From the NCBI GenBank assembly GCA_963666345.1, contig OY762721.1:1376001-1440000 (forward strand): a stretch of DNA of 64,000 nucleotides, in the 5' to 3' direction. Position numbers and translations under genes: made by a program. The number at the start of each line of letters is the position of its first letter. Position 1 is the first letter of the stretch. Below are positions 1 to 64,000 of this stretch, piece by piece. The notes below the pieces were generated by a model. That model was not told the origin of the DNA. It ran no database searches and saw nothing but the letters and a program-made list of their open reading frames with translations. The stretch comes from Desulfatiglandales bacterium. Lineage in GTDB: Bacteria > Desulfobacterota > DSM-4660 > Desulfatiglandales > Desulfatiglandaceae.

Positions 1-34
1 AGAGGAAAAGGCCAAGGAGTAAGCGGATATCCCT

Positions 35-1102
35 ATGCCCGAGCCCTGGCGACTGTTCATAGACCTTGAAAACAACCTCTCCACGGCGCAGGGGCTTGCC
101 GTCGACGACACCCTTCCAAGGTCCGTCGCGCAAAACGGCTCCCCTCCCGTTCTTCATCTCTACACCTTTGCGCCCTCCGCCATCGTGGGTAAATACCAGG
201 ACATGGACGCGGCCCTGAGACTCGACCGGTGCAAGGCGCGCGGGATCGAGTACAACAGGAGAAGCACGGGCGGCGGCACGGTCATCATGGGTCCTGAAGT
301 GGTCGCGCTCGGTCTCGGAATAAACGTTGACTATCCGGGACTGAAAAAAGGCGTGGGCGGGGTCTTTAAATCTCTATCCCTTGTGCTCAAGGGGGCGCTT
401 CAAAGACTCGGAATATCCTCCATTTTCCGGCCGAAAAACGACCTGGAGGTAAACGGAAAAAAGATCGCGGGCCTTTCCGCCTCCCATGAGACTGACAAGG
501 CGCTCCTATTTCATACCAGCCTGCTTGTGGATTTTGACATAGGGCTCATGACCGACATAATGAAGACCCCTCTTATAAAGGTGCGGGACAAGGGTTATAA
601 CTGCTTCAGTCAGAGGATGACCACGGTCAGGCAGGAGACGGGGAAAAAGATTTCACCCGCGCTGGTCATGGATGCCATAAGGGACGCCTTTGAAGAGGAA
701 TTCCGCATAAAATTCAGGGAAGACACGCCTGACGGCTGGGAAAAAGCCTCCATCAGGGAGCTGATTGATAACAGGTACACAAAAAAGGAGTGGATATTTT
801 CTCACAAACACCCCAGGTCGCGCATGGGCGTAGGACAGCTCAAGACAAGGGGGGGGCTTCTTGAGGTCTATCTGGCCCTTTCAGGCGCATCAATAGAAAG
901 CGTGGTCATAACGGGTGATTTCTTCTCCACCTCAAAGGATATAAACAGGCTTGAAAATGCCCTCAAATGGTCCTCTTCAAGGAGGCAGAGCATAGAGCAA
1001 AAGCTTTCTTCCGTGTGGAGGCAGGACATGATCTACGGCATGGACGTGGGTTCGCTCACAGACGCGATTATGCTGGCAAAGGAGAACCAGGTGAGATTGT
1101 AA
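35..1102 (+). CDS. lplA: Lipoate-protein ligase A family protein with fused C-terminal accessory domain
   Basis: RRSTGGGTV, RPKNDLEVNGKKIAG and FHTSLL motifs of the BPL/LplA fold; C-terminal ITGDFF typical of the LplA C/LplB domain. Confidence 0.88.
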   Translation: MPEPWRLFIDLENNLSTAQGLAVDDTLPRSVAQNGSPPVLHLYTFAPSAIVGKYQDMDAALRLDRCKARGIEYNRRSTGGGTVIMGPEVVALGLGINVDYPGLKKGVGGVFKSLSLVLKGALQRLGISSIFRPKNDLEVNGKKIAGLSASHETDKALLFHTSLLVDFDIGLMTDIMKTPLIKVRDKGYNCFSQRMTTVRQETGKKISPALVMDAIRDAFEEEFRIKFREDTPDGWEKASIRELIDNRYTKKEWIFSHKHPRSRMGVGQLKTRGGLLEVYLALSGASIESVVITGDFFSTSKDINRLENALKWSSSRRQSIEQKLSSVWRQDMIYGMDVGSLTDAIMLAKENQVRL

Positions 1103-1104
1103 AA

Positions 1105-1142
1105 AAAGCTGTCAGTCGTCAGCTGATCGCTGACAGCTTTTA
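1105..1142. terminator. Intergenic hairpin built from heptamer repeats
   Basis: aaaagctgtcag...ctgacagctttt inverted repeat directly after the lplA stop. Confidence 0.5.
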
Positions 1143-1201
1143 ATCACTTCCCCTGAATTGAGATACTTTCCCGGCCTTAACTATTATTAAAAAGGTTTTG
1201 C

Positions 1202-2242
1202 ATGTCTGAGAAACTTGAATCCCCTGACTATGTCAAAATGAGCACGGCCTCGGCCATCTCTCTCGGTCTTACAAGGGGAAGGATGCACAAAGGGGCCGTG
1301 AACCGCTGCGTCAACCTTCTGGTCCACTACCCTGAAGGATGTTCCGCCAACTGCGCCTACTGCGGTCTTGCAAAAAAAAGGCCCGGCACATACAGGGAAA
1401 AAAGCTTCATCCATGTCGACTGGCCCGTCTTTTCAATGGATGAGACGATTTCGGCCATAAACGACGCGCCCTCCTATGTGACAAGGACATGCATCTCCAT
1501 GATCACAAACGGCAAGTGCCGGGCCGCCACTCTCGATATGACGGGGAGACTCAGCTCCAAGACCCGTATCCCCATCTCCATCCTCATAAGCCCTACCATA
1601 CTCACAAAAAACGACCTCCTGGCCATGAAGGAGGCAGGGGCTGACAAGATAGGCCTTGCCATAGATCTTGCCACGCCTGAACTCTTTGACAGATACAGGG
1701 GAAGCGGGGTCTCCGGACCTCACAAATGGGAAAAGTACTGGGAGATAATGAAAGACGGCCTTGAGGTCTTCTCCCCCCGCAATGTTGGCGCGCACCTTAT
1801 GGTAGGAATGGGGGAAACCGAAAAGGAGATGGTCTCGCTCATGGACAGGTTCCGTAAAATGGGTGTGGAAAACCATCTGTTTTCCTTTTTTGCTGAGGAA
1901 GGCTCACGACTTGCCGAAAGGCCCCAGCCGCCCTGGTCAACGTATCTCAGGGTCCAGCTTGCTCGTTATATCATAGAGGAGGATATCAGCGGTTTTGAGC
2001 AGATGGACTTTGATGAGGCGGGAAGGATAAGCTCTTTCGGTATCGATCCGGGCAGGCTTAACGGCATAATCAACCTGGGCAAACCTTTCATGACAACCGG
2101 TTGTCTCGGCCCCGACGGGGAGGTGGCCTGTAACCGCCCCTTCGGAAACTGCCTTCCCGGTGTCAGGCAGTGGAACTACCCCTACCTGCCGGACGAGGAA
2201 GAACTTGCCCTCATAGGAGAACAGATTTTTAAGACTTCATGA
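1202..2242 (+). CDS. Radical SAM protein, probable LipS2-type lipoyl synthase subunit
   Basis: CSANCAYC (CX3CX2C); C-terminal TTGC...CNRP resembles the LipS2 TxGCxxC(N/D)RP motif; adjacent to a lipoate ligase. Confidence 0.72.
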   Translation: MSEKLESPDYVKMSTASAISLGLTRGRMHKGAVNRCVNLLVHYPEGCSANCAYCGLAKKRPGTYREKSFIHVDWPVFSMDETISAINDAPSYVTRTCISMITNGKCRAATLDMTGRLSSKTRIPISILISPTILTKNDLLAMKEAGADKIGLAIDLATPELFDRYRGSGVSGPHKWEKYWEIMKDGLEVFSPRNVGAHLMVGMGETEKEMVSLMDRFRKMGVENHLFSFFAEEGSRLAERPQPPWSTYLRVQLARYIIEEDISGFEQMDFDEAGRISSFGIDPGRLNGIINLGKPFMTTGCLGPDGEVACNRPFGNCLPGVRQWNYPYLPDEEELALIGEQIFKTS

Positions 2243-2342
2243 TTTTTCTGTCTCCGTGGCCTCTGTGTACTCTGCGAGAAAATAACGAAAAAATATTTTG
2301 ACATTGAAAAATGCCGATGATAGATATATCTTTTTGCTGACA

Positions 2343-2419
2343 GGGCCGTTAGCTCAGTCCGGTAGAGCAGCGGACTTTTAATCCGTTGGCCACAGGTTCG
2401 ATCCCTGTACGGCCCACCA
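2343..2419 (+). tRNA. tRNA-Lys (TTT)
   Basis: Cloverleaf GGGCCGT...ACGGCCC-A-CCA; anticodon arm GCGGA-CT TTT AA-TCCGT; GGTTCGATCC T-loop; TTGACA promoter element about 45 bp upstream. Confidence 0.97.
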
Positions 2420-2605
2420 ATAGTGAAAAACACATATCCTTCCTGTAAAAGTCCGCAGGAGGTGCTTTTTTGGCAAAGCATCAGGATATGGACCTCTATT
2501 GTCCGGCCGGTTTCAAGACAGCACCGGGATCAAAAGGGCATTTGAGTTTTAAAACACGAAAAGGACCATCTCTGGGTTTTATACCCGACGGTGACCATAA
2601 GCTCC

Positions 2606-2683
2606 GTCCCCATCGTCTAGCCAGGTCCAGGACACCGGCCTTTCACGCCGGCAACACCGGTTCGAATCCGGTTGGGGACGCCA
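2606..2683 (+). tRNA. tRNA-Glu (TTC)
   Basis: GTCCCCA...TGGGGAC-G-CCA; anticodon arm CCGGC-CT TTC AC-GCCGG; GGTTCGAATCC T-loop. Confidence 0.97.
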
Positions 2684-2692
2684 AGTAATTTC

Positions 2693-2729
2693 AAGGGGTT
2701 GCGAGATATTTTGCAACCCCTTTTATTTT
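2693..2729 (+). terminator. Intrinsic terminator after tRNA-Glu
   Basis: AAGGGGTTGC-loop-GCAACCCCTT followed by a T-rich tract. Confidence 0.8.
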
Positions 2730-2795
2730 GTTTAAAAAATTTCCAACCCTATTTCCAACCTTAATAGATACAATATAATGCCACAATAGCAGAAG

Positions 2796-3695
2796 TTATA
2801 TTAAAAAACCAGAACGATAATAATCAATTAAACCCTTTTCAAATGAATATTCGGAAACGAAACCGATTTTTTCTTTTGCGAGATTCATGTCGCATTCCGT
2901 ATAACTTTGATATGCTCCCTTAAAGGGATTATCTATGTATTCAGGTTCTCTACTCAGGCCAAGAATAGGGTTTAATAGTTCAACAATTTTGTTAAAGGAA
3001 ATTGCTTTACCTGACCCGCAATTTACGACACAACTCTCTTTTGCTTCCGATGCTAGCATATTGGCTTTTACGACATCCTTGACATAGATGTAGTCTCTTC
3101 TTTGATCTCCAAATTTGAAAAGTTTTGGATTCCCTTTTAGCATTTGTTGCGCAAACTGATACACCATTGTGGCTCTTGTTCCTTTATGATTTTCTCGTGG
3201 TCCAAATATATTACAATACCGAAGTCCAACAATAGTGACATCCGAATGTTCAGATGCAAGCTTCATAGAGTAGTCATCCAGCAGTTTTTTTGATTCCGCA
3301 TATGGAGTTTGTGGGTCAAGTTGGTCACTTTCGTGATATGGAGCAGGATTATTGCCATATACAGCTGTTGATGAAGCGTAAACAATTTTTTTGCATCCAT
3401 GCTCTATGACATATTTGAATAGTTCTATTGACGATTCGAGATTAGCTCTCATGATCTCTTTTTCATCCTTTACTCTTGTTCCATTAATTGCAGCTTGATG
3501 AAAAAGAACATCGATTTTTTCAATTGCTTCCCAATCAATCCCGAGAATCCCTGGGTATAAGCACTTTCCATTGAATTCAGGCATGACTTGTTCAGATTCA
3601 TGTCCTGTAATAATTATTTCGTTTCCTTGTTCTTGAAGTGTTAAAGCCAAATTGGAACCTACAAGTCCAGTCCCTCCTGTTACTAAACATCTCAT
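2796..3695 (-). CDS. NAD-dependent epimerase/dehydratase (HldD/RfaD-like extended SDR)
   Basis: LVTGGTGLVG Rossmann motif, YASSTAVYG, YxxSK, GLRYCNIFGPRENHKG; start taken at MRCLVTGG; AT-rich relative to flanking genes. Confidence 0.85.
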   Translation of the reverse strand: MRCLVTGGTGLVGSNLALTLQEQGNEIIITGHESEQVMPEFNGKCLYPGILGIDWEAIEKIDVLFHQAAINGTRVKDEKEIMRANLESSIELFKYVIEHGCKKIVYASSTAVYGNNPAPYHESDQLDPQTPYAESKKLLDDYSMKLASEHSDVTIVGLRYCNIFGPRENHKGTRATMVYQFAQQMLKGNPKLFKFGDQRRDYIYVKDVVKANMLASEAKESCVVNCGSGKAISFNKIVELLNPILGLSREPEYIDNPFKGAYQSYTECDMNLAKEKIGFVSEYSFEKGLIDYYRSGFLI

Positions 3696-3729
3696 AAGCT
3701 TTACCTGTTTATTTCCTAATATTGTGATT

Positions 3730-3930
3730 CTTGAATTCAAAAGATAAGTGCAACAGTTAACGTCATGCAGCTTGATTCATGACTGTCTGGGAAAATACCT
3801 CAATCGGAGTTTTATATCCAAGAGTTTTTCGCGGCCTATTATTAAGCCGACCCATAGCCATCTGAACATGCTGTTTCTGGATATTTTCGAAACTCATCCC
3901 TTTAGGGAAGTATTGACGAATCAAGCCAGC
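3730..3930 (-). mobile_element. IS30-family remnant (transposase C-terminus plus terminal inverted repeat)
   Basis: GLIRQYFPKG...LNNRPRKTLGYKTP is the IS30 C-terminal signature; TGTTGCACTTATCTTTTGAATTCAAG (minus strand, 3730-3755) resembles an IS30 end. Confidence 0.82.
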
Positions 3931-4325
3931 TAAGTGGGACCATAAGGGCACAGGTGTATCCTGGGATGCCATTCATTGGTTGCCCCGAGCACACTACGCC
4001 TCAGATAGCTTCCGGCTGAACCCTGAGAACCTGCCGGAGATTTTTTTAACCGCTAGACGCGCACACTACCAGTTCCATCAAAATCAATCGCGGATTTTGG
4101 GACCAGCTTTCTTCCTCTACTTTTTTAACCAAGTCCTCATATAATCAATGTGTTACCGGCAAAAAGTCCCACTTTTGCACATTTTTCTGTGCGTGAATGC
4201 ACATTTAATTGGGCAATTTTTGCCGTAATCGCATCTCTTTAATCCTTTCTATGTTTACAACTTATTGAATTTACTGAAATGTCTTCAAGTGGCACATTTC
4301 TTGAGTATTACCTCTTATAAAGGGG

Positions 4326-4538
4326 GTGATGAAAATGGCAGGGTTGTCTCGTGAGCAGCTGCTTTCGGCTCGCGAAAGGGCGATGGAGTATAACAGGGGC
4401 CTCGAGATGGGGCTTTGGGCGTTTAAGGAAAGTCGGAATCTCTGTCCCGAAGCGGTCAATTTCATAATCAAGGCGATAGAACAGGAGATAAATGATAATG
4501 AGATAAAGTTTACCTTTATGTCTTTAATGGCAAAATGA
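4326..4538 (+). CDS. Small hypothetical protein (70 aa)
   Basis: ORF with AAGGGG RBS; no recognised motif. Confidence 0.45.
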   Translation: MMKMAGLSREQLLSARERAMEYNRGLEMGLWAFKESRNLCPEAVNFIIKAIEQEINDNEIKFTFMSLMAK

Positions 4539-4965
4539 AAGAAAAGGTTGCTTATATTTTATATACCATATCCTGGATACAAGCTATCCTGTCGTTCTCT
4601 ATTTGGCCCTTTGGGAGTTTGTAACGAATAAATGGTGAAGCCAAAATAGAAACAATGCCACTATGATTAGTTTGTTTAATATTTACCATTTTCAAGATGA
4701 CAATTTGACAAAAATAGCAATTTCTATGATTATAACAAGTAATAACCTATGAATAATTTAATACACATAGGTTTAGAATGGCTTTATTATTTTCTTTGAT
4801 GGATTGTCCGGCTCCCCGGTTAATTCCTCTTTTAGGTGATTATTCCCTATCTTTACAAGTTTCTGATCGGGTATCTCCCTTATAATAAAGCAGTTAAATG
4901 ATGCGACCCTTTCCAGGTCGGCATGGCTTATATTCTTTACAGCCTCCACAAAGGAGAAAAAAGGC

Positions 4966-6630
4966 TTGAAAACTGCACTGAGTTTTGAATGGATCGAGCG
5001 ACATTACAATTCGATAAAGTCTTCAGCTATTTTGATGATTATACTTTCCATCCCAGCCGTTTACGGACTCGTCTATCTGACGGGTGGGGCAAATGCATAT
5101 TCACATTCCATGTATGCGCCGATCCTTTTTGCCGGTTTTGTTTTTGGGATAAAAGGAGGTGTTATAGTCGGAGTGATTGCGGGCGTTACGCTTGGTCCTT
5201 TCATGCCGATTGACACCGTAACAATGGAGCCTCAGCAGGCCGTAAACTGGATTTACCGAAGCGGATTTTTTGTTATCATCGGATTTTTGAGCGGTGCGGC
5301 AAGCGACAGTACCAGGCGGTATATGAAACACGTCAAATGGCTCACCCAGCACGATGCGGTTTCAGGGCTTTCAAACAGATCAGCCCTGATAGACAGTCTG
5401 AAAACGCTGAAGCATGGTAGGCACACCAAAGGAGCAGGGACGCTTGCCGTTATATCTATAGAAAACGTGCTCGAGCTGGAAACCGCCTTTGGTCCCGATG
5501 TCACAGGTGAGGCAGTCATGCAGCTGGCTACAGGCATTGGTGGGCTTCTGGGTGATAAAGCAGAGGTATACCGCATCAGCACCTATCATATTGCTGTCCT
5601 GTTTTTTGTTAAAGAGCAGGGGATAGAGAGTCTGCACACGTTACTTGAAGAAGAATTCCGGAGGCCCGTCTCATTTAAGGGCATACCATTACATGCTGAC
5701 ATTAGAGTCGGGTATGCCGACGTATCCAAACCCAGGCAGGAGCCAGGGCAATATCTGCGGGAGGCTGAAACCGCATTAAGGGCTGCTTCTGAAAGAACGC
5801 ACCCCTGGGTGGTCTTCGGCCCTGAACTCGATAGTACTTCTGCCAGAGAAAACCTGGAACTGCTCGGTGAGTTAATGGAAGCTGTGAACAGAAAGCAATT
5901 AGCCCTCCATTATCAACCCAAAGTCTCACTAAGCTCCGGAGCAGTACTTGGCGTGGAGGCACTCATGCGGTGGACACATCCAAAACTTGGTAATGTGCCT
6001 CCCGGAAAGTTCATACCTCGCGCTGAACAGAGCACCCTTATAGACATGTTAACCGAATGGGCCATTGATACCGCACTGGCCCAGCTGGTAGAGTGGAAGA
6101 AATCGGGTATTGTGCTTTCAGTAGCTGTAAACATCTCCACACGGAACTTATTGCAGCCCGATTTTGCCGTAAAGGTCCTGAAGCTGCTGGATCGCCATAA
6201 GGTTAAAGGTGCTTCACTTGAGCTTGAGGTCACGGAATGGGCATTGATGAAGGACCTAAGATATGCATCCGCCAATATGGCTCAATTGACCAATGCAGGT
6301 ATTTTTTTCTCTATCGATGATTTCGGCACGGGATACGCTTCACTTCAATACCTTAAGGATTTTCCCGCCTCTTCCATCAAGATCGACCAGGTATTTATAC
6401 GCAGGATCTGCGAAAGGAAACGCCCGGAGCTTATTGTTGCGTCTTCAGTTGACCTGGCCCACGGGCTTGAAATGGAAGCTGTCGCAGAAGGTGTCGAAGA
6501 CATTGCCTCATATAAGCTGCTTTGCGGTTTAGGATGCGATATCGCACAGGGCTATTTTATAAGCAGGCCTGCTCCGGCGCCGGAGTTTGCTGAATGGTAT
6601 AAGAAATCTGGTGGGATGTTTAAAGCATAA
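4966..6630 (+). CDS. Membrane-anchored degenerate-GGDEF/EAL c-di-GMP phosphodiesterase
   Basis: N-terminal TM helices; HDAVSGLSNR linker; GGDEF site degenerate (RISTYH); intact EAL, EVTE, DDFGTGY, KID, EGVE, QGY; AAGGAG RBS. Confidence 0.9.
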   Translation: MKTALSFEWIERHYNSIKSSAILMIILSIPAVYGLVYLTGGANAYSHSMYAPILFAGFVFGIKGGVIVGVIAGVTLGPFMPIDTVTMEPQQAVNWIYRSGFFVIIGFLSGAASDSTRRYMKHVKWLTQHDAVSGLSNRSALIDSLKTLKHGRHTKGAGTLAVISIENVLELETAFGPDVTGEAVMQLATGIGGLLGDKAEVYRISTYHIAVLFFVKEQGIESLHTLLEEEFRRPVSFKGIPLHADIRVGYADVSKPRQEPGQYLREAETALRAASERTHPWVVFGPELDSTSARENLELLGELMEAVNRKQLALHYQPKVSLSSGAVLGVEALMRWTHPKLGNVPPGKFIPRAEQSTLIDMLTEWAIDTALAQLVEWKKSGIVLSVAVNISTRNLLQPDFAVKVLKLLDRHKVKGASLELEVTEWALMKDLRYASANMAQLTNAGIFFSIDDFGTGYASLQYLKDFPASSIKIDQVFIRRICERKRPELIVASSVDLAHGLEMEAVAEGVEDIASYKLLCGLGCDIAQGYFISRPAPAPEFAEWYKKSGGMFKA

Positions 6631-6762
6631 GTCAACAGCTGATCCACAGCAACCTGATGAAATCTCAAAAAACGATTTGACTCTAAAATATTGGATGTTC
6701 CCCAAGTATTTTTAATCATCAGGATTTTTGATGTTAAACTTAAGCGCTTTTGAGTCTGCGGC

Positions 6763-6779
6763 ACACCCTGCTCCCAAAG
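6763..6779 (+). repeat. 17-bp direct repeat (copy 1), tRNA-Pro(TGG)-like att scar
   Basis: ACACCCTGCTCCCAAAG identical to 35717-35733; reverse complement resembles a tRNA-Pro anticodon arm. Confidence 0.6.
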
Positions 6780-6949
6780 ACGACTCTATGGCGAAATGGT
6801 TATATAACCTATTGATATTATTAATTATAATTTCTAAGACATGACGTATTTTACCGTGTCATAACGCCAAAACGTTGACAAATGTTAGACAAAACGACTT
6901 CGATACCTTCTTTGTATTTAATTTTCTTCATTTTACCTAACAGACTGTT

Positions 6950-7300
6950 TTGCTGATCATCACAAAGCAGTCAAAAGCCTTTTATCCGATCGTCCATTTC
7001 CCATCTACCATGACAATCAGATGGAAAGCCGGGCCTGCCATTTCCTACCCATACAATATCACCATGCAAAGCTACATGCCCAATGGCGTGAGGATTGTTC
7101 AAACAATTTTGCCCAATTGTTTCTTCCGCCTTACAGCCTGGAACTGAATCCGATCGAACGTGTTTGGAAACTGACCAGACGATTGGCAACCCATAACCGT
7201 TATTTTGAAAAATCGACCAAGTGGCTGAATCTGTAGAAACCCAGTTCAATTTATGGAATAAACCAAATAAAATATTGAAGCGTTTATGCACAATTATTTA
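6950..7300 (+). mobile_element. IS630-family transposase remnant (frameshifted)
   Basis: LFLPPYSLELNPIERVWK matches the IS630 LPxYSPELNPIExxW DDE signature; broken reading frames. Confidence 0.8.
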
Positions 7301-7378
7301 AGGCATTAATTCCCTATTATATGGGTCGAGCGTATTTTACGAACAAAATATTGTCAAGGAGATGCGTCTAAATTACCA

Positions 7379-9244
7379 TTATCCTGCAGGCTTGTCTGAA
7401 ACACCCACATCGTTGATACGTGCCAATCGGGCTGAATTGAGCACAACCAAGACGGAACTGATATGATGAAAAAGCGCGGCAAGCCATGGACTGAGCATAC
7501 CTGAGGTAGCCAGGGCGATACCTGCCGCATTGAAACCTATGGCCCAGGCGTAATTCTGTTTTATTACGTGAATCAATTTCCTGCCCGTTCGGATAATGGT
7601 CAACAGGCTTGAGGTATCGTCCCTGAGCACGATGATGTCGGATGATTTAATGGCCAGATCAGCCTTGGAGCGACCGATCGAAATCCCCACATCCGCTGAG
7701 GCCAACGAGGTTGCATCGTTGACCCCGTCGCCAACCATCACAGTAACTCCTTTAGATCTCAGCTCTTTCACGACGGAGATCTTGTCCTTCGGCCTCAAAC
7801 CCCAGTGGTACCCATCCGCTCCGATAAGCTCGGCCACGCGCCGCGCTTCGGCCTCCTCGTTATCTCCGGTCGCCAGCTCGACCCTTTTTACCCCTAAGCC
7901 ATGAAGCGACCGTCCAAGGCCTCGGGCATATTCTCTAAGCTCGTCCTGGATTACGATAGCCCCCACAACTTTGCCGTCAAGGCCGATCCATGTGGCCCGT
8001 CCGTTGAGCTCAATGTCCGCAGGCACGGTCATGCCCTGCGCCTTCACGGTTTCGGTCGATCCCAAAACCACCTCGCGTTCTCCCACAGAGGACTTTATTC
8101 CAAGGCCCGGAAGGTATTCGGAGCCCTCCGCCTTCAAAGGGCACACACCTTTGGCTGATGCGTAAGATACGATTGCGTTGGCAATGGGATGGTTGAATCC
8201 CGCTTCAACTGATGCGGCGATCTGAAGTAGTTCATCGCGAGTAGCCCCGAACGTCTCGATACCCACCACCTTAGGCTCGGCTAATGTGACCGTACCCGTC
8301 TTATCGAGCACAACATTAGATGCCCTGCCAGCCACCTCCAGGGGCGTCCCGCCGCGTACCAGGATGCCGCGACCGCTCAACCCCCCGATTGCCGCGGCAA
8401 AGGCCGTGGGTACTGACAACGCCCACGCGCACGGACATGCCACCGCAGTCACGGCGGCCATACGAATAAGGCCTGTGGCAAAATCGCCTTCAAGCCCACC
8501 GGCAAAGAGAAACACGCCGAATGCGTAAAGGACCACGCCGGAAATGAAAAGTTGAACAATTATGTCAGCTGTCCGGTGAATTTTAGGTTTCACTTTCAGG
8601 GATTTTTCAATTTCCTTGGCCATAACATAGAGGAATCCCTTGTCGCCCTCTTTGGAAGCCCGGATCTTCAACTGCGAGCTAATGCTGATGGCCCCCGATG
8701 TTACGGAATCGCCAACCCTTTTGAACACAGAGAAGGGTTCACCCGTTATCACAGATTCGTCAATGGAAGAAGCCCCTTCCACAATCTCCCCGTCCACAGG
8801 TATCATTTCGCCCTGGGGCACAATGGCTGTATCTCCAACGCAAATCTGCTCAATGGGTAGCTTCATGATTTTTCCGTTTCTTATAACCCGGACAACCGTA
8901 CCTTTCTCTTTTGTAAGGGCATCGATTTTCCGCTTGGTCCTTTCTATAATGGTAAAGGAAATGGCAAGGCCCATGCTGATAAACCACGCCACCAGCGCGC
9001 CACTCATCGGTTGCCCGGCCAGAAACGAAACCACCATGACCGTTACGACCAACAGATCAGCCGTAACCCTTTTTGTTTGGGTCAGCGCAATGAATAAGGT
9101 CCTCATGTACATAGCGAAACAGATAAAATAAAAAATCAGGCCAAGCCACATGGCCGGGTCAAAGGCCGACCATTTATGGATGGCTAGGCATATGACGGCG
9201 GTCAAAGCCACCGATGTTCGAATTATGAACGTTTTTGCAGACAT
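7379..9244 (-). CDS. Heavy-metal-translocating P1B-type ATPase (no N-terminal metal-binding domain)
   Basis: TGEP, CPC in TM helix, DKTGT phosphorylation site, HP, TGDN, GDGVND. Confidence 0.93.
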   Translation of the reverse strand: MSAKTFIIRTSVALTAVICLAIHKWSAFDPAMWLGLIFYFICFAMYMRTLFIALTQTKRVTADLLVVTVMVVSFLAGQPMSGALVAWFISMGLAISFTIIERTKRKIDALTKEKGTVVRVIRNGKIMKLPIEQICVGDTAIVPQGEMIPVDGEIVEGASSIDESVITGEPFSVFKRVGDSVTSGAISISSQLKIRASKEGDKGFLYVMAKEIEKSLKVKPKIHRTADIIVQLFISGVVLYAFGVFLFAGGLEGDFATGLIRMAAVTAVACPCAWALSVPTAFAAAIGGLSGRGILVRGGTPLEVAGRASNVVLDKTGTVTLAEPKVVGIETFGATRDELLQIAASVEAGFNHPIANAIVSYASAKGVCPLKAEGSEYLPGLGIKSSVGEREVVLGSTETVKAQGMTVPADIELNGRATWIGLDGKVVGAIVIQDELREYARGLGRSLHGLGVKRVELATGDNEEAEARRVAELIGADGYHWGLRPKDKISVVKELRSKGVTVMVGDGVNDATSLASADVGISIGRSKADLAIKSSDIIVLRDDTSSLLTIIRTGRKLIHVIKQNYAWAIGFNAAGIALATSGMLSPWLAALFHHISSVLVVLNSARLARINDVGVSDKPAG

Positions 9245-9728
9245 CTATCCACTCCGTTTCATCTCTTTTATTTCATCATAGAAAAACCGGCACCATGAGA
9301 CTGGTTTGAAGAAAAACGGCTCTGCCATGATGGATCGAGTAAGTGGCTGGAAATGCCGACTCGCTTAGCTCGGTCATCTCAAAAAATACCAAAATGCCTT
9401 TGTCACAGATATAGTGACCGCCGACCAACACGGCAACAAAAAAGGCGCAAGAGTCTTTGTTTTTCAACAAATCCCATTGCACCTTCACTTCTTTACGCAC
9501 CGTGAGTCAGCCGAAAGCCGTAAGGAACTAAACATAAAGCTAGTTTACTTTAATATTGTGGCCCATTTTTATACCAAAATCGATCTGGTGTCAAGACCCA
9601 TCCAGAAAAATCCATCAACAAGACATATGGTTTATCGCCTGAACAGCTCTGATCACTGCGCATAAGATATGATTCGTTTCTCAGCCAAAGCCGCATCTAC
9701 TTTTTTATTTTTTTTGTTGACATTATAA

Positions 9729-9896
9729 TTAAGAAGCTTTACTGTTTTATTGCATTAGTTAGCATCTCAAAACATCCTTAGTGATATCTAATTAATTCTA
9801 ATTGGCAATATAATATTAATGATAACAAGGTTACATTTCAGACTGGCAAGATAATTGAGGAATGCTTTTTCCTATAGCGTTAATTAAGTAGGTTAA
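9729..9896. promoter_or_regulatory. Putative MarR operator boxes upstream of the activase gene
   Basis: TTAAGAAGCTTTA (9729-9741, just after a TTGACA) and TTAAGTAGGTTAA (9884-9896) match TTAAG-N3-CTTAA also seen at 13932 and 14444. Confidence 0.6.
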
Positions 9897-9919
9897 CTTA
9901 TAATCAAAGGAGCTTTTTC

Positions 9920-12900
9920 ATGTACATCATTGGACTCGATATCGGATATTCTTCTGCAAAAATGGTGCTGATTGATGAGCATGCACGGATAAGTTATTCA
10001 AATTATAGGCTTCATAAAGGCGACGCAGCAGGCGTAATCAGGCAATTTTTAGATGAGGCATCAAAGTCTTATCCCTTGTCTCAAATAGGGTATGGCGCCA
10101 TAACCGGCACCTGTGCCAGAATTTTGGGCAAATCAAAGGAAATCAACATAGTCAATGAGGTTGCAGCCCTTGTGGAGGGTGCCTTGGCAAGCCGGACAGG
10201 GGCACGCTCCATAATTGAAATAGGAGGTCAAAGCGCCAAATACATCACAGGCCTTAATTCTGATGACCGGTCCAGGATCAAGATCGCAATGAATTCGAAT
10301 TGCTCCTCAGGTACAGGATCATTTCTGGAGGAGCAGGTATCGCGCCTCAATCTGAGGCTTGAAGACTATTCCAGATATGCTGCAAGGGCCCGGACAATAC
10401 CCAGGATTGCCGGCCGTTGCAGCGTGTTTGCCAAAACTGATATCACCCATCACCAGCAGGAGGGGGTACCGGTTGAGGACATACTGCTGGGGCTCGCCTA
10501 TTCAGTTGTCAGGAACTACAGGGTGTCAGTCATGAGGAAACTTTCAATGGAAAAGCCGATCCTGCTTGCAGGCGGGGTTGCCCACAACAATGGAATACGC
10601 GCTGCCCTAAGAGATGTCCTTGATCTTGACAACGGGAAACTGATCATCCCCGAGCATATGGACTGCATTGCTGCGCTTGGCGCAGCAATGATAGCCCGGA
10701 ATGATATGCTTCACATTGACCTTGAACAGCTGGGCTCCAGGCTGAATCGGTCAAAAGGAACAATCGATATAACAGAAGACGGGACCACCCTGCCGCCCTT
10801 ATCTCTTTTCGGAAGCAATGACAGTTCGGGCAGACATAGAATCGTTGATACACAGACACGCTCCCTGGATTGCTATCTCGGGGTGGATGTGGGCTCAACA
10901 AGTACGAACCTTGTAGCCTCAGATAGGCAGGACCGGATCATCGGATTTCGCTATCTGAGAACGCATGGTAATCCTTTAGAGGCGGTCCGCAGCGGACTGA
11001 AATCTCTGGAAGATCAATTCAAGGGAAAGCTCAAAGTCCTTGGTGCATGCACCACCGGTTCAGGTCGCTATATGACGGCGAGGCTCATAGGAGCTGATCT
11101 GATAAAGGATGAAATCACTGCCCAGGCAAGGGCGGCCGTAACCATAGATCCTGATGTGGATACCATCTTTGAAATCGGGGGGCAAGATTCAAAGTATATA
11201 TCGATCAAAGACAGGGTGGTGACGGACTTTCAGATGAACAAAATCTGTGCTGCCGGCACCGGCTCATTTATAGAGGAGCAGGCAAAAAAATTCAATATCC
11301 CTCTAAACGAGATTGGGAGAAAGGCCCTGGTCGGTTTCCATCCGGTCAACCTGGGTGAACGGTGCACCGTGTTCATAGAATCAAGCATTGCGGCTCATCT
11401 GGCTAGTGGAGCGAAAATGGAGGATATCACGGCAGGACTCTGCTATTCCATTGTCAAGAACTACCTTAACCGGGTAGTCGGCCAAAAAAAAGTCGGGGAA
11501 AAGGTCCTTTTTCAGGGAGGAGTCGCCTACAACCAGGGAGTGGTGAACGCTTTCCGATGCCTTACAGGGAAAGAGATTCTCGTCCCACCCTTTTTTAGTG
11601 TCACAGGGGCATACGGAGCGGCTATCCTTGCCAGAGAATCAATGAAAGAAAGTGAAACAACCTTCAAAGGATTTCACCTGGAATCAAATGAGATCTTTTT
11701 ACAGAACGACAAGAGGCGAAAGGCAAAAAAGAAACGGGTTTCGAGATTCAACAGATCAGTTGAAGAGCTTATTTTTGAAGGATATACCAAAGAGCTTGAT
11801 CCGCGGAAAAAGACCGTGGGTATTCCAAGGGCGCTTTTTACTTATGGCATGTTCAGCATGTTTTACCGGATTTTCTCAGAACTTGGATTCAACGTGCTTT
11901 TATCCGACCCTACCAGCGAAAGGACCATCAGCCTGGGCCAGGAATACTCCCTGGAAGAGGCCTGCTATCCGGTCAAGCTTATAAACGGACATGTGGCCGA
12001 ACTGATCGATAAAAAGGTCGATTTCATCTTCTTCCCAGACCTTTATACTGTGGATCACCCCGGCTCACCCTCAAGGCAGAACTATGGGTGCGCGTATATG
12101 CAGCTTGCATTTAAGGTGGTAAATCAGGCCATGGACCTCGAAAGCAAAGGCATACAACTGCTCTCCCCTACCATTGCCTTCAGCCTGGGTAAGGAATTTA
12201 TGATGAACAGTTTCGCAGAACTTGGACGCCAGCTGGACAAAACCCCTCAGGAAACGATCCTTGCGCTGCAAAAAGGGGTAAAGGCGTTCCATGATTTCGA
12301 GGCAAGGATTGAAAGAGAGGGGAAAGAGGCCCTCAGGAAACTGGAGCCTAACAGTAAGGCCTTCGTTCTCATATCAAAGATCTACGGCATAGCCGACCCG
12401 GTATTGAACATGGGCATTCCGGACAAGCTGATGGATATGGGGTATCAGGTATTGCCCTTTTATTTTTTGCCTGAAGGGGACCTGTCAAAAGAACATCCCA
12501 ACATGTACTGGCCCTTTGGACAGCATATACTTGAGCCTGCGCAACTCGTGAGGGAGCATCCCAATCTCTATGCGATTCTGCTTACACACCACGGCTGCGG
12601 ACCTGATTCGGTCATGGCCCACTTTTTCAGAGAAGAGATGCAGGGAAAACCATATCTTCACATCGAGGTCGACGAACACTCCTCCGGGGTCGGAATCATC
12701 ACGCGGGTGGAGGCATTTGTAAACAGCCTGGACAATCTTGCCACAAAGACAGCCGAAGATGTAAATGTATATCTGAATAAAGTTTCCCACAAGGATGAAA
12801 ATATCAAAGAAAAATGTCTCAAGCCAAAACAAGCCACCACAATTTATCTTCCCTGCATCCACCCCTATTCGCAAATCGCCAAAGAACTCTTGGTCTCAAA

Positions 12901-13903
12901 AGGCATTGCAGCTGATGTACTGCCTCAGACCAGCCTGGACACGATCGACATTGGTAGAAAATTTACCATGGCCGAGGAGTATTTTTCACTCACCGCACTT
13001 ATAGGGGATATCTTGAGCAAATGCACCTTTGAGGGTAACGGGCAGTATGCCTTTTTTATCCCGAAAACGGAAGGGGCTGAGGTGGAAGGACAGTACAGCC
13101 GGATGCTCCGGATGAAACTTGATGAAGAAGGCTATTCCCATGTTGACATTATTTCTCCTTTTATGGAAGACCTTCTGGACAAAGAGGATGAAGGAGGACA
13201 TTCTCTGTTTATGTGCCTTATTGCTGGAGATATCATCCTTGCAGCACCGGCAGAAAAGCGTGATAAATATCTCCATCGCATATATGAACTTGCAAGGAAT
13301 CACAGCCTCAGGATAGATGAGCTTAAACTCATAGCAAAGGAAATACGCGGGGAGGTGCAAAAACGCCAATGGACAAAACAGATCCTTGCCATTGGCGAAC
13401 CATTGGTACTTTACAATGACTTTATGAATAATTTTACCTTTAAAGAAATTGAAAACAAGGGATATCGTGTTATCTACGCCCCTTTCAGTGAGGCCATGTG
13501 GCTGTTCTGGCGAGACCATGTTTATCAAAACGGCAGAGATGAAATGCGCTTGAACATATTGAGCAGACTCAGTGACGTCATTAAGGTAATTTCAAAATGC
13601 CTTGGTATGGAGGGACCGTTTGAAAGGGGTCCGGAGTCTCTCGCTAGCATTGCGGACGACAACGTCGGTTACTATGCCGGTGCATTCGGCCGATACAGGG
13701 GTTCCAAGATCCTGGGAGAACTCCGACTCGTGGACGGCATCATCACTGTCACATCCACATATGAGAACACGGGCATTTCGCTCAACATTCTGCAGAAAGG
13801 CCTTACAGGGAAAAGCCTGAAACCGATCCTCAACCTTGCATTTGATGGAAACCGCAATGAAAACGATGTTACCAAGCGCGAATCCTTTATCTATTATCTT
13901 TAG
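9920..13903 (+). CDS. CoA-substrate-specific enzyme activase (tandem BcrAD/BadFG ATPase domains plus DUF2229-like region)
   Basis: Two ASKHA repeats: GLDIGYSS/EIGGQSAK/MNSNCSSGTGSF/RCSVF and GVDVGSTS/EIGGQDSK/MNKICAAGTGSF/RCTVF; CYPVK; HGCGPD. Confidence 0.9.
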   Translation: MYIIGLDIGYSSAKMVLIDEHARISYSNYRLHKGDAAGVIRQFLDEASKSYPLSQIGYGAITGTCARILGKSKEINIVNEVAALVEGALASRTGARSIIEIGGQSAKYITGLNSDDRSRIKIAMNSNCSSGTGSFLEEQVSRLNLRLEDYSRYAARARTIPRIAGRCSVFAKTDITHHQQEGVPVEDILLGLAYSVVRNYRVSVMRKLSMEKPILLAGGVAHNNGIRAALRDVLDLDNGKLIIPEHMDCIAALGAAMIARNDMLHIDLEQLGSRLNRSKGTIDITEDGTTLPPLSLFGSNDSSGRHRIVDTQTRSLDCYLGVDVGSTSTNLVASDRQDRIIGFRYLRTHGNPLEAVRSGLKSLEDQFKGKLKVLGACTTGSGRYMTARLIGADLIKDEITAQARAAVTIDPDVDTIFEIGGQDSKYISIKDRVVTDFQMNKICAAGTGSFIEEQAKKFNIPLNEIGRKALVGFHPVNLGERCTVFIESSIAAHLASGAKMEDITAGLCYSIVKNYLNRVVGQKKVGEKVLFQGGVAYNQGVVNAFRCLTGKEILVPPFFSVTGAYGAAILARESMKESETTFKGFHLESNEIFLQNDKRRKAKKKRVSRFNRSVEELIFEGYTKELDPRKKTVGIPRALFTYGMFSMFYRIFSELGFNVLLSDPTSERTISLGQEYSLEEACYPVKLINGHVAELIDKKVDFIFFPDLYTVDHPGSPSRQNYGCAYMQLAFKVVNQAMDLESKGIQLLSPTIAFSLGKEFMMNSFAELGRQLDKTPQETILALQKGVKAFHDFEARIEREGKEALRKLEPNSKAFVLISKIYGIADPVLNMGIPDKLMDMGYQVLPFYFLPEGDLSKEHPNMYWPFGQHILEPAQLVREHPNLYAILLTHHGCGPDSVMAHFFREEMQGKPYLHIEVDEHSSGVGIITRVEAFVNSLDNLATKTAEDVNVYLNKVSHKDENIKEKCLKPKQATTIYLPCIHPYSQIAKELLVSKGIAADVLPQTSLDTIDIGRKFTMAEEYFSLTALIGDILSKCTFEGNGQYAFFIPKTEGAEVEGQYSRMLRMKLDEEGYSHVDIISPFMEDLLDKEDEGGHSLFMCLIAGDIILAAPAEKRDKYLHRIYELARNHSLRIDELKLIAKEIRGEVQKRQWTKQILAIGEPLVLYNDFMNNFTFKEIENKGYRVIYAPFSEAMWLFWRDHVYQNGRDEMRLNILSRLSDVIKVISKCLGMEGPFERGPESLASIADDNVGYYAGAFGRYRGSKILGELRLVDGIITVTSTYENTGISLNILQKGLTGKSLKPILNLAFDGNRNENDVTKRESFIYYL

Positions 13904-13956
13904 ATGTTTAAGATTGATCTTGACATAATATTTAAGCGGCTTTACCATACTTCTGT

Positions 13957-14424
13957 ATGGAAAACAAAGAAGACCTTATAGAATCCATCCTGCGCCGGCT
14001 GATGAGGATAATCAACAAACAGAGGCGCATTGAGGAAATGCCGGTACGCATTGATAAGGACATTGAGGTGACTCCGACAGAGAGCCATACTGTTCAGACC
14101 ATCGGAGAGCGTAAATCAGTGAATGTTACTGATCTGGCTGCCCATTTCGGAGTCACCAAGAGTGCGGCATCACAAATAGTAACCAAACTTGCAAAAAAAG
14201 GTTTTGTTAAAAAAAGCGTGTCTGACCGCAGCGGTAAAGAATTACAATTGACTCTTACAGAGCTGGGTCGGCGCGCGTTCGAAGCGCACGAAAGATGTCA
14301 CGGACGGCATCTGGCTGACATTGTAACCCGTCTGGGTTCCTTTTCACTCTCGCAGATCGCAATTGCGGACGTCATGCTGGACGTTGTAGAAGACGTGATA
14401 AATGAGCGCCTTAAGAAGAAGTGA
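13957..14424 (+). CDS. MarR family transcriptional regulator
   Basis: wHTH VTDLAAHFGVTKSAASQIVTKLAKKGFV...LTLTELG; flanked on both sides by TTAAG-N3-CTTAA boxes. Confidence 0.92.
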   Translation: MENKEDLIESILRRLMRIINKQRRIEEMPVRIDKDIEVTPTESHTVQTIGERKSVNVTDLAAHFGVTKSAASQIVTKLAKKGFVKKSVSDRSGKELQLTLTELGRRAFEAHERCHGRHLADIVTRLGSFSLSQIAIADVMLDVVEDVINERLKKK

Positions 14425-14443
14425 TATTTTTTTGGCCATATAG

Positions 14444-14456
14444 TTAAGTAGCTTAA
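14444..14456. promoter_or_regulatory. Perfect palindromic operator TTAAGTAGCTTAA
   Basis: Between marR and the sufC-like gene; same motif at 13932-13944. Confidence 0.65.
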
Positions 14457-14494
14457 TCACTGGCAGGTTAATTTATTAACGAAGCAGCCCCAGG

Positions 14495-15289
14495 GTGGGA
14501 GGAGTTAAGATCTTGATCTCAATAACGAGCCTTCACGTAAACATCATGGGCAAAAAGATCCTTCGCGGCGTAGATCTTGAGATCCCTGACGGAGAAATTC
14601 ACGCCCTGTTAGGGCCGAACGGTTCCGGCAAAAGCGTCATGATGATGACCATTATGGGCTATCCTGAGTATGAAGTCTTAAGCGGGAGCATTGTCTTTAA
14701 CGGCAGGAATATCACCCGTCTGCCCATAGATGAAAGGGCTAGGCTGGGAATCGGGATATCAGAACAACATCCCCCGGAAATAAAAGAAGTCAAGCTCAGA
14801 AACCTGATAAATAGCATGCCCCTGGCTAATGATCTGAAGGACAAGCGCAATATCAGGCTTGGTTCCACGATTAGAATAGGCCGGTTCCTTGACCGGGGCA
14901 TAAACCATGGGCTCTCAGGAGGTGAAAGCAAACAGGCTGAGCTGTTCCTCCTGCTGCTTTCAAATCCTAACCTGCTGCTTCTGGATGAGCCTGATTCAGG
15001 AGTGGATCCAGAGCAGCTGAAGCTGGTCGGAGGGATGATCAATTCATCACTTCGCAATACGCCGGGGGCTGCCCCCCCGGGAAAGGGAAAGGCACACCGA
15101 AATGGAAGTCCAAAGGCGGCCCTGATATCAACGCATTCGGCCGCTATACTTGAATATCTGAAAGTGGACAAGGCACACCTGATGATGAACGGAAAAATAA
15201 AGTGCAGCGGCGAACCCTTACTTATGATGACTCATATAGTTAATCAGGGCTACGACCACTGCATCAGTTGTCTGGCACCGCTTAAATAA
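14495..15289 (+). CDS. SufC-like (SmsC) Fe-S assembly ABC ATPase
   Basis: GPNGSGKS, LSGGE, LLLLDEPDSG; C-terminal GYDHCISC (CxxC) as in SMS-type SufC; exact start uncertain. Confidence 0.82.
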   Translation: MGGVKILISITSLHVNIMGKKILRGVDLEIPDGEIHALLGPNGSGKSVMMMTIMGYPEYEVLSGSIVFNGRNITRLPIDERARLGIGISEQHPPEIKEVKLRNLINSMPLANDLKDKRNIRLGSTIRIGRFLDRGINHGLSGGESKQAELFLLLLSNPNLLLLDEPDSGVDPEQLKLVGGMINSSLRNTPGAAPPGKGKAHRNGSPKAALISTHSAAILEYLKVDKAHLMMNGKIKCSGEPLLMMTHIVNQGYDHCISCLAPLK

Positions 15290-15329
15290 CAGCTATGAGG
15301 CACGGGACCCATTAAAAGAGTTTAACGAA

Positions 15330-16499
15330 ATGAATCAGATAGACTTTGAAGAATACCGGTTTTCATTATGGCAGGAGGAAAGGGGAACCATGCTGTCCTC
15401 CATTGATCGATTTGGCAACAAGGAGAGAGCCGCCCTGAGGTCGGTCGGCGTGGATTTTAACAGGATAAGAGATGCTGGAGGCTTTCTGCAACATGATCAC
15501 GATTTTCTAACACTGCCTCCTAAGGTCCCGGGAATCGAGATCCTGCCTGTGGAAACAGCCCTCAGCCGATATCCCGAAATAGGGAAAAAATTCTGTTTCA
15601 AGGCGATTAGCCCTGATGAGGACAGATATACAAAGGCTGTTTCCGGCACATTACCACACGGCTACTTCATCCGCGTCAAAGAGGGGGTCAGGATTGAAAG
15701 GCCTGTCATGGCCGGGCTTTTAATGCCTAAGGAAAGATGCTCCATGAGCCTTCATAACATAGTGGTGCTGGAGCAGGGAGCGGGCCTTAACCTTGTGACA
15801 GGCTGCACCTCCTGCGGGGAGGTAAACTCCGGTCTGCATGTTTCGGTAAGCGAGCACTTTGTAGGAGAAAACGCAAGCCTTGTGAATACGACGATCCACT
15901 GCTGGGGGCCGGAGTTCATAGTCAGACCCAAATCCGCAACCGTTGTGGCTGACAAAGGAAATTACATGGAAAACTACTACTGCCTCCAACCGCCGATGGA
16001 TCTGGATATGAGCCCTGTCACCCATCTGAGTGGGGAAAGGGCCTCTGCCCGATTCATGGCCGCGGCCGTGTGCCTGCCTGGGACCCGTTGTGACATCGGC
16101 GGAACGGTATATCTCACTGGGGTAGGCTCAAGCGCCGAACTGGTGGCAAGGTCGGTAAACCATGGCGGTGATTTGATTCAGAAGGGCCTGCTCGTGGGCG
16201 CAGCAAAAGGGTGCAAGGCCCATGTGGATTGCTCCGGTTTGATGCTCAACCATAAGGGCAGCATAGAAGCGGTTCCAGGTCTAAAATCCATGCACCCGGA
16301 TGCCAGGATGTCGCACGAAGCGGCCATAGGAAGAATCGATACAGGCGCCCTGAATTACCTACGATCAAAAGGGTTGACGGAGGCAGAGGCAATTTCTCTG
16401 ATAGTCAGGGGTTTTTTGGATATCAGCCCTGAAATCGAACGGCTTTCTCCGCAATTGGAAAGAAGCATTAAGAAGATAGCATCATTTTCAGGGCATTGA
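15330..16499 (+). CDS. SufB/D-like (SmsB) Fe-S scaffold
   Basis: GYFIRV, HNIVVLE, AHVDC, HEAAIG, YLRSKGL...IVRGFL. Confidence 0.88.
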   Translation: MNQIDFEEYRFSLWQEERGTMLSSIDRFGNKERAALRSVGVDFNRIRDAGGFLQHDHDFLTLPPKVPGIEILPVETALSRYPEIGKKFCFKAISPDEDRYTKAVSGTLPHGYFIRVKEGVRIERPVMAGLLMPKERCSMSLHNIVVLEQGAGLNLVTGCTSCGEVNSGLHVSVSEHFVGENASLVNTTIHCWGPEFIVRPKSATVVADKGNYMENYYCLQPPMDLDMSPVTHLSGERASARFMAAAVCLPGTRCDIGGTVYLTGVGSSAELVARSVNHGGDLIQKGLLVGAAKGCKAHVDCSGLMLNHKGSIEAVPGLKSMHPDARMSHEAAIGRIDTGALNYLRSKGLTEAEAISLIVRGFLDISPEIERLSPQLERSIKKIASFSGH

Positions 16500-16581
16500 A
16501 GGCCGGTTGCCTGACAAAAACATGCTGACGCAGAAGCGGGATAGCAGTTAAGAAACACATATGAACTAAAGGAGGAGACAG

Positions 16582-17388
16582 ATGAAACTGGCGGTTTGTG
16601 GCAAAGGTGGCAGCGGGAAAAGCACTGTGGCGGCCCTGCTTGCAAAGGAATTTCAACGCAGGTCCAATCAGATTATCGTAATCGACTCGGACGAATCAAA
16701 TTCGGGGCTTCACTGGATGCTTGGGATCGAAAAATTACCCCTTCCACTCATGGAATTGGTTGGAGGGAAAAGAAAAATACAGGATAAGATGACCGTGGGC
16801 TTTTCAATTGAGGGAGGCGAGGAAGCCCTGTCCATATGGAAGGCTGGCACAATTTCCGTGGCTGATATTCCATCGGCACATGTGGCTGGAAACGATGCCT
16901 GTAGGCTCGTGGTAACAGGCAAGATCGACAGGACCTTCGAGGGTTGTGCCTGCCCCATGGGAGTTGTAACCCGTGAATTTCTCAAGAAGCTTAAAGTCGA
17001 TTACAACCAGATCGCCATTGTGGACATGGAGGCGGGAGTAGAACATTTCGGTCGAGGTATAGAGACCAGCTTGGATGCGGTTTTCGTTGTGGTTGAGCCG
17101 TCACTCGAATCACTTTCGCTTGCGCAAAAGATAAAAGAATTGACTCACTGGGCCGGGGCCCATTTTGCAGGTGCGGTTATAAATAAAGTCATGACGGAAA
17201 GCACCCTGGCCCGCATATCGGATGAATTAAAGAATCGGGAAATACGGTCTCTGGGCTGTCTGAGATATAACAACACGATTTTGAATGACGGACTATTCGG
17301 CAGGCCTGTTGATTTGGACGAAAAATCAGATGAAGTGGTCCTCATCGCAGACAATATCCTGGATGCGATTATAAAAAGAGGGCTCTGA
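16582..17388 (+). CDS. CooC/AcsF-like nickel-insertion ATPase
   Basis: GKGGSGKS deviant Walker A, GCACPMG metal motif, DMEAGVEHFGRG. Confidence 0.87.
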   Translation: MKLAVCGKGGSGKSTVAALLAKEFQRRSNQIIVIDSDESNSGLHWMLGIEKLPLPLMELVGGKRKIQDKMTVGFSIEGGEEALSIWKAGTISVADIPSAHVAGNDACRLVVTGKIDRTFEGCACPMGVVTREFLKKLKVDYNQIAIVDMEAGVEHFGRGIETSLDAVFVVVEPSLESLSLAQKIKELTHWAGAHFAGAVINKVMTESTLARISDELKNREIRSLGCLRYNNTILNDGLFGRPVDLDEKSDEVVLIADNILDAIIKRGL

Positions 17389-17475
17389 TATTGAAACCAC
17401 TTACCATGCCAGCCCAAGATCAAAAAGGGTGATTCAGGACATGGGTAAAAGCTGAAAACCAGAAAGGATATTGAC

Positions 17476-18213
17476 ATGGCACCGGAACAATTCGAGCAAT
17501 TCAAACAAAACCCCAGGCATCTTTTTATCAAAGCGGTGGAAAAGAAGGACATGGAAACCTGCCTAGTCAAAGCAGCGGAATTCCACGGCCATTTTTGTCC
17601 GGGCGTGGCATTGGGAGTCATGGCATCGGTGTGCGGACTCTGGGAGCTCGATGTCGCCTCTGTTTTCTTCGACGGAATAATGGAGGATCTTATGGCTGTA
17701 GTAGAAGTCAATGCATGTTTCGCTGACGGAGTCCAGGCCGTTACCGGGTGTACCTTTGGAAACAACGCACTGGTCTATCGCGATCTGGGTCGCATTGCAG
17801 TAACATTTGCTCAGAGGGGACGCAAAAACGGAGTTCGTATAAGAGCCGTTCCAGATTACCGCGACCATGTAAACAAGGCGGCCCCTCAATTTTACAAACT
17901 CATGGAAAAGGTTATTATTAAAAGAAAAGGAAGCGCAGACGATATCATCGCTTTTCGCCTGGAAGCCAGAAAGGCGGCCTTTTGCCTTGTCAAACAACCT
18001 TTTGAGAAGATTCTGATCACTGAGAAGGTAAAACCTATTCTCCCGAAACAGGCGCCGGTCAAACCGAGCATCGTGTGCCCTGAATGCGGGGAGGAGATCA
18101 TGGGGAGCAAAATAGTTCAGGCAGGAAAACATAAAGGCCTATGTTTCACCTGCAGCAGACACCCATATCTTGAAGTGGAAGGACAGGGCATAGTCCAAAG
18201 GAACGGAATCTAA
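17476..18213 (+). CDS. FmdE/FwdE family protein with C-terminal zinc finger
   Basis: FHGHFCPG, CFADGVQAVTGCTFG, CPECGE...CFTC. Confidence 0.88.
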   Translation: MAPEQFEQFKQNPRHLFIKAVEKKDMETCLVKAAEFHGHFCPGVALGVMASVCGLWELDVASVFFDGIMEDLMAVVEVNACFADGVQAVTGCTFGNNALVYRDLGRIAVTFAQRGRKNGVRIRAVPDYRDHVNKAAPQFYKLMEKVIIKRKGSADDIIAFRLEARKAAFCLVKQPFEKILITEKVKPILPKQAPVKPSIVCPECGEEIMGSKIVQAGKHKGLCFTCSRHPYLEVEGQGIVQRNGI

Positions 18214-18241
18214 GATCTGATACGTAAAATGGATAAGGCGC

Positions 18242-18853
18242 ATGACAGATAAAAGAAATGATACGTGCAAACAAAGGCATATACCCGGCAGAGGACACAA
18301 AGGTCATGGCCCCTCCAGCGCTTGGATGCATGACCCGAAAACAGTACTCGATCTCATCCCGCTTAAAGAGGGGCAAGTCTTTGCAGACCTGGGTTGCGGC
18401 ACGGGTGATTACGCAATTGAGGCATCGACCATAGTCGGAACAACCGGCAGGGTCTACGCATTGGACAAGTTGCCCTATTTGATAGACAATCTCTCAAACA
18501 CCATTAAATCCCCGGGTTTGAAAAACATCACACCCATAACGGCGGACATCACAGAGCCTCTACCCATAGACGACAAGAGTGTGGATGTGGCTTTCATCGC
18601 TACCGTGCTCCACATCTTCGATTTGAAGCGGATCGCAGTCACCCTTTTTGTCGAAGTCTCCAGGATACTCAAACCGTCAGGCCGCCTGGCTGTAGTCGAG
18701 TGCAAAAAAGAGGACCAGCCCTTTGGGCCGCCGGAACACATGCGGAATTCCCCGGAAGAGCTAATAGCGGCCCTGTCTCCCTGCGGGTTCATACAGAGAA
18801 CCTACACCGATCTGGGCTACAACTATATAATTCAAGTTGAAAAACGGCAATAG
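18242..18853 (+). CDS. Class I SAM-dependent methyltransferase
   Basis: ADLGCGTG motif I; RILKPSGRL; His-rich N-terminus. Confidence 0.88.
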   Translation: MTDKRNDTCKQRHIPGRGHKGHGPSSAWMHDPKTVLDLIPLKEGQVFADLGCGTGDYAIEASTIVGTTGRVYALDKLPYLIDNLSNTIKSPGLKNITPITADITEPLPIDDKSVDVAFIATVLHIFDLKRIAVTLFVEVSRILKPSGRLAVVECKKEDQPFGPPEHMRNSPEELIAALSPCGFIQRTYTDLGYNYIIQVEKRQ

Positions 18854-18878
18854 GTTCCACAACCTCAGAGTTAATGCC

Positions 18879-19334
18879 ATGGGGACGCAATCCGAAAAAC
18901 AGAATAATAATAGCGGCCTGATTTCATCCACCATGGAAGACTACCTCAAGGCCATATTCGAACTGGATAAGCTCAAGAGGGTTGTCAGAGTAAAGGACAT
19001 CGCCAAAAAACTCGAGGTAAAGATGCCAACAGTGACCGGCATGCTCAAAAAGCTGGAAGAACGCGGGCTGGTCAGGCACAAAAAATATGAATTCGTTGAA
19101 TTGACAGTTACAGGGGCCTTCTTCGGAAATGAAATGCGGCGGCGGCATGCCATACTGCTCAGGTTTCTCACTGAGATCCTGAAAGTTGAAATAAAAACAG
19201 CTGCAGAGGAGGCATGCAAACTGGAGCATTTTCTAAGCAAGGGCACATTGGAAAACCTCATAGATTTTATGGATTTTGTGGAAGCCTGCCCGAGAGCTCA
19301 AGAAAGATGGCCTGACCGGTCAAAGGACTGCTGA
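18879..19334 (+). CDS. DtxR/MntR family metal-dependent transcriptional regulator
   Basis: MEDYLKAI, VRVKDIAKKLEVKMPTVT, RRH..L..FL, EEACKLEH. Confidence 0.92.
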   Translation: MGTQSEKQNNNSGLISSTMEDYLKAIFELDKLKRVVRVKDIAKKLEVKMPTVTGMLKKLEERGLVRHKKYEFVELTVTGAFFGNEMRRRHAILLRFLTEILKVEIKTAAEEACKLEHFLSKGTLENLIDFMDFVEACPRAQERWPDRSKDC

Positions 19335-19395
19335 TGAAAGGATCTTGAGAAGTTTAAGCTCACTGTTCAAAGTTTGAGGAATCCGGTTTTAGGGG

Positions 19396-20700
19396 TTAAT
19401 CACATCCTTTGTCTTCAGGTTGACCGGGCTGTCGTTTGAAGAGCGATTGGACTCGAAATTGTATGATAATTTCCGAGACGACAAATCCGGCAAGGGTAAA
19501 AAAAACCAAAAGAGTGTATAAACCGGCTACACCCAGGTGATCTCCTACGGCACCAAAGGCAGGGGCTGTAGCCAATGGAAAGATGATGAAGAGGCTACTG
19601 AGAACCGCAAAACCTGTGCCCGACTGATGTCCCGCACTGACACGCATCATAATGGTAAAGGCCCATACATGAATAGCGCCGATTAGGATATTGTCCAGGG
19701 ACAGAATTAGGCCGGCCTGCCATAAGGACATGCTGTGTTTTGCTCCACAAATGGCTGTAAAACCTGCAAGTATAATTGATATCATACAAAAACATCGAAG
19801 GAATATCCTGTTTCCGGTTCGATATAAAAGCCATCCCGAAACAGCTGTTCCAGTCAAGCCAGCCGGGTAGGCAAAGCTCATAAGAAGGGTCCCGATTTCT
19901 TTGGGGCACAAACCAAGATCCGCCAGAACAGGCATCCGCATTTGAAACCCTGTAAAGGCAAAGGTGGTCGAAGCTATCAGCACCGCAATTAACCAGTAGA
20001 CCTTATCGCGCCGAAGGAAGGCAAGGATGCCGAACGCCTTTTCCTTTTTATCGCTCTGGCCTTCCTCCCGGACAGGAGGGATCTCCCGATGAAAAAATAT
20101 CGGAAGGCTGAGCAGAAAGGCTGCCCCGGCCAGAAATATACACAGGGCTTTCCAACTCATAAAGGAATAGAGGAAAAGCATCAGCCCCCCTCCCATCATC
20201 ATGCCGGCGAATCTGGCGCCTGCCTGGATTGTATTGCCCCAGGGGCGTTCTTCAGGATAAAGGATATCGGTTGCATACCCGTCAACCGCAATGTCATTGG
20301 TCGCCATGACCATATTAAGCAGAAGCAGAATCAGGTACATCGTGCTGAAATGAGTCTCCGGAGGGGTAAAAGAGACGCAAAGTAAGAGAACCGCCCCAAG
20401 CCACTGCAGGGGAAATATCCATGTTCGCCGTCTACCTATTGAAGGGATATAGATGCGGTCCACCCATGGGGCCCACAGGAATTTTATGGCCCATGGAAGA
20501 TGGAGGATAAAAAGAGCGCCTATTCCTTTCAGCGGCATATGAAGCTGTCGCATAATTACGGGAAGACTTCCGAACACAAAGCCCAAAGAAATTGTCTGAC
20601 ATAGATACATGGAAGTCAGAAGTCCAGCCTTGAACTCTCTGGGATGGTCTGACATCCATTTCTTTAAAAAATGCCTCATGTTATAGTCCTTTAAAAGCAA
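19396..20700 (-). CDS. MFS transporter, AmpG/RhtX/FptX-like
   Basis: LPWAIKFLWAPWVD, GRRRTWI, ATNDIAVDG; about 12 TM helices. Confidence 0.85.
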   Translation of the reverse strand: MLLKDYNMRHFLKKWMSDHPREFKAGLLTSMYLCQTISLGFVFGSLPVIMRQLHMPLKGIGALFILHLPWAIKFLWAPWVDRIYIPSIGRRRTWIFPLQWLGAVLLLCVSFTPPETHFSTMYLILLLLNMVMATNDIAVDGYATDILYPEERPWGNTIQAGARFAGMMMGGGLMLFLYSFMSWKALCIFLAGAAFLLSLPIFFHREIPPVREEGQSDKKEKAFGILAFLRRDKVYWLIAVLIASTTFAFTGFQMRMPVLADLGLCPKEIGTLLMSFAYPAGLTGTAVSGWLLYRTGNRIFLRCFCMISIILAGFTAICGAKHSMSLWQAGLILSLDNILIGAIHVWAFTIMMRVSAGHQSGTGFAVLSSLFIIFPLATAPAFGAVGDHLGVAGLYTLLVFFTLAGFVVSEIIIQFRVQSLFKRQPGQPEDKGCD

Positions 20701-20740
20701 TAAATGGCGAGAATCAGTGAGGTATTTTCCTTGATCATTT

Positions 20741-21640
20741 TTACGCCTCAGTTAAAGAAATGAAAGGGGATAACTCGTCCGAATTCAATGCCAAAGTAAT
20801 TGAAGGAAGGGCTGCCATGTCAACATGGAATAGATCATAAAATACAGGCGGGGATAAGTGGATGTAGACCATATGGGCATGGGTTTGGCCGGGGATGATC
20901 AGGTCCCCTTCCTGACGGTGAAGATATAATATGCCGCTTGTACCTTCGTGATTTGAAAAACCCTGCCCGGTAAGGTCCTGTGCCTTTATCAGGTTGATAT
21001 AGTGCCCCGAAAGTAGAAAACCTAAATTCAGGGTGGGCTGATTTTTTTCATATTCAAGCCTGAGTTTTTCCCTAGGCTCAATGTCCAAACGGCTGAGCCA
21101 GAATCCTTCTTTAATTCGATACACCCATCGATTTTGAGAGGGCAGTACCACCCCGGTTTTTTTATGGGAAAGGAGCTGCCAAAGGTGTCCCAGCATGATG
21201 CCCGGTTTGGTATGTTCATGTGTCATTCCGTCCTGAAAACTTATAAAAAACCCCTTGTCTTCAAGCTCGGTGGGACCACCCTTTACGAGGTCAACCAGGC
21301 TATCGAGAGGTTCGATGGACATCGATCTGAACATCTTCAGCAATCCTCCGAGGTGGGCAGGTGTGCAGCTTACGAAAAACTCTGCCGCCTCAGGACCGTT
21401 TCCGTACAAGCCGTATCGCTTTTCGACAATATCAATGGTCACAAGGGCGTTTAAGAACCTCTCCGTATTGCCCGCATGCGCATTGATGGAGGATGCGATA
21501 TCGGCTGCAGAGCGAAAACTGGTCATCTCATCATAAATGTTCAGCTCGATGCCTGCCATGAGCAGCCGTGTGCGTATGGGGGGCAGTGGCGATTTCATGA
21601 AGCGGTCCGTAACTGTTTTCAACCGCGGAAAGTTTTTCAT
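20741..21640 (-). pseudogene. Chimeric ORF: O-methyltransferase dimerisation domain joined to a PchR-like AraC N-terminal region, lacking catalytic and HTH domains
   Basis: First ~125 aa (LLMAGIELNIYD...TERFLNAL) resemble O-MTase N-termini; the remainder (LGFLLSG...IHLSP) resembles AraC sensing regions; no SAM motif and no C-terminal HTH. Confidence 0.5.
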
Positions 21641-21745
21641 TTTAACTTACATTATCCATTAAGTATCCTTTCGACTGCGGGCCGCTTGTCTTTGCTAAAA
21701 TACCCGCTAGGGCCGAAATATTCTAAGGTGAAGGTTTCTCAGCGC

Positions 21746-22147
21746 CTAGTCCACCATAAAGGCATTATGTTTCAACTTCGCTTGCGCGTAGAGCCTGAGC
21801 GCCTCGTCAATATCCTTTATATCGGTTGCTATCACCCTGACGCCGCGGCTTGAAAAGTGCCGGTAGGCACCGATGCCTATCATATTCACAATAAGCGCCT
21901 CGCAGTCCTTGAAAACATCAAACATGTCGTTATGCCTCTGCTCGGTGTCGGGGCCGAAGCCGTGCCTCCCCTTTTCATCCGTCTGGGGATGGGTCTCAAT
22001 GGCTGAAAAAATCTCATGCCCGGGCTTTTCCCTCTCCTCTTTGTCCACGATACTTCCTTCATCCAGGGTGTATACATGGATGCGGCCGCTGCCGCCGAAG
22101 TGCGTGGCTATATTTAACCCGTCATCCGTTGCCACCGCGATTTTCAT
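21746..22147 (-). CDS. NifB/NifX family (FeMo-cofactor biosynthesis-like) metal-binding protein
   Basis: MKIAVATDDG...HFG, DCEALIV..IG.GA; His-rich insert. Confidence 0.85.
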   Translation of the reverse strand: MKIAVATDDGLNIATHFGGSGRIHVYTLDEGSIVDKEEREKPGHEIFSAIETHPQTDEKGRHGFGPDTEQRHNDMFDVFKDCEALIVNMIGIGAYRHFSSRGVRVIATDIKDIDEALRLYAQAKLKHNAFMVD

Positions 22148-22227
22148 ATCCCGCTCCTTTATCTGATAAGCGGGCGCGCCTTACTTAAGGCACGCCCGCA
22201 CAGGTTAAGCAAAAAAAAGGCTGGTCT

Positions 22228-23496
22228 CTAAAACTCCACAGCCAGTTTGACCGTAAACAGATTCCTGTCATCGGCTATCATGCCGGTGCCGTCCTGGTTG
22301 TCCTCATCATATTCGCCGTGCAGAAACTCCCCGGACAGGGTCATATTCTCGAAAAGATCATAGTTGCCCACGATTCCGTACTGTTTCTCAGGCACAAGGC
22401 CGTACATATCGCTGGTCCCCTCATACCTGAGGCCCACCTGAAGGGGTTCAATGGGTCTCATGGCAAGTTCCAGGTTATAGGCCGAGGGTTTTGTCTTCAT
22501 AGCCGTGCCCACACGGTTTACAGAGTAACCCATTTCACCCGCCCTGAAGTCATCGAGTGCTGTTATATACTCAGCGCCAAAGCTGTATATGCCGAATTCG
22601 CAGACAAAGTACGCAGCCACGCCACCCACAGTATCATCCAGATCGTTTAAAGCACCGTCTATATTGATATCCTGGACCTCGTCCTGAAGGGTGTCGCTGT
22701 CGGCCACGTTGTTGATATATGAAAGGCCCATGAGAAGGTTTACTCCTCCCAGGGTACCCTCGGGATTATGGATATTTACATCACCGAAAAACCCGTTTAT
22801 CCTGCCGTCGTCTTCAAAGTCATCCTCGATATCCCCGTGGTACACACCGGCTCCCAACGAAACCCATTCCCCCTCAAAGCCTGCCTCAAGAGCCGTTTCT
22901 CCCGCCTCAAAGACCACCTGGGTTACAGGGTCCGATACGAACCAGGTGTTAAGCTCCCCGAAGTGCGGACAGTATTTTCCGGCCAGGAGATAAAATCCTT
23001 TTGTATCCTCTGTTCCGCCCAGAAGAAGGGTGGCCTCATCGACCCTTAGCCTGTCCGCGTCCTCATCTTCCTCATACAGGAGGGTAACGTGCCCCTTGGC
23101 ATACCTGTTTATGTCCATGTCAAGACCCAGTTCAAATGTTGAAAGGGCTATGTCGTCGTTTGTCACGCTGTCTGACTGAAGAGTTACAGGATTGATGGTA
23201 TCTGCCTTTTCACTTCCGAATTCCACTTCAATGGCACCGGACAGTCCTATCTTTTCGGTCCATTCCACCCCCTCTTTTACCGCATCGGAAAAAGTGGCCT
23301 TTTCATTAAGATCGGCCATCTGCCTCTCTTTTTTCTGAAGCTCTTCTTCAAGTTGCCCCATTCTTTCCTTCATATCCTTTATTTCCTGCATAAGCTCATA
23401 GTTTGACATCTCGCCTGCAAATGCCGGAATGCATGGCATGGCGCCGCACAACGAAATACACATAATCAGCTTTAATAGCTTTTTCATCTTCTGCAC
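22228..23496 (-). CDS. LbtU-like outer-membrane porin
   Basis: Signal peptide, coiled coil, LSGAIEVE, LLYEED, C-terminal LAVEF beta-signal; acidic. Confidence 0.75.
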   Translation of the reverse strand: MQKMKKLLKLIMCISLCGAMPCIPAFAGEMSNYELMQEIKDMKERMGQLEEELQKKERQMADLNEKATFSDAVKEGVEWTEKIGLSGAIEVEFGSEKADTINPVTLQSDSVTNDDIALSTFELGLDMDINRYAKGHVTLLYEEDEDADRLRVDEATLLLGGTEDTKGFYLLAGKYCPHFGELNTWFVSDPVTQVVFEAGETALEAGFEGEWVSLGAGVYHGDIEDDFEDDGRINGFFGDVNIHNPEGTLGGVNLLMGLSYINNVADSDTLQDEVQDINIDGALNDLDDTVGGVAAYFVCEFGIYSFGAEYITALDDFRAGEMGYSVNRVGTAMKTKPSAYNLELAMRPIEPLQVGLRYEGTSDMYGLVPEKQYGIVGNYDLFENMTLSGEFLHGEYDEDNQDGTGMIADDRNLFTVKLAVEF

Positions 23497-23541
23497 ACTC
23501 CTTTCCTCTTTTCATAGTTCATTGACATGTCCGCAAATGAA

Positions 23542-24549
23542 TTATCCGGCGAATGCCTTTATCCATTTTAAGAGAACGACCGGATACTCAAGCACACCCG
23601 AATCGGCATAAAAAGGCAGGTTATAAAGGGCCATCTCTTTGACCGCCTTTACCTTCATGATCTCAGGGTGTTCTTTTGAATAGGTCCTTATCGTCTTCTG
23701 CACGGCAAAGGCGTCACCCGTCATAACGATCACGTCAGGGTTGGCCTTGATTATAGGGGCCAGGTCCATCCCTTTCCTTGTCTTGCGCACCAAGTAATGG
23801 CCCTTTTCAGTTTTACCGCCCGCAGGCATGAAGCAGTCCCCGACATTGACGCAACCCAGGGGTCCAAGCAGAAACCTGTCTGAATATCCTCCAGGGGCCT
23901 CCACCCTCAACAGGCACTTCCCGGTTGAAGGCTGATATGTGCCGCTTAGGATAATTACCTTGTTACCCAGTTTCCGTGCAGGAAGTTTTGTCTTTGCCGC
24001 TGCCAGATCCTTTTTGTATCTTTCAATCACCACTTCGGCCTTTGCTTCCCGTCCCACAAGTCGGCCAACCTTCAGTACCGCCTGCTCCAACCCGGCTGAA
24101 AAATCAACAAACTCTATCTTGACACCCTGCTTTTCCATGATCGGAACAATGTTTTCCGGTTTCACCTTCGGCATGTAGAGGCAGAAGGGATCGCTTTTTT
24201 CAACAATGATCCGGCTTATACCCATCTTTTTGCACGCATTCGGAACCACCTGCTTTTTTATGGATACACATCGCGGGCACCCCAGCATCTGGGATGCGGT
24301 CTTGAGCCTTTTCGCCATGGGCCACAGCGACCCCCTTACCGACATTGCCTCGGGAATCACGCCAAGGTTAAAGGCGATATCAACCACCCGGTCCCCTATG
24401 ATGATGGTCTTTATCTTCTCGGGTGGCGGGGATTTCATCCCCGCCTCAGCCTTTACAGGCAGAAGCGTCACAGCAAAGATAAGGGCCAGTGCAGCCGCCC
24501 ATGACGCAACAACCTTGAAATAAAACCGTTTTTTCAAATTCTCTTTCAT
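23542..24549 (-). CDS. Periplasmic substrate-binding protein (TroA-like/Fe-chelate class)
   Basis: Signal peptide; VGRLVGREAKAEVVIERY connecting helix; ANPDVIVM. Confidence 0.65.
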   Translation of the reverse strand: MKENLKKRFYFKVVASWAAALALIFAVTLLPVKAEAGMKSPPPEKIKTIIIGDRVVDIAFNLGVIPEAMSVRGSLWPMAKRLKTASQMLGCPRCVSIKKQVVPNACKKMGISRIIVEKSDPFCLYMPKVKPENIVPIMEKQGVKIEFVDFSAGLEQAVLKVGRLVGREAKAEVVIERYKKDLAAAKTKLPARKLGNKVIILSGTYQPSTGKCLLRVEAPGGYSDRFLLGPLGCVNVGDCFMPAGGKTEKGHYLVRKTRKGMDLAPIIKANPDVIVMTGDAFAVQKTIRTYSKEHPEIMKVKAVKEMALYNLPFYADSGVLEYPVVLLKWIKAFAG

Positions 24550-24568
24550 GATAGTCTTCTCCGATTCT

Positions 24569-25573
24569 TTAAAATTTCATTGCCAGCTTGACCACGACCT
24601 GGAAATCCTCTGAAAGCTGGGTGCCGTTCAGATCCCGGTAGACCGGAATCGGAACGCAGGCGTCAAGATGCATCCCCTTGTGAAACTTGAAATGAACGCC
24701 GGGGGATAGGTATATGACATGGCCGCCAGTGTTTTCCTGCTTTTGGCCGTCAAGTTTTGCCTTTCCCTTTACATCCCCGTTCAGCTCAAGTCCCAGATCA
24801 AACAGCCTTGATACTGCATAGCCGTAGGCAAAGTTATATTTAAACCGATCCGGTTTCTCATAATCCCTGCTCCCCAGCTCACCTTCAGTGGAGAGCTTGC
24901 ACATGAAATAGCTTGACAGCCAGTGCCGGCCGATAACCTTGTGAGCGCCAAGCTCCACTATCGGATCCCACGAACCTGAACCGGTCTGCAAAAATCCGGG
25001 CAGGAACACGCCTGCCTCGTCTTTCTCGTCTGTTTCCCCGGTAGGCATCTTCACTCCCACGCCGACAGCCATATTAAGAGGGTCTTTTCGCTTCTGCGAC
25101 ATGATCCTGTACCTGGAAATGAGTTTTATGTCGCCTACCCCTGAATTGCTGTCTGCAAAGTCCTTTGTCTTGGAATGCCTGTACATATGCTTGTCAAGAA
25201 ATGGAACCACCACACGAGCATCAAAGTTCTCAAATATCCCGGCTCGCAGGGTGAGCTGATACTTATCCGTAGTCTTTTTACTCACCTTTTTGCCTGGCCC
25301 TGTGGGCCTTGCAAAATCTACCTCATCGTCTCCTTGGTAAAGCTGGTCCTCTATGACGTTGATATATTTAAGTATGATCCCACATTCGCCCTTCTCATAG
25401 ACTCCTCCATTGCTTTGATTCACCGGCCCCACAGGCCTGGGCCCCTTTGCCTGCTTATCCTTCTGAGCAGCACCCGCTGGCTCGACCTGGACGATGAGCA
25501 GACACAGGGCAAGAAAAAGGCCCTGCACAATCCACGGTATCAGCTTGGATCTATTTGATCTGATTTTACACAT
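24569..25573 (-). CDS. Outer-membrane beta-barrel transporter (MetA-pathway/CoxB-like)
   Basis: SGVGDI, GVKMPTG, QTGSGSWD, terminal Phe; start taken at MCKIRS after AAGGAG. Confidence 0.7.
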   Translation of the reverse strand: MCKIRSNRSKLIPWIVQGLFLALCLLIVQVEPAGAAQKDKQAKGPRPVGPVNQSNGGVYEKGECGIILKYINVIEDQLYQGDDEVDFARPTGPGKKVSKKTTDKYQLTLRAGIFENFDARVVVPFLDKHMYRHSKTKDFADSNSGVGDIKLISRYRIMSQKRKDPLNMAVGVGVKMPTGETDEKDEAGVFLPGFLQTGSGSWDPIVELGAHKVIGRHWLSSYFMCKLSTEGELGSRDYEKPDRFKYNFAYGYAVSRLFDLGLELNGDVKGKAKLDGQKQENTGGHVIYLSPGVHFKFHKGMHLDACVPIPVYRDLNGTQLSEDFQVVVKLAMKF

Positions 25574-25602
25574 CTGACGTGATTCTCCTTTTCGTTTCAT
25601 TT

Positions 25603-25681
25603 AAAAAGGCGCAAAGGGGCTGTATAGTACAGACCCTGTTGCGCCTTCACTTGTCCCGCCTGTTATCGGGACCCGTAAGAC
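25603..25681 (-). ncRNA. Candidate cis-regulatory leader (antiterminator/terminator), copy A
   Basis: GTCTTAC-GG-GTCCCG-loop-CGGGAC-AA-GTGAAGGC overlapping terminator AAGGCGCAA...TTGCGCCTTTTT. Confidence 0.68.
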
Positions 25682-25786
25682 AGCCTCCTTAAAATCTTCA
25701 GAGACCTTGCATCAGTTTTTTCTTCTCTTTTCGGTGCCGCCGGGAATCAGACCATTTTCTGATGCCGGCCGCCCTTTGCGCCCATA

Positions 25787-26584
25787 TTATTTCATGTCAC
25801 GCGCCTGCACCCATATCACTGCGTCCTGGGACAACTCTTTACCCTTAAATTTATCAGCCGGACCCGCGCCGAGCGCGCAAAAGCCCCACCATCCGGCCCT
25901 GGGGATGCCGAAGGAAAACTCACCGTTTACATTAGCCTTGATGGTCATGGTTACAAAGGCATCCTGTGGGGCCTCGACCTGAGCCTCTTTTGCAAATGCG
26001 TTTTTTTCCATCATCGGCATGTGGTTCATGTACTCCACCTCTATCTCGGCATACGGTACCGGTTTTCCGTCCCCTTTTACGATTCCCCTGAATACGTTGC
26101 CTGTCCAGAGCGCATAAGGCTTGTCAAGGGGCACGATTTCCGCGGGCATGCCTAACTCAGCATCCCAGTCGGTCGGGAAACCGCCCGTGTTGACTATTAC
26201 CTTGCTTATCTGCTGTATGTAGCAGTCTTCTTCCTTTTCATAATACGGAGAAGGCACAAGACAGAACACATTGTCACCCATACCTCTCAGCTTATAGTCA
26301 GCTTCATAGGCCTTTCCGCTGTTTGTAAGGCTTACCCAGTTAATGGGCCTGAGGGTATCTAAGAGGTCCTTTTTCTTTCCCTTTCGAACGACAAAGAACT
26401 GCTCCGGCTCTCCCATGTCCATGGTGTGCCCCGCCTCAAAGGGGTGAGTGAAGACAAGCTTCATGTCTATATTCTCAGCCTTATCAAGGGCCGCATCAGG
26501 TGTGTAGATCATCTGGAAATGGGCAAACGCCGGAGCCGCCGTCATCAGGAACAATCCTGCCAGTAAAACGATCGCTTTTTTCAT
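25787..26584 (-). CDS. DUF4198 (NikM-like) periplasmic metal-uptake protein
   Basis: Signal ending AFA-HFQMIY, FTHPF, GKPVPYAEIEVEY, GWWGFCAL. Confidence 0.85.
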   Translation of the reverse strand: MKKAIVLLAGLFLMTAAPAFAHFQMIYTPDAALDKAENIDMKLVFTHPFEAGHTMDMGEPEQFFVVRKGKKKDLLDTLRPINWVSLTNSGKAYEADYKLRGMGDNVFCLVPSPYYEKEEDCYIQQISKVIVNTGGFPTDWDAELGMPAEIVPLDKPYALWTGNVFRGIVKGDGKPVPYAEIEVEYMNHMPMMEKNAFAKEAQVEAPQDAFVTMTIKANVNGEFSFGIPRAGWWGFCALGAGPADKFKGKELSQDAVIWVQARDMK

Positions 26585-26705
26585 GCTGTTATCTCCTTTT
26601 GTCTTCTGATTTTGTAAATTGTCGATTAATCAAATAGTTGAATAATGTACCTGTTTTAAGAGCATAGGAAATAGACTGACAGCTGATAGCTGACAGCTTG
26701 TTCAA

Positions 26706-27023
26706 TCACTCGGTTATCTCGCTTCCCTTGACCTCTATCTCGTGGCCGGGGCCTGCATCAAAGATCACCTTGTAGTCGCCCTGAGGCTTGTCAAAGGTAA
26801 ATTCACTGTCCTGGTCCATCTTGCCTTCGAGCAGAACCTTTTCCCCGCTCTTAACTCTCATCTTTACCCCCGCCGCAGAAGAGCCGTCCGAGAAGCCCCC
26901 CTCGCAGGTGATCGAGCCGTCCCCGTTGTCATAGCAGGAACAAAGCGGAGTGTGAGCCAAGGCAAAACCGTAAAAGCCCAGAAAAAGCCCAACCATGGCG
27001 ACTAAAAATACTTTTTTGAACAT
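26706..27023 (-). CDS. Small exported metal-transport accessory protein
   Basis: Signal ending ALA-H; CSC, EGGFSDGS, FDAGPGH; lies between feoB and DUF4198. Confidence 0.75.
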   Translation of the reverse strand: MFKKVFLVAMVGLFLGFYGFALAHTPLCSCYDNGDGSITCEGGFSDGSSAAGVKMRVKSGEKVLLEGKMDQDSEFTFDKPQGDYKVIFDAGPGHEIEVKGSEITE

Positions 27024-27043
27024 TTTGAAATCCTCCTTTTTTG

Positions 27044-29503
27044 TTAATATTCAGACCTGTTTTTGATAAATCCCATCAAAATTGTGAAACTCAACGCCAG
27101 ACCGTAAAATGCCATCATCGCCTGGACTCCCGTCAGCCCCAGGGCGCTTCCCCCTGAAAAGACGAGTACTGCCACAAATAGCCCCAGAATCATCGGGTAT
27201 ATCATGGAAAAAAGCATCCATTTGACCGACCCGGTCTGTATCTTTACGGCGATCGTAGTAGCGATACAGGGCGGATAGAGCACCATAAAGAGCATCAGGG
27301 CAAGGGCGTGAAGCGAGGTAAAGGCCCCCTCCTGCTTTTCCATGCGCTTTTCCAGACTTTCACCTTCATCCTCCTGCTGGTAAAGGGCACCCAGCGTTGC
27401 CACACTGCTCTCCTTGGCTGCAAAGGCGCTCAAAAGGGCCACGTTCACCCGCCAGTTAAAACCGGCCCACCTGCTCGCGGGCTCAAGCACTCTGCCCAGC
27501 CTTCCGAGAAAACTGTTGTCGATATTCTCCTTTCTGATCTCCCTTAAAAGCCTTTTTCTGGCCTTAAAGAGTTTTTTAAAGGCACGGTTGACCTTTTTGG
27601 CCTCTTTGTCCTTTCCCGGCCTTACGATCCTGAAAAAACCAGGATTCTTCTCCCTGAATTTCTCGTTCAGGGCGGCTGTGGCCTCCTTACCCTTTGTACC
27701 CATCTTTGCGCCCTTGTAGTCATCCCAGTAAAGGACAAGCGGCATGAGGTTTTCTTTGTTTAGCCTGTCCGCATAGACCGTTCCCTGAATCTTCTTCAGG
27801 AATGAACCGACCGCCCTTTCTTTTTCACCCTCGTAATATTGAACCCTCTGCGCATCCAGCCTTGGGAACTGAAGGAGCACGAATATGACGACAGCCACAG
27901 CAGCCACAATGGTGGTTATCTTCCTGATGAAGAGCCACACCCTCTCGGTCGCCCTTTTGAGAACGCTTCTTACGGAAGGGATATGGTAGGGAGGCATCTC
28001 CATCACAAAGGGGGCGGTATGCCTTTTCCTTAAGACGGTAAGGGTCAGAAGCTTTGATATCGGCAGCACGCAGAGCAGGCTTATGGTGGAGATAAAAAGC
28101 ATGGCAAGGGTTTTGTGCTCGGCAAAGTAGATATTTATGAGAAGCACGTAAAGCGGGACCTTGGCAAGGCAGTTTAAGAGCGGAATTATCAGTATGGTCG
28201 CAAACCTTGATCTCTCGTCAGGGATCCCCTTGCACGACATGACCGCGGGAACCGCGCATCCTCCCACATACACACCCCCGAGCACCATCGGGAGGGTTGA
28301 TTGCCCGTGAAGGCCGAAGCGGCTGAAAAGCCTGTCCATGATAAAGGCCATCCTGGGCATATAGCCGCTGTCCTCCAGGATGGCTATAAGGCTGAAGAGT
28401 ATGAAAAATATCGGGATATAGTTTAAAAGTGCGTTTATGCTGTCAACAAACCAGAGCGCAAAAGCGCGTATGACGGGCACATCGATAAAACCGGGCGTAG
28501 GAGAAACGGCCTCCGTGAAGCTTCTTATCTGGGCCAGAAGGGGCCAGGTATAATTTGTGACCCTGTATCCCTGGACAATGGAAAGGTAGTAGAGAAGCCA
28601 TATCACACCGATCAGAACAACAGGCCCCATAAAACGGTTGCACACGACCCTGTCTATTCTTTCAGACAAGGGCACCTTCCAGGTATCCTTGCTTGTACAT
28701 GACCTTATGATTTCATCGGCTGTCTCATATCTCCTGTGGGCGATATGAACCGCCGGCAGCTCACCGTGGCGGGCCTCAAAATCAGACCTGAGTCTTTCCA
28801 CCTTCTCAAGGAACTCGTCCGCATCCGCATGGTGCTCCCTTATGAGCCTTTGGACCTCACCGTCTCCCTCCATAAGCTTTATTGCCAGCCACCGGCCGGG
28901 CAGATCGGACGGACCGGCCTTCTCCGCTGAGATCATCTCCTCTAACTTGCGGATAAACTCCTCCATTTCGCCGTAATCGATCCTGGATCCCGCACGTCTT
29001 TCCTTTTTGCCGACGATATTGTTGATCGCCTTAAGGACTTCTTTTTTACCCTTGCCTTTCTTGATCGAGGTAGGCACCACCGGCAGGTTGAGTCTCTCGG
29101 AAAGCCTGTTCACGTCGATCTTTAGTCCCCTTCCCTCGGCCACATCCATCATGTTGAGTTCGAATAACAGGGGGATGTCCATTTCTATGAGCTGAAAGGT
29201 AAGATAGAGGCTTCTTTTAAGGGTGGCGGCATCTGCAATATTTATTATCAGATTCGGCTTTTCACTGATGATAAAATCCCTTGAAACCCTTTCTTCAAGG
29301 CTGTAGGAGGTGAGGCTGTAGGTGCCAGGAAGGTCCACTACTTCTATCTTTTTCCCGTTATGCCTGTACCAGCCCGACATCTTATCGACCGTTACACCCG
29401 GGTAATTGGCCACATGCTGGCTTGCGCCTGTAAGCGAATTGAACAGGGTGGATTTTCCGCAGTTCGGCTGTCCTGCAAGGGCTATGACCGCATCCTTTTT
29501 CAT
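27044..29503 (-). CDS. feoB: Ferrous iron transporter B
   Basis: GQPNCGKS, NYPGVTV, DLPGTYSL, LEDSGYMPR, MEMPPY, AKES, LYPPC. Confidence 0.97.
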   Translation of the reverse strand: MKKDAVIALAGQPNCGKSTLFNSLTGASQHVANYPGVTVDKMSGWYRHNGKKIEVVDLPGTYSLTSYSLEERVSRDFIISEKPNLIINIADAATLKRSLYLTFQLIEMDIPLLFELNMMDVAEGRGLKIDVNRLSERLNLPVVPTSIKKGKGKKEVLKAINNIVGKKERRAGSRIDYGEMEEFIRKLEEMISAEKAGPSDLPGRWLAIKLMEGDGEVQRLIREHHADADEFLEKVERLRSDFEARHGELPAVHIAHRRYETADEIIRSCTSKDTWKVPLSERIDRVVCNRFMGPVVLIGVIWLLYYLSIVQGYRVTNYTWPLLAQIRSFTEAVSPTPGFIDVPVIRAFALWFVDSINALLNYIPIFFILFSLIAILEDSGYMPRMAFIMDRLFSRFGLHGQSTLPMVLGGVYVGGCAVPAVMSCKGIPDERSRFATILIIPLLNCLAKVPLYVLLINIYFAEHKTLAMLFISTISLLCVLPISKLLTLTVLRKRHTAPFVMEMPPYHIPSVRSVLKRATERVWLFIRKITTIVAAVAVVIFVLLQFPRLDAQRVQYYEGEKERAVGSFLKKIQGTVYADRLNKENLMPLVLYWDDYKGAKMGTKGKEATAALNEKFREKNPGFFRIVRPGKDKEAKKVNRAFKKLFKARKRLLREIRKENIDNSFLGRLGRVLEPASRWAGFNWRVNVALLSAFAAKESSVATLGALYQQEDEGESLEKRMEKQEGAFTSLHALALMLFMVLYPPCIATTIAVKIQTGSVKWMLFSMIYPMILGLFVAVLVFSGGSALGLTGVQAMMAFYGLALSFTILMGFIKNRSEY

Positions 29504-29724
29504 CGCAGAGTCACCTCCACAAACCTTGCCTCGTCATGTCTCAGGCTCACGAAATTGCCATCCAGATCCAGTTCCATCGGATCATTTAGCGGCGCGTTCC
29601 TTATTACCTTCACGCTCAGGCCCGGATACACGCCCATATCGAGCAGTCTCTGCCCCAGTTTATCGATTGCCGACAGTTTCTTGATTACACATTCATCACC
29701 CGGTTTCATCTGATCCAGCGTCAT
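29500..29724 (-). CDS. feoA: Ferrous iron transport protein A
   Basis: RLLDMGVYPG...RNAPLNDP...LRHDEA; overlaps the feoB start; AAGGAG RBS. Confidence 0.95.
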   Translation of the reverse strand: MTLDQMKPGDECVIKKLSAIDKLGQRLLDMGVYPGLSVKVIRNAPLNDPMELDLDGNFVSLRHDEARFVEVTLR

Positions 29725-29739
29725 TACCTGCTCCTTTTC

Positions 29740-29827
29740 AAAAAAAAAGGCGAAACAGGACACATGCATGTGCCCTTGTTCCGCCTTCACTTCTCACGCG
29801 CCGTTTAAAGGCCGCGAGCCGTAAGAC
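29740..29827 (-). ncRNA. Candidate cis-regulatory leader (antiterminator/terminator), copy B, upstream of feoAB
   Basis: GTCTTAC-GG-CTCGCG...CGTGAG-AA-GTGAAGGC followed by terminator AAGGCGGAACA...TGTTTCGCC and a T-run. Confidence 0.72.
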
Positions 29828-29840
29828 ATTCCTAATTATA

Positions 29841-29900
29841 TTAGACAATACAAACTTACTTAGCCTTTTCTAATAATATGCATGGGAATTCCCTTGTCAA
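29841..29900 (-). promoter_or_regulatory. feoAB promoter with TTAG-N6-CTAA (putative DtxR-type) box
   Basis: TTGACA (29895-29900, minus), TATTAT -10, TTAGCCTTTTCTAA at 29860-29873, weaker copy at 29841-29854. Confidence 0.6.
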
Positions 29901-29982
29901 GCTATTTTTAGGATTTTTTCGTTTTGTTCATGTTTTGCCGGCGGTTCATTTGAAAACTCCATGAAACCCATATATAGCTTAT

Positions 29983-31047
29983 TCATGAGCCTACACCTAA
30001 AGGAGCCATCAAATCATCGGCGGCCTTTTCCGAGACACGCTCCACTATGATGCGTCTGATCGCGCCTGACGCAGCATCAGCCCTCTCCGGCCCTGACCTG
30101 TAAATGGCGGCGTCTTTGCCCACAGGGGATGCAGGGCGTGTGTGCCTTTTACTTTTCAACAGCCGCCACGCCTCTTTGAACTTTGCATACTTGCTGCTGT
30201 TCAGTCTAAAATCCGGTGAAAGGGTTACGCTTCTCACAGGGAGCGAACTCCTCGGGATAATAAATGAAGTCACCTTTTCCTCACCTGTAAGCCGGCATAT
30301 CACAAAGTCACATTCGCTCCAGCCTGATCTGCCGTCATGGGATATCCTGTAATATTTTTTCTTCCCTATACACACCGGCCCCGTACTTGTCTTTACGGCA
30401 ATATCCCTGCCGTTTGAACGAATCATGCGCACCCTGCCCTTTTTTATGATACAGGCATCAAGTCCCATGGACTCTAGCTTCTTTCTTACGCGAATCAAAG
30501 GACTCAGTTTTTCCGCAGACAGCCTTTCCGCCGAGTCGCGCTCAAGTCTCCTTCTCTCGCACTTTTCTCTGTATACGCCAGTGTATGGCCGGCCGGACAG
30601 GTTCCTGTAGACCTGCCTTGCGTACTCCCTTGAAAAGCCGAAGCGCCTTCCCAGACCGGAAAGCGAGCTTTCGGTCGAATTGGCCATCTCCATAAAGGAG
30701 GCAGCGGACCCCTTGCCATATTTTCGTTCAAATCTTGATGAAAAACCCTTGGACCTTTGTAGACCGTAGGCCTTCCGCAAATCGCTTATCACCCGGATAG
30801 GCACCCCGAGAAAATCGGCTATCTGGTAGTCAAAGAGGGCCTCTTTCTCGATTTTTTCCTTTATGAACTCATCAAGCCCCATCTTGTAGTGCTCTCTTAC
30901 ATAAGCGTCCAGCAGTTCTCTTTCCATTCCTTGTAAATCCCTCTTTTTGCAGACAATTCGACGCCGATTTTCAGCAGTGGGTCGTTTTACATACCCCGCA
31001 GTTTTCAAGACATAATCGCCAAAGGCTTTTTTTTGACTCCCGGTCAA
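29983..31047 (-). CDS. Hypothetical basic DNA-binding protein (HTH segments, possible nuclease-like C-terminus)
   Basis: QIADFLGV and LSGLGRRFGFSREYARQV HTH-like segments; IAVKTS...CDFVIC...FIIP; start uncertain. Confidence 0.55.
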   Translation of the reverse strand: MTGSQKKAFGDYVLKTAGYVKRPTAENRRRIVCKKRDLQGMERELLDAYVREHYKMGLDEFIKEKIEKEALFDYQIADFLGVPIRVISDLRKAYGLQRSKGFSSRFERKYGKGSAASFMEMANSTESSLSGLGRRFGFSREYARQVYRNLSGRPYTGVYREKCERRRLERDSAERLSAEKLSPLIRVRKKLESMGLDACIIKKGRVRMIRSNGRDIAVKTSTGPVCIGKKKYYRISHDGRSGWSECDFVICRLTGEEKVTSFIIPRSSLPVRSVTLSPDFRLNSSKYAKFKEAWRLLKSKRHTRPASPVGKDAAIYRSGPERADAASGAIRRIIVERVSEKAADDLMAPLGVGS

Positions 31048-31161
31048 GGCAGCGGAAATCCGACACCCCCACCATTCCTGTCCTCAAGATACGGTCCAGG
31101 GTCTTTTCGCTCAGTTCAAGACGAAGCCTTTTTCCCGTTTCGGTTTCCACTGCCGACCTTA

Positions 31162-31542
31162 TTACATCTCTTTTTCCCGTTTTTTATTTCGCCCGCAACA
31201 GGGGCAGTTGGCGCAGTCTCCTTTGCACCCGCCCTGTTTGTCTGCACAGGCTATTATCACCCTGCTTCCGTCGGGAGCGATCTCAAAACCCTTTTTCCCT
31301 TTAAACACAAGGCTGTCCGCCGGCACCTTTTTTCTGTCAAGCACACTGCGGAAAGTACTGCATCCGAATTCACACAGATCGCACAGGCTGTGGGTGTCTA
31401 TAAAAACCAAGCCGCTTCCGTCATATCCGCTGTGAATTCTTTCCGCCAGCTGGCAGGCTGAATTTCCGTCAAAATACCCCTTGAGCCGCACATGCAGGTT
31501 TCCATTGCTTTTTCTTAGCTCAATCTGAAATTCCGTACTCAT
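31162..31542 (-). CDS. STAS-like domain protein with Cys-rich tail
   Basis: LHVRLKGYFDGNSA STAS-like start; C-terminal CKGDCANCPCC. Confidence 0.65.
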   Translation of the reverse strand: MSTEFQIELRKSNGNLHVRLKGYFDGNSACQLAERIHSGYDGSGLVFIDTHSLCDLCEFGCSTFRSVLDRKKVPADSLVFKGKKGFEIAPDGSRVIIACADKQGGCKGDCANCPCCGRNKKREKEM

Positions 31543-31634
31543 TTTCTTCCTTTCTACAATTTTTTTGTTAGACTTATTGTTTCCGTGTGAGACCTGTCTT
31601 CTAAATCATCCCGGCTGATCACCGCCTACAGGCC

Positions 31635-32885
31635 TTAATTGATGGGACCCTGAGTGTCACCCGCTTTCCGTATCACCTGGGTTATGGCGCTCAGGCTTGA
31701 GTTGGCGAGCATGTGAACCGGTTTGTTGTGCTTTTTGGCCAGGTTTTTCACAGTTGAACAGGCCGCGTGACTGTTACAGCTTACAGGGCAGAGAACCAGG
31801 TCCGCCCTCAGAAAACGGTTTTCAAGCCCCCTTGCCCCCCCTTTCATATAGCCGTCATGGTACTCGAATATACCGCCGATGCCTTCGATAAGCCTACGGT
31901 ACAAAGATTCCATGCGTGTAATGCCCCCAACTATCAGGACACGCTTTTTGCACAGATCAAAGGAAGGGCAGTTTTTGTCGCAACGGTTCAGGCAGGAGAG
32001 CTCAGCCATTATCTCCCCTGCCTCCAGTTTGAAAGCCGCATTAATCTCCCTTTCCCTTTCCAGTTCCTTTGACAGGCGTCTATTCTTTTCTCCGAGAGAA
32101 TCGATTCTGCTCCGGCTGGATATTGATAACTTTTTCATACCCTCCATTCTCCTTTTCAGCCTCTGGTTCTCCCTTTCAAGGTCCTCCGCCTTTCGCACGG
32201 CTTCAGAGCCTGCGACCAGTTCTTTTAATCTGCCATTTTCTTCCCTTATGCCAGCCAGGTTGGATTCAAGATCCCTCATCAGGCGTGCAGACTTCTCAGC
32301 CTCTCTTCTAAACACCCGTCCGGCCCTGCTTGATGTCTTCAGATCACCGCGCAGGGATGCTATTTCCTCGTTCTTCTCGCTGATGTTCCTCTTCAACCTC
32401 ATGTACTGTTCGACTCCCCTGTGCATGGCCATGTGGATCATGCCGAAGATCTCGCTTCTATCCGTTTCAGGCATTACCCTCCTTGAAGCGGCGCTCCAGA
32501 TAAGACCAGGGCTTCCCCCCGCCTCAAAAGCGGACCTCCAGTGCTCCATAAACTCCTTTATGCCAAGCTCAAACAGGGGCGCGAACTCATCTCCGTATTT
32601 TCGGTTGAACAGATTGTCCATACGTCTTGAAAGGGCATTTTCCTTTTCCGAACTACCCACGAGGACCTCATGTATCTCAAAAGCGTTCTTTCTTTTTGTA
32701 GAAACTCCCGATTTTTTAAGGAGCCTTTTCTGCTCGTCAAAGGTGAGACACATGCCGATCACGGGGCATTTCAGAAAATACGCAACCTCCCATATCCTCA
32801 GAGGGGTACACCGATAGGCTTGTCCGGGATCAAGCAGGATTCTTGCCTTTGGGACCGCAATATCAAAGTTTGTCGTTTTCTGCAT
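31635..32885 (-). CDS. DUF2325 domain protein with long coiled coil
   Basis: C-terminal VLIVGG...YHDG...ADLVLCPVSCNSHAAC..VK..AKK..KP; N-terminal CPVIGMCL; start taken at MQKTT after GAGGAG. Confidence 0.82.
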   Translation of the reverse strand: MQKTTNFDIAVPKARILLDPGQAYRCTPLRIWEVAYFLKCPVIGMCLTFDEQKRLLKKSGVSTKRKNAFEIHEVLVGSSEKENALSRRMDNLFNRKYGDEFAPLFELGIKEFMEHWRSAFEAGGSPGLIWSAASRRVMPETDRSEIFGMIHMAMHRGVEQYMRLKRNISEKNEEIASLRGDLKTSSRAGRVFRREAEKSARLMRDLESNLAGIREENGRLKELVAGSEAVRKAEDLERENQRLKRRMEGMKKLSISSRSRIDSLGEKNRRLSKELEREREINAAFKLEAGEIMAELSCLNRCDKNCPSFDLCKKRVLIVGGITRMESLYRRLIEGIGGIFEYHDGYMKGGARGLENRFLRADLVLCPVSCNSHAACSTVKNLAKKHNKPVHMLANSSLSAITQVIRKAGDTQGPIN

Positions 32886-32938
32886 AGGTTCTTCTCCTCG
32901 TTTTTTCCGACGTTTAAAGTGGCCCGCCTCCGTCAAAT

Positions 32939-33023
32939 AAAAAAGGCGCAACCCGATCAGTGCCTGACCCTGAGTTCCGCCTTCACTTCTCACGCGCCGT
33001 TTAAAGGCCGCGAATCGTAAGAC
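32939..33023 (-). ncRNA. Candidate cis-regulatory leader (antiterminator/terminator), copy C, upstream of DUF2325
   Basis: Hairpin nearly identical to copy B, followed by a different terminator AAGGCGGAAC...GTTGCGCCTTTTTT. Confidence 0.72.
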
Positions 33024-33044
33024 ATTCCTAAAAACTTATTTTTC

Positions 33045-33455
33045 CTATTCCGAGTCTATCAGTACCTGAGTAAGGTTCTTGCGCAATTGTTCAAGCCTCT
33101 TGGACTTGAAGGCCTTCCTGCTTTCCTCAAGCACATCGATTGCCTCTTTTATGGCGTCCCTTAACCTGTTCTCCCTTCCCCTTGACGGGCAAAAAGAAAG
33201 GAGAGAATCAACGCTTTTTTTATCCAGATTCTTCTCAAGTATTGATGCCATCAGGCAGCGATGCGTCTCAAGGCCCTGGTACAGCTCGGAGACGCTCCTG
33301 TTGATCGCCTCTACGACCTGATTTCTTTCGCCTGTGGATTCATCCGGCCTTATATGACGCTGCAAAAAACCATGAGACCTGCCTCTTTCACACCTTCGCC
33401 TTCGGATGGTCACCCCCTGCACGGCTGATCCCTGGTTTATTTTCTTGTTTTCCAT
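33045..33455 (-). CDS. Hypothetical protein
   Basis: ORF ending AIDVLEESRKAFKSKRLEQLRKNL; first gene after a boxed promoter; start uncertain. Confidence 0.7.
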   Translation of the reverse strand: MENKKINQGSAVQGVTIRRRRCERGRSHGFLQRHIRPDESTGERNQVVEAINRSVSELYQGLETHRCLMASILEKNLDKKSVDSLLSFCPSRGRENRLRDAIKEAIDVLEESRKAFKSKRLEQLRKNLTQVLIDSE

Positions 33456-33513
33456 CTCAGACTCTTCCACTAAATTTCAGAAAAATCACTCAAATTCGAA
33501 TCGCACAACAATG

Positions 33514-33554
33514 TTAGATGGATCTAATCTTATCCATGACAACATTTCTGTCAA
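33514..33554 (-). promoter_or_regulatory. Promoter with TTAG-N6-CTAA box
   Basis: TTAGATGGATCTAA (33514-33527) at the same offset from TTGACA (33549-33554) as in the feoA promoter. Confidence 0.6.
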
Positions 33555-33587
33555 GCACTTTTTTTAAAAAACTTTTCTCCTTTCATA

Positions 33588-33632
33588 AAAAAGGCCCTCA
33601 TCCCCCGAATAGCAGAAGGTGAAGGCCTTTTC
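33588..33632 (-). terminator. Intrinsic terminator downstream of the amtB remnant
   Basis: AAAAGGCCTTCA...TGAGGGCCTTTTT on the minus strand. Confidence 0.7.
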
Positions 33633-33652
33633 CCTGTCGTCCTTAATGCTTA

Positions 33653-33826
33653 TTACTGCTGCGCGTAAGTGGATATCTCAAAGTCGGGATATGCGCTTCC
33701 GCCATGCTCACCCAGATCAAGCCCTTCGGCCTCTTCTTGAGCGCCTGCCCTGAGGCCTATCGTCTTATCGATCACCTTGAACAGGATAAAGGCGGTTGAA
33801 AAGGTCCATACAAAGCATCCAATGCC
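33653..33826 (-). pseudogene. amtB: 3' remnant of an ammonium transporter
   Basis: Manual translation (absent from the ORF track): GIGCFVWTFSTAFILFKVIDKTIGLRAGAQEEAEGLDLGEHGGSAYPDFEISTYAQQ*, the Amt C-terminal signature. Confidence 0.85.
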
Positions 33827-34208
33827 CGACAAGCTATATGATTCCCTTATGTGGTGGTGGAATAACAGAACTATTAAAGACAGCCCTTATGTTTTTCCTA
33901 ATGATTATCCTTGCGCTTCCTATGGAAGGCATTTTACTCAAAGGAGAAGATTTCTGAAGGGGTTATGTGAAAGGGCAGGGGTCAAATATTTTAGTTACCA
34001 CGGATTAAGAAGATTTTTTGGGTCAAGGCTGAAGGATATGGGCAAGTCGACCAAGCTTATTCAGGAGATGTTTGACCATGCCAGTTTAAGGACAACAGAG
34101 ATATACATTCAGAACATAGATAATGACTTGAAGGGGATTGCTGACGGCATCTTGGAAAACACGAGTACACATTTTAGTACACGTAAAATAAAAGGAGTTA
34201 GCCCTTAA
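33819..34208 (+). pseudogene. Tyrosine integrase C-terminal remnant
   Basis: YVFPN, YHGLRR, DHASLRTTEIY; N-terminal part replaced by antisense amtB sequence. Confidence 0.82.
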
Positions 34209-34215
34209 ATCAGCT

Positions 34216-34280
34216 AACCCCTTGAAATTACTTGGCGTCCCCAACCGGATTCGAACCGGTGTTGCCGGCGTGAAAGGCCG
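34216..34280 (-). repeat. att site: 3' 48 nt of tRNA-Glu plus 17 downstream nt, inverted copy of 2636-2700
   Basis: 65-bp perfect reverse-complement match; flanked by arm-type direct repeats AGTACAC x2 (34164-34182) and GTGTGGGGGAT x2 (34406-34428). Confidence 0.92.
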
Positions 34281-34448
34281 TATTTTTTATATTACCTTTA
34301 TTTACCTCCTGGTCTCTAGTTGTCCTTAATATATTGAAAATACATATAATAGTTGACAAAATTTTTTTCTTGGCTTACCATTTTGTACCTTGATTTTCAT
34401 GTTGGGTGTGGGGGATAGTGTGGGGGATGAAATTGGGGGGGCTTCCAT

Positions 34449-35612
34449 ATGCCTAAGCAAAAGCGGTATAAAACAAAATATCCGGGGGTTTATTATCTAG
34501 ACGGAACATCAATTAAAGGTAAACCTGAACGTGTCTACTATATCCGTTACCGTAAAAACGGTAAACTAGTTGAGGAACCCGCTGGACGACAATCAAAAGA
34601 TGATATGACCCCAGCAAAGGCCAATAACATAAGATCAGAAAGAATCAAAGGGCACAGGAAATCAAACCGTGAAAAACGAGAAGCACTACTGGCCGAAAAA
34701 ATTGCTAAAGACAAAAAATGGACAATTGACCGACTGTGGAACTCTTACAAAAGTATCCGGATCCCTGGCAAATCATTGAACACTGATAAAGGCCGATATG
34801 ATAAATACCTTAAAGAAAAATTTGGGAAAAGAGCTCCAGAGGAGCTGAATCCCCTAGACGTAGACCGTCTGAGAATAAGTCTATTAAAGAAATTGGCACC
34901 ACAGACCGTGAAGCACGTGTTGAATCTTTTGACTTGGATAATTAACTACGGAGTCAAAAATGGTCTTTGCAAAGGCATACCATTCCATATAAAAAAGCCC
35001 ACTGTGGATAACGTAAAAACTGAGTACCTGACAGAAAAACAGACAAAATCCCTTCTAGCGGCCATTGAGAAAGACTCCAATACTCAAGTGGCAAATTTGA
35101 TGAAATTAGCCCTTTTTACGGGCATGAGACGTGGCGAGCTACTAAATCTGCGGTGGAAAGACATTGATTTTGATCGAGGCTTTATCACACTCAAAGATAC
35201 AAAGGGTGGAAAAGATCAAACAATCCCCATGAATGATACTACAAGACATATTTTGGATTCTCATCCGAAGGGGGACGGGGTTTATGTTTTTCCAGGGAGA
35301 TCGGGCGGAAAACGCGCTACAGTTGATGTGGCTGTCAATAAGATAAAGAAAGCTGCGGGTCTTCCCAAGGACTTCAGGCCCCTTCATGGCCTCAGACATG
35401 CTTATGCCAGTATGCTGGCTTCTAGCGGCAAAGTGGATATGTACACCCTTCAAAGGCTCTTAACTCATAAGGATCCTCGTATGACCCAAAGGTATGCTTT
35501 CCTTCGCGATGAGGCTTTAAAGAGGGCCTCCGGCTTGGCCGGGGATATAATTAACAACATGATCAAGGAAAATGATAAGAAGGTCTCTGATTTGAAAAAA
35601 GTGAGTACTTGA
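34449..35612 (+). CDS. Tyrosine recombinase/integrase
   Basis: TGMRRGE, HGLRH, LTH...MTQRY catalytic residues; N-terminal arm-binding region; adjacent to the tRNA-Glu att. Confidence 0.95.
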   Translation: MPKQKRYKTKYPGVYYLDGTSIKGKPERVYYIRYRKNGKLVEEPAGRQSKDDMTPAKANNIRSERIKGHRKSNREKREALLAEKIAKDKKWTIDRLWNSYKSIRIPGKSLNTDKGRYDKYLKEKFGKRAPEELNPLDVDRLRISLLKKLAPQTVKHVLNLLTWIINYGVKNGLCKGIPFHIKKPTVDNVKTEYLTEKQTKSLLAAIEKDSNTQVANLMKLALFTGMRRGELLNLRWKDIDFDRGFITLKDTKGGKDQTIPMNDTTRHILDSHPKGDGVYVFPGRSGGKRATVDVAVNKIKKAAGLPKDFRPLHGLRHAYASMLASSGKVDMYTLQRLLTHKDPRMTQRYAFLRDEALKRASGLAGDIINNMIKENDKKVSDLKKVST

Positions 35613-35705
35613 AGCAGCCTTAAGCAAAATAGAAGTCACTCATTTAATGAAGTTTATCTTTAAGCCTTATCTCGTAGCATTTATGTGTGTTACACCCAAC
35701 TGTTC

Positions 35706-35734
35706 TTGATCCTCCGACACCCTGCTCCCAAAGC
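35706..35734 (-). repeat. tRNA-Pro(TGG)-like fragment (att scar, copy 2)
   Basis: Minus strand GCTTTGGGAGCAGGGTGTCGGAGGATCAA resembles the anticodon arm to T-arm of tRNA-Pro; 17-bp core shared with 6763-6779. Confidence 0.62.
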
Positions 35735-35803
35735 TAGTAAATATAAATATTTATGATCCCTATACCCGTGACTGGCGGTGTGATTTCTAAAAAATGTCTT
35801 TCA

Positions 35804-38800
35804 TTACATATTTGGTTTTCGATCTTCAAAAGATTTTATTTTAATTTGTGAGTAAGGTTGAAAATGCATTGATTTTATTAAAGCGATTCCACTTTCCTGA
35901 CACATAATTATATCTTTAACGCTTTTTTGTTCCTTTTTGTTCGTAGTAAATTGCTTTGCGATTACACCGGCGTCAGCCTCTTCCAATGCGAGAACAATTT
36001 GGGTTCCAGCATTGGCAAAAATCGAGGGATGAAAATCCCTGGTTTCCTGTGAAGAGAGAATGAGCCCCATTCCGTATTTTCTGGCTTCTTTTACCAGGTC
36101 CGTGATCTTGGGATCATTGCAGAGTTTATGAGCCTCATCGATACAGACCATGACCCGCAGGTCCTTGGACATACCCTGAATGAGCATAGAAGAATAGATT
36201 TTTTCGAGCAGGAACCTGGATGCCGCCAACATCAGATCCTTAATCCCTGCGGTAAGCAGAATAACGGTGGTTTTCGTGAAAATGTCCTCAAAGCTGTATT
36301 GCGCTCTTCCCTGTTCAAATATCCCGCTTTCAAAAAGAGGCTGAAGCCGCACCTGGAGGTTACGAATCTGCCCGCCGGTTTCTTTTGACCAGCGATCCAA
36401 GATTTCCGAGAGCATCTCCAAGGTAGGGGGATTGCGATCATCTGGGGCCGGTTGATTCATCTCAAAGCCGGCATGCACATAGCACTCCTTTATTGCTTCG
36501 CGCAGTTTGCCAAGTTGGATATCTCCTGATCCGGAAAAGACTGAATTTAGCGTATCGGCAAGTCGGAACATCATTTCAACAGGCCTGCGCTTTTTTCCTG
36601 TTCTGGGATCGACGGGTATTTCAAAAGGATTGATGGGGAGCCCATCCATGACATCAAAAATCTGTGGCTTTACGGATTCATGAAAGTCCTCGGAGGCGTA
36701 TTCGCCTTGGAAATCGAGGATTATGGAGGGCACTTCTTGCCGATTCAGTTCGAAAAGCATGCTCTTCGTAGTTTCTGATTTTCCCGCACCGCTTTTGCCT
36801 ACAATCAAAAGGTGTTGATTGAGGAGGCGCTTGGGCTTTGTGGTTTTTGGGTCCCAATAGGCTTCTTTTCTTGAGGTGGTATCCACCCCAAGATAGACTT
36901 TTATCTCATCGTGTTTTTCCGGAATTTGTTCCGCCTTCTGTCTTGATGAAGCTTTCGTGGGTGGTGTGTCCTCAACTGGTTGGATTACTTCGTCTGGTAG
37001 CGGTTCCGGGACAGGAGACACCTGTGGTTGCTCTTCGGGGGGCTGATCTGTTGTTCCCGTCACTTCTTCGCCTGGTGTCTCTTCCCCTTCTGGTGACTCG
37101 GGACGCGATACTTTCTCAGATTTTTCCACTGATTCAGGCACTGGGGCAGAGGGAGAGGGCTCTTCCGTTCCGCCATTCGGTTCATCCGGTTCATCAAACC
37201 CATTATCCTCATCTATTGGAACATCCAGAAGGCTGGAAATAGCCCCACGTCCAAAAATCTTGATAATGTTCCCGTGAACCTCTTTTTCATCGATTTGCCC
37301 CCAGCTCGCACCATTGAAGATGTATCCTTCATGCCGGAATTGCACTTCACACGAGCCTGCGGCCGCAGCTTCAAGACCTTTCATGAATCCTGTAATGAGG
37401 TCTGTTTGCTGTTCCTCGGTTAGGTCCATCATAAATAGGCCATATCGGTGTGCACGCTCAAAATAGAAGAGGAGTATATTGGCCCATTCCTTGTTTTTAA
37501 TGGTGGCATCAAAACGAGCATTTCCGCCTCCCAAGTAATGATGCCGGAAATGCTGTTCCGTGCTCTTGTTTTTGTCCCGGATTTCTTCCTGCAATTGGTA
37601 AATCTGGGCCGGGCTAGAAGCTTTTCGATTCTTAACCTCGATGAGATCAACCTCAATCCTTCGGTCATTAAGTTTTACGAGCATCAGGTCGGTACGCTTG
37701 AGGGAAAGTTCTGAATTTTCCAATTCTTTCGGGGTCTGGTAAAAAAGCTCAATATGGCTGTCCACTGGAATGAGGACACGACCAGAAAGCCTTCCTTCAC
37801 GCTCCAGAGACAGGCGTGTTAGAGCCAGGCCAATCACTTCCTGGGCTTGGCTGGGGTTGTTGATGAGTTTCAATGCCAGTTTGCCGGAAACGGATTTGAG
37901 CATCTGGAGGACATAAGCTACCTTGGCTGTATCTATTACTTCGCCCACTGAGTCAGGGTCGTCTACAAGCAGGTCAATGAAGCCGGCCCTTAGGATGCTC
38001 TCAATTTCATGCTGGTGGAATGTGGAAATGACAAGCCTGTGGGCAACGGCATCCAAAAACTCCGGGGAATAATCAATCAAGTAACCGCTGTTTCCTGCAC
38101 CCGGTCCCTTGATAGGATCATCATAAAATTCTATTCCGAAATTCCGGTCAATAGTGAAAACCCAGTCAGAAGCTTGATGCACCTTGTCTAGCATACGCAG
38201 GTGGTTTTTTCCGTGCTCGTCGGTGAGCTCCAATTGAACAGTGATATATTTGTTCAAGGAGTTGGACCAGTCAAAAAAGCAGGCCGAAAAATGCGCCGCA
38301 AAATCCTGCCCTTGAAAGAGGCGAGCCGTATTCCCATCCGAAGCCAGGTCAGCGCAAGAGTTTGGAGCTATCATGCGGGACCAAGTTGCGGTGGTAGCTC
38401 CAGCATTATAGTCCGTCACATATTCGGTCAGCAAGTTGTTGAGAAAGGAACTGCCTCTGCTTCCCGTATGCTCGCGAGTGGAAACGGTGGTGCCGAAAAA
38501 GTCTATGACAAAGGTCAGGTGCGATTCGAACCTTCCCTCCTGGTCATCCAAAAGCTCCTCAATGGCGTGTTTTGCGTAGATCAGTTTGGGAAACAGAGGG
38601 TTCTCATTGGGGCTGAGAAGCAGTTCCTCGGTTTCGGACAGTTTCCTGCCAAACGTCCAGTCCTCACTGCTTTTTTGCAGGATGAACTCATCTAGGGCAT
38701 TTCCAATGAGCTGGTGTCGGGTACCCCGGGGAGCGAAAAATTTGATATCGAAATTGAGATTCTTGTAGAGATCCTTTGCAAGAAGAAGCTTGACTGCTTC

Positions 38801-41137
38801 AAGGATGAGGCCGCCATCTCCCGGGTTCACCACGTTCAATTTCATCGTCTGGACATAGGGATGATGGCAGAGGTAGCGCTCCATCTTATCGGCGATCTGC
38901 CGGGGTGTAACCGTTGATATGATGCCGTTTGCGGTCCCGGCCCCAAGAACCTGCATGGCTGCGTTCACAGCGGTGCGGAGATCCGGAGATTCCGAGTTGG
39001 GGTAGAACCCCCAAAAAAGCCCAAAATTGTCCGTGTTGACATAGGCTTCGGATTTTTTGGGGGAGATTGCGCTTGGGATATTCAGGGATGTCAATTTGTC
39101 CAATACATCTTCTTCTATGCACTGTTTGATTTCAGTGGGATTGAGCCCCTTCATCCGCCCGATCCACCCCCGAACCAATGTCTGATATTGAAAAAGCCAT
39201 AAGACCCGAAGAGGATGCGTCGGGGCTAGCAGGAGTACCTTCATTGGGCTCTCGCTAGGGCCAACCCGCATCAGCATCGTGTCGATTCTGTTCAGAAGAG
39301 AATAATCGTGGAGCAAGGTGTTGATTGCGCTCATTCCTTGGGCCGATTCCACCCGTTCTTTGAGCGCTTCCATCAGCTCCAGATACTTATCGATGTACTC
39401 GATGACCTCTTCCTCGAGTTCGTGGAGATCAACGACCTCAATAACACCCCTGCCATCGGCTTTGTCCCGAACAGAGATGAAAAACTTCTCACGAGCCTGG
39501 TAAAAGGCATCGGTAAGTTGGTTGACAGCGCTGGAAAGCCCTACGGGCTTGAAATCGTCGGCCTTGGCGCTCCTTTGATTGACTAGGTTGGCGTCATAGA
39601 TACCCAGAGTATTGGGATTTTCCAGGATTTTTCTTTCAAGGTCACGCAATACCGGGTTCAGGATAAGGTCGCCCCTGCGGTTGTTTGTCAACCGCACGGC
39701 ATACACGTAATCCCGCTTCAAATCCCATCCTTGGCTCCTGATCCCATACTCCTTGCCGGTTTGGTACATGACGTTGAACGGCAATTCGTCCAGGTGGCGG
39801 ATGCGTTGCCCCCTTTCGGTGGGCTGATCTTCAAAATCCTCCCCCTTTTCAATCCAGAATTGTTCACTTTCATCATTGGCATCCTGGATGGGCATCCCTG
39901 ATTTGGAGAGGCATTGAATGCGGATAGTGGCAACGCATTTTTCATCATCATCTAGGTTGTTGTCCGATATTGACACGGAAAAGGATTTTCGCTTGGCAGG
40001 TACGTATTGAGGCGGAATGACATCCATCTCGCCTTGGTCTTGGGTTTGGCGGACAACTGTCACTAGGTATCTACCCAGGTCAGGTGCCTGTGGAGGGCTT
40101 ACCTTCCAACTGATTCGAATGGGTTTTTTCCCGTCGCTGGTGAGTTCCCCTCCCTTGAGTGTCAAACCGCTAGCCACCTTTTCAGGTTTTTTAGGGTCTT
40201 GAAGCGGTTTCAACTCAATCCGAACACCTGAAATGGGCTGGGCGAACTTCCATTCATCAAAAGAAAGATTGGCCCGAATGCTTTCCTCGTGGCAGATGGG
40301 CGGGAGCCATGTTTTGGTACGAAGCAAGTTCTTGTCCGCCAAATAGGCCATCAACTCCTTGTGCCTTTCTTCATCAGCAAGCTCAGCCTCTACAATTAGG
40401 CGATGCAAATTTTGTCCCAGGCTCTTTTCTCCCTCTGTGAGGATCTCCATGCAAAGGCTGTTACGGGCCAGTTGAACGGAATAGATGTCCTGGTTCAAAC
40501 CAAAATCAGGAACCAGGTCCATCTCATACAGATAGGCCCCCGCTGTTTCCCAGGTTACGGATTGCTGGCTTTGTTCCTTTTGCCCTAAGATGGCCAGAAT
40601 AAAACGCACACGGTTCTGTACCGGCCTTCTTCGGATATCCACGTGGTAGAGAATGGCCTTGAGGATTTCTGCCTCTTGAGAGGGCAGTAGGTTTACCATG
40701 CCAATGAGGTGTCGCTCCAGGCAATTGGCCGCATCAAAGCTCTCTTCGTCATCGGTTTTGAATGTAGCCACATTTAGGGAATCTTCCTCGGCCAAACGCA
40801 GGCCGGAGGGGAACAGGGCACAAAAAACCTTGATGATGTCATAGGTAGAATCCTCGCGCAGTTTCACAGCGCCACTGCCACTAACCTCCCATGGTTCCGG
40901 GGTCTCTGATTTATCGGTTACGACCCTGCAGACGATCTTCTGGTTCTTAAGTTCCTGATCCTCGGAAAGGCTTTTGCCCAGCCCTTCCATAACAGGTCGG
41001 GGAAGAAAATCTAGCCGCTGGCAATGGCCTTGACCCTTTTGCAACAGAAAGGTCTTTAAGGTTTCGTAAAGGGCTTTTACGTATTCCGAATGGAGAATCG
41101 CGTCGTCCAGTTTATAAAGCGAAATTGCCGTCGCCAT
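35804..41137 (-). CDS. DptH/MAD8-like large nuclease-ATPase (PD-(D/E)xK plus HerA/FtsK-type ATPase)
   Basis: 1777 aa; LLAPTHPLR; RTDLMLV...IEVK nuclease-like motif; Pro/Glu-rich linker; GKSGAGKS, CIDEAH, EARKYG, SSQ. Confidence 0.78.
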   Translation of the reverse strand: MATAISLYKLDDAILHSEYVKALYETLKTFLLQKGQGHCQRLDFLPRPVMEGLGKSLSEDQELKNQKIVCRVVTDKSETPEPWEVSGSGAVKLREDSTYDIIKVFCALFPSGLRLAEEDSLNVATFKTDDEESFDAANCLERHLIGMVNLLPSQEAEILKAILYHVDIRRRPVQNRVRFILAILGQKEQSQQSVTWETAGAYLYEMDLVPDFGLNQDIYSVQLARNSLCMEILTEGEKSLGQNLHRLIVEAELADEERHKELMAYLADKNLLRTKTWLPPICHEESIRANLSFDEWKFAQPISGVRIELKPLQDPKKPEKVASGLTLKGGELTSDGKKPIRISWKVSPPQAPDLGRYLVTVVRQTQDQGEMDVIPPQYVPAKRKSFSVSISDNNLDDDEKCVATIRIQCLSKSGMPIQDANDESEQFWIEKGEDFEDQPTERGQRIRHLDELPFNVMYQTGKEYGIRSQGWDLKRDYVYAVRLTNNRRGDLILNPVLRDLERKILENPNTLGIYDANLVNQRSAKADDFKPVGLSSAVNQLTDAFYQAREKFFISVRDKADGRGVIEVVDLHELEEEVIEYIDKYLELMEALKERVESAQGMSAINTLLHDYSLLNRIDTMLMRVGPSESPMKVLLLAPTHPLRVLWLFQYQTLVRGWIGRMKGLNPTEIKQCIEEDVLDKLTSLNIPSAISPKKSEAYVNTDNFGLFWGFYPNSESPDLRTAVNAAMQVLGAGTANGIISTVTPRQIADKMERYLCHHPYVQTMKLNVVNPGDGGLILEAVKLLLAKDLYKNLNFDIKFFAPRGTRHQLIGNALDEFILQKSSEDWTFGRKLSETEELLLSPNENPLFPKLIYAKHAIEELLDDQEGRFESHLTFVIDFFGTTVSTREHTGSRGSSFLNNLLTEYVTDYNAGATTATWSRMIAPNSCADLASDGNTARLFQGQDFAAHFSACFFDWSNSLNKYITVQLELTDEHGKNHLRMLDKVHQASDWVFTIDRNFGIEFYDDPIKGPGAGNSGYLIDYSPEFLDAVAHRLVISTFHQHEIESILRAGFIDLLVDDPDSVGEVIDTAKVAYVLQMLKSVSGKLALKLINNPSQAQEVIGLALTRLSLEREGRLSGRVLIPVDSHIELFYQTPKELENSELSLKRTDLMLVKLNDRRIEVDLIEVKNRKASSPAQIYQLQEEIRDKNKSTEQHFRHHYLGGGNARFDATIKNKEWANILLFYFERAHRYGLFMMDLTEEQQTDLITGFMKGLEAAAAGSCEVQFRHEGYIFNGASWGQIDEKEVHGNIIKIFGRGAISSLLDVPIDEDNGFDEPDEPNGGTEEPSPSAPVPESVEKSEKVSRPESPEGEETPGEEVTGTTDQPPEEQPQVSPVPEPLPDEVIQPVEDTPPTKASSRQKAEQIPEKHDEIKVYLGVDTTSRKEAYWDPKTTKPKRLLNQHLLIVGKSGAGKSETTKSMLFELNRQEVPSIILDFQGEYASEDFHESVKPQIFDVMDGLPINPFEIPVDPRTGKKRRPVEMMFRLADTLNSVFSGSGDIQLGKLREAIKECYVHAGFEMNQPAPDDRNPPTLEMLSEILDRWSKETGGQIRNLQVRLQPLFESGIFEQGRAQYSFEDIFTKTTVILLTAGIKDLMLAASRFLLEKIYSSMLIQGMSKDLRVMVCIDEAHKLCNDPKITDLVKEARKYGMGLILSSQETRDFHPSIFANAGTQIVLALEEADAGVIAKQFTTNKKEQKSVKDIIMCQESGIALIKSMHFQPYSQIKIKSFEDRKPNM

Positions 41138-41140
41138 GAA

Positions 41141-42643
41141 TCAGTATTCCTCTCCCCAGGTTTTCTCAATTACTTCTCTGCCATCATTAATGGCCTTCAT
41201 GAATAGATTATGAGATCTGTTTTCTAATTCCTTTGCTTCTGCTCTTTTATTAAATGCACTGACAACAATATTATGAATTTGCTTACCATTATCTTTTGGC
41301 AATTTAATAGCGATTGATTCAAATTGAAAAGCTCTCAATCTTTTTTGAACTGAGCCATAAGATAATTTTTCCAATTGAATTTGACCGTACGGAGACGAAA
41401 GGAATGCATATAAAAAGCCTGAGTAAATCTTCCTATTATTCGGTATTAACCTCATAACATCCTGAGTCATAATCCAGCCCTCAAAATTTTTATATACGAA
41501 AAGCGTTCTACCAACTGTCCCACCAGAGCTAACCAATACCCATCCTCTTTTAACTCTTTCATTGTCAATATTCTTAGTCTTTGCAATTGAAATATAACTC
41601 AGGTTATTTTGTTGCATTTGGCACAAGCTCTTTCCACCTAGAAGAGGAACTCCATTTTCGTCTTCTTCAACATAAACTCTTTTTCTAAGGTTAGAGTCAA
41701 AAACATCTTCCAGTAGAAGGCCTAATTTTGCCCCCTCCTTTTGACGCAGAAGGTAATCCTGCAAGGCGCTTGATATGGGCTCATGGAAATTTGTGTCAAC
41801 CCTCAATTCGCCAAAATTTTCAACACTGCCAATCCTATTTCCAAAATTGACTGAAAATATCTCAGCATCAGTTTCTGCCTTTTCATCATAAGAAGACTTA
41901 AATCCTTCAATATCTGGTAAATTAAGTTGGGCTTGGACCTCCTGCTCCGCGTCATCCAAAAGTCGGTTGGCCTCCACGCGCAGATCACTGGTTTTTTTTA
42001 CCAAGCGGGTTAGCTCTTCACGAAGCCGAAGAGGGAGCTTTGGAATGGGAAGCGGACCGACATCCTGTTCATAAATATGCGAAACTACTGATCCAGATTG
42101 GCTTCTTTTCAATAAAAATTGTCCTGGAGGGCTTTGAAAAAGACAGTATAATGTCCCTATCTGGTCAGTAAATTTGGCCCTAACTCTGAGAGCATCAACT
42201 GTGACTGCCCAGTTATCCATCCTTTCATCAACTATTCTTATATTACCAACACTCCCTGACATGGAAATTAAAATCATGTCTTTTTTTACAATAAAAAAAT
42301 CGACATTTTTTGTTCGTGATTTTGATAAATAAAGATTGGGCGTAGGCCTAATCTCCATCATACCGGAGGTATTCAGATAGGGTATTCCCAGTTCTGGATC
42401 TTTTACAAAAACCCTTGTTTGAACGCCATACCATTTAACATCTGCAAAATCATTTATTGTCTTTATCTGAAATCCTGACTGTCGCATTGCCTGCACTGAG
42501 CGGTATCCCTCAGATGCGTAAAATCCCGCCTCCATACGGTGCGGAGGAGAGTAAATCGCTCCACTGTTCAACGCATAGGTTTCGGCCCGGCATCGATTCC
42601 GGACAGACTCATGCGGCCAGTACATCGCTGGTTCAGCTCCCAT
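41141..42643 (-). CDS. HsdS-like specificity subunit (MAD5-like, two TRDs)
   Basis: Repeated ILISMSGSVG / VLVSSGGTVG, YAFLSSPYGQIQL..LSYGSVQ; start at MGAEP overlapping the MTase stop. Confidence 0.82.
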   Translation of the reverse strand: MGAEPAMYWPHESVRNRCRAETYALNSGAIYSPPHRMEAGFYASEGYRSVQAMRQSGFQIKTINDFADVKWYGVQTRVFVKDPELGIPYLNTSGMMEIRPTPNLYLSKSRTKNVDFFIVKKDMILISMSGSVGNIRIVDERMDNWAVTVDALRVRAKFTDQIGTLYCLFQSPPGQFLLKRSQSGSVVSHIYEQDVGPLPIPKLPLRLREELTRLVKKTSDLRVEANRLLDDAEQEVQAQLNLPDIEGFKSSYDEKAETDAEIFSVNFGNRIGSVENFGELRVDTNFHEPISSALQDYLLRQKEGAKLGLLLEDVFDSNLRKRVYVEEDENGVPLLGGKSLCQMQQNNLSYISIAKTKNIDNERVKRGWVLVSSGGTVGRTLFVYKNFEGWIMTQDVMRLIPNNRKIYSGFLYAFLSSPYGQIQLEKLSYGSVQKRLRAFQFESIAIKLPKDNGKQIHNIVVSAFNKRAEAKELENRSHNLFMKAINDGREVIEKTWGEEY

Positions 42644-44792
42644 TAGCCCCTCCATTTTTAAGAAAGTCATGGTAGGCCTTGGCGACAAACGGCAGGTCAT
42701 CATCCACCATGCGGCCGTATTCATCCACTTCCGGCAGGAATTCATATACGCCGGTGTTCTTACATTGTTCATGGAGGTCCTTGCCTTCAAAGCTGCGGAA
42801 GTGGTTCAGTTCAGTGCCGTCGGCATCGCGCTTGAATACCTGGTTACCCCGCCTGTCCTTACCCACCTTTTTGGCGATAGCCATGAAGATTTTATAGTCA
42901 AGGGGCTTTCCGGCAAAACTTTCCTGGTTCAGTTCCTCCGTGGATTTGCGCCGCAAAAAGACCAGATGAGTCTGGATGCCCACCTTGGGGAGGAAAAGCT
43001 CCACCGGCATGCCGACCAGCGCGAGGACCTGACAATGGCGCAGAATCCATGCCCGGATGTATTCATCATCTGGATTTCCCAGTATGCCGTTGGGAAGAAC
43101 GATGCAGCACTTGCCCTTGCCGGGTTTCAAGAGGCGCACCACCCGCTCAATGAAAAGGATTTCCGGGGCTACCCCTTTCTGCATAACACCGGTCTTTTTC
43201 CAAAGCCTTCGTTCCTTGTCGTATTTCCATTTGAAACCCAGATCGTAGCGCCCCAGGATTTCTTCGGAGTCGATCTTAATTTTGGTTCCAAATGGGGGAT
43301 TGGTGGCGATGATGTCAAAGGCCCCCTCCTGGATCTCGGCCTTGAAGTGCTGCTCCACAGGAACTTCTTCAACAGTGACGCCGTCCTGTTCCCACCGTTT
43401 CATTGTGCCCTTTGGAAATTCCCATCGGTCCTGGTCCACTTCCAGTCCATTCAAATGGGTGACGCCGCCCTGGCCGTCGTTGTTCATGACCATGTTCATG
43501 CGGGCAACGCGGACAAGGTTTGGATTGACGTCCAGACCATAGATTTCCTGAGACACAAGTCTCAGGCGACGGATGAACTCCTCTTCCAGACTTTCGTCGC
43601 TCAAGCCTTGGCTTTGCAGGTCCAGCCGAATCTGTTCTGCTATGTAGTTTAGGATGACCACGACGAATCCGCCGGTGCCGCAAGCAGGGTCTATGCATTT
43701 GTCACCAGGCTTGGGGTCCAGCATACGGATGCCCATCTTCACAGCGTTTCGTGGAGTAAAAAATTCCCCACGTGTGCCTTCCAGGTTTTTTCCCACGATT
43801 GCTTCGTAGGCTTCTCCTTTGACATCCACGGAGGAATTCAGAAAATCGTAATGGGCGAGCTGGGCCACCACATAAACGATAATTCTGGGAGAAAGGTCTA
43901 TAGTATCTGCCTGGAAACCGAAAAGCTCTGGATAGCGGGAGCGCACCCGGTCATAGAGTTCATCCACTCGGGCCTTGACGGCCTGGGCTTTGGCGGGGTC
44001 GTTGCGCTCTTCCAGGCTGACGATCTTGAACAGGCCTTCCGCTTCGGGCGTGCCCGGTTCCGCTGCCTGCATCTGGCGTTCATCCTCGATCTTGGCAAAA
44101 ACGATCTTGAGAAACTCCCAGAAAACAGCTTCATTGGAGCCCCCACGCATCGCATAAATATAGTCATGGCAACGGCGAAAGGCTTGGCGCAAGGAACCGG
44201 AGACCGCTTTGCGGAGCTTCTTTCTGCCCGGTGCAAAGCTGTCTTCCAGGTCCTTGCCGAAACGCGGGATATCATTGATGAGAAGGGTCCGGGTTTTTAT
44301 GGCATCCGTCTTTTTCCAATAGACGATTCGCTCGGTGCCGTTGGTCCAGACGGCGTATTCCGCGGCCGGCGTATCCCGCAGGAATTCAGCCAGGCACCCG
44401 GCCCCTTTTTTGGAATCGTCGGGCTTGGTTTTGGAAGGGAGAATGTCTATCAGAATATACAGGCGTTCCTGGATGTTTTTGGAACCCTTGTTCCCATTCA
44501 AAACCAACAGAGAAAAATTTTTCGCTTTCAACTGGCGAGGTTTGACGCGGATATTCCGGCGTATGAGGTCCTTGTAGTCGGCATCCTCATATCCGAACTC
44601 CTCCAGGAGTTTCCGTTCCTCCTCTTGCCGATGGGATTCCTTTTCGTTGAGCTTGACAGCCTCTCCAGTGATGAGATCGGCAACCATCCCGTCGCTGATC
44701 TCATCATCCGAATCCTGCTCAAGCACCTCGGGTTCTTCGTTTACATTTTTTTCTTTAGCCTTGGGAGGCCGTCCTCTTTTTTTAGCGACCAT
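42633..44792 (-). CDS. N6-adenine DNA methyltransferase (HsdM/MAD2-like) with N-terminal HsdR_N-like domain
   Basis: GEFFTPR, DPACGTGGF (motif I), NPPF (motif IV), AVWTNG; N-terminal KRGRPPK. Confidence 0.92.
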   Translation of the reverse strand: MVAKKRGRPPKAKEKNVNEEPEVLEQDSDDEISDGMVADLITGEAVKLNEKESHRQEEERKLLEEFGYEDADYKDLIRRNIRVKPRQLKAKNFSLLVLNGNKGSKNIQERLYILIDILPSKTKPDDSKKGAGCLAEFLRDTPAAEYAVWTNGTERIVYWKKTDAIKTRTLLINDIPRFGKDLEDSFAPGRKKLRKAVSGSLRQAFRRCHDYIYAMRGGSNEAVFWEFLKIVFAKIEDERQMQAAEPGTPEAEGLFKIVSLEERNDPAKAQAVKARVDELYDRVRSRYPELFGFQADTIDLSPRIIVYVVAQLAHYDFLNSSVDVKGEAYEAIVGKNLEGTRGEFFTPRNAVKMGIRMLDPKPGDKCIDPACGTGGFVVVILNYIAEQIRLDLQSQGLSDESLEEEFIRRLRLVSQEIYGLDVNPNLVRVARMNMVMNNDGQGGVTHLNGLEVDQDRWEFPKGTMKRWEQDGVTVEEVPVEQHFKAEIQEGAFDIIATNPPFGTKIKIDSEEILGRYDLGFKWKYDKERRLWKKTGVMQKGVAPEILFIERVVRLLKPGKGKCCIVLPNGILGNPDDEYIRAWILRHCQVLALVGMPVELFLPKVGIQTHLVFLRRKSTEELNQESFAGKPLDYKIFMAIAKKVGKDRRGNQVFKRDADGTELNHFRSFEGKDLHEQCKNTGVYEFLPEVDEYGRMVDDDLPFVAKAYHDFLKNGGANGS

Positions 44793-44802
44793 ATATCCTC
44801 GT

Positions 44803-46563
44803 TCACGCAGCCTGACTCGGCGTGGTTATTTCTCCCTCATAGATTATGAAGCGGGGTGCAATGACCTGAGAGTTGGAGGCGTCGGCCAGATCGGTGAAAA
44901 AACCGAGTTGGCGAAGCCTTGTTTTGAGAGCATCAAAATTATCTGCCATACCGCGGTTTACCTGCTCCTGTTCAGGCCGATCCTGTGATAGGCTCAGGCG
45001 GTCAATGAGCAGTCCGTATCTGGCTGCGAGCCAGTCCACAAACTGGCGGATGGGAATGGGCCTAGTCTGAAATTTGCCATCGTTTTTTCTTTGCTCCAGG
45101 ACCGCTAACTGAATCAGGACCTCCATCAATTCGTTTCCCAATACAAAGCGGCGCTTGACACGGCCTTTGCCGGCCAAAAAGCCATATTCCTGGTCTATGC
45201 CGCAAAGCCCCGCGATGAGCTTACGATGTTGCTCCCGCAGGGTGCCATACTGGAAATGAACTAAAATTTCCACGAACGTCTCCAGCTTATTGAGATTTCT
45301 TTTTTGGCAGACATCAATGATGCGTTGCACCTCTTGGTTTATCTCGCCGGTTTCGGGGTCCCTACAACTTTCAATGACCTGCTGGATGTCCCGGTTGAAA
45401 TATCCATTAATATCGGAGTGATCTCGAAAGCCCTGCAACAAAAGGGTGGCGAACCGCTTTCCACTTTGATTCCTCTGTTCCTGAGTCAGATAGGATTCCG
45501 CAAACTCCTCTAGTTTTTTAAAAAAATAAGCAGAGCGGAAATAGGCTTCCAATTCCTTAAAAAACTCCATGTAACATCGTTCGCTAAGGCTTTTCACCAC
45601 CGGATCATTGCCGTTGGTCATGTCACAGAACAGGTCTAGATCAAAAGGGGCGTGTGTCCGAGCTTCCCCCACGGAAGGCACATCGCCGCGAGAAGACGGG
45701 AATTTGACGTTGGCGACAAGGTAGTTCGTGATTTTCACCACCTGGAAAACGTAAAGTGCCGTGTGAAAGACCATCAATGTGGTCATATAATTGATCAATT
45801 CGCGCCTTGGGATAAAGTTTTTATAAAGAAAAAGGAGCTTGAGATCCTGTCGTAAGAGGTCAATCTGCTCAGGGCACAGAAAAGAAAAGATTGGGACCGA
45901 ATCTTCTCGTCTGCTGCTAAATTTATCCACATCAAAGGGCTCGGTGAGGCGAAGTAAAAACAATAGTTCCACATCCAGGCGTTTGGCCTGCGCCAGATCC
46001 TTTAGTTTGTTTTCATCGATTCTCAAATCTGTATCCCCGTGAAACTTGACCCCCATTCCGAAAAATTCCCGCAAAAGTGAATCCGGGTTGCTGTAGAGAA
46101 TGGGATCTTCCTGGAGCACGTTGAACAGAAAATCGCTCAAGTAGCGATCCTGGCGTTTTACACGGGGGTTGAACAGCTTGATGACGGAAAAATGAAGGGG
46201 CCTTAGGCCGGACATGCGATATTGCCCGCCCTTGGCTTTACCTTTGCGAGCCATGAGCGCAAAGTGTGATTCCACCCATGATGTCACGAGATTCCTGCGC
46301 TCTTCATTATCCATGCCTCGGAGCGTGCTGGGATTTAATGAAAGCACCGCATCCACAACGGCTTTTGGGGTTTCGGCATCCGTTGAGTCACTGGTGAAAA
46401 CCGTTTTGTCGGTGCGTATGATTTGCCTACCGTTAGTTCGAAGATAGACAAAAAGGCGGCTTATAGCTTCTTCAATATCGATATTGTTGGCGTCCAAAGG
46501 CAAAATTTTGTTCGTCTTGAAAAGTTTCTGCTGCCTCGTCAGGAGGTTTTTTGGGTTCGGCAT
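44803..46563 (-). CDS. DptG/MAD7-like defence protein
   Basis: C-terminal FVDWLAARYGLLID...LRQLGFFTDLADAS; positioned between F-like and H-like genes. Confidence 0.62.
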   Translation of the reverse strand: MPNPKNLLTRQQKLFKTNKILPLDANNIDIEEAISRLFVYLRTNGRQIIRTDKTVFTSDSTDAETPKAVVDAVLSLNPSTLRGMDNEERRNLVTSWVESHFALMARKGKAKGGQYRMSGLRPLHFSVIKLFNPRVKRQDRYLSDFLFNVLQEDPILYSNPDSLLREFFGMGVKFHGDTDLRIDENKLKDLAQAKRLDVELLFLLRLTEPFDVDKFSSRREDSVPIFSFLCPEQIDLLRQDLKLLFLYKNFIPRRELINYMTTLMVFHTALYVFQVVKITNYLVANVKFPSSRGDVPSVGEARTHAPFDLDLFCDMTNGNDPVVKSLSERCYMEFFKELEAYFRSAYFFKKLEEFAESYLTQEQRNQSGKRFATLLLQGFRDHSDINGYFNRDIQQVIESCRDPETGEINQEVQRIIDVCQKRNLNKLETFVEILVHFQYGTLREQHRKLIAGLCGIDQEYGFLAGKGRVKRRFVLGNELMEVLIQLAVLEQRKNDGKFQTRPIPIRQFVDWLAARYGLLIDRLSLSQDRPEQEQVNRGMADNFDALKTRLRQLGFFTDLADASNSQVIAPRFIIYEGEITTPSQAA

Positions 46564-46574
46564 TGAACTCTCCT

Positions 46575-48419
46575 CTATAGGGCCGTGAGCGTGACGCCGT
46601 TTTGTGGTGTCCGTTTCAGCTTGTAAACCTGGTAATCCGTTTCCGTCAGAAGAAGCTCTTCTGACGGAATGGACATGAGCTGCTTTTTGAACATGAGGAG
46701 GTTGAGAAAAAAGGTCCGCATCTCGCCCGCTGTGGGCAAATAGCCCTCCCGGATGCGCATGAGCATTTCATAAAGGTCCAGGGATATCTCGAGGTCAATA
46801 GTTCGAGGGTCATGGCGGAACAGAATGCTGGAGGGAAGGTATTCAATATAGGCCGCTTGTCTTCCCGCCGGTGTTAGTTGGAGGCTGAAATCCGTTGCCG
46901 GATAGGTGAAAAAGCCCTTTACTCGGGCTCGCAGGTCCTGCCGTGTGCGAATGCAAACATTTTCTCTGCCTCGCTGGAGATCGTAAATGCCTTCTGATCG
47001 GCTGATTCCTTCGATAATCTTTTCTTTCAGTTCATCATCCTCATCTTGTCCTGTGGCTATAAAGCTTAAGAATTCCGGAATATTGTCATAGGGCAGCAAC
47101 TCTTCCCAAAGAATGTTCTCCGATCCGGTCAAGGCCTCTCGATTGCCTTCAAAAAAAAGCTTACGCCGCAGGGTGACCACATAACGCCGGGCTGCGTTTA
47201 AGGCATCTTGAGTTCTCTCTTCCGGACTCATAGGGCGCTGGTTATACAGACGGAGAAGACCCTCCTCGTCTATACGGGTGCGCCCCAAATGGGTGATCCG
47301 GTCATTGGTGTATTCCAAAAACAACTTTCTGCATTCCAGGTTTGTGGGGCGTGTGAAGCTCAAACGTGAATCTATATTGGGCGTGCTGGCCTTACCCACG
47401 TCAAATTCTCGAATGTACTCTAAAATGCGGTCTTTTTCATAATCGCTGAAAATCGCATTGTAATAATAACGATCCGTAAAATCTGCGACTCCTGACTGGA
47501 TCTCCTGTTTGATCTGTGCGCAGGTCTTTTTACCAAAGATGGCAAAAGCCAAAATAGAGCGCAGATCGCGAACGGTAACATGGATCCGTTTCCGGAAATG
47601 GAGAATTTGAAAGATCGCCTTCAAGCGAGCCCTCGCCTTGCGCGCGGCCTCGTTTCTTTCGGTTGTGGCTTCGGAATCACGACCGGAAAGCCCATCATTG
47701 GGAAAATAGCGAAAAGTGTCGACATTAAACTTTACGGGACACTTTGCGCGCGCAACGCAGGAATCACAATCCGCCCAGAATTCATTAGCAACGTAACGGT
47801 CTAAAATATTGTCAAAAAGGCACTCGCCGAGATTACTTGTGGCATCTACGACAGATCGAAGATTCAAGTTGACGACTACGATATCTTCTGAAAGAGGTCC
47901 ACCTTTTAAGAGATGGTCGAGCAAAGTAGCGCTTAACCAAGGATGTTCTGTGCTGTTTGAGAGGAAATCCCGGAGTTTTCCTTCATTCATGGCAATGATA
48001 AGACGCTCACCAACTTCACATGGTGATTGGCCTTCAAACGGCTTAAAAAAATCAGAAAGCATTTCTAGATTGGTTTTCCCTTGGGCTTCAACGGAACCAT
48101 CATACAGCGTTCGGAATGTTTTCCCGGACACCTCAAAGGTTGAGCCAATCGAGTCTATCCTATTTATGGTTGCCCCTTGCCTTTTAGCTAACTTTTCCAA
48201 CATCTGGATAAAGGCCGTTTTTCCATCTCCAGCATTTCCGGTTAGTATGACAAGGCGGAAGCGACCTAGAAGGATCGCCGGGGCCAAATCCGTATCCAGT
48301 CTGGTCTGCACATAGGTTTTACGAGCCAACTCGGTTTCAAGTCCACGAGTCAACCCATTCCCCGCGTCAGACTGGCTGTAAAACATCAAAAAGCCGTCAA
48401 GATATCTGTTGTAGCCCAT
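46575..48419 (-). CDS. DptF/MAD6-C-terminal-like P-loop ATPase (no kinase domain)
   Basis: YSQS...TRGL, TYVQT.LD, ILTGNAGDGKT Walker A, IAMNEGKL, CDSC...CP..FN, TVRDL. Confidence 0.72.
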   Translation of the reverse strand: MGYNRYLDGFLMFYSQSDAGNGLTRGLETELARKTYVQTRLDTDLAPAILLGRFRLVILTGNAGDGKTAFIQMLEKLAKRQGATINRIDSIGSTFEVSGKTFRTLYDGSVEAQGKTNLEMLSDFFKPFEGQSPCEVGERLIIAMNEGKLRDFLSNSTEHPWLSATLLDHLLKGGPLSEDIVVVNLNLRSVVDATSNLGECLFDNILDRYVANEFWADCDSCVARAKCPVKFNVDTFRYFPNDGLSGRDSEATTERNEAARKARARLKAIFQILHFRKRIHVTVRDLRSILAFAIFGKKTCAQIKQEIQSGVADFTDRYYYNAIFSDYEKDRILEYIREFDVGKASTPNIDSRLSFTRPTNLECRKLFLEYTNDRITHLGRTRIDEEGLLRLYNQRPMSPEERTQDALNAARRYVVTLRRKLFFEGNREALTGSENILWEELLPYDNIPEFLSFIATGQDEDDELKEKIIEGISRSEGIYDLQRGRENVCIRTRQDLRARVKGFFTYPATDFSLQLTPAGRQAAYIEYLPSSILFRHDPRTIDLEISLDLYEMLMRIREGYLPTAGEMRTFFLNLLMFKKQLMSIPSEELLLTETDYQVYKLKRTPQNGVTLTAL

Positions 48420-48894
48420 ACCCCCCCCCTGACAATCTGCAATTATGGCAACTTTTCAACTTAAAAACAAATAACTTTTTACAAAAATAAATAATAATGT
48501 CAATGCCATCACAAAAAAATATAGCTTTGCATAAGATGGCATAATGGGCTGCATCAAAAGATATTATCTGATTTTACACTCACAGGCAGGATATAAGTGG
48601 GATAGAAAATCTAAAGTGAGTCTATATTATTGAATTAATGCAAATATTAATAAAAATGTTGTTCAATCCTTTTAATAATCTATGTGTTAAAATATTTATT
48701 CTTTTTTGACAAAATAGCTGTTATTATGAATATAATGAATTATAAATATTTTGTATCGTCTTATACTTTTATGTTACAAAATCGTTATACGTTATTTATC
48801 AAAAATTGCAGAATGCCATACCTATCGTCATCCTTACTCTAGAACTATGTGACGTTGCAACTGAGGCATAGGATATGCAGGAAAAATCCAAATT

Positions 48895-49515
48895 ATGAAA
48901 AAGCCATCCAAATTAAAATATCCAAATTTTGAAGCTAAGTATCCATGGTTGTCTATTCTCTTTAAAGCTTACTATAGGAATGATGTGGGCATATATAAAG
49001 AACTGAAGATATTTACCAAAGAGTCAAGACGAAAAATAGCCTGCAAAAAAGGCTGTTTTACTTGTTGTTTAAATCCTGTCGTTCCAATAACCCTGATAGA
49101 ATTAATGGGAATTTCATGGTATATATCAGAAATAATAGACGATTTTGCAATACGAGAACAACTTAAAGGTCAAATGTTGCAAAATAAAGAGACTCCTGTC
49201 TGTCCTTTTCTTATAAATAATGAATGTTCCATATACCCGATCAGGCCCATAGCCTGCAGAGAATTCTTTATGACTGGATTACCCTGTAGGCCAAATGAAG
49301 ACCCAATCGTTTCTAGGCCTAATGACATTTGGTTTCCGTCCAGGAATATTGCGAGGAAGACTGCAATGGAGCTTTTATCTTTTTACGACTTCCAAACTGA
49401 CACCGAAAAGCTTCGAGCATATGAAGCTGGATATATTTCTCAGAATTCAAGCGATATGCATTCAATTGATTGGTCTCAAATGATTTCAACTATGAATCTA
49501 TTTGAAACTGCATAA
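48895..49515 (+). CDS. YkgJ family cysteine-cluster protein (gene cassette)
   Basis: CKKGCFTCC, CPFL...CSIYPIRPIACR; stop codon lies inside an attC-like site. Confidence 0.87.
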   Translation: MKKPSKLKYPNFEAKYPWLSILFKAYYRNDVGIYKELKIFTKESRRKIACKKGCFTCCLNPVVPITLIELMGISWYISEIIDDFAIREQLKGQMLQNKETPVCPFLINNECSIYPIRPIACREFFMTGLPCRPNEDPIVSRPNDIWFPSRNIARKTAMELLSFYDFQTDTEKLRAYEAGYISQNSSDMHSIDWSQMISTMNLFETA

Positions 49516-49574
49516 CCACGCTCTTTCATCAGCGGATCGTAAGAAACCGCGCCTGCTGAAGAGCCACGTTGGCC
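49510..49574 (+). other. Integron attC site
   Basis: GCATAAC...GTTGGCC core ends enclosing the imperfect hairpin GCTCTT..CAGCGG..CGCGCCTGCTGAAGAGC. Confidence 0.72.
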
Positions 49575-49602
49575 TTGATCATAAGGATAAAGTAGAGAAA
49601 AC

Positions 49603-50682
49603 ATGTCGGGTCGCCCTGAACAAGCGAGACAAGGATCGATAGTCAAGCATCACCCTGACGGGTTCCCCTTGTTCTTTGACAAGAGGAAACCGCGTGTAGT
49701 CACAGCTGACCCTTGGGCATATCTTTCGCATTTGGCGGTCGGACGCTTGAGTGGTGACCAAAAGGGCGAAGCACTTGCCTTCATTGAGCAGGCTTTTGAT
49801 TTTTACGAGGCAGCACAGAATCCACAACTCGGTTCAAAACCCCTTCTTTACTACTATTCGTTTCTGAATCTTGCAAAAGCAGCGCTCCTTATTTCTGGGG
49901 TACAAATTCCACTCAACGCGACGCATGGAATAAGCGATCCTAGGGCCAACATTAGAGAACGACTCCGTTTCGAAGGGCAGAAAATCTCTATACCTATGCC
50001 CGCTAGAAACCATTCATCAATTTTTCCAGAGTTTTTATCAATGCTCGGAGCACCTCCTAGGACCGACAGAAGAATGCGAGTAATAGACATCATTGGTCTC
50101 CTGCCATGTATCCATCGCACCTACTGCACCGTAATAAGGCAGAAGCCTATCTTTCTGCCTGTCTCTCGCTTCGAGGTTCGTCACTCAGGGGGTGAAGTAT
50201 GGGTGAGAATGGTGGTTAAGCGCCAAGATGACGACGTTCAGAAGGTTTTGCCTATAATTCGAAAGCGGCAGACTTGGCTACGAGTGTTGCACCAGGTAGA
50301 ATCAAAGTGTGAGTCGGAATTGTGGTTTGAGACTACGCCGGCACCCGGTGCGCGAAGGGGATTAGACAATGGTATCAAGGAACATGCACTTGCGCTCCGT
50401 AATCTCGGGCCTGCCTGTATCCTGACGGCACGAGGCTATCGCTTCTATCTACCAGAACTCACACCCGCGAACAGACTCCCGTGTCTCGCGGCATCATACG
50501 CGAGTATGTTCTATCTCGGTTCGATCACTCGATACAAACCACACTATTTTGATAAAATAGCTGTTGGGAAATACCAATGGATAGTAGAAGAGCTCATGGC
50601 GACACAGCCTCTGCAATTTTTATACAAGCTTGCGAGCTGGCTTGCAGGCGTCGATGTCGTGCGACCCTACGCCAGCGTATAA
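49603..50682 (+). CDS. YaaC-like protein (gene cassette)
   Basis: QAFDFY.AA...KPLLYYYSFLNLAKA, HGI, MFYLGSITRYKP. Confidence 0.8.
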   Translation: MSGRPEQARQGSIVKHHPDGFPLFFDKRKPRVVTADPWAYLSHLAVGRLSGDQKGEALAFIEQAFDFYEAAQNPQLGSKPLLYYYSFLNLAKAALLISGVQIPLNATHGISDPRANIRERLRFEGQKISIPMPARNHSSIFPEFLSMLGAPPRTDRRMRVIDIIGLLPCIHRTYCTVIRQKPIFLPVSRFEVRHSGGEVWVRMVVKRQDDDVQKVLPIIRKRQTWLRVLHQVESKCESELWFETTPAPGARRGLDNGIKEHALALRNLGPACILTARGYRFYLPELTPANRLPCLAASYASMFYLGSITRYKPHYFDKIAVGKYQWIVEELMATQPLQFLYKLASWLAGVDVVRPYASV

Positions 50683-50695
50683 GAAGAGCATGGGC

Positions 50696-50764
50696 GCCTA
50701 CACTCTAAATCAGGGGCAAAGCGGCGCGGTTTTAAGCGACGGTATGTAGATCTGTTGGTTAGCA
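50696..50764 (+). other. Degenerate attC site
   Basis: GCCTACAC...GCGGCGCGGTTTTAAGCG...GTTAGCA, about 14 bp after the YaaC stop. Confidence 0.45.
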
Positions 50765-50839
50765 GCGCCATATCAAGAAGATAATATCAGGCATCTTTTA
50801 CTTTCATAAACCACAATGCGATATGAAGCTGTTTAACTA

Positions 50840-50957
50840 AACAATATCCAAGCCCTTACCTTAACAAAAAATCCTGAAAAATTTTTACACGGATAAGTGA
50901 TAGTAGGGGGGGTAACTCAAGTCTCCGGGTTTTCTTTCCTTTTTCTGCACTCTGGAC
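50840..50957 (+). repeat. Poly-G-containing ~100-bp repeat, copy 1
   Basis: AACAATATCCA..TAAC.AAAAATCCTGAAAAATTTT.ACACGGATAAGT..G7..AACTCAAGTCTCCGG shared with 61549-61650. Confidence 0.85.
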
Positions 50958-51080
50958 TTTCTTTAGATTTTCTCTACCTAATTGCAGGCTCATTGGCCAT
51001 GTATTTCAATTGAGGAAGACGGGGCTTGAACCTTTGGGCTAAACTGCTGTTGCGACTGGCAATGAGATAGAAGCTTCAAC

Positions 51081-52044
51081 TCAATTGGTTCTATCCGTGG
51101 CAATCTCCAGTGCCCTTTTGTTCAGGCTTGCACCCTCTCCGTACCATAAGCTACTGAGCGTGTTATCCTGGCACTCACCCCGGAAGTAGTTCAAATACTC
51201 ATTTACGGCATTGTAGGCTCCCCAGTAGGTCTTTCCTGCCATTCGGCTGCCCCGGCCATATTCAAAAAGTCTGACCACTCTGGGCACAATTTTTTCCTGT
51301 TTCTGCTGTGCCGGGGTTCTGTCCCTTTCCTTGAGACAAAAGACCAGCCGTATATATTTGACAAGTTCTGCGCTGTTTACCTGTTTGGATGCAAGACGTT
51401 TGTATCGATCCACTGTTGCAACAAATTCTTGCTGGGCAAGATCGATCGTATCCCGTATGTCTTCAAGGGTTTCAAGCACGCCTTTGATATGACTTTGCTC
51501 GGAGAAGCTTGCTTGCTTTAGACTCATGGGCAAGACAGAGGGTGTTGTTGCATACCACACGGATCGGGCGTAAATCCTACTGCGCACGGCAAGACTTCCG
51601 TCATGGGAGCTGGAAAGAAGGATATAGTGCTCCAGGATGTCTTCTTTGCCCCACGCTCATGGGATCCCGTTTGATCTTGGCAAGGACCCAGATCCTTGAG
51701 CCTCCTTTGAGGCTGCCAGCCGTCTCGATAGTCGCCTCGCCACTCTCAAGGAAAGGCTGAAACCATTTAAAAGCATCAATGTTTTGAAGGGGCTCATAGT
51801 CTCTTCCCACTATCCCGAGCACTTTATTGTCGCTGGTCCTGCAGGTAACATAACTGCCTATGATGCACAGATGTTCATTTTTCTGACCCTCGGTGAATAG
51901 ATGGCGAAGCTCCACGTCCCAGTTAAGCCCGGCAGCAACTATTGCTTCTTCAATGCTCAATTTGCTTCCTTCCGGTACTGGGACCCCTAAGCCATGCCAG
52001 GGAGTTTTTCCGACATACATCATGCTTTCCACATCATTTGCCAT
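51081..52044 (-). pseudogene. DUF932 (phage/plasmid-related) protein, frameshifted
   Basis: PWHGLG, Y.PLQN, ETAGSLKGG in one frame; SHDGS and TPIRVVCN in a second; TYWGAYNAVNEY in a third. Confidence 0.82.
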
Positions 52045-52072
52045 GACTGCCTCCTTTCAAAAATTGAAGATC

Positions 52073-52366
52073 TTAAGATCTGGGAGAGACCTCCTTTCTT
52101 ATTTTTTCACCTGCCGCCTTTTCAGCAAGACCGAGGTCATGGTCCATTTGAAGGCCTAGCCAGTATTCAGGTTTATTATTGAAATACCTGGCGAGCCTCA
52201 GGGCCGTATCCGCGGTTATCCTTCTTTTGCAAAGGACGATCTCATTAATACGCCTAGGCGGGACATGAAGGGCGATAGCCAGCTGATTCTGGTTGAGATT
52301 AAGCGGTTTAATGAATTTTTCCAGCAAAATCTTTCCTGGGTGCACAGCTGTATTTTCCTGATTCAT
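52073..52366 (-). CDS. higA: HigA family antitoxin (orphan)
   Basis: HPGKIL..F, RINEIV..KR.ITADTALRLARYF...W..LQ. Confidence 0.9.
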   Translation of the reverse strand: MNQENTAVHPGKILLEKFIKPLNLNQNQLAIALHVPPRRINEIVLCKRRITADTALRLARYFNNKPEYWLGLQMDHDLGLAEKAAGEKIRKEVSPRS

Positions 52367-52403
52367 GGATTATTCTCCTTAAAAGTCTAATATGGTCTTA
52401 TAT

Positions 52404-52422
52404 TATAACGCATAACGTTATA
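52404..52422. promoter_or_regulatory. Palindromic operator upstream of higA
   Basis: TATAACG-CATAA-CGTTATA. Confidence 0.65.
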
Positions 52423-52472
52423 CATCAAGTTATTTTTACATGCAACTACATACTTTAAAAACTCAGCAGGGC

Positions 52473-52569
52473 CAAAAATATTGAAAAAAATATACGGCCA
52501 TAAATGATAGGTGGGGGGGGGGGGGGGGGGACTCAAGTCGGCGGGTTTTCCTTTTCCCGCACTCTGTAC
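52473..52569 (+). repeat. Poly-G-containing repeat, copy 2 (divergent, G18)
   Basis: AAAAAT..TGAAAAA..TGATAG.G18 ACTCAAGTC..CGGGTTTT..GCACTCTG.AC. Confidence 0.7.
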
Positions 52570-53146
52570 ATCTATTACCTGCTACCTGACCAGCAATGGA
52601 TTGGTTTTCGTGTGCTATCACAATATTTCATTCATATTGAATATTTCAATTTCATTATAAATATTATATTGCTAACTTATTTAAATAATTTTTTATTTTA
52701 CAAGTATTAAAAGATACTTTTATTTTGACACATTTTCTTTTATTAACTATTATATTTAAAATAATCTTTAGCTCAATCTAAACATAGATAAGCAAATCAT
52801 CCCTTTTGATCGATACAGAATCTCAAAAGTTTCAAAATACCATCTCTATCGCTACAATTTTCGATTGTTATGCTTAATGCAAGCTATACGTAATGAGGTC
52901 TGATTTTTCTTTAATTTAAGTTGTTTAACAGCTATATTCCTGTTCCAAATTATCGATATAGTCAAGCCTTTTTTAAAGTAAAACGACTTTTTATTTTCAC
53001 GTAACAACCGATCCATGGCCTTGAAGTAGCCTTTTTGAACTTTTAAATTACAAACCTTGCAGTACCGTTGGGTCGTTTTAATCTGGGGATGCCCGAGCAG
53101 ATCCTAGATTAAGCATGGGCTTGGACAACCTCGTGAGGTTCCAGTC

Positions 53147-53755
53147 TTGATATCAGTGGCCGTAATCGTTGGGGGCAAGAATCCCGGGCACAAGAGGGAG
53201 AGCATTGTTCCCTACTTCCGAGAGTTACTGTCAACAATCCCTTCGAGCGTTGAAGAACTCCATCTCCATGACGTCAGTTGTGGAACGCTTGACAGATTCT
53301 GTGTGTTGATTGTGGCAACAAGCCTTGAGTCTGCAGGGGAGCAAGTATTGTGCTCACTTCAGGCATTCTCAGGGAAGCCCCGCAGTGTTTCTGTTTATCT
53401 GCACGAGGCATCCATCTATGATGAGAGGGCTAACCGGTTCTTTCTGGACTTTTTAGGAGTGCGATTTGGGTCCCACCAACCCTATGGGATAATGGAGGTC
53501 CGTACCTGCTCACATCACTTTACAAGGGGGGTCGCCAAAGTGTTTACTACGACTGACGAGTCCTACGCCTACCGTTCCGTTAGCGGAGACTTTCCACGGG
53601 ATTCTTTCCTTTTCAGCAGCGAAGGTATCCCACTAGGTTTTGCCACCCTTATTCCGTCGTCAGAGGGGCGTGTGGTTTACATTGCGTTAGGTCATGATAC
53701 AGCATCAATTCAGAACAATGGCTTCAGGACGATCCTTCGCAACGTAGTTACCTGA
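53147..53755 (+). CDS. ThuA-like domain protein
   Basis: GVRFGSH, H..TRGV...TTDESY, GRVVYIALGHD. Confidence 0.72.
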   Translation: MISVAVIVGGKNPGHKRESIVPYFRELLSTIPSSVEELHLHDVSCGTLDRFCVLIVATSLESAGEQVLCSLQAFSGKPRSVSVYLHEASIYDERANRFFLDFLGVRFGSHQPYGIMEVRTCSHHFTRGVAKVFTTTDESYAYRSVSGDFPRDSFLFSSEGIPLGFATLIPSSEGRVVYIALGHDTASIQNNGFRTILRNVVT

Positions 53756-54192
53756 GCCTTTGCGGTCACTGGGTGAGGCGAGGGTCCTTTCCTTTGGGGA
53801 TTCACAAAGTGACAGGTATTCTGTATCGCCAAATCCCCGTTTGACTCAGGAAGGCCAACAATGCATAGACGCTGGCGATCCTCAGCCTGCATTGATGGAT
53901 GTCGAAGGGCCAGTACCCGGGTAAGGTCTAGAGTTCAGTTGATATGGTCAGCTTATGCGAACGCCTACAGGCGTCGGGAGTACTTATGAGCCCAAACGTG
54001 CAGGAAGGCTGACCATAATCGTAGGTGCCCATGTTGCGTGTATCCCACCGTGCCCGCAGAGAAATGACTCACCATCGTCCGAGCCCTGTGTGGCCGGGGC
54101 CGTAATGCTACGCAAGTGCTTACCCGTAGCGACGTATTTTATTATATGATGCATTTCCGCGGATTTTTTTCAAAAAAATAGGGGGTAGGCAC

Positions 54193-55272
54193 ATGATGCT
54201 TGGTAGAAACCGAAAGACGGACTGCACGTTCGATAATCCGGCGCCTCCTCGGTTGCTACGGATTGAGATCATAAACCAATGCAACTACGATTGCACGTTT
54301 TGCTGTTGGCAGGGTGACCCAGCTGATTTCCCACTCTATAGACGTCCCATTCTCTTCTTTCAGATTTTTGTAAAGGCACTGGTTAGGTCTGGATGTCGGC
54401 GGGCACATTTGACAGGAGGTGAACCACTTCTTGTACCCCGCGCCAAGCTGTGCGAAATCGTGTTTGCCCTGACATCACCAAGAGTCCTAGGCCATTTTTT
54501 CATCACCACTAATGCGAGTCTCCTTGACGACCATTTATGCTATGAGCTCTACCGCGCTGGGTTGCGCGACATAGTGATTTCGATAGGTGGCCACACGAAT
54601 AGCGCGTACCGTGCTTATGCCCGACCGGCGAGTATGGATGTAGATCTCGACTTTGTGTTAGGCCGTGTAGAGCAAGCAGTGCGTTGTGGTCTGTCGGTAA
54701 GGGTGGATGTCCCGCTCTCGACCGACGGAATCCACGACTTTGAGGCACTGAAGCAACTTATTGCAAGGGTTCAAGAAATCGGTGTCCGCGATGTTACCTA
54801 TTTCAGATTGCATAAAACTAAGGAGAATAAAGATGATTATAAACGGCTTACAGATTCCGAAGTGCTTGAACGTGTCACGGCAGGTTTTATGAAAGATTCT
54901 GCGTGGAAAGTAGTTGCTGATGGAGGGCGAACGTTTTTTTGTGACGGGCATGTGAGAAATTTTTTCTACAACGGGCATGTGAAAATACCGTTTCCGTGCA
55001 GAATCGAGCCAAAAACGATCAATTGCAAAAAACGTATGAAGGCTTGCGGTGACTACTGCCAAGGAACCTATGCTGTGTACCTACTCGGCAGAGGCGGTGG
55101 TGCAGTTGTTAGGGCGTGCCACCATGAGTTCCCCAGACGAGACAACGAGTTTCCAATTGATGAATCTCTCTTTGAACGCGGAGATGTCGCCGGTGTTAGT
55201 AAGGTACTGCGACGGGCATGGCAGTGGTCGGCGGGTGAGGAATCGCTCAAGAACAGCTCGCCAACAATGTGA
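54193..55272 (+). CDS. MoaA-like radical SAM protein (divergent)
   Basis: CNYDCTFC, LTGGEPLL, ITTN; C-terminal Cys cluster; lacks the MoaA CNRxR and terminal GG. Confidence 0.8.
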   Translation: MMLGRNRKTDCTFDNPAPPRLLRIEIINQCNYDCTFCCWQGDPADFPLYRRPILFFQIFVKALVRSGCRRAHLTGGEPLLVPRAKLCEIVFALTSPRVLGHFFITTNASLLDDHLCYELYRAGLRDIVISIGGHTNSAYRAYARPASMDVDLDFVLGRVEQAVRCGLSVRVDVPLSTDGIHDFEALKQLIARVQEIGVRDVTYFRLHKTKENKDDYKRLTDSEVLERVTAGFMKDSAWKVVADGGRTFFCDGHVRNFFYNGHVKIPFPCRIEPKTINCKKRMKACGDYCQGTYAVYLLGRGGGAVVRACHHEFPRRDNEFPIDESLFERGDVAGVSKVLRRAWQWSAGEESLKNSSPTM

Positions 55273-55529
55273 GTGAGCCGTAGTGAAACATATACGCCTA
55301 ATAGTAGGACGAAACGACTACGGTTATGACCCATTAATAGTCTGTTGCAGATCAAAAATCTATTCTCGAATGCAGCTTTCGTGGTCGAGCCACTTCAGTT
55401 CCACGATGTCTGCCACGGAGAGCTTGATCTCTCCAGCGTCTTGCATGCGCACAGGGATAGGATCTTCCGACTTCAAAGTCTCGGCATCGATCAACCATCA
55501 GCTAATATCCTCTTATTGGATCTTGAGAT

Positions 55530-56996
55530 ATGGAACGACATGCGAATAAGCACTTTGTAGGCACTTCCTGTTTTGGAATACGGGGGCAGGAGGCAGTCCT
55601 GGCGGGGCCGTGCAGTAATCTATCGCAATACCCATACGACGCTCTTTGGGTCATATGCCCAGAAGATACAGTCGATCTCACTAGGCAACGTCTAAATGAT
55701 GCGCGAGGCGAACTCCTCCCTCGCACTTTGCATGTCCAAGTTGTTCCGCAACGACAGCTACTTGAAGGTTATTTTACCGGTGGGTCATTCGGATGCATCC
55801 CACAAGCGGTGTCGCAGTGCTTGTGGGAATATAAGGCCATTGCAGGAAAGCCCCGCCTTGAGGAGGCGCGTATAGCCTTGATTTGCTCAGGGGGGCAGGG
55901 AACGCGTGCGACACCTCTCAGTTGGCTGGGATGTGGCAACAAGAGCTTGATGCCGAGCATTAATGGGAAGCCGCTGCTATACCAGATTCTGAAGCAGATT
56001 ATTCAGATTGACACCGCACCAGGTGTATGGGCTTTCGGGTGCGACGTGCTCCAGAGCATAAATGGGGGACTGCAATACAACGCAAACGAGATTTCGGTGT
56101 TTGTCAACGAAGTCGGTATTGGTTATTCTGATACCGAAAATTATCTCTGTCTGTCAGTGGGTGATTCAGGGCGGCTTGTGAGGGCTACGTACCAACCTTC
56201 GCGTTCTGAGTTGAATTATTTCGGCAGGATAGCGGTGCCATTGATGGTAACGTTTTTCCCTCCTTCGTGTCTTTGGACGTTAGCCCACGCGTTCTTTGCA
56301 GAGAGTTCACCTGGCGGGCTTCCCTTGGTTCAAAGGTACACGATTGACATGGTCACATGGTTTCAGGCTTTAACTATGGGAAGGGATGCCTTTGCCGAGA
56401 AGTACACATTAACCTTTGGGATTCGAGATGCAGAGGCGATCTGGGATGCATTCCAGGCCCTTCTGCAGAGCGCAGAGATTAAATTTCCGTGTTGCTCACA
56501 AGGTGATCCAAGCGATCTGCTAGTCGATGTGGGTGATATCCGACGCTATGTGCGGACAGCTCTCGAAACGGCACGGAATCCTGCCCTAAGAGAGCTACTA
56601 GGCTTGGAGAGCATTACTGCCAAGGGAGGCACCATCGTAAAAGGATTGGGCAACTGCTTAGAGCTTGGTGATGGTGTGCGGATTAGGGGATGCCTTGTAG
56701 CAGGTGGAGACGTAAGGATCGAGCGAGGAGAGATATGCGACGGTATTGTCATAAACCATAAAGCACATGAATTGGAAATGGCGGGGCCGTGTTTAGTCGC
56801 CGGTGGCACTAGTCAGTGTCTCATCGTGCCAAAGGGTGATGTCACCGTATTCACTCCCATTGAAGGGGAGATGTTCAGAATCACAGCTAACATGGCTTTG
56901 TTGGAGGCTAGTTGCCAAGCGGTCTGTTGCAAAACTGGTAAAGAGCGCAGTTTTTCGGCTCTATGGCCTTGCCCTTCAGGGAGGTGGTTGGTGTGA
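55530..56996 (+). CDS. Sugar-1-phosphate nucleotidyltransferase-like protein
   Basis: ICSGGQGTRATPLS...NKSL...GKPLL, DVGD, beta-helix-like C-terminus; start uncertain. Confidence 0.62.
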   Translation: MERHANKHFVGTSCFGIRGQEAVLAGPCSNLSQYPYDALWVICPEDTVDLTRQRLNDARGELLPRTLHVQVVPQRQLLEGYFTGGSFGCIPQAVSQCLWEYKAIAGKPRLEEARIALICSGGQGTRATPLSWLGCGNKSLMPSINGKPLLYQILKQIIQIDTAPGVWAFGCDVLQSINGGLQYNANEISVFVNEVGIGYSDTENYLCLSVGDSGRLVRATYQPSRSELNYFGRIAVPLMVTFFPPSCLWTLAHAFFAESSPGGLPLVQRYTIDMVTWFQALTMGRDAFAEKYTLTFGIRDAEAIWDAFQALLQSAEIKFPCCSQGDPSDLLVDVGDIRRYVRTALETARNPALRELLGLESITAKGGTIVKGLGNCLELGDGVRIRGCLVAGGDVRIERGEICDGIVINHKAHELEMAGPCLVAGGTSQCLIVPKGDVTVFTPIEGEMFRITANMALLEASCQAVCCKTGKERSFSALWPCPSGRWLV

Positions 56997-58180
56997 CTCG
57001 GTTATCTCCAAGAAACGGTGATAGATATCATGGGAACCGGCATGGCGACCATGCCGTTCTGTTGGCCAATCGGTTTGCTGCAAGGCTGTTGGCCATAGCT
57101 GACCGAGCGGCTTTTGATGCGGCTGTGGACGAATTGGTTAGAGAAATGGATGGGCTTAGTTTTGCAGAGCATGACAGAGCTGTGAACGTTCTTTGGAATG
57201 GGCTCGGACAAAGGGCATCTACATTAGAACTCCCTGTCAACTCTGACCGACCGACTGCCCTCTTCTTCTGTACGAGTCGGACTACGGATCTGGACATCAG
57301 GGTGAAGGAAGAGGTCATTACCCAGGTTGAGCCCGTCAAATGTTTCGTCGGCGGGAAGGCATGCAATGCGTTCCGCATGTACCGAAATATCGGTGGAGAG
57401 GCGGTGTTATTGACTTACCCTGATCTAGCGTTTGATGCACGTAAGGTCGTTCTCCTAGATCATGCAAAGAAAAGAGTCCTATATGCTGACCCTCTGCCAT
57501 CGACGGACAGCGACCCGTGGGACGTGTTAAACACTGTGTCGGCTTGCCTTAATCGCATGCCGAGAGGGAGCCTTATTGTTATTGGGGGCTCTTTTCATCC
57601 TGCCCTTGCAGCTGAACACCTTGATTACTTCTTTGATTCTGCTCGTTCTGATGAGTTCGGACTCGTTGTTGATTGCAGCGCCAAATTGACCGAGGTACAG
57701 GTTATCAAAATACTCGAAGCTAAACCACTTGTCCTCCAGAGCAACGAAGCCGAGTTCAGAATGCTGTGTCGGTATGTAAACATAGACGGGATGAGAGAGC
57801 GCCAGAGCTTGAATCATTTCCCGGACATATCACAGGTGGTACGTATAGCGCAGGAACTGATCAAAAGCTTTGGCCTTTCGGCGATTGCTGTTACCCTGCG
57901 TCAGAGAGGCGCTGTATTGTGTACAAGGAACGAGATCCACTACGGCCATAGTCGTTGGCCTATTGCCTCTGTCGCTGGAGGACTTGGATCTGGCGATTCA
58001 TTCTGTGGGGCCATGGCTTACGCTCTCTCACAAGAGCCCGCAGTGAACAGGGAGATCAATTGGCGTCGAGTTCTAAATTTCTCTCTTGCTGCTGCGACGG
58101 CCAAGGTAAAGCTGTTGGGGACCCAGATGCCATCACGCGATTTAGTGTTGCAAGAAGAGGTAATCATGTGCAGCCAATAG
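56963..58180 (+). CDS. PfkB family carbohydrate kinase
   Basis: GGKACN, N.AE, VTL..RGA, GSGDSFCG. Confidence 0.75.
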   Translation: MALPFREVVGVTRLSPRNGDRYHGNRHGDHAVLLANRFAARLLAIADRAAFDAAVDELVREMDGLSFAEHDRAVNVLWNGLGQRASTLELPVNSDRPTALFFCTSRTTDLDIRVKEEVITQVEPVKCFVGGKACNAFRMYRNIGGEAVLLTYPDLAFDARKVVLLDHAKKRVLYADPLPSTDSDPWDVLNTVSACLNRMPRGSLIVIGGSFHPALAAEHLDYFFDSARSDEFGLVVDCSAKLTEVQVIKILEAKPLVLQSNEAEFRMLCRYVNIDGMRERQSLNHFPDISQVVRIAQELIKSFGLSAIAVTLRQRGAVLCTRNEIHYGHSRWPIASVAGGLGSGDSFCGAMAYALSQEPAVNREINWRRVLNFSLAAATAKVKLLGTQMPSRDLVLQEEVIMCSQ

Positions 58181-58296
58181 CCCCGACTATCATGCACTAT
58201 CGAGAGAGCGCGCCCACACCGGGATCTCTCTGGACAGACTGCTAACAGGAAAACTATAAGTGAATTGGATATGCAAAAGACCGGTGGACCATTACA

Positions 58297-59499
58297 TTGA
58301 CGAAGGAAACGGCTGTGGCATCCAACGCGAACATCGGCTTGAGAATTGGCGGTACAAACTTGCAGGTAGCCGTACTATATGGCGATGAAGTACTTCGGGT
58401 GGTTTCCGATGAGATCAGGTTTCGCGATGTCTGCGAAGCCCGAGCTGGAGGAAGCTATGTCCGGAGTGATATGTATGAGTTGGTGGCAAATCAGGTGCTT
58501 GATTGTATTACCCGGATAGGTCTGAGTGTGCCCCAGTTTATAAAGGACAACGGGGGATTTCGGATACTTGTGTCCTTTGCAGGGCCAATGTCCCTAGATG
58601 GACATCTAGTTTTCCGGCCGAAAAGCATTCCTTGTATGCATACATGGTTCCCTCTAGCCGAGGAGCTTTCGGAGCATCTTTGCTGTGCATTAAACTGCAG
58701 CCGTGAGACTGCTAGTGTACAGACTTGGATGGACGGAACGACATCGGTCTTCGCGGAGACCTCACCTAATGGAACCTGTCCTGGAGAAAGGGATGCGATG
58801 GTAGTGATATCGGGCACCGGTGTGGGGGCTGGTTTTATGAAGGACGGGAAGAGCTTCGTCGGTCAGGGAATCAACGGAATGCTTGGAGAAATTGGCTACT
58901 TCCTGATGACGACAAGTAATGGCCAGTATAAGTATATGGCCTATGAGACACATGGCGACATCGGGAGGTTCATTTCTGGCAAACCCCTTAATGTATTCAG
59001 ACACAGATTCTGTGTTGAAGGAGTTCTCAAGTCATTCATCGAGTATACGGAACGACGGGGCGATGGACGGCCGATTGCGGGGCTCAAGGGCTGGGCATGC
59101 CGTGGGCGGATGTCGCATGCCACCCTAGTCCGTTTGTCGCAAGAACTCATCGACCGGATCGCTAATGGCGACAGAATCGCTCTGAGTTTCCTAGATGACT
59201 TAGCGGACGGATTCTGCAGCGGAATCGCTTCATTCGTTGTTCATCCAAGACACATTGGAGAAAAATTCACACGGAACATCGTCCTGGTCGGCAGTCTGAG
59301 CTGTTTTTTGGGGGTATTCTCCTCGCCTCTTGAAAGTAGAATGAGGGAAGCGCTTTACAGAAAGTTGTGCGAGGCGTGCGTTTCGCGACGAATTGCTTCT
59401 GAAATTTGCGAGGGATTCCGGTTCTCAAAGATGAGCTCTACCACTCGGGAGTTCATCGGTTTGGCGAGGCTCGGGAGGATGAAATGCACAGCCGTGTAG
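58297..59499 (+). CDS. ROK family sugar kinase-like protein
   Basis: IGGTNL, GTGVGAG, GEIGY. Confidence 0.72.
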   Translation: MTKETAVASNANIGLRIGGTNLQVAVLYGDEVLRVVSDEIRFRDVCEARAGGSYVRSDMYELVANQVLDCITRIGLSVPQFIKDNGGFRILVSFAGPMSLDGHLVFRPKSIPCMHTWFPLAEELSEHLCCALNCSRETASVQTWMDGTTSVFAETSPNGTCPGERDAMVVISGTGVGAGFMKDGKSFVGQGINGMLGEIGYFLMTTSNGQYKYMAYETHGDIGRFISGKPLNVFRHRFCVEGVLKSFIEYTERRGDGRPIAGLKGWACRGRMSHATLVRLSQELIDRIANGDRIALSFLDDLADGFCSGIASFVVHPRHIGEKFTRNIVLVGSLSCFLGVFSSPLESRMREALYRKLCEACVSRRIASEICEGFRFSKMSSTTREFIGLARLGRMKCTAV

Positions 59500-59642
59500 C
59501 TCAGGGCACATGCAGAGTGGTTCCCAGGTGTCCGGGAGTCAGGTTGAATGAAGCTCGCTAGGGACGCAGTTTTGGCCCATGGCATCTTGCAACAGAATTT
59601 TATCCATGAGGTGATTCCATTAAGTAGGGGGTCCTTAAAGAT

Positions 59643-61040
59643 ATGGATATTCAACTCGTACTTCCAAAACATGATGCTGGCGAAGGTGTGACAACGCAGG
59701 CATGTTTCCCTCCTCTGGGGATTCTGTCCATCGCCTCCCACTTGCGTGCCCTTTATCCGACGTTTGACATTGAGGTGATTGATTGTGAGCTTGTGAATGG
59801 GGATATAGAAAATCTTATCGGGGCAGACATTGTGGGTATTCACAGCTCCTTTCTGACCCACGAGCATGCAATCGATATCGCTAAACATGCCAAGCAACGC
59901 GGGGCCACCGTTGTGTTAGGTGGACCACACCCTTCGGCCGTCCCTAACGCTATTCTCCGCAATAGGCGTTTTGTAGATGCTATAGTTGTTGGTGATGGGG
60001 AGTTGGCTTTCGCCGATCTAGCGGCCGGAGTTGACTATCTAAAAATTCCGAATCTCGTCTTCAGAGAAGGAGAGAATATTGTCCAAAATCCGGTGCTCGA
60101 ACTTTCTGTTGACGAGTGGGTACCAATTGACTTTTCTTTTGTGGATCTTACCGCATATTGGCGGAACTGGGAGCAGAATTTTCCCGAGCAGATCTACTTT
60201 AAGCCACTTCCTTTTTTCTCCCAGCGAGGCTGTCGATGGCGTTCTTCAGTAGGAGCTTGTGTGTTTTGCTCTATCTATGATGTTACTGTGAGAGGCGTGA
60301 CTCCCAGTTCGTTTTGGGCGGAAGTCCAAAGGCTAAACACGGAATGGGGGAGTGATTATGCCCGGGACAACTCCGACGATCGAGCTGCTGACCGCAAATG
60401 GTTATCGGAAGCATGCTCTATGCGTCCTAGAGGCCTAGATGTCGGACTCCGGTTTTATTGTCGTGCGAGTTCGATAGACGCAGAGACGACCCAGATGCTT
60501 CGTGAGATGAACACCGTTGACGTCTTCGTGGGTTTCGAGTCGGGGGATACTCGCATACTCAGACAAGCAAACAAGGGGGGATCAAGGGAGGGTAACATTC
60601 GGGCGGCCAATTTGCTCCACGAAAACGGGATAAACGTTCTGGGCAGCTTCATCCTCGGTTTGCCGGGAGAAGACGATCAAAGCATACAAGCCACGGTTGA
60701 CCTAATCAGTGAAGTCAGGGCTCGGGCAGGCGTCAGGAGACCTAGTTGCACTATCATGATTCCCTTCCCAGGCTCACCAGCATTCGGGATGATGCTGACT
60801 CAACCCGATCTGAGAGAGAAGTACCAGAACAGAGATCTGATCAACTGTGAGGATCTCCGGCGAGACTGGGTGTGCAGGTTCACTCAGACTGACTATGAAG
60901 TGCTACTCAGCGTGGCTGACGATCTTTTCTGCTCGGGCATGGTAGGCTCAAGAATTGGGTTTGGCCCAGGCGTCAACAGAACAGAACCCGAGGACATAGA
61001 GGCTAATCCTTCCGGTTTAGGACCGGACGCTGATGGTTAA
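59643..61040 (+). CDS. B12-binding radical SAM protein
   Basis: PPLGILSIAS, GGPHPS, GDGE, RGCRWRSSVGACVFC (CX8CX2C), GFESG, FILGLPGE, PFPGS. Confidence 0.88.
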   Translation: MDIQLVLPKHDAGEGVTTQACFPPLGILSIASHLRALYPTFDIEVIDCELVNGDIENLIGADIVGIHSSFLTHEHAIDIAKHAKQRGATVVLGGPHPSAVPNAILRNRRFVDAIVVGDGELAFADLAAGVDYLKIPNLVFREGENIVQNPVLELSVDEWVPIDFSFVDLTAYWRNWEQNFPEQIYFKPLPFFSQRGCRWRSSVGACVFCSIYDVTVRGVTPSSFWAEVQRLNTEWGSDYARDNSDDRAADRKWLSEACSMRPRGLDVGLRFYCRASSIDAETTQMLREMNTVDVFVGFESGDTRILRQANKGGSREGNIRAANLLHENGINVLGSFILGLPGEDDQSIQATVDLISEVRARAGVRRPSCTIMIPFPGSPAFGMMLTQPDLREKYQNRDLINCEDLRRDWVCRFTQTDYEVLLSVADDLFCSGMVGSRIGFGPGVNRTEPEDIEANPSGLGPDADG

Positions 61041-61548
61041 GCTCTTGGTGCCGTACGCACTATCTACCCAAATGGTAGTTGTCGGGAATGATTCCGCAGA
61101 CATGGTTTGTTTGTGCCTGTTTTCTAGCCTTGGGTATGGTATCGACTCAGTTACGCCTCAACTGGAACCAAGGAACGCACCGGAAACATCTAATTTGGTT
61201 AGTTCCAAAATTATCGGCAAAATTATAAAACCATAAGCATAAACCGACTAACGTTGTAATTTATTAAAGTGATTTATTAAATAGTTTTATAATTTCTATT
61301 TTTTTGATAGCCTTAATAACAATCAAATTTGGTATTTCAAAGTTAATATTTCGATGCGTATCCCTGAGGGTAGCCAAAAGCAATAAATTATCCTATCCAC
61401 AAATGCTGAGCGGCTTGAAAAATCCAACAATACCAAACCTAATCATAACAGGTACGAGTTCATTTTATGACCTATTAACGGGGTAACCCTAGAGGTTGCT
61501 GCTGGATATCACAGCTGTGAACTATCTGTGGTAAAAAAGAAATGCCGC

Positions 61549-61650
61549 AACAATATCCATACCTTTCTTGTAACGAAAAATCCTGAAAAATTTTCACACG
61601 GATAAGTAATTGAGGGGGGGCCGGAACTCAAGTCTCCGGTTTTTTATTTT
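61549..61650 (+). repeat. Poly-G-containing repeat, copy 3
   Basis: Close match to 50840-50935. Confidence 0.85.
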
Positions 61651-62543
61651 TGGCATTTTCCTGCAGGCCTTGCATTTGTCTTCGCACCAAGTGCCGGCCT
61701 TAATCATGATTTGCTTCCGGCTCCAGGTTGGATATCAAAACCGGTACTGATCCCGTACCCTCTTCCGAATTGATATCCGCCGTAACCGCCCCTCACCGCC
61801 TGTAATCGGAGGCGAGAAAGACCTTAAAAGTTTACATAATGGTCTTTATCATGCATTTGCGGATCTCGACATAACCATGATCAGCCGATATTTTGAGCAT
61901 CCTGGAGGTGCCCCAGCCCCGAAAACTGTTTTTTTGGCGCTGGCGTCCAAAACCCGTTTATCGGGATTTCCGGCCGTAACCGCCTATAAACGGCCGAGAT
62001 CCGGATCACAGCAAGAGACCGAATCAGATAAATGCAGGAAGGCCTCAAAAATGGCCGAGATCATCGATATGAGCAAGATCGTGACGCTTCATACACAACC
62101 TTGAACAAATCCCCACACAGCCCCTTTTTCAACCGACACAGCCTTTAGGCACACCTGACCCAGCGTCTCCAAAAGAATAGAACCTCGGTAAAAGATGCAG
62201 TTTTTTCGTGCCTCGGTTCCGAGATCCGAGGGTGAGCTTGTATTTTGACCGCTCATCCTTGGTGTTCCACCCTCTTTATACCGAATTTCAACTGAATTTT
62301 GTGCAAAATCCATCAAAAAGCACCGACAAATTAATAATATCAGGCAGTTATCAAAAGCGCCTCATCCGCCGCCCGCGCCCCCCCGCGTATTTCAAGAGAT
62401 CCTGGTCATTTGATATCGATCCTTAATGCCTTTTGACGCGCCGAGATCCAGGAATTCCGCATTCTCCACACGCATATCATCATTTATCGCATTAACACAG
62501 CCCGACACAGCTCCGGCCGCCTGGCCAGGTGCCCCCTTTCTTT

Positions 62544-62775
62544 AGTGACAAAGTGACACTTTTTTTAAAAACTCTTTTATCTTTTCTCATCCTCTTCTAT
62601 TTTCACCTCTTTTACTGTATGCGCGATGGATATATACATATAAAAAAACCTTTGAGAAAAAGTGTCACTTTTGTCACTTTGCCATGTATCATATTAACTT
62701 TCCTCAGTTTAAAAAGTGACACTTCACCAAACCGTAGAGCCTTGAAACTGTCACTTAATGAGAAGTATTGTCACT
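62544..62775. other. Putative replication origin: seven AGTGACA/TGTCACT iterons in an AT-rich tract
   Basis: Copies at 62544, 62552 and 62715 (+) and 62663, 62672, 62749 and 62769 (-), just downstream of the primase gene. Confidence 0.75.
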
Positions 62776-62872
62776 CCTCTGTTCTTTTTTTGGGAAATGC
62801 AAAGGGGGAGGCGGGGCAGACGAAAACACAACACTCCCTTTCATTACCTTTTTTAAAGAATAGGCCGTTTTT

Positions 62873-64000
62873 TTATTCGTCTGGATATACCTTCAGGTTG
62901 ATACCTTTAAAAATCCGTTTTCCATTGGTAGTTCTCACCCGGCCAACCGCAGGAAACGACCTCATGATCTGATTATAGAACCTGTTACGGCTCATAATGC
63001 TATACTGACCCTCTTTGCACCAGTCCTGATATGACTTCCACATCTCTTTAGGAGCGACTTGCTCATCCTCCCCTAGATCGCAGCACTCCTGAATAAACTG
63101 CTGGAAAGGGTACATGGCCAGGATCAATCTCTTTTTAGCCTTGTTCACCTCTTCCAGCTCCTCAAAGCCGTCATTTTCCAGCAGCTTCATCAGCCCGTCC
63201 AGGGCCCACATAAAAACGCCGTCAAGCTCATTTTCTATGATCTTCTTTGCCAGGGTATGGTCCTGCTCATCCTCTGCGAACTGTCTCAGAAACTCTATGA
63301 CAATAAGCCTGCGGGCAAAACCGTGGCTTTTGTCCAGCACCACAGGCGGCTCGTTCAAGGAGAAAATGTTTTTGGCGAAATTCCGGAACATATAGGCGTC
63401 ACCGTACTTGCGCTCAGCACTCACCAGATCGCCGCTTACAAGCTTTTTAAAGGTAGAGGTACCCATGGCTTCCCTAGTCGTCTCAGCTGCCAGGTTGGCA
63501 AATTTATTCTCCATGGCATAGGTCCTGAATCTCTCTCCAAGCTCGTGCATACTAAGAGCACTCACGTTCTCCTCCCCCAGCATCCCAGTCAAAACATCGA
63601 TCACGACTGATTTACCATTAGCGCCGCCTCCTATCAGCCAGAGCGCCTTTGCGTACCTGCAGTCGGTCAAAAGGCAATACCCGAAAAACTGCTGAAGCAC
63701 ATCGATTTTTCCTTTTTCGTTTCTGCCTGGGAATACCTCATCAAGAAATTTCAGCCATCTGTCGAGCTTTTTGAAATACTTCACTCCGAAGATACATGGT
63801 ATTTGAGCCTTTGCTCCATATTTAGCGTCATGAGAGATGAGCGCATTTTTGCGATCCTCGGCATCCACATTCACCATGCCATTTTTGCAACATATCAGCT
63901 CAGGGTTACTGCCCCAGTCGTCAACGTGCCTTTCAACCAAGCCCTTCAGAGTGCTTATTGATGTCACTATCCAGCTCGGGGTCAGGTAATCGCCCAAGGC
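62873..64000 (-). CDS. P4-family phage/plasmid primase-helicase (D5-like SF3), 5' end outside window
   Basis: KNGMV, LQQFFGYCL, GGGANGKS, FKKLVSGD..AERKY, N.PP, GFARRL. Confidence 0.92.
   Translation of the reverse strand, partial: ALGDYLTPSWIVTSISTLKGLVERHVDDWGSNPELICCKNGMVNVDAEDRKNALISHDAKYGAKAQIPCIFGVKYFKKLDRWLKFLDEVFPGRNEKGKIDVLQQFFGYCLLTDCRYAKALWLIGGGANGKSVVIDVLTGMLGEENVSALSMHELGERFRTYAMENKFANLAAETTREAMGTSTFKKLVSGDLVSAERKYGDAYMFRNFAKNIFSLNEPPVVLDKSHGFARRLIVIEFLRQFAEDEQDHTLAKKIIENELDGVFMWALDGLMKLLENDGFEELEEVNKAKKRLILAMYPFQQFIQECCDLGEDEQVAPKEMWKSYQDWCKEGQYSIMSRNRFYNQIMRSFPAVGRVRTTNGKRIFKGINLKVYPDE

Follow-up and report, generated by a model that had tools for sequence, protein, structure and literature searches.

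The window analysed here, a stretch of 64,000 nucleotides of DNA, carries on its minus strand three copies and a fourth, diverged copy of a hairpin of about 45 nt that shares one strand with an intrinsic terminator and that, in many sulfate-reducing bacteria, lies in front of genes for iron acquisition. We conclude that this unit is very likely a cis-acting transcription attenuator of the ON type that gates an iron-starvation regulon, and that it probably turns the genes on when iron is scarce. The attenuator reading had been put forward in a first-pass annotation of the DNA and is supported by the lack of a match in Rfam, the homologues found in other genomes, the covariation, the link to iron genes and the overlap with the terminator. 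To the fuller statement, in which the effector is a small protein encoded by a gene that we call geneX, we give somewhat less than an even chance; geneX is the leading candidate for this role, closely rivalled by a direct riboswitch.

The three copies were found where the first-pass annotation had placed them: the pattern GTCTTACG-N15-45-AAGTGAAGGC matched three times, compared to 0.00 matches expected from 100 shuffles, and the inner stems are, as quoted there, CTCGCG/CGTGAG, TTCGCG/CGTGAG and GTCCCG/CGGGAC. In copy 1, the putative antiterminator hairpin (25643–25681, from the pattern and RNAfold; covariance-model match 25640–25683) consists of an outer helix P1 that contains a one-base bulge, followed by a GG/AA internal loop and an inner helix P2 capped by an 8-nt loop, and the intrinsic terminator (25603–25646), the minimum-energy structure of RNAfold, has its 5' base AGGCG in common with P1 and is followed by a U-tract. 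The corresponding hairpin and terminator are located at 29783–29827 (RNAfold and pattern; covariance-model match 29780–29829, 78.1 bits) and 29740–29786 for copy 2, where nine U follow, and at 32979–33023 (pattern and RNAfold) and 32939–32982 for copy 3, with an AAGGCG strand shared by the two structures in both cases. For all three copies, RNAfold gave a strong, G+C-rich hairpin with a U-run directly 3' of it and the AAGGCG of the motif as its 5' base, as expected for AAGGC doubling as the terminator arm, and sequence comparison showed the terminator interiors to be unlike one another. A simple terminator scanner did not report these terminators because their stems are mismatched and the scanner takes uninterrupted stems with loops of 3–8; RNAfold was used instead.

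The two folds had been described as mutually exclusive. This held for the outermost segment (GUCUU/AAGGC), but not for UAC/GUG and the inner helix, which are compatible with the terminator; since only the outermost segment competes, the exclusion is partial. The competing segment falls exactly at the terminator base adjoining the U-tract. Full-length free energies calculated by RNAfold were -40.0, -43.8 and -35.0 kcal/mol for copies 1–3, with z-scores of -5.9, -5.6 and -3.2. In these copies, the terminator conformer is 6.4 kcal/mol more stable than the conformer with full P1 and, therefore, read-through needs an effector.

Protein family matches confirmed the downstream genes named earlier, all on the minus strand. 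Copy 1 precedes a block headed by an outer-membrane channel gene of the Phenol_MetA_deg family (24569–25573) and including genes for a periplasmic binding protein (23542–24549), an LbtU-type porin (22228–23496), a NifX-like protein and an RhtX/FptX-like MFS transporter (19396–20700). Downstream of copy 2 are feoA (29500–29724) and feoB (27044–29503), together spanning 27044–29724, and downstream of copy 3 is the gene for a 416-aa protein with a C-terminal DUF2325 domain (31635–32885). The hairpin of copy 3 starts 20 nt 3' of the stop codon of geneX (33045–33455, minus strand; local open frame 136 aa). Copy 4, absent from the first-pass annotation, was recovered by the covariance models as a diverged hairpin (UCCUUAC ... 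GUGAAGGUG) at 9478–9528 on the minus strand, with 28.2 bits in the three-sequence model and 51.3 bits in the 33-sequence model R2; it shares an AAGGUG strand with a terminator at approximately 9438–9486 on the same strand, and a gene for a heavy-metal (P1B) P-type ATPase of 621 aa (7379–9244, minus strand) starts 234 nt after it.

Two promoters were predicted on the minus strand: a sigma-70-type promoter for the copy 2 leader and feoAB (29873–29900; TTGACA, 16-nt spacer, TATTAT; 11 of 12 matches) and a promoter for geneX (33514–33554; TTGACA, 16-nt spacer, TAAGAT; 10 of 12 matches). Both are accompanied by a palindrome TTAG-N6-CTAA, at 29860–29873 and 33514–33527, respectively, which we regard as a candidate operator. 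The delta-proteobacterial Fur box, as described in PMC545781, differs in sequence from this palindrome. A DtxR-family gene is located at 18837–19334 in the window, and a fur gene is present elsewhere in the genome, outside the window.

No Rfam 15 family matches any of the copies. Of the 4227 models, which include those of the NiCo/czcD, yybP-ykoY Mn, M-box, fluoride, guanidine and nhaA-I classes, only tRNA models scored above the gathering scores in the whole window (two tRNAs), and a search of 24500–34000 at E<=10 gave four matches, all far below the gathering score and none on a copy. In a search of the literature, neither the motif nor geneX was found to have been described. Covariance models, on the other hand, retrieved many homologues: the motif is present in 40 of 151 genomes sampled from the same order, and four other families of the phylum also carry it. 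In total, 80 instances were aligned. In the consensus, P1 is formed by GUCUUAC pairing with GUGAAGGC with one bulged base and is almost invariant in sequence; above it follow the GG/AA 2x2 internal loop and the covarying P2 with a variable tip. The inner-helix covariation, noticed at first in three sequences, is far above both controls in the 80-instance alignment, in which six inner-helix pairs and two outer-helix pairs changed on both sides. The covariation score was 0.464 compared to 0.204 for shuffled and at most 0.156 for slid alignments, the share of paired cells was 96.6% versus 83.5% in the shuffled alignment, and the observed value was reached by none of 500 shuffles on four of five measures. 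The same fold was obtained from a covariance-model-fitted alignment and from an independent one made with MAFFT and RNAalifold. About 17 nearly invariant nucleotides gather at the internal loop and the bulge between the covarying helices, and the G above P2 is invariant in all 51 sequences having that column. Four loci were dropped as false positives, namely L030 (22.3 bits), which has no conserved core, and L051–L053 (26–27 bits), which have no terminator.

The overlap between hairpin and terminator is kept in the homologues: 75 of the 80 instances have a terminator based on the GGCG shared with the 3' strand of the outer helix, with a mean free energy of -21.3 kcal/mol. The three strands involved change together, as in GUCCUAC / GUGAGGGCG / CGCCCUU, GUCUUAC / GAAGACG / ACGUCUU and AUCUUAC / GAAGGUG / ACACCUU. 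Such a pattern bears on the possibility that nothing is sensed at all, the unit being a leaky terminator with an auxiliary hairpin that sets fixed ratios within operons or protects or processes the 3' end of the upstream mRNA, and iron regulation coming wholly from the promoter operator. The candidate operators, the many copies between genes of a single operon and the strong thermodynamic preference for the terminator conformer would all agree with this. However, such an element would need neither an internal loop and bulge kept invariant over several families and 80 instances nor a three-way covariation that preserves the alternative pairing of the terminator base, and we therefore consider this explanation improbable.

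The association with iron-acquisition genes proposed for the window holds across genomes. Among the 80 instances, the downstream gene encodes FeoA in 27 and FeoB in one (28 in total), a porin-like outer-membrane protein in 12, a TonB-dependent receptor in five, a DUF3450 protein in five, a DUF2325 protein in three, flavodoxin in two and a TonB_C protein in one. This gene set is an iron-starvation regulon, and it is the regulon that suggests a metal-responsive attenuator. As a partner of the motif, DUF2325 was rejected: it occurs in only 15 of 151 genomes, eight of which also hold the motif. Many copies are placed inside operons, after geneX or a DUF4198 gene, rather than in a 5' UTR. The unit is always directly upstream of a regulon gene and in the same orientation. 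This constant position speaks against a small RNA acting in trans, which could be either the leader after termination or the geneX mRNA 3' end, would serve a RyhB-like response to iron starvation and would make any read-through incidental. An operator promoter, a 5' hairpin, a Rho-independent terminator and a U-tail do add up to a predicted transcript of about 115–130 nt, and several paralogous copies per genome would suit such a function. Yet the conserved bases do not form an exposed seed but take part in the pairing of P1 or of the terminator, and in three of the five copies that have no terminator (L071:1501, L080 and L081) the hairpin is followed by a start codon at a distance of about 35 nt, in agreement with regulation in cis. 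Among the alternatives, we regard the trans-acting RNA as the least probable. An attenuator based on a leader peptide was rejected as well: 23 of 80 instances have no start codon where one would be expected, the peptides would range from 5 to 110 aa with scattered stop codons, and the motif length is no fixed multiple of three.

For the ON-type attenuator, we propose that the terminator would win by default and transcription would end before feoAB and the genes for TonB-dependent receptors, porins, flavodoxin and the like. If full P1 were held closed, the terminator stem could not reach the U-tract and RNA polymerase would read through. The question is then what might keep P1 closed. In a true riboswitch, the hairpin would bind a small molecule or an ion without any protein, P1 would be stabilised and read-through would follow, the ligand reporting a need for iron or a metal imbalance, for example an iron-starvation metabolite or a competing metal cation. 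The RNA has much of what such a class requires: a structured, aptamer-like element with eight pairs changed on both sides; the nearly invariant nucleotides at the internal loop and bulge between covarying helices; an expression platform of the classical P1-versus-terminator type, the exclusion being backed by the strand shared in 75 of 80 instances, the three-way compensatory changes and the 6.4 kcal/mol; several copies per genome before functionally related genes; and occurrence in genomes in which geneX was not detected. Aptamers of hairpin size that bind cations are known, and there are ON-type transcriptional riboswitches, for example small cation-sensing classes, whose terminator takes its 5' arm from the 3' strand of the aptamer P1. 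The motif resembles these in its conserved aptamer-like hairpin, the competition of P1 with the terminator, the OFF default and the multiple copies before transporter genes, but it has no match in Rfam 15, it is a plain hairpin without junction or pseudoknot, and its regulon implies activation under iron limitation. Since the hairpin would correspond to genes being ON and the targets are iron-uptake and flavodoxin genes, which should be off with iron, Fe(II) is physiologically implausible as the activating ligand, and we know of no obvious ligand that signals iron need. The many intra-operonic copies also speak against a riboswitch, which would leave the tight linkage to geneX without explanation. 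Moreover, the conserved unpaired features (bulge, GG/AA loop and the G above P2) stretch over more than 12 bp of helix, which would suit a protein partner better than ligand binding in a compact pocket. We thus hold direct sensing to be possible but rather doubtful, and equally so that the motif would be the first riboswitch class to activate iron acquisition (Feo, TonB-dependent uptake and flavodoxin) across Desulfobacterota.

The protein most likely to keep P1 closed in trans would be that of geneX, a family of small helical hypothetical proteins of about 97 aa with the conserved C-terminus EVLEESRKAFKSKRLExLRKKL. In the 151 genomes, the motif was found in 40, geneX in 44, both in 36 and neither in 103, and in 31 of the 36 genomes with both, geneX is followed on the same strand by a motif copy at most 110 nt away. 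Of the eight genomes with geneX only, five were inspected, and in four of these a variant motif that the filtered search had missed follows right after geneX. Several findings speak against geneX in this role. Motif copies also recur directly downstream of a DUF4198 gene (5 of 34) and, therefore, the upstream position by itself is not special. geneX was not detected, even at E<=10, in four of the 40 motif-bearing genomes (G015, G142, G154 and G026); two of the four are 95–96% complete, and G015 carries four motif copies. A protein search returned 1544 relatives of geneX and, among the matches listed, names describing the family were all "hypothetical", except for two names on single JGI entries. 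Also against this role, geneX has no known RNA-binding domain and matched no Pfam or NCBIfam family; its best hit in a sequence search of the PDB had an E-value of about 5, a Foldseek comparison with PDB structures gave nothing at E<=0.001, and the ESM Atlas returned unnamed clusters only. The AlphaFold2 model shows four helices but is weak (pLDDT 75, pTM 0.34). The median pI is only 8.8, the conserved C-terminal helix is of mixed charge, and there is no invariant Cys or His that might sense iron. Because the palindromic operator is common to the promoters of geneX and of the feoA leader, derepression would make geneX first; its product would then antiterminate the regulon in a feed-forward arrangement like that of hutP. 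In this operon (hut, Bacillus subtilis), the regulator gene comes first and is followed by a terminator that the regulator HutP overrides. The order of promoter, small regulator gene, terminator region and structural genes is the same here, with geneX as the putative regulator. The systems differ in that geneX belongs to no known family and its RNA binding is putative, that the target is a structured hairpin instead of the triplet repeats of hut, and that the motif recurs at other operons.

The same evidence that supports the attenuator would also be consistent with an antiterminator protein other than geneX, such as an iron or Fe-S protein in its apo form or another RNA-binding regulator encoded elsewhere in the genome, and the invariant sequence of P1 and the four motif-bearing genomes without detectable geneX would suit it. 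No candidate was found, however, and we rate such a protein as unlikely, though ahead of the non-sensing and the trans-acting element. The antiterminators BglG, SacY and LicT act with RAT hairpins, and PyrR attenuators promote termination. Like their targets, the motif is an imperfect hairpin with internal loops that overlaps the 5' arm of a terminator, with several sites per operon or regulon, some of them between genes. In contrast to PyrR sites, the motif hairpin would oppose termination; its sequence and loop geometry are unrelated to those of these systems, and the RAT–CAT mechanism was rejected, as the CAT_RBD domain (PF03123) had no match in the 4.16-Mb genome (96.7% complete). ANTAR targets are two tandem short hairpins with hexanucleotide loops, whereas the RNA here is a single hairpin with tips varying in length and sequence and lacks the dual-hairpin target, and the two ANTAR genes of the genome are about 1.85 Mb away. 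An IRE bound by aconitase/IRP, which is marked by a conserved six-base loop at its apex and by a C bulged from the upper stem, was excluded too: the apical loops of the motif vary, and its conserved bases are in the lower helix and internal loop.

To our knowledge, bacterial iron homeostasis has been explained almost entirely by repressors (Fur, DtxR) and trans-acting small RNAs. The regulon described here has the gene set of Fur/DtxR and RyhB-type regulons (Feo, TonB-dependent uptake, flavodoxin) and a palindromic operator at its promoters, but would differ from Fur/DtxR regulons by a second layer in cis, with attenuation in the leader or between genes; in the literature, we found no such cis layer described for iron-uptake regulons. 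Our results point to a conserved cis RNA switch in the iron-starvation regulon of a large group of anaerobes, including many sulfate-reducing bacteria, which are important in sulfur cycling, in corrosion and in the degradation of hydrocarbons. Either effector would be novel, as a ligand that reports iron need or as a new family of small RNA-binding antiterminators. Since the motif is a small and well-defined element that is abundant and occurs in the named strain Desulfosarcina alkanivorans PL12, whose genome is complete, direct tests are feasible.

A pattern scan of the whole collection gave at least 125 stretches, 80 loci of which were examined with the model; 37 scored at least 37 bits and two more 23–25 bits. 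The remaining loci (Bacteroidota, Paenibacillus and others) are chance matches, as expected for 18 fixed bases and a large collection. In the genome itself, a pattern match at position 3489634 was discarded, as neither covariance model recovers that site. By-eye inspection of the loop and of the terminator 3' arm gave no consistent pairing partner for a trinucleotide AGG at -4 to -2 upstream of the hairpin, which is present in 25–27 of the 31 sequences of the first set and missing in several subgroups.

The pattern GTCTTACG-(stem-loop)-AAGTGAAGGC has three exact instances on the minus strand of the window (copies 1 to 3, at 25643-25681, 29783-29827 and 32979-33023), compared to 0.00 expected from 100 dinucleotide-preserving shuffles, which confirms the three copies described in the first-pass annotation; the inner-helix differences quoted there were also correct. 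In each copy, GUCUUAC pairs with GUGAAGGC to form an outer helix, P1, with one base bulged, followed by a symmetric GG/AA internal loop and an inner helix, P2. Directly 3' of each hairpin lies a strong stem with a U-run, the 5' base of which is the AAGGCG of the motif. Folded at full length, copies 1, 2 and 3 reached -40.0 kcal/mol (z-score -5.9), -43.8 kcal/mol (-5.6) and -35.0 kcal/mol (-3.2); the three stems were not among the terminators listed by a simple terminator scanner. The earlier proposal that the two folds are mutually exclusive holds for the shared AAGGCG and the outer five pairs of P1, which compete with the terminator pairs adjoining the U-tract, but not for the rest of the hairpin, which does not compete. 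Since forcing the full P1 against the terminator fold costs 6.4 kcal/mol in copies 1 to 3, the terminator would be the default and P1 would have to be held closed for read-through. At its core, the element is very probably an ON-type attenuator in which an antiterminator hairpin competes with an intrinsic terminator.

A cmscan of the whole window against Rfam 15 at gathering thresholds returned two tRNAs and nothing else, and when 24500-34000 was rescanned permissively (E ≤ 10), the four matches obtained were due to chance and lay outside the copies, in agreement with the earlier statement that no riboswitch consensus was recognised in the element. Full-text literature searches yielded no description of the motif. 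Training a covariance model on the three window copies, as the first-pass annotation had proposed, revealed a fourth window copy (9478-9528(-)) as well as hits in 23 of 101 related genomes. With a second model, based on 33 matches, 40 of 151 genomes from across the order were positive for the motif, including 31 of the 90 that were at least 90% complete; in a phylum-wide sample, 9 of 151 genomes matched. Two of these nine were the window's own genome and a member of its family, four carried strong matches in other families, and the remaining three matches were weak, lacked a terminator on inspection and were dropped. After further regions had been fetched, 80 instances with E ≤ 0.01 were aligned. 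An exact-pattern scan of a species-representative genome collection matched at least 125 stretches, among which 80 loci were fetched and 37 of these passed the model at ≥37 bits; the other fetched loci were chance matches. The record titles of the passing loci name Desulfobacteraceae, Desulfobacterales, Syntrophobacteraceae, Thermodesulfobacteriota or 'Deltaproteobacteria', and also represented are the complete Desulfosarcina alkanivorans PL12 genome and a single MAG carrying the label Acidobacteriota. The copy in this MAG (locus L092, 399-446(-)) is a good one (44.9 bits, with promoter-like sequence and terminator) and points to a broader distribution of the motif, to gene transfer, or to a problem of binning or labelling. 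The RNA element is real and widespread, absent from Rfam 15 and, as far as we searched the literature, not described.

In the alignment of 80 sequences, standard-pair cells amounted to 96.6% compared to 83.5% after shuffling, 157 cells compared to 46.8 were changed on both sides, and the covariation score was 0.464 compared to 0.204 after shuffling and at most 0.156 with the partner column slid. On four measures, the observed value lay above all 500 shuffles; on the fifth, the count of doubly changed pairs, 13 of the 500 equalled or exceeded it. Since this alignment had been fitted to the model, the test was repeated independently on 43 sequences using MAFFT and RNAalifold with no structure given, which predicted the same 13 pairs, 8 of them with compensatory changes. 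Most of the covariation resides in the six pairs of P2, bearing out the inner-stem covariation noted at first reading, and the sequence of P1 is almost invariant, with CUUACGG and AAGUGAAGGC kept in 74 to 80 of the 80 sequences.

The assignment of AAGGC as the 5' arm of the terminator also extends to the homologues: in 75 of the 80 instances, RNAfold predicted a hairpin plus U-run with base pairs using the GGCG of the motif, at a mean terminator energy of -21.3 kcal/mol. The five exceptions are L029, L071:1501, L080, L081 and L056:1414 (L-numbers denote fetched loci, with the position after the colon). Where the shared strand is altered, both of its alternative partners are altered too, as in the three-strand variants GUCCUAC / GUGAGGGCG / CGCCCUU (L023:1695, L050 and four further genomes), GUCUUAC / GAAGACG / ACGUCUU, AUCUUAC / GAAGGUG / ACACCUU and GCCUUAC / GAAGGUG / UGCACCUU. 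Such joint changes are direct comparative evidence of selection on both pairings, and hence of a switch. A leaky terminator that senses nothing would have no need of these coordinated changes and is improbable; a leader-peptide mechanism was excluded. In three of the terminator-less instances (L080:1501-1542, L081:1501-1542 and L071:1501-1547), the start codon of feoA or feoB lies about 35 nt past the hairpin, and these may represent a translational version of the switch. Tandem copies before one gene were seen in L056 (1414-1454 and 1501-1543) and L023 (1501-1550 and 1695-1737), each with its own terminator in L023 and the second without one in L056.

In order to define the regulon, the first plausible ORF 3' of each of the 80 instances was subjected to a Pfam scan. 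FeoA followed in 27 instances (plus one broken feoA in L022) and FeoB in one; further targets were TonB-dependent receptors (5), DUF3450 (5; a companion of ExbB/TonB clusters), TonB_C (1), Porin_4 (4), OprB-type porins (6 hits in 5 genes), Phenol_MetA_deg outer-membrane channels (2), DUF2325 (3), flavodoxin (2), P1B-type ATPases (2), and one instance each of ECF sigma, AraC-type, HU, Slp, FmdE, ZnuA and response regulator. In 13 instances the ORF had no Pfam family, and in two there was no ORF before the contig end. The ZnuA, ATPase (L012), AraC and response-regulator targets are less certain because they start 320-446 nt downstream. The feoA frame in L022, running from locus coordinate 1434 downward (-), is broken after 34 codons, which points to a pseudogene or else to misassembly in this MAG. 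The suggested link to iron-uptake genes thus recurs among the homologues. Iron-uptake genes combined with flavodoxin make up the classical response to iron starvation, and since hairpin formation means read-through, the switch would be expected to turn ON under iron scarcity, as judged from architecture and regulon. The shared strand, covariation and regulon support, as far as computation reaches, the original interpretation as an attenuator, which would gate, through terminator competition, the iron-starvation regulon in Desulfobacterales and in certain other members of the Desulfobacterota.

Copy 2, before feoAB, is preceded by a strong promoter at 29900-29873(-) (TTGACA, 16-nt spacer, TATTAT), copy 3 lies 3' of the stop codon of a small ORF, geneX, with its promoter at 33554-33527, and copy 1 is located 104 nt past a DUF4198 gene. 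In both the feoA-leader promoter and that of geneX, the -10 box is directly followed by the palindrome TTAG-N6-CTAA (29860-29873 and 33514-33527), which recurs at 9778-9791, 8271-8284 and 52768-52781; these five occurrences compare to 0.8 expected and were reached by 1 of 100 shuffles. The same palindrome is present at promoters before the motif in other genomes (L009, L014, L021, L028, L034, L036 and L055) and probably serves as operator for a repressor that responds to iron. A candidate binder is the DtxR-family protein with Fe_dep_repress N- and C-terminal domains encoded at 18837-19334(+), bordering the iron-uptake block; the single Fur-family gene is far from the cluster, at genome position 2668204.

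The helical proteins of the geneX family are about 97 aa long and strongly conserved at the C-terminus (EVLEESRKAFKSKRLExLRKKL); no Cys or His is invariant among them, and no Pfam or NCBIfam model matched. A large protein collection held 1544 relatives; among the matches listed, all family-describing source names were 'hypothetical', and two single JGI entries were named 'endonuclease IV' and 'Ni2+-binding GTPase involved in maturation of urease and hydrogenase'. In the same 151 genomes across the order, geneX was present in 44 and the motif in 40 (both in 36, motif only in 4, geneX only in 8, neither in 103), counts that overstate the statistical weight because related genomes are not independent; the pattern is seen in three or more families of the order and also in further families of the phylum. 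Of the 36 genomes with both, 31 have a same-strand motif copy no more than 110 nt downstream of geneX. Four of five inspected geneX-only genomes carry the GUCCUAC variant with a terminator directly after geneX, and the fifth had no clear motif. DUF2325, present in 15 of the 151 genomes and accompanied by the motif in 8 of those, does not track with it.

Because the linkage of geneX and the motif is tight, because conserved unpaired features are spread along more than 12 bp of helix and because no activating ligand is plausible for iron-uptake genes, we tentatively favour protein-dependent antitermination by geneX, in an arrangement resembling that of hutP in the hut operon. Once the operator is derepressed, geneX would be made first and would then hold P1 closed at all motif copies. 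Evidence against this role comes from the four motif-only genomes, where a search to E ≤ 10 detected no geneX except one match at 0.068 (completeness is 95-96% for two of these genomes, and four motif copies occur in one), from the only mildly basic median pI of 8.8, and from a low-confidence structure model without detected fold relatives. A close rival, regarded as somewhat less likely, is direct ligand sensing by a riboswitch. The element works like ON-type terminator riboswitches; it matched no Rfam family. The element also works like protein-dependent antiterminators of the RAT or HutP type; the CAT_RBD domain of the former was not found in this genome, and antitermination by a protein other than geneX is unlikely. 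ANTAR genes are present in the genome, but the RNA lacks the dual-hairpin ANTAR target, and it also lacks the apical loop of an IRE. The element belongs to none of the known systems that could be tested. That the element acts instead as a trans-acting small RNA is very improbable.

Several further features of the neighbourhood were recorded. Between feoB and copy 1, at 25787-27023(-), the DUF4198 gene is accompanied by one for a short protein similar to NikL-type ECF transporter subunits, and the order DUF4198, motif, outer-membrane protein or DUF3450 gene recurs in L010, L011, L032 and L035. Divergent from the copy 4 leader, 9920-13903(+) encodes a 1327-aa fusion of BcrAD/BadFG-type activase, DUF2229 and HGD-D-like domains, followed by an iron and Fe-S neighbourhood at 13957-18853(+) with a MarR-type regulator, a ParA/NUBPL-like P-loop protein, an FmdE-like protein, a methyltransferase, and an ABC ATPase with a SufBD-like protein (14495-16499). 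Just beyond the geneX promoter lie two tyrosine-recombinase ORFs, one truncated (33777-34208(+), 143 aa) and one full (34449-35612(+), 387 aa), and a segment of mobile or island-like character may adjoin the iron cluster here. A 1777-aa ORF (35804-41137(-)) adjoins these integrase genes.
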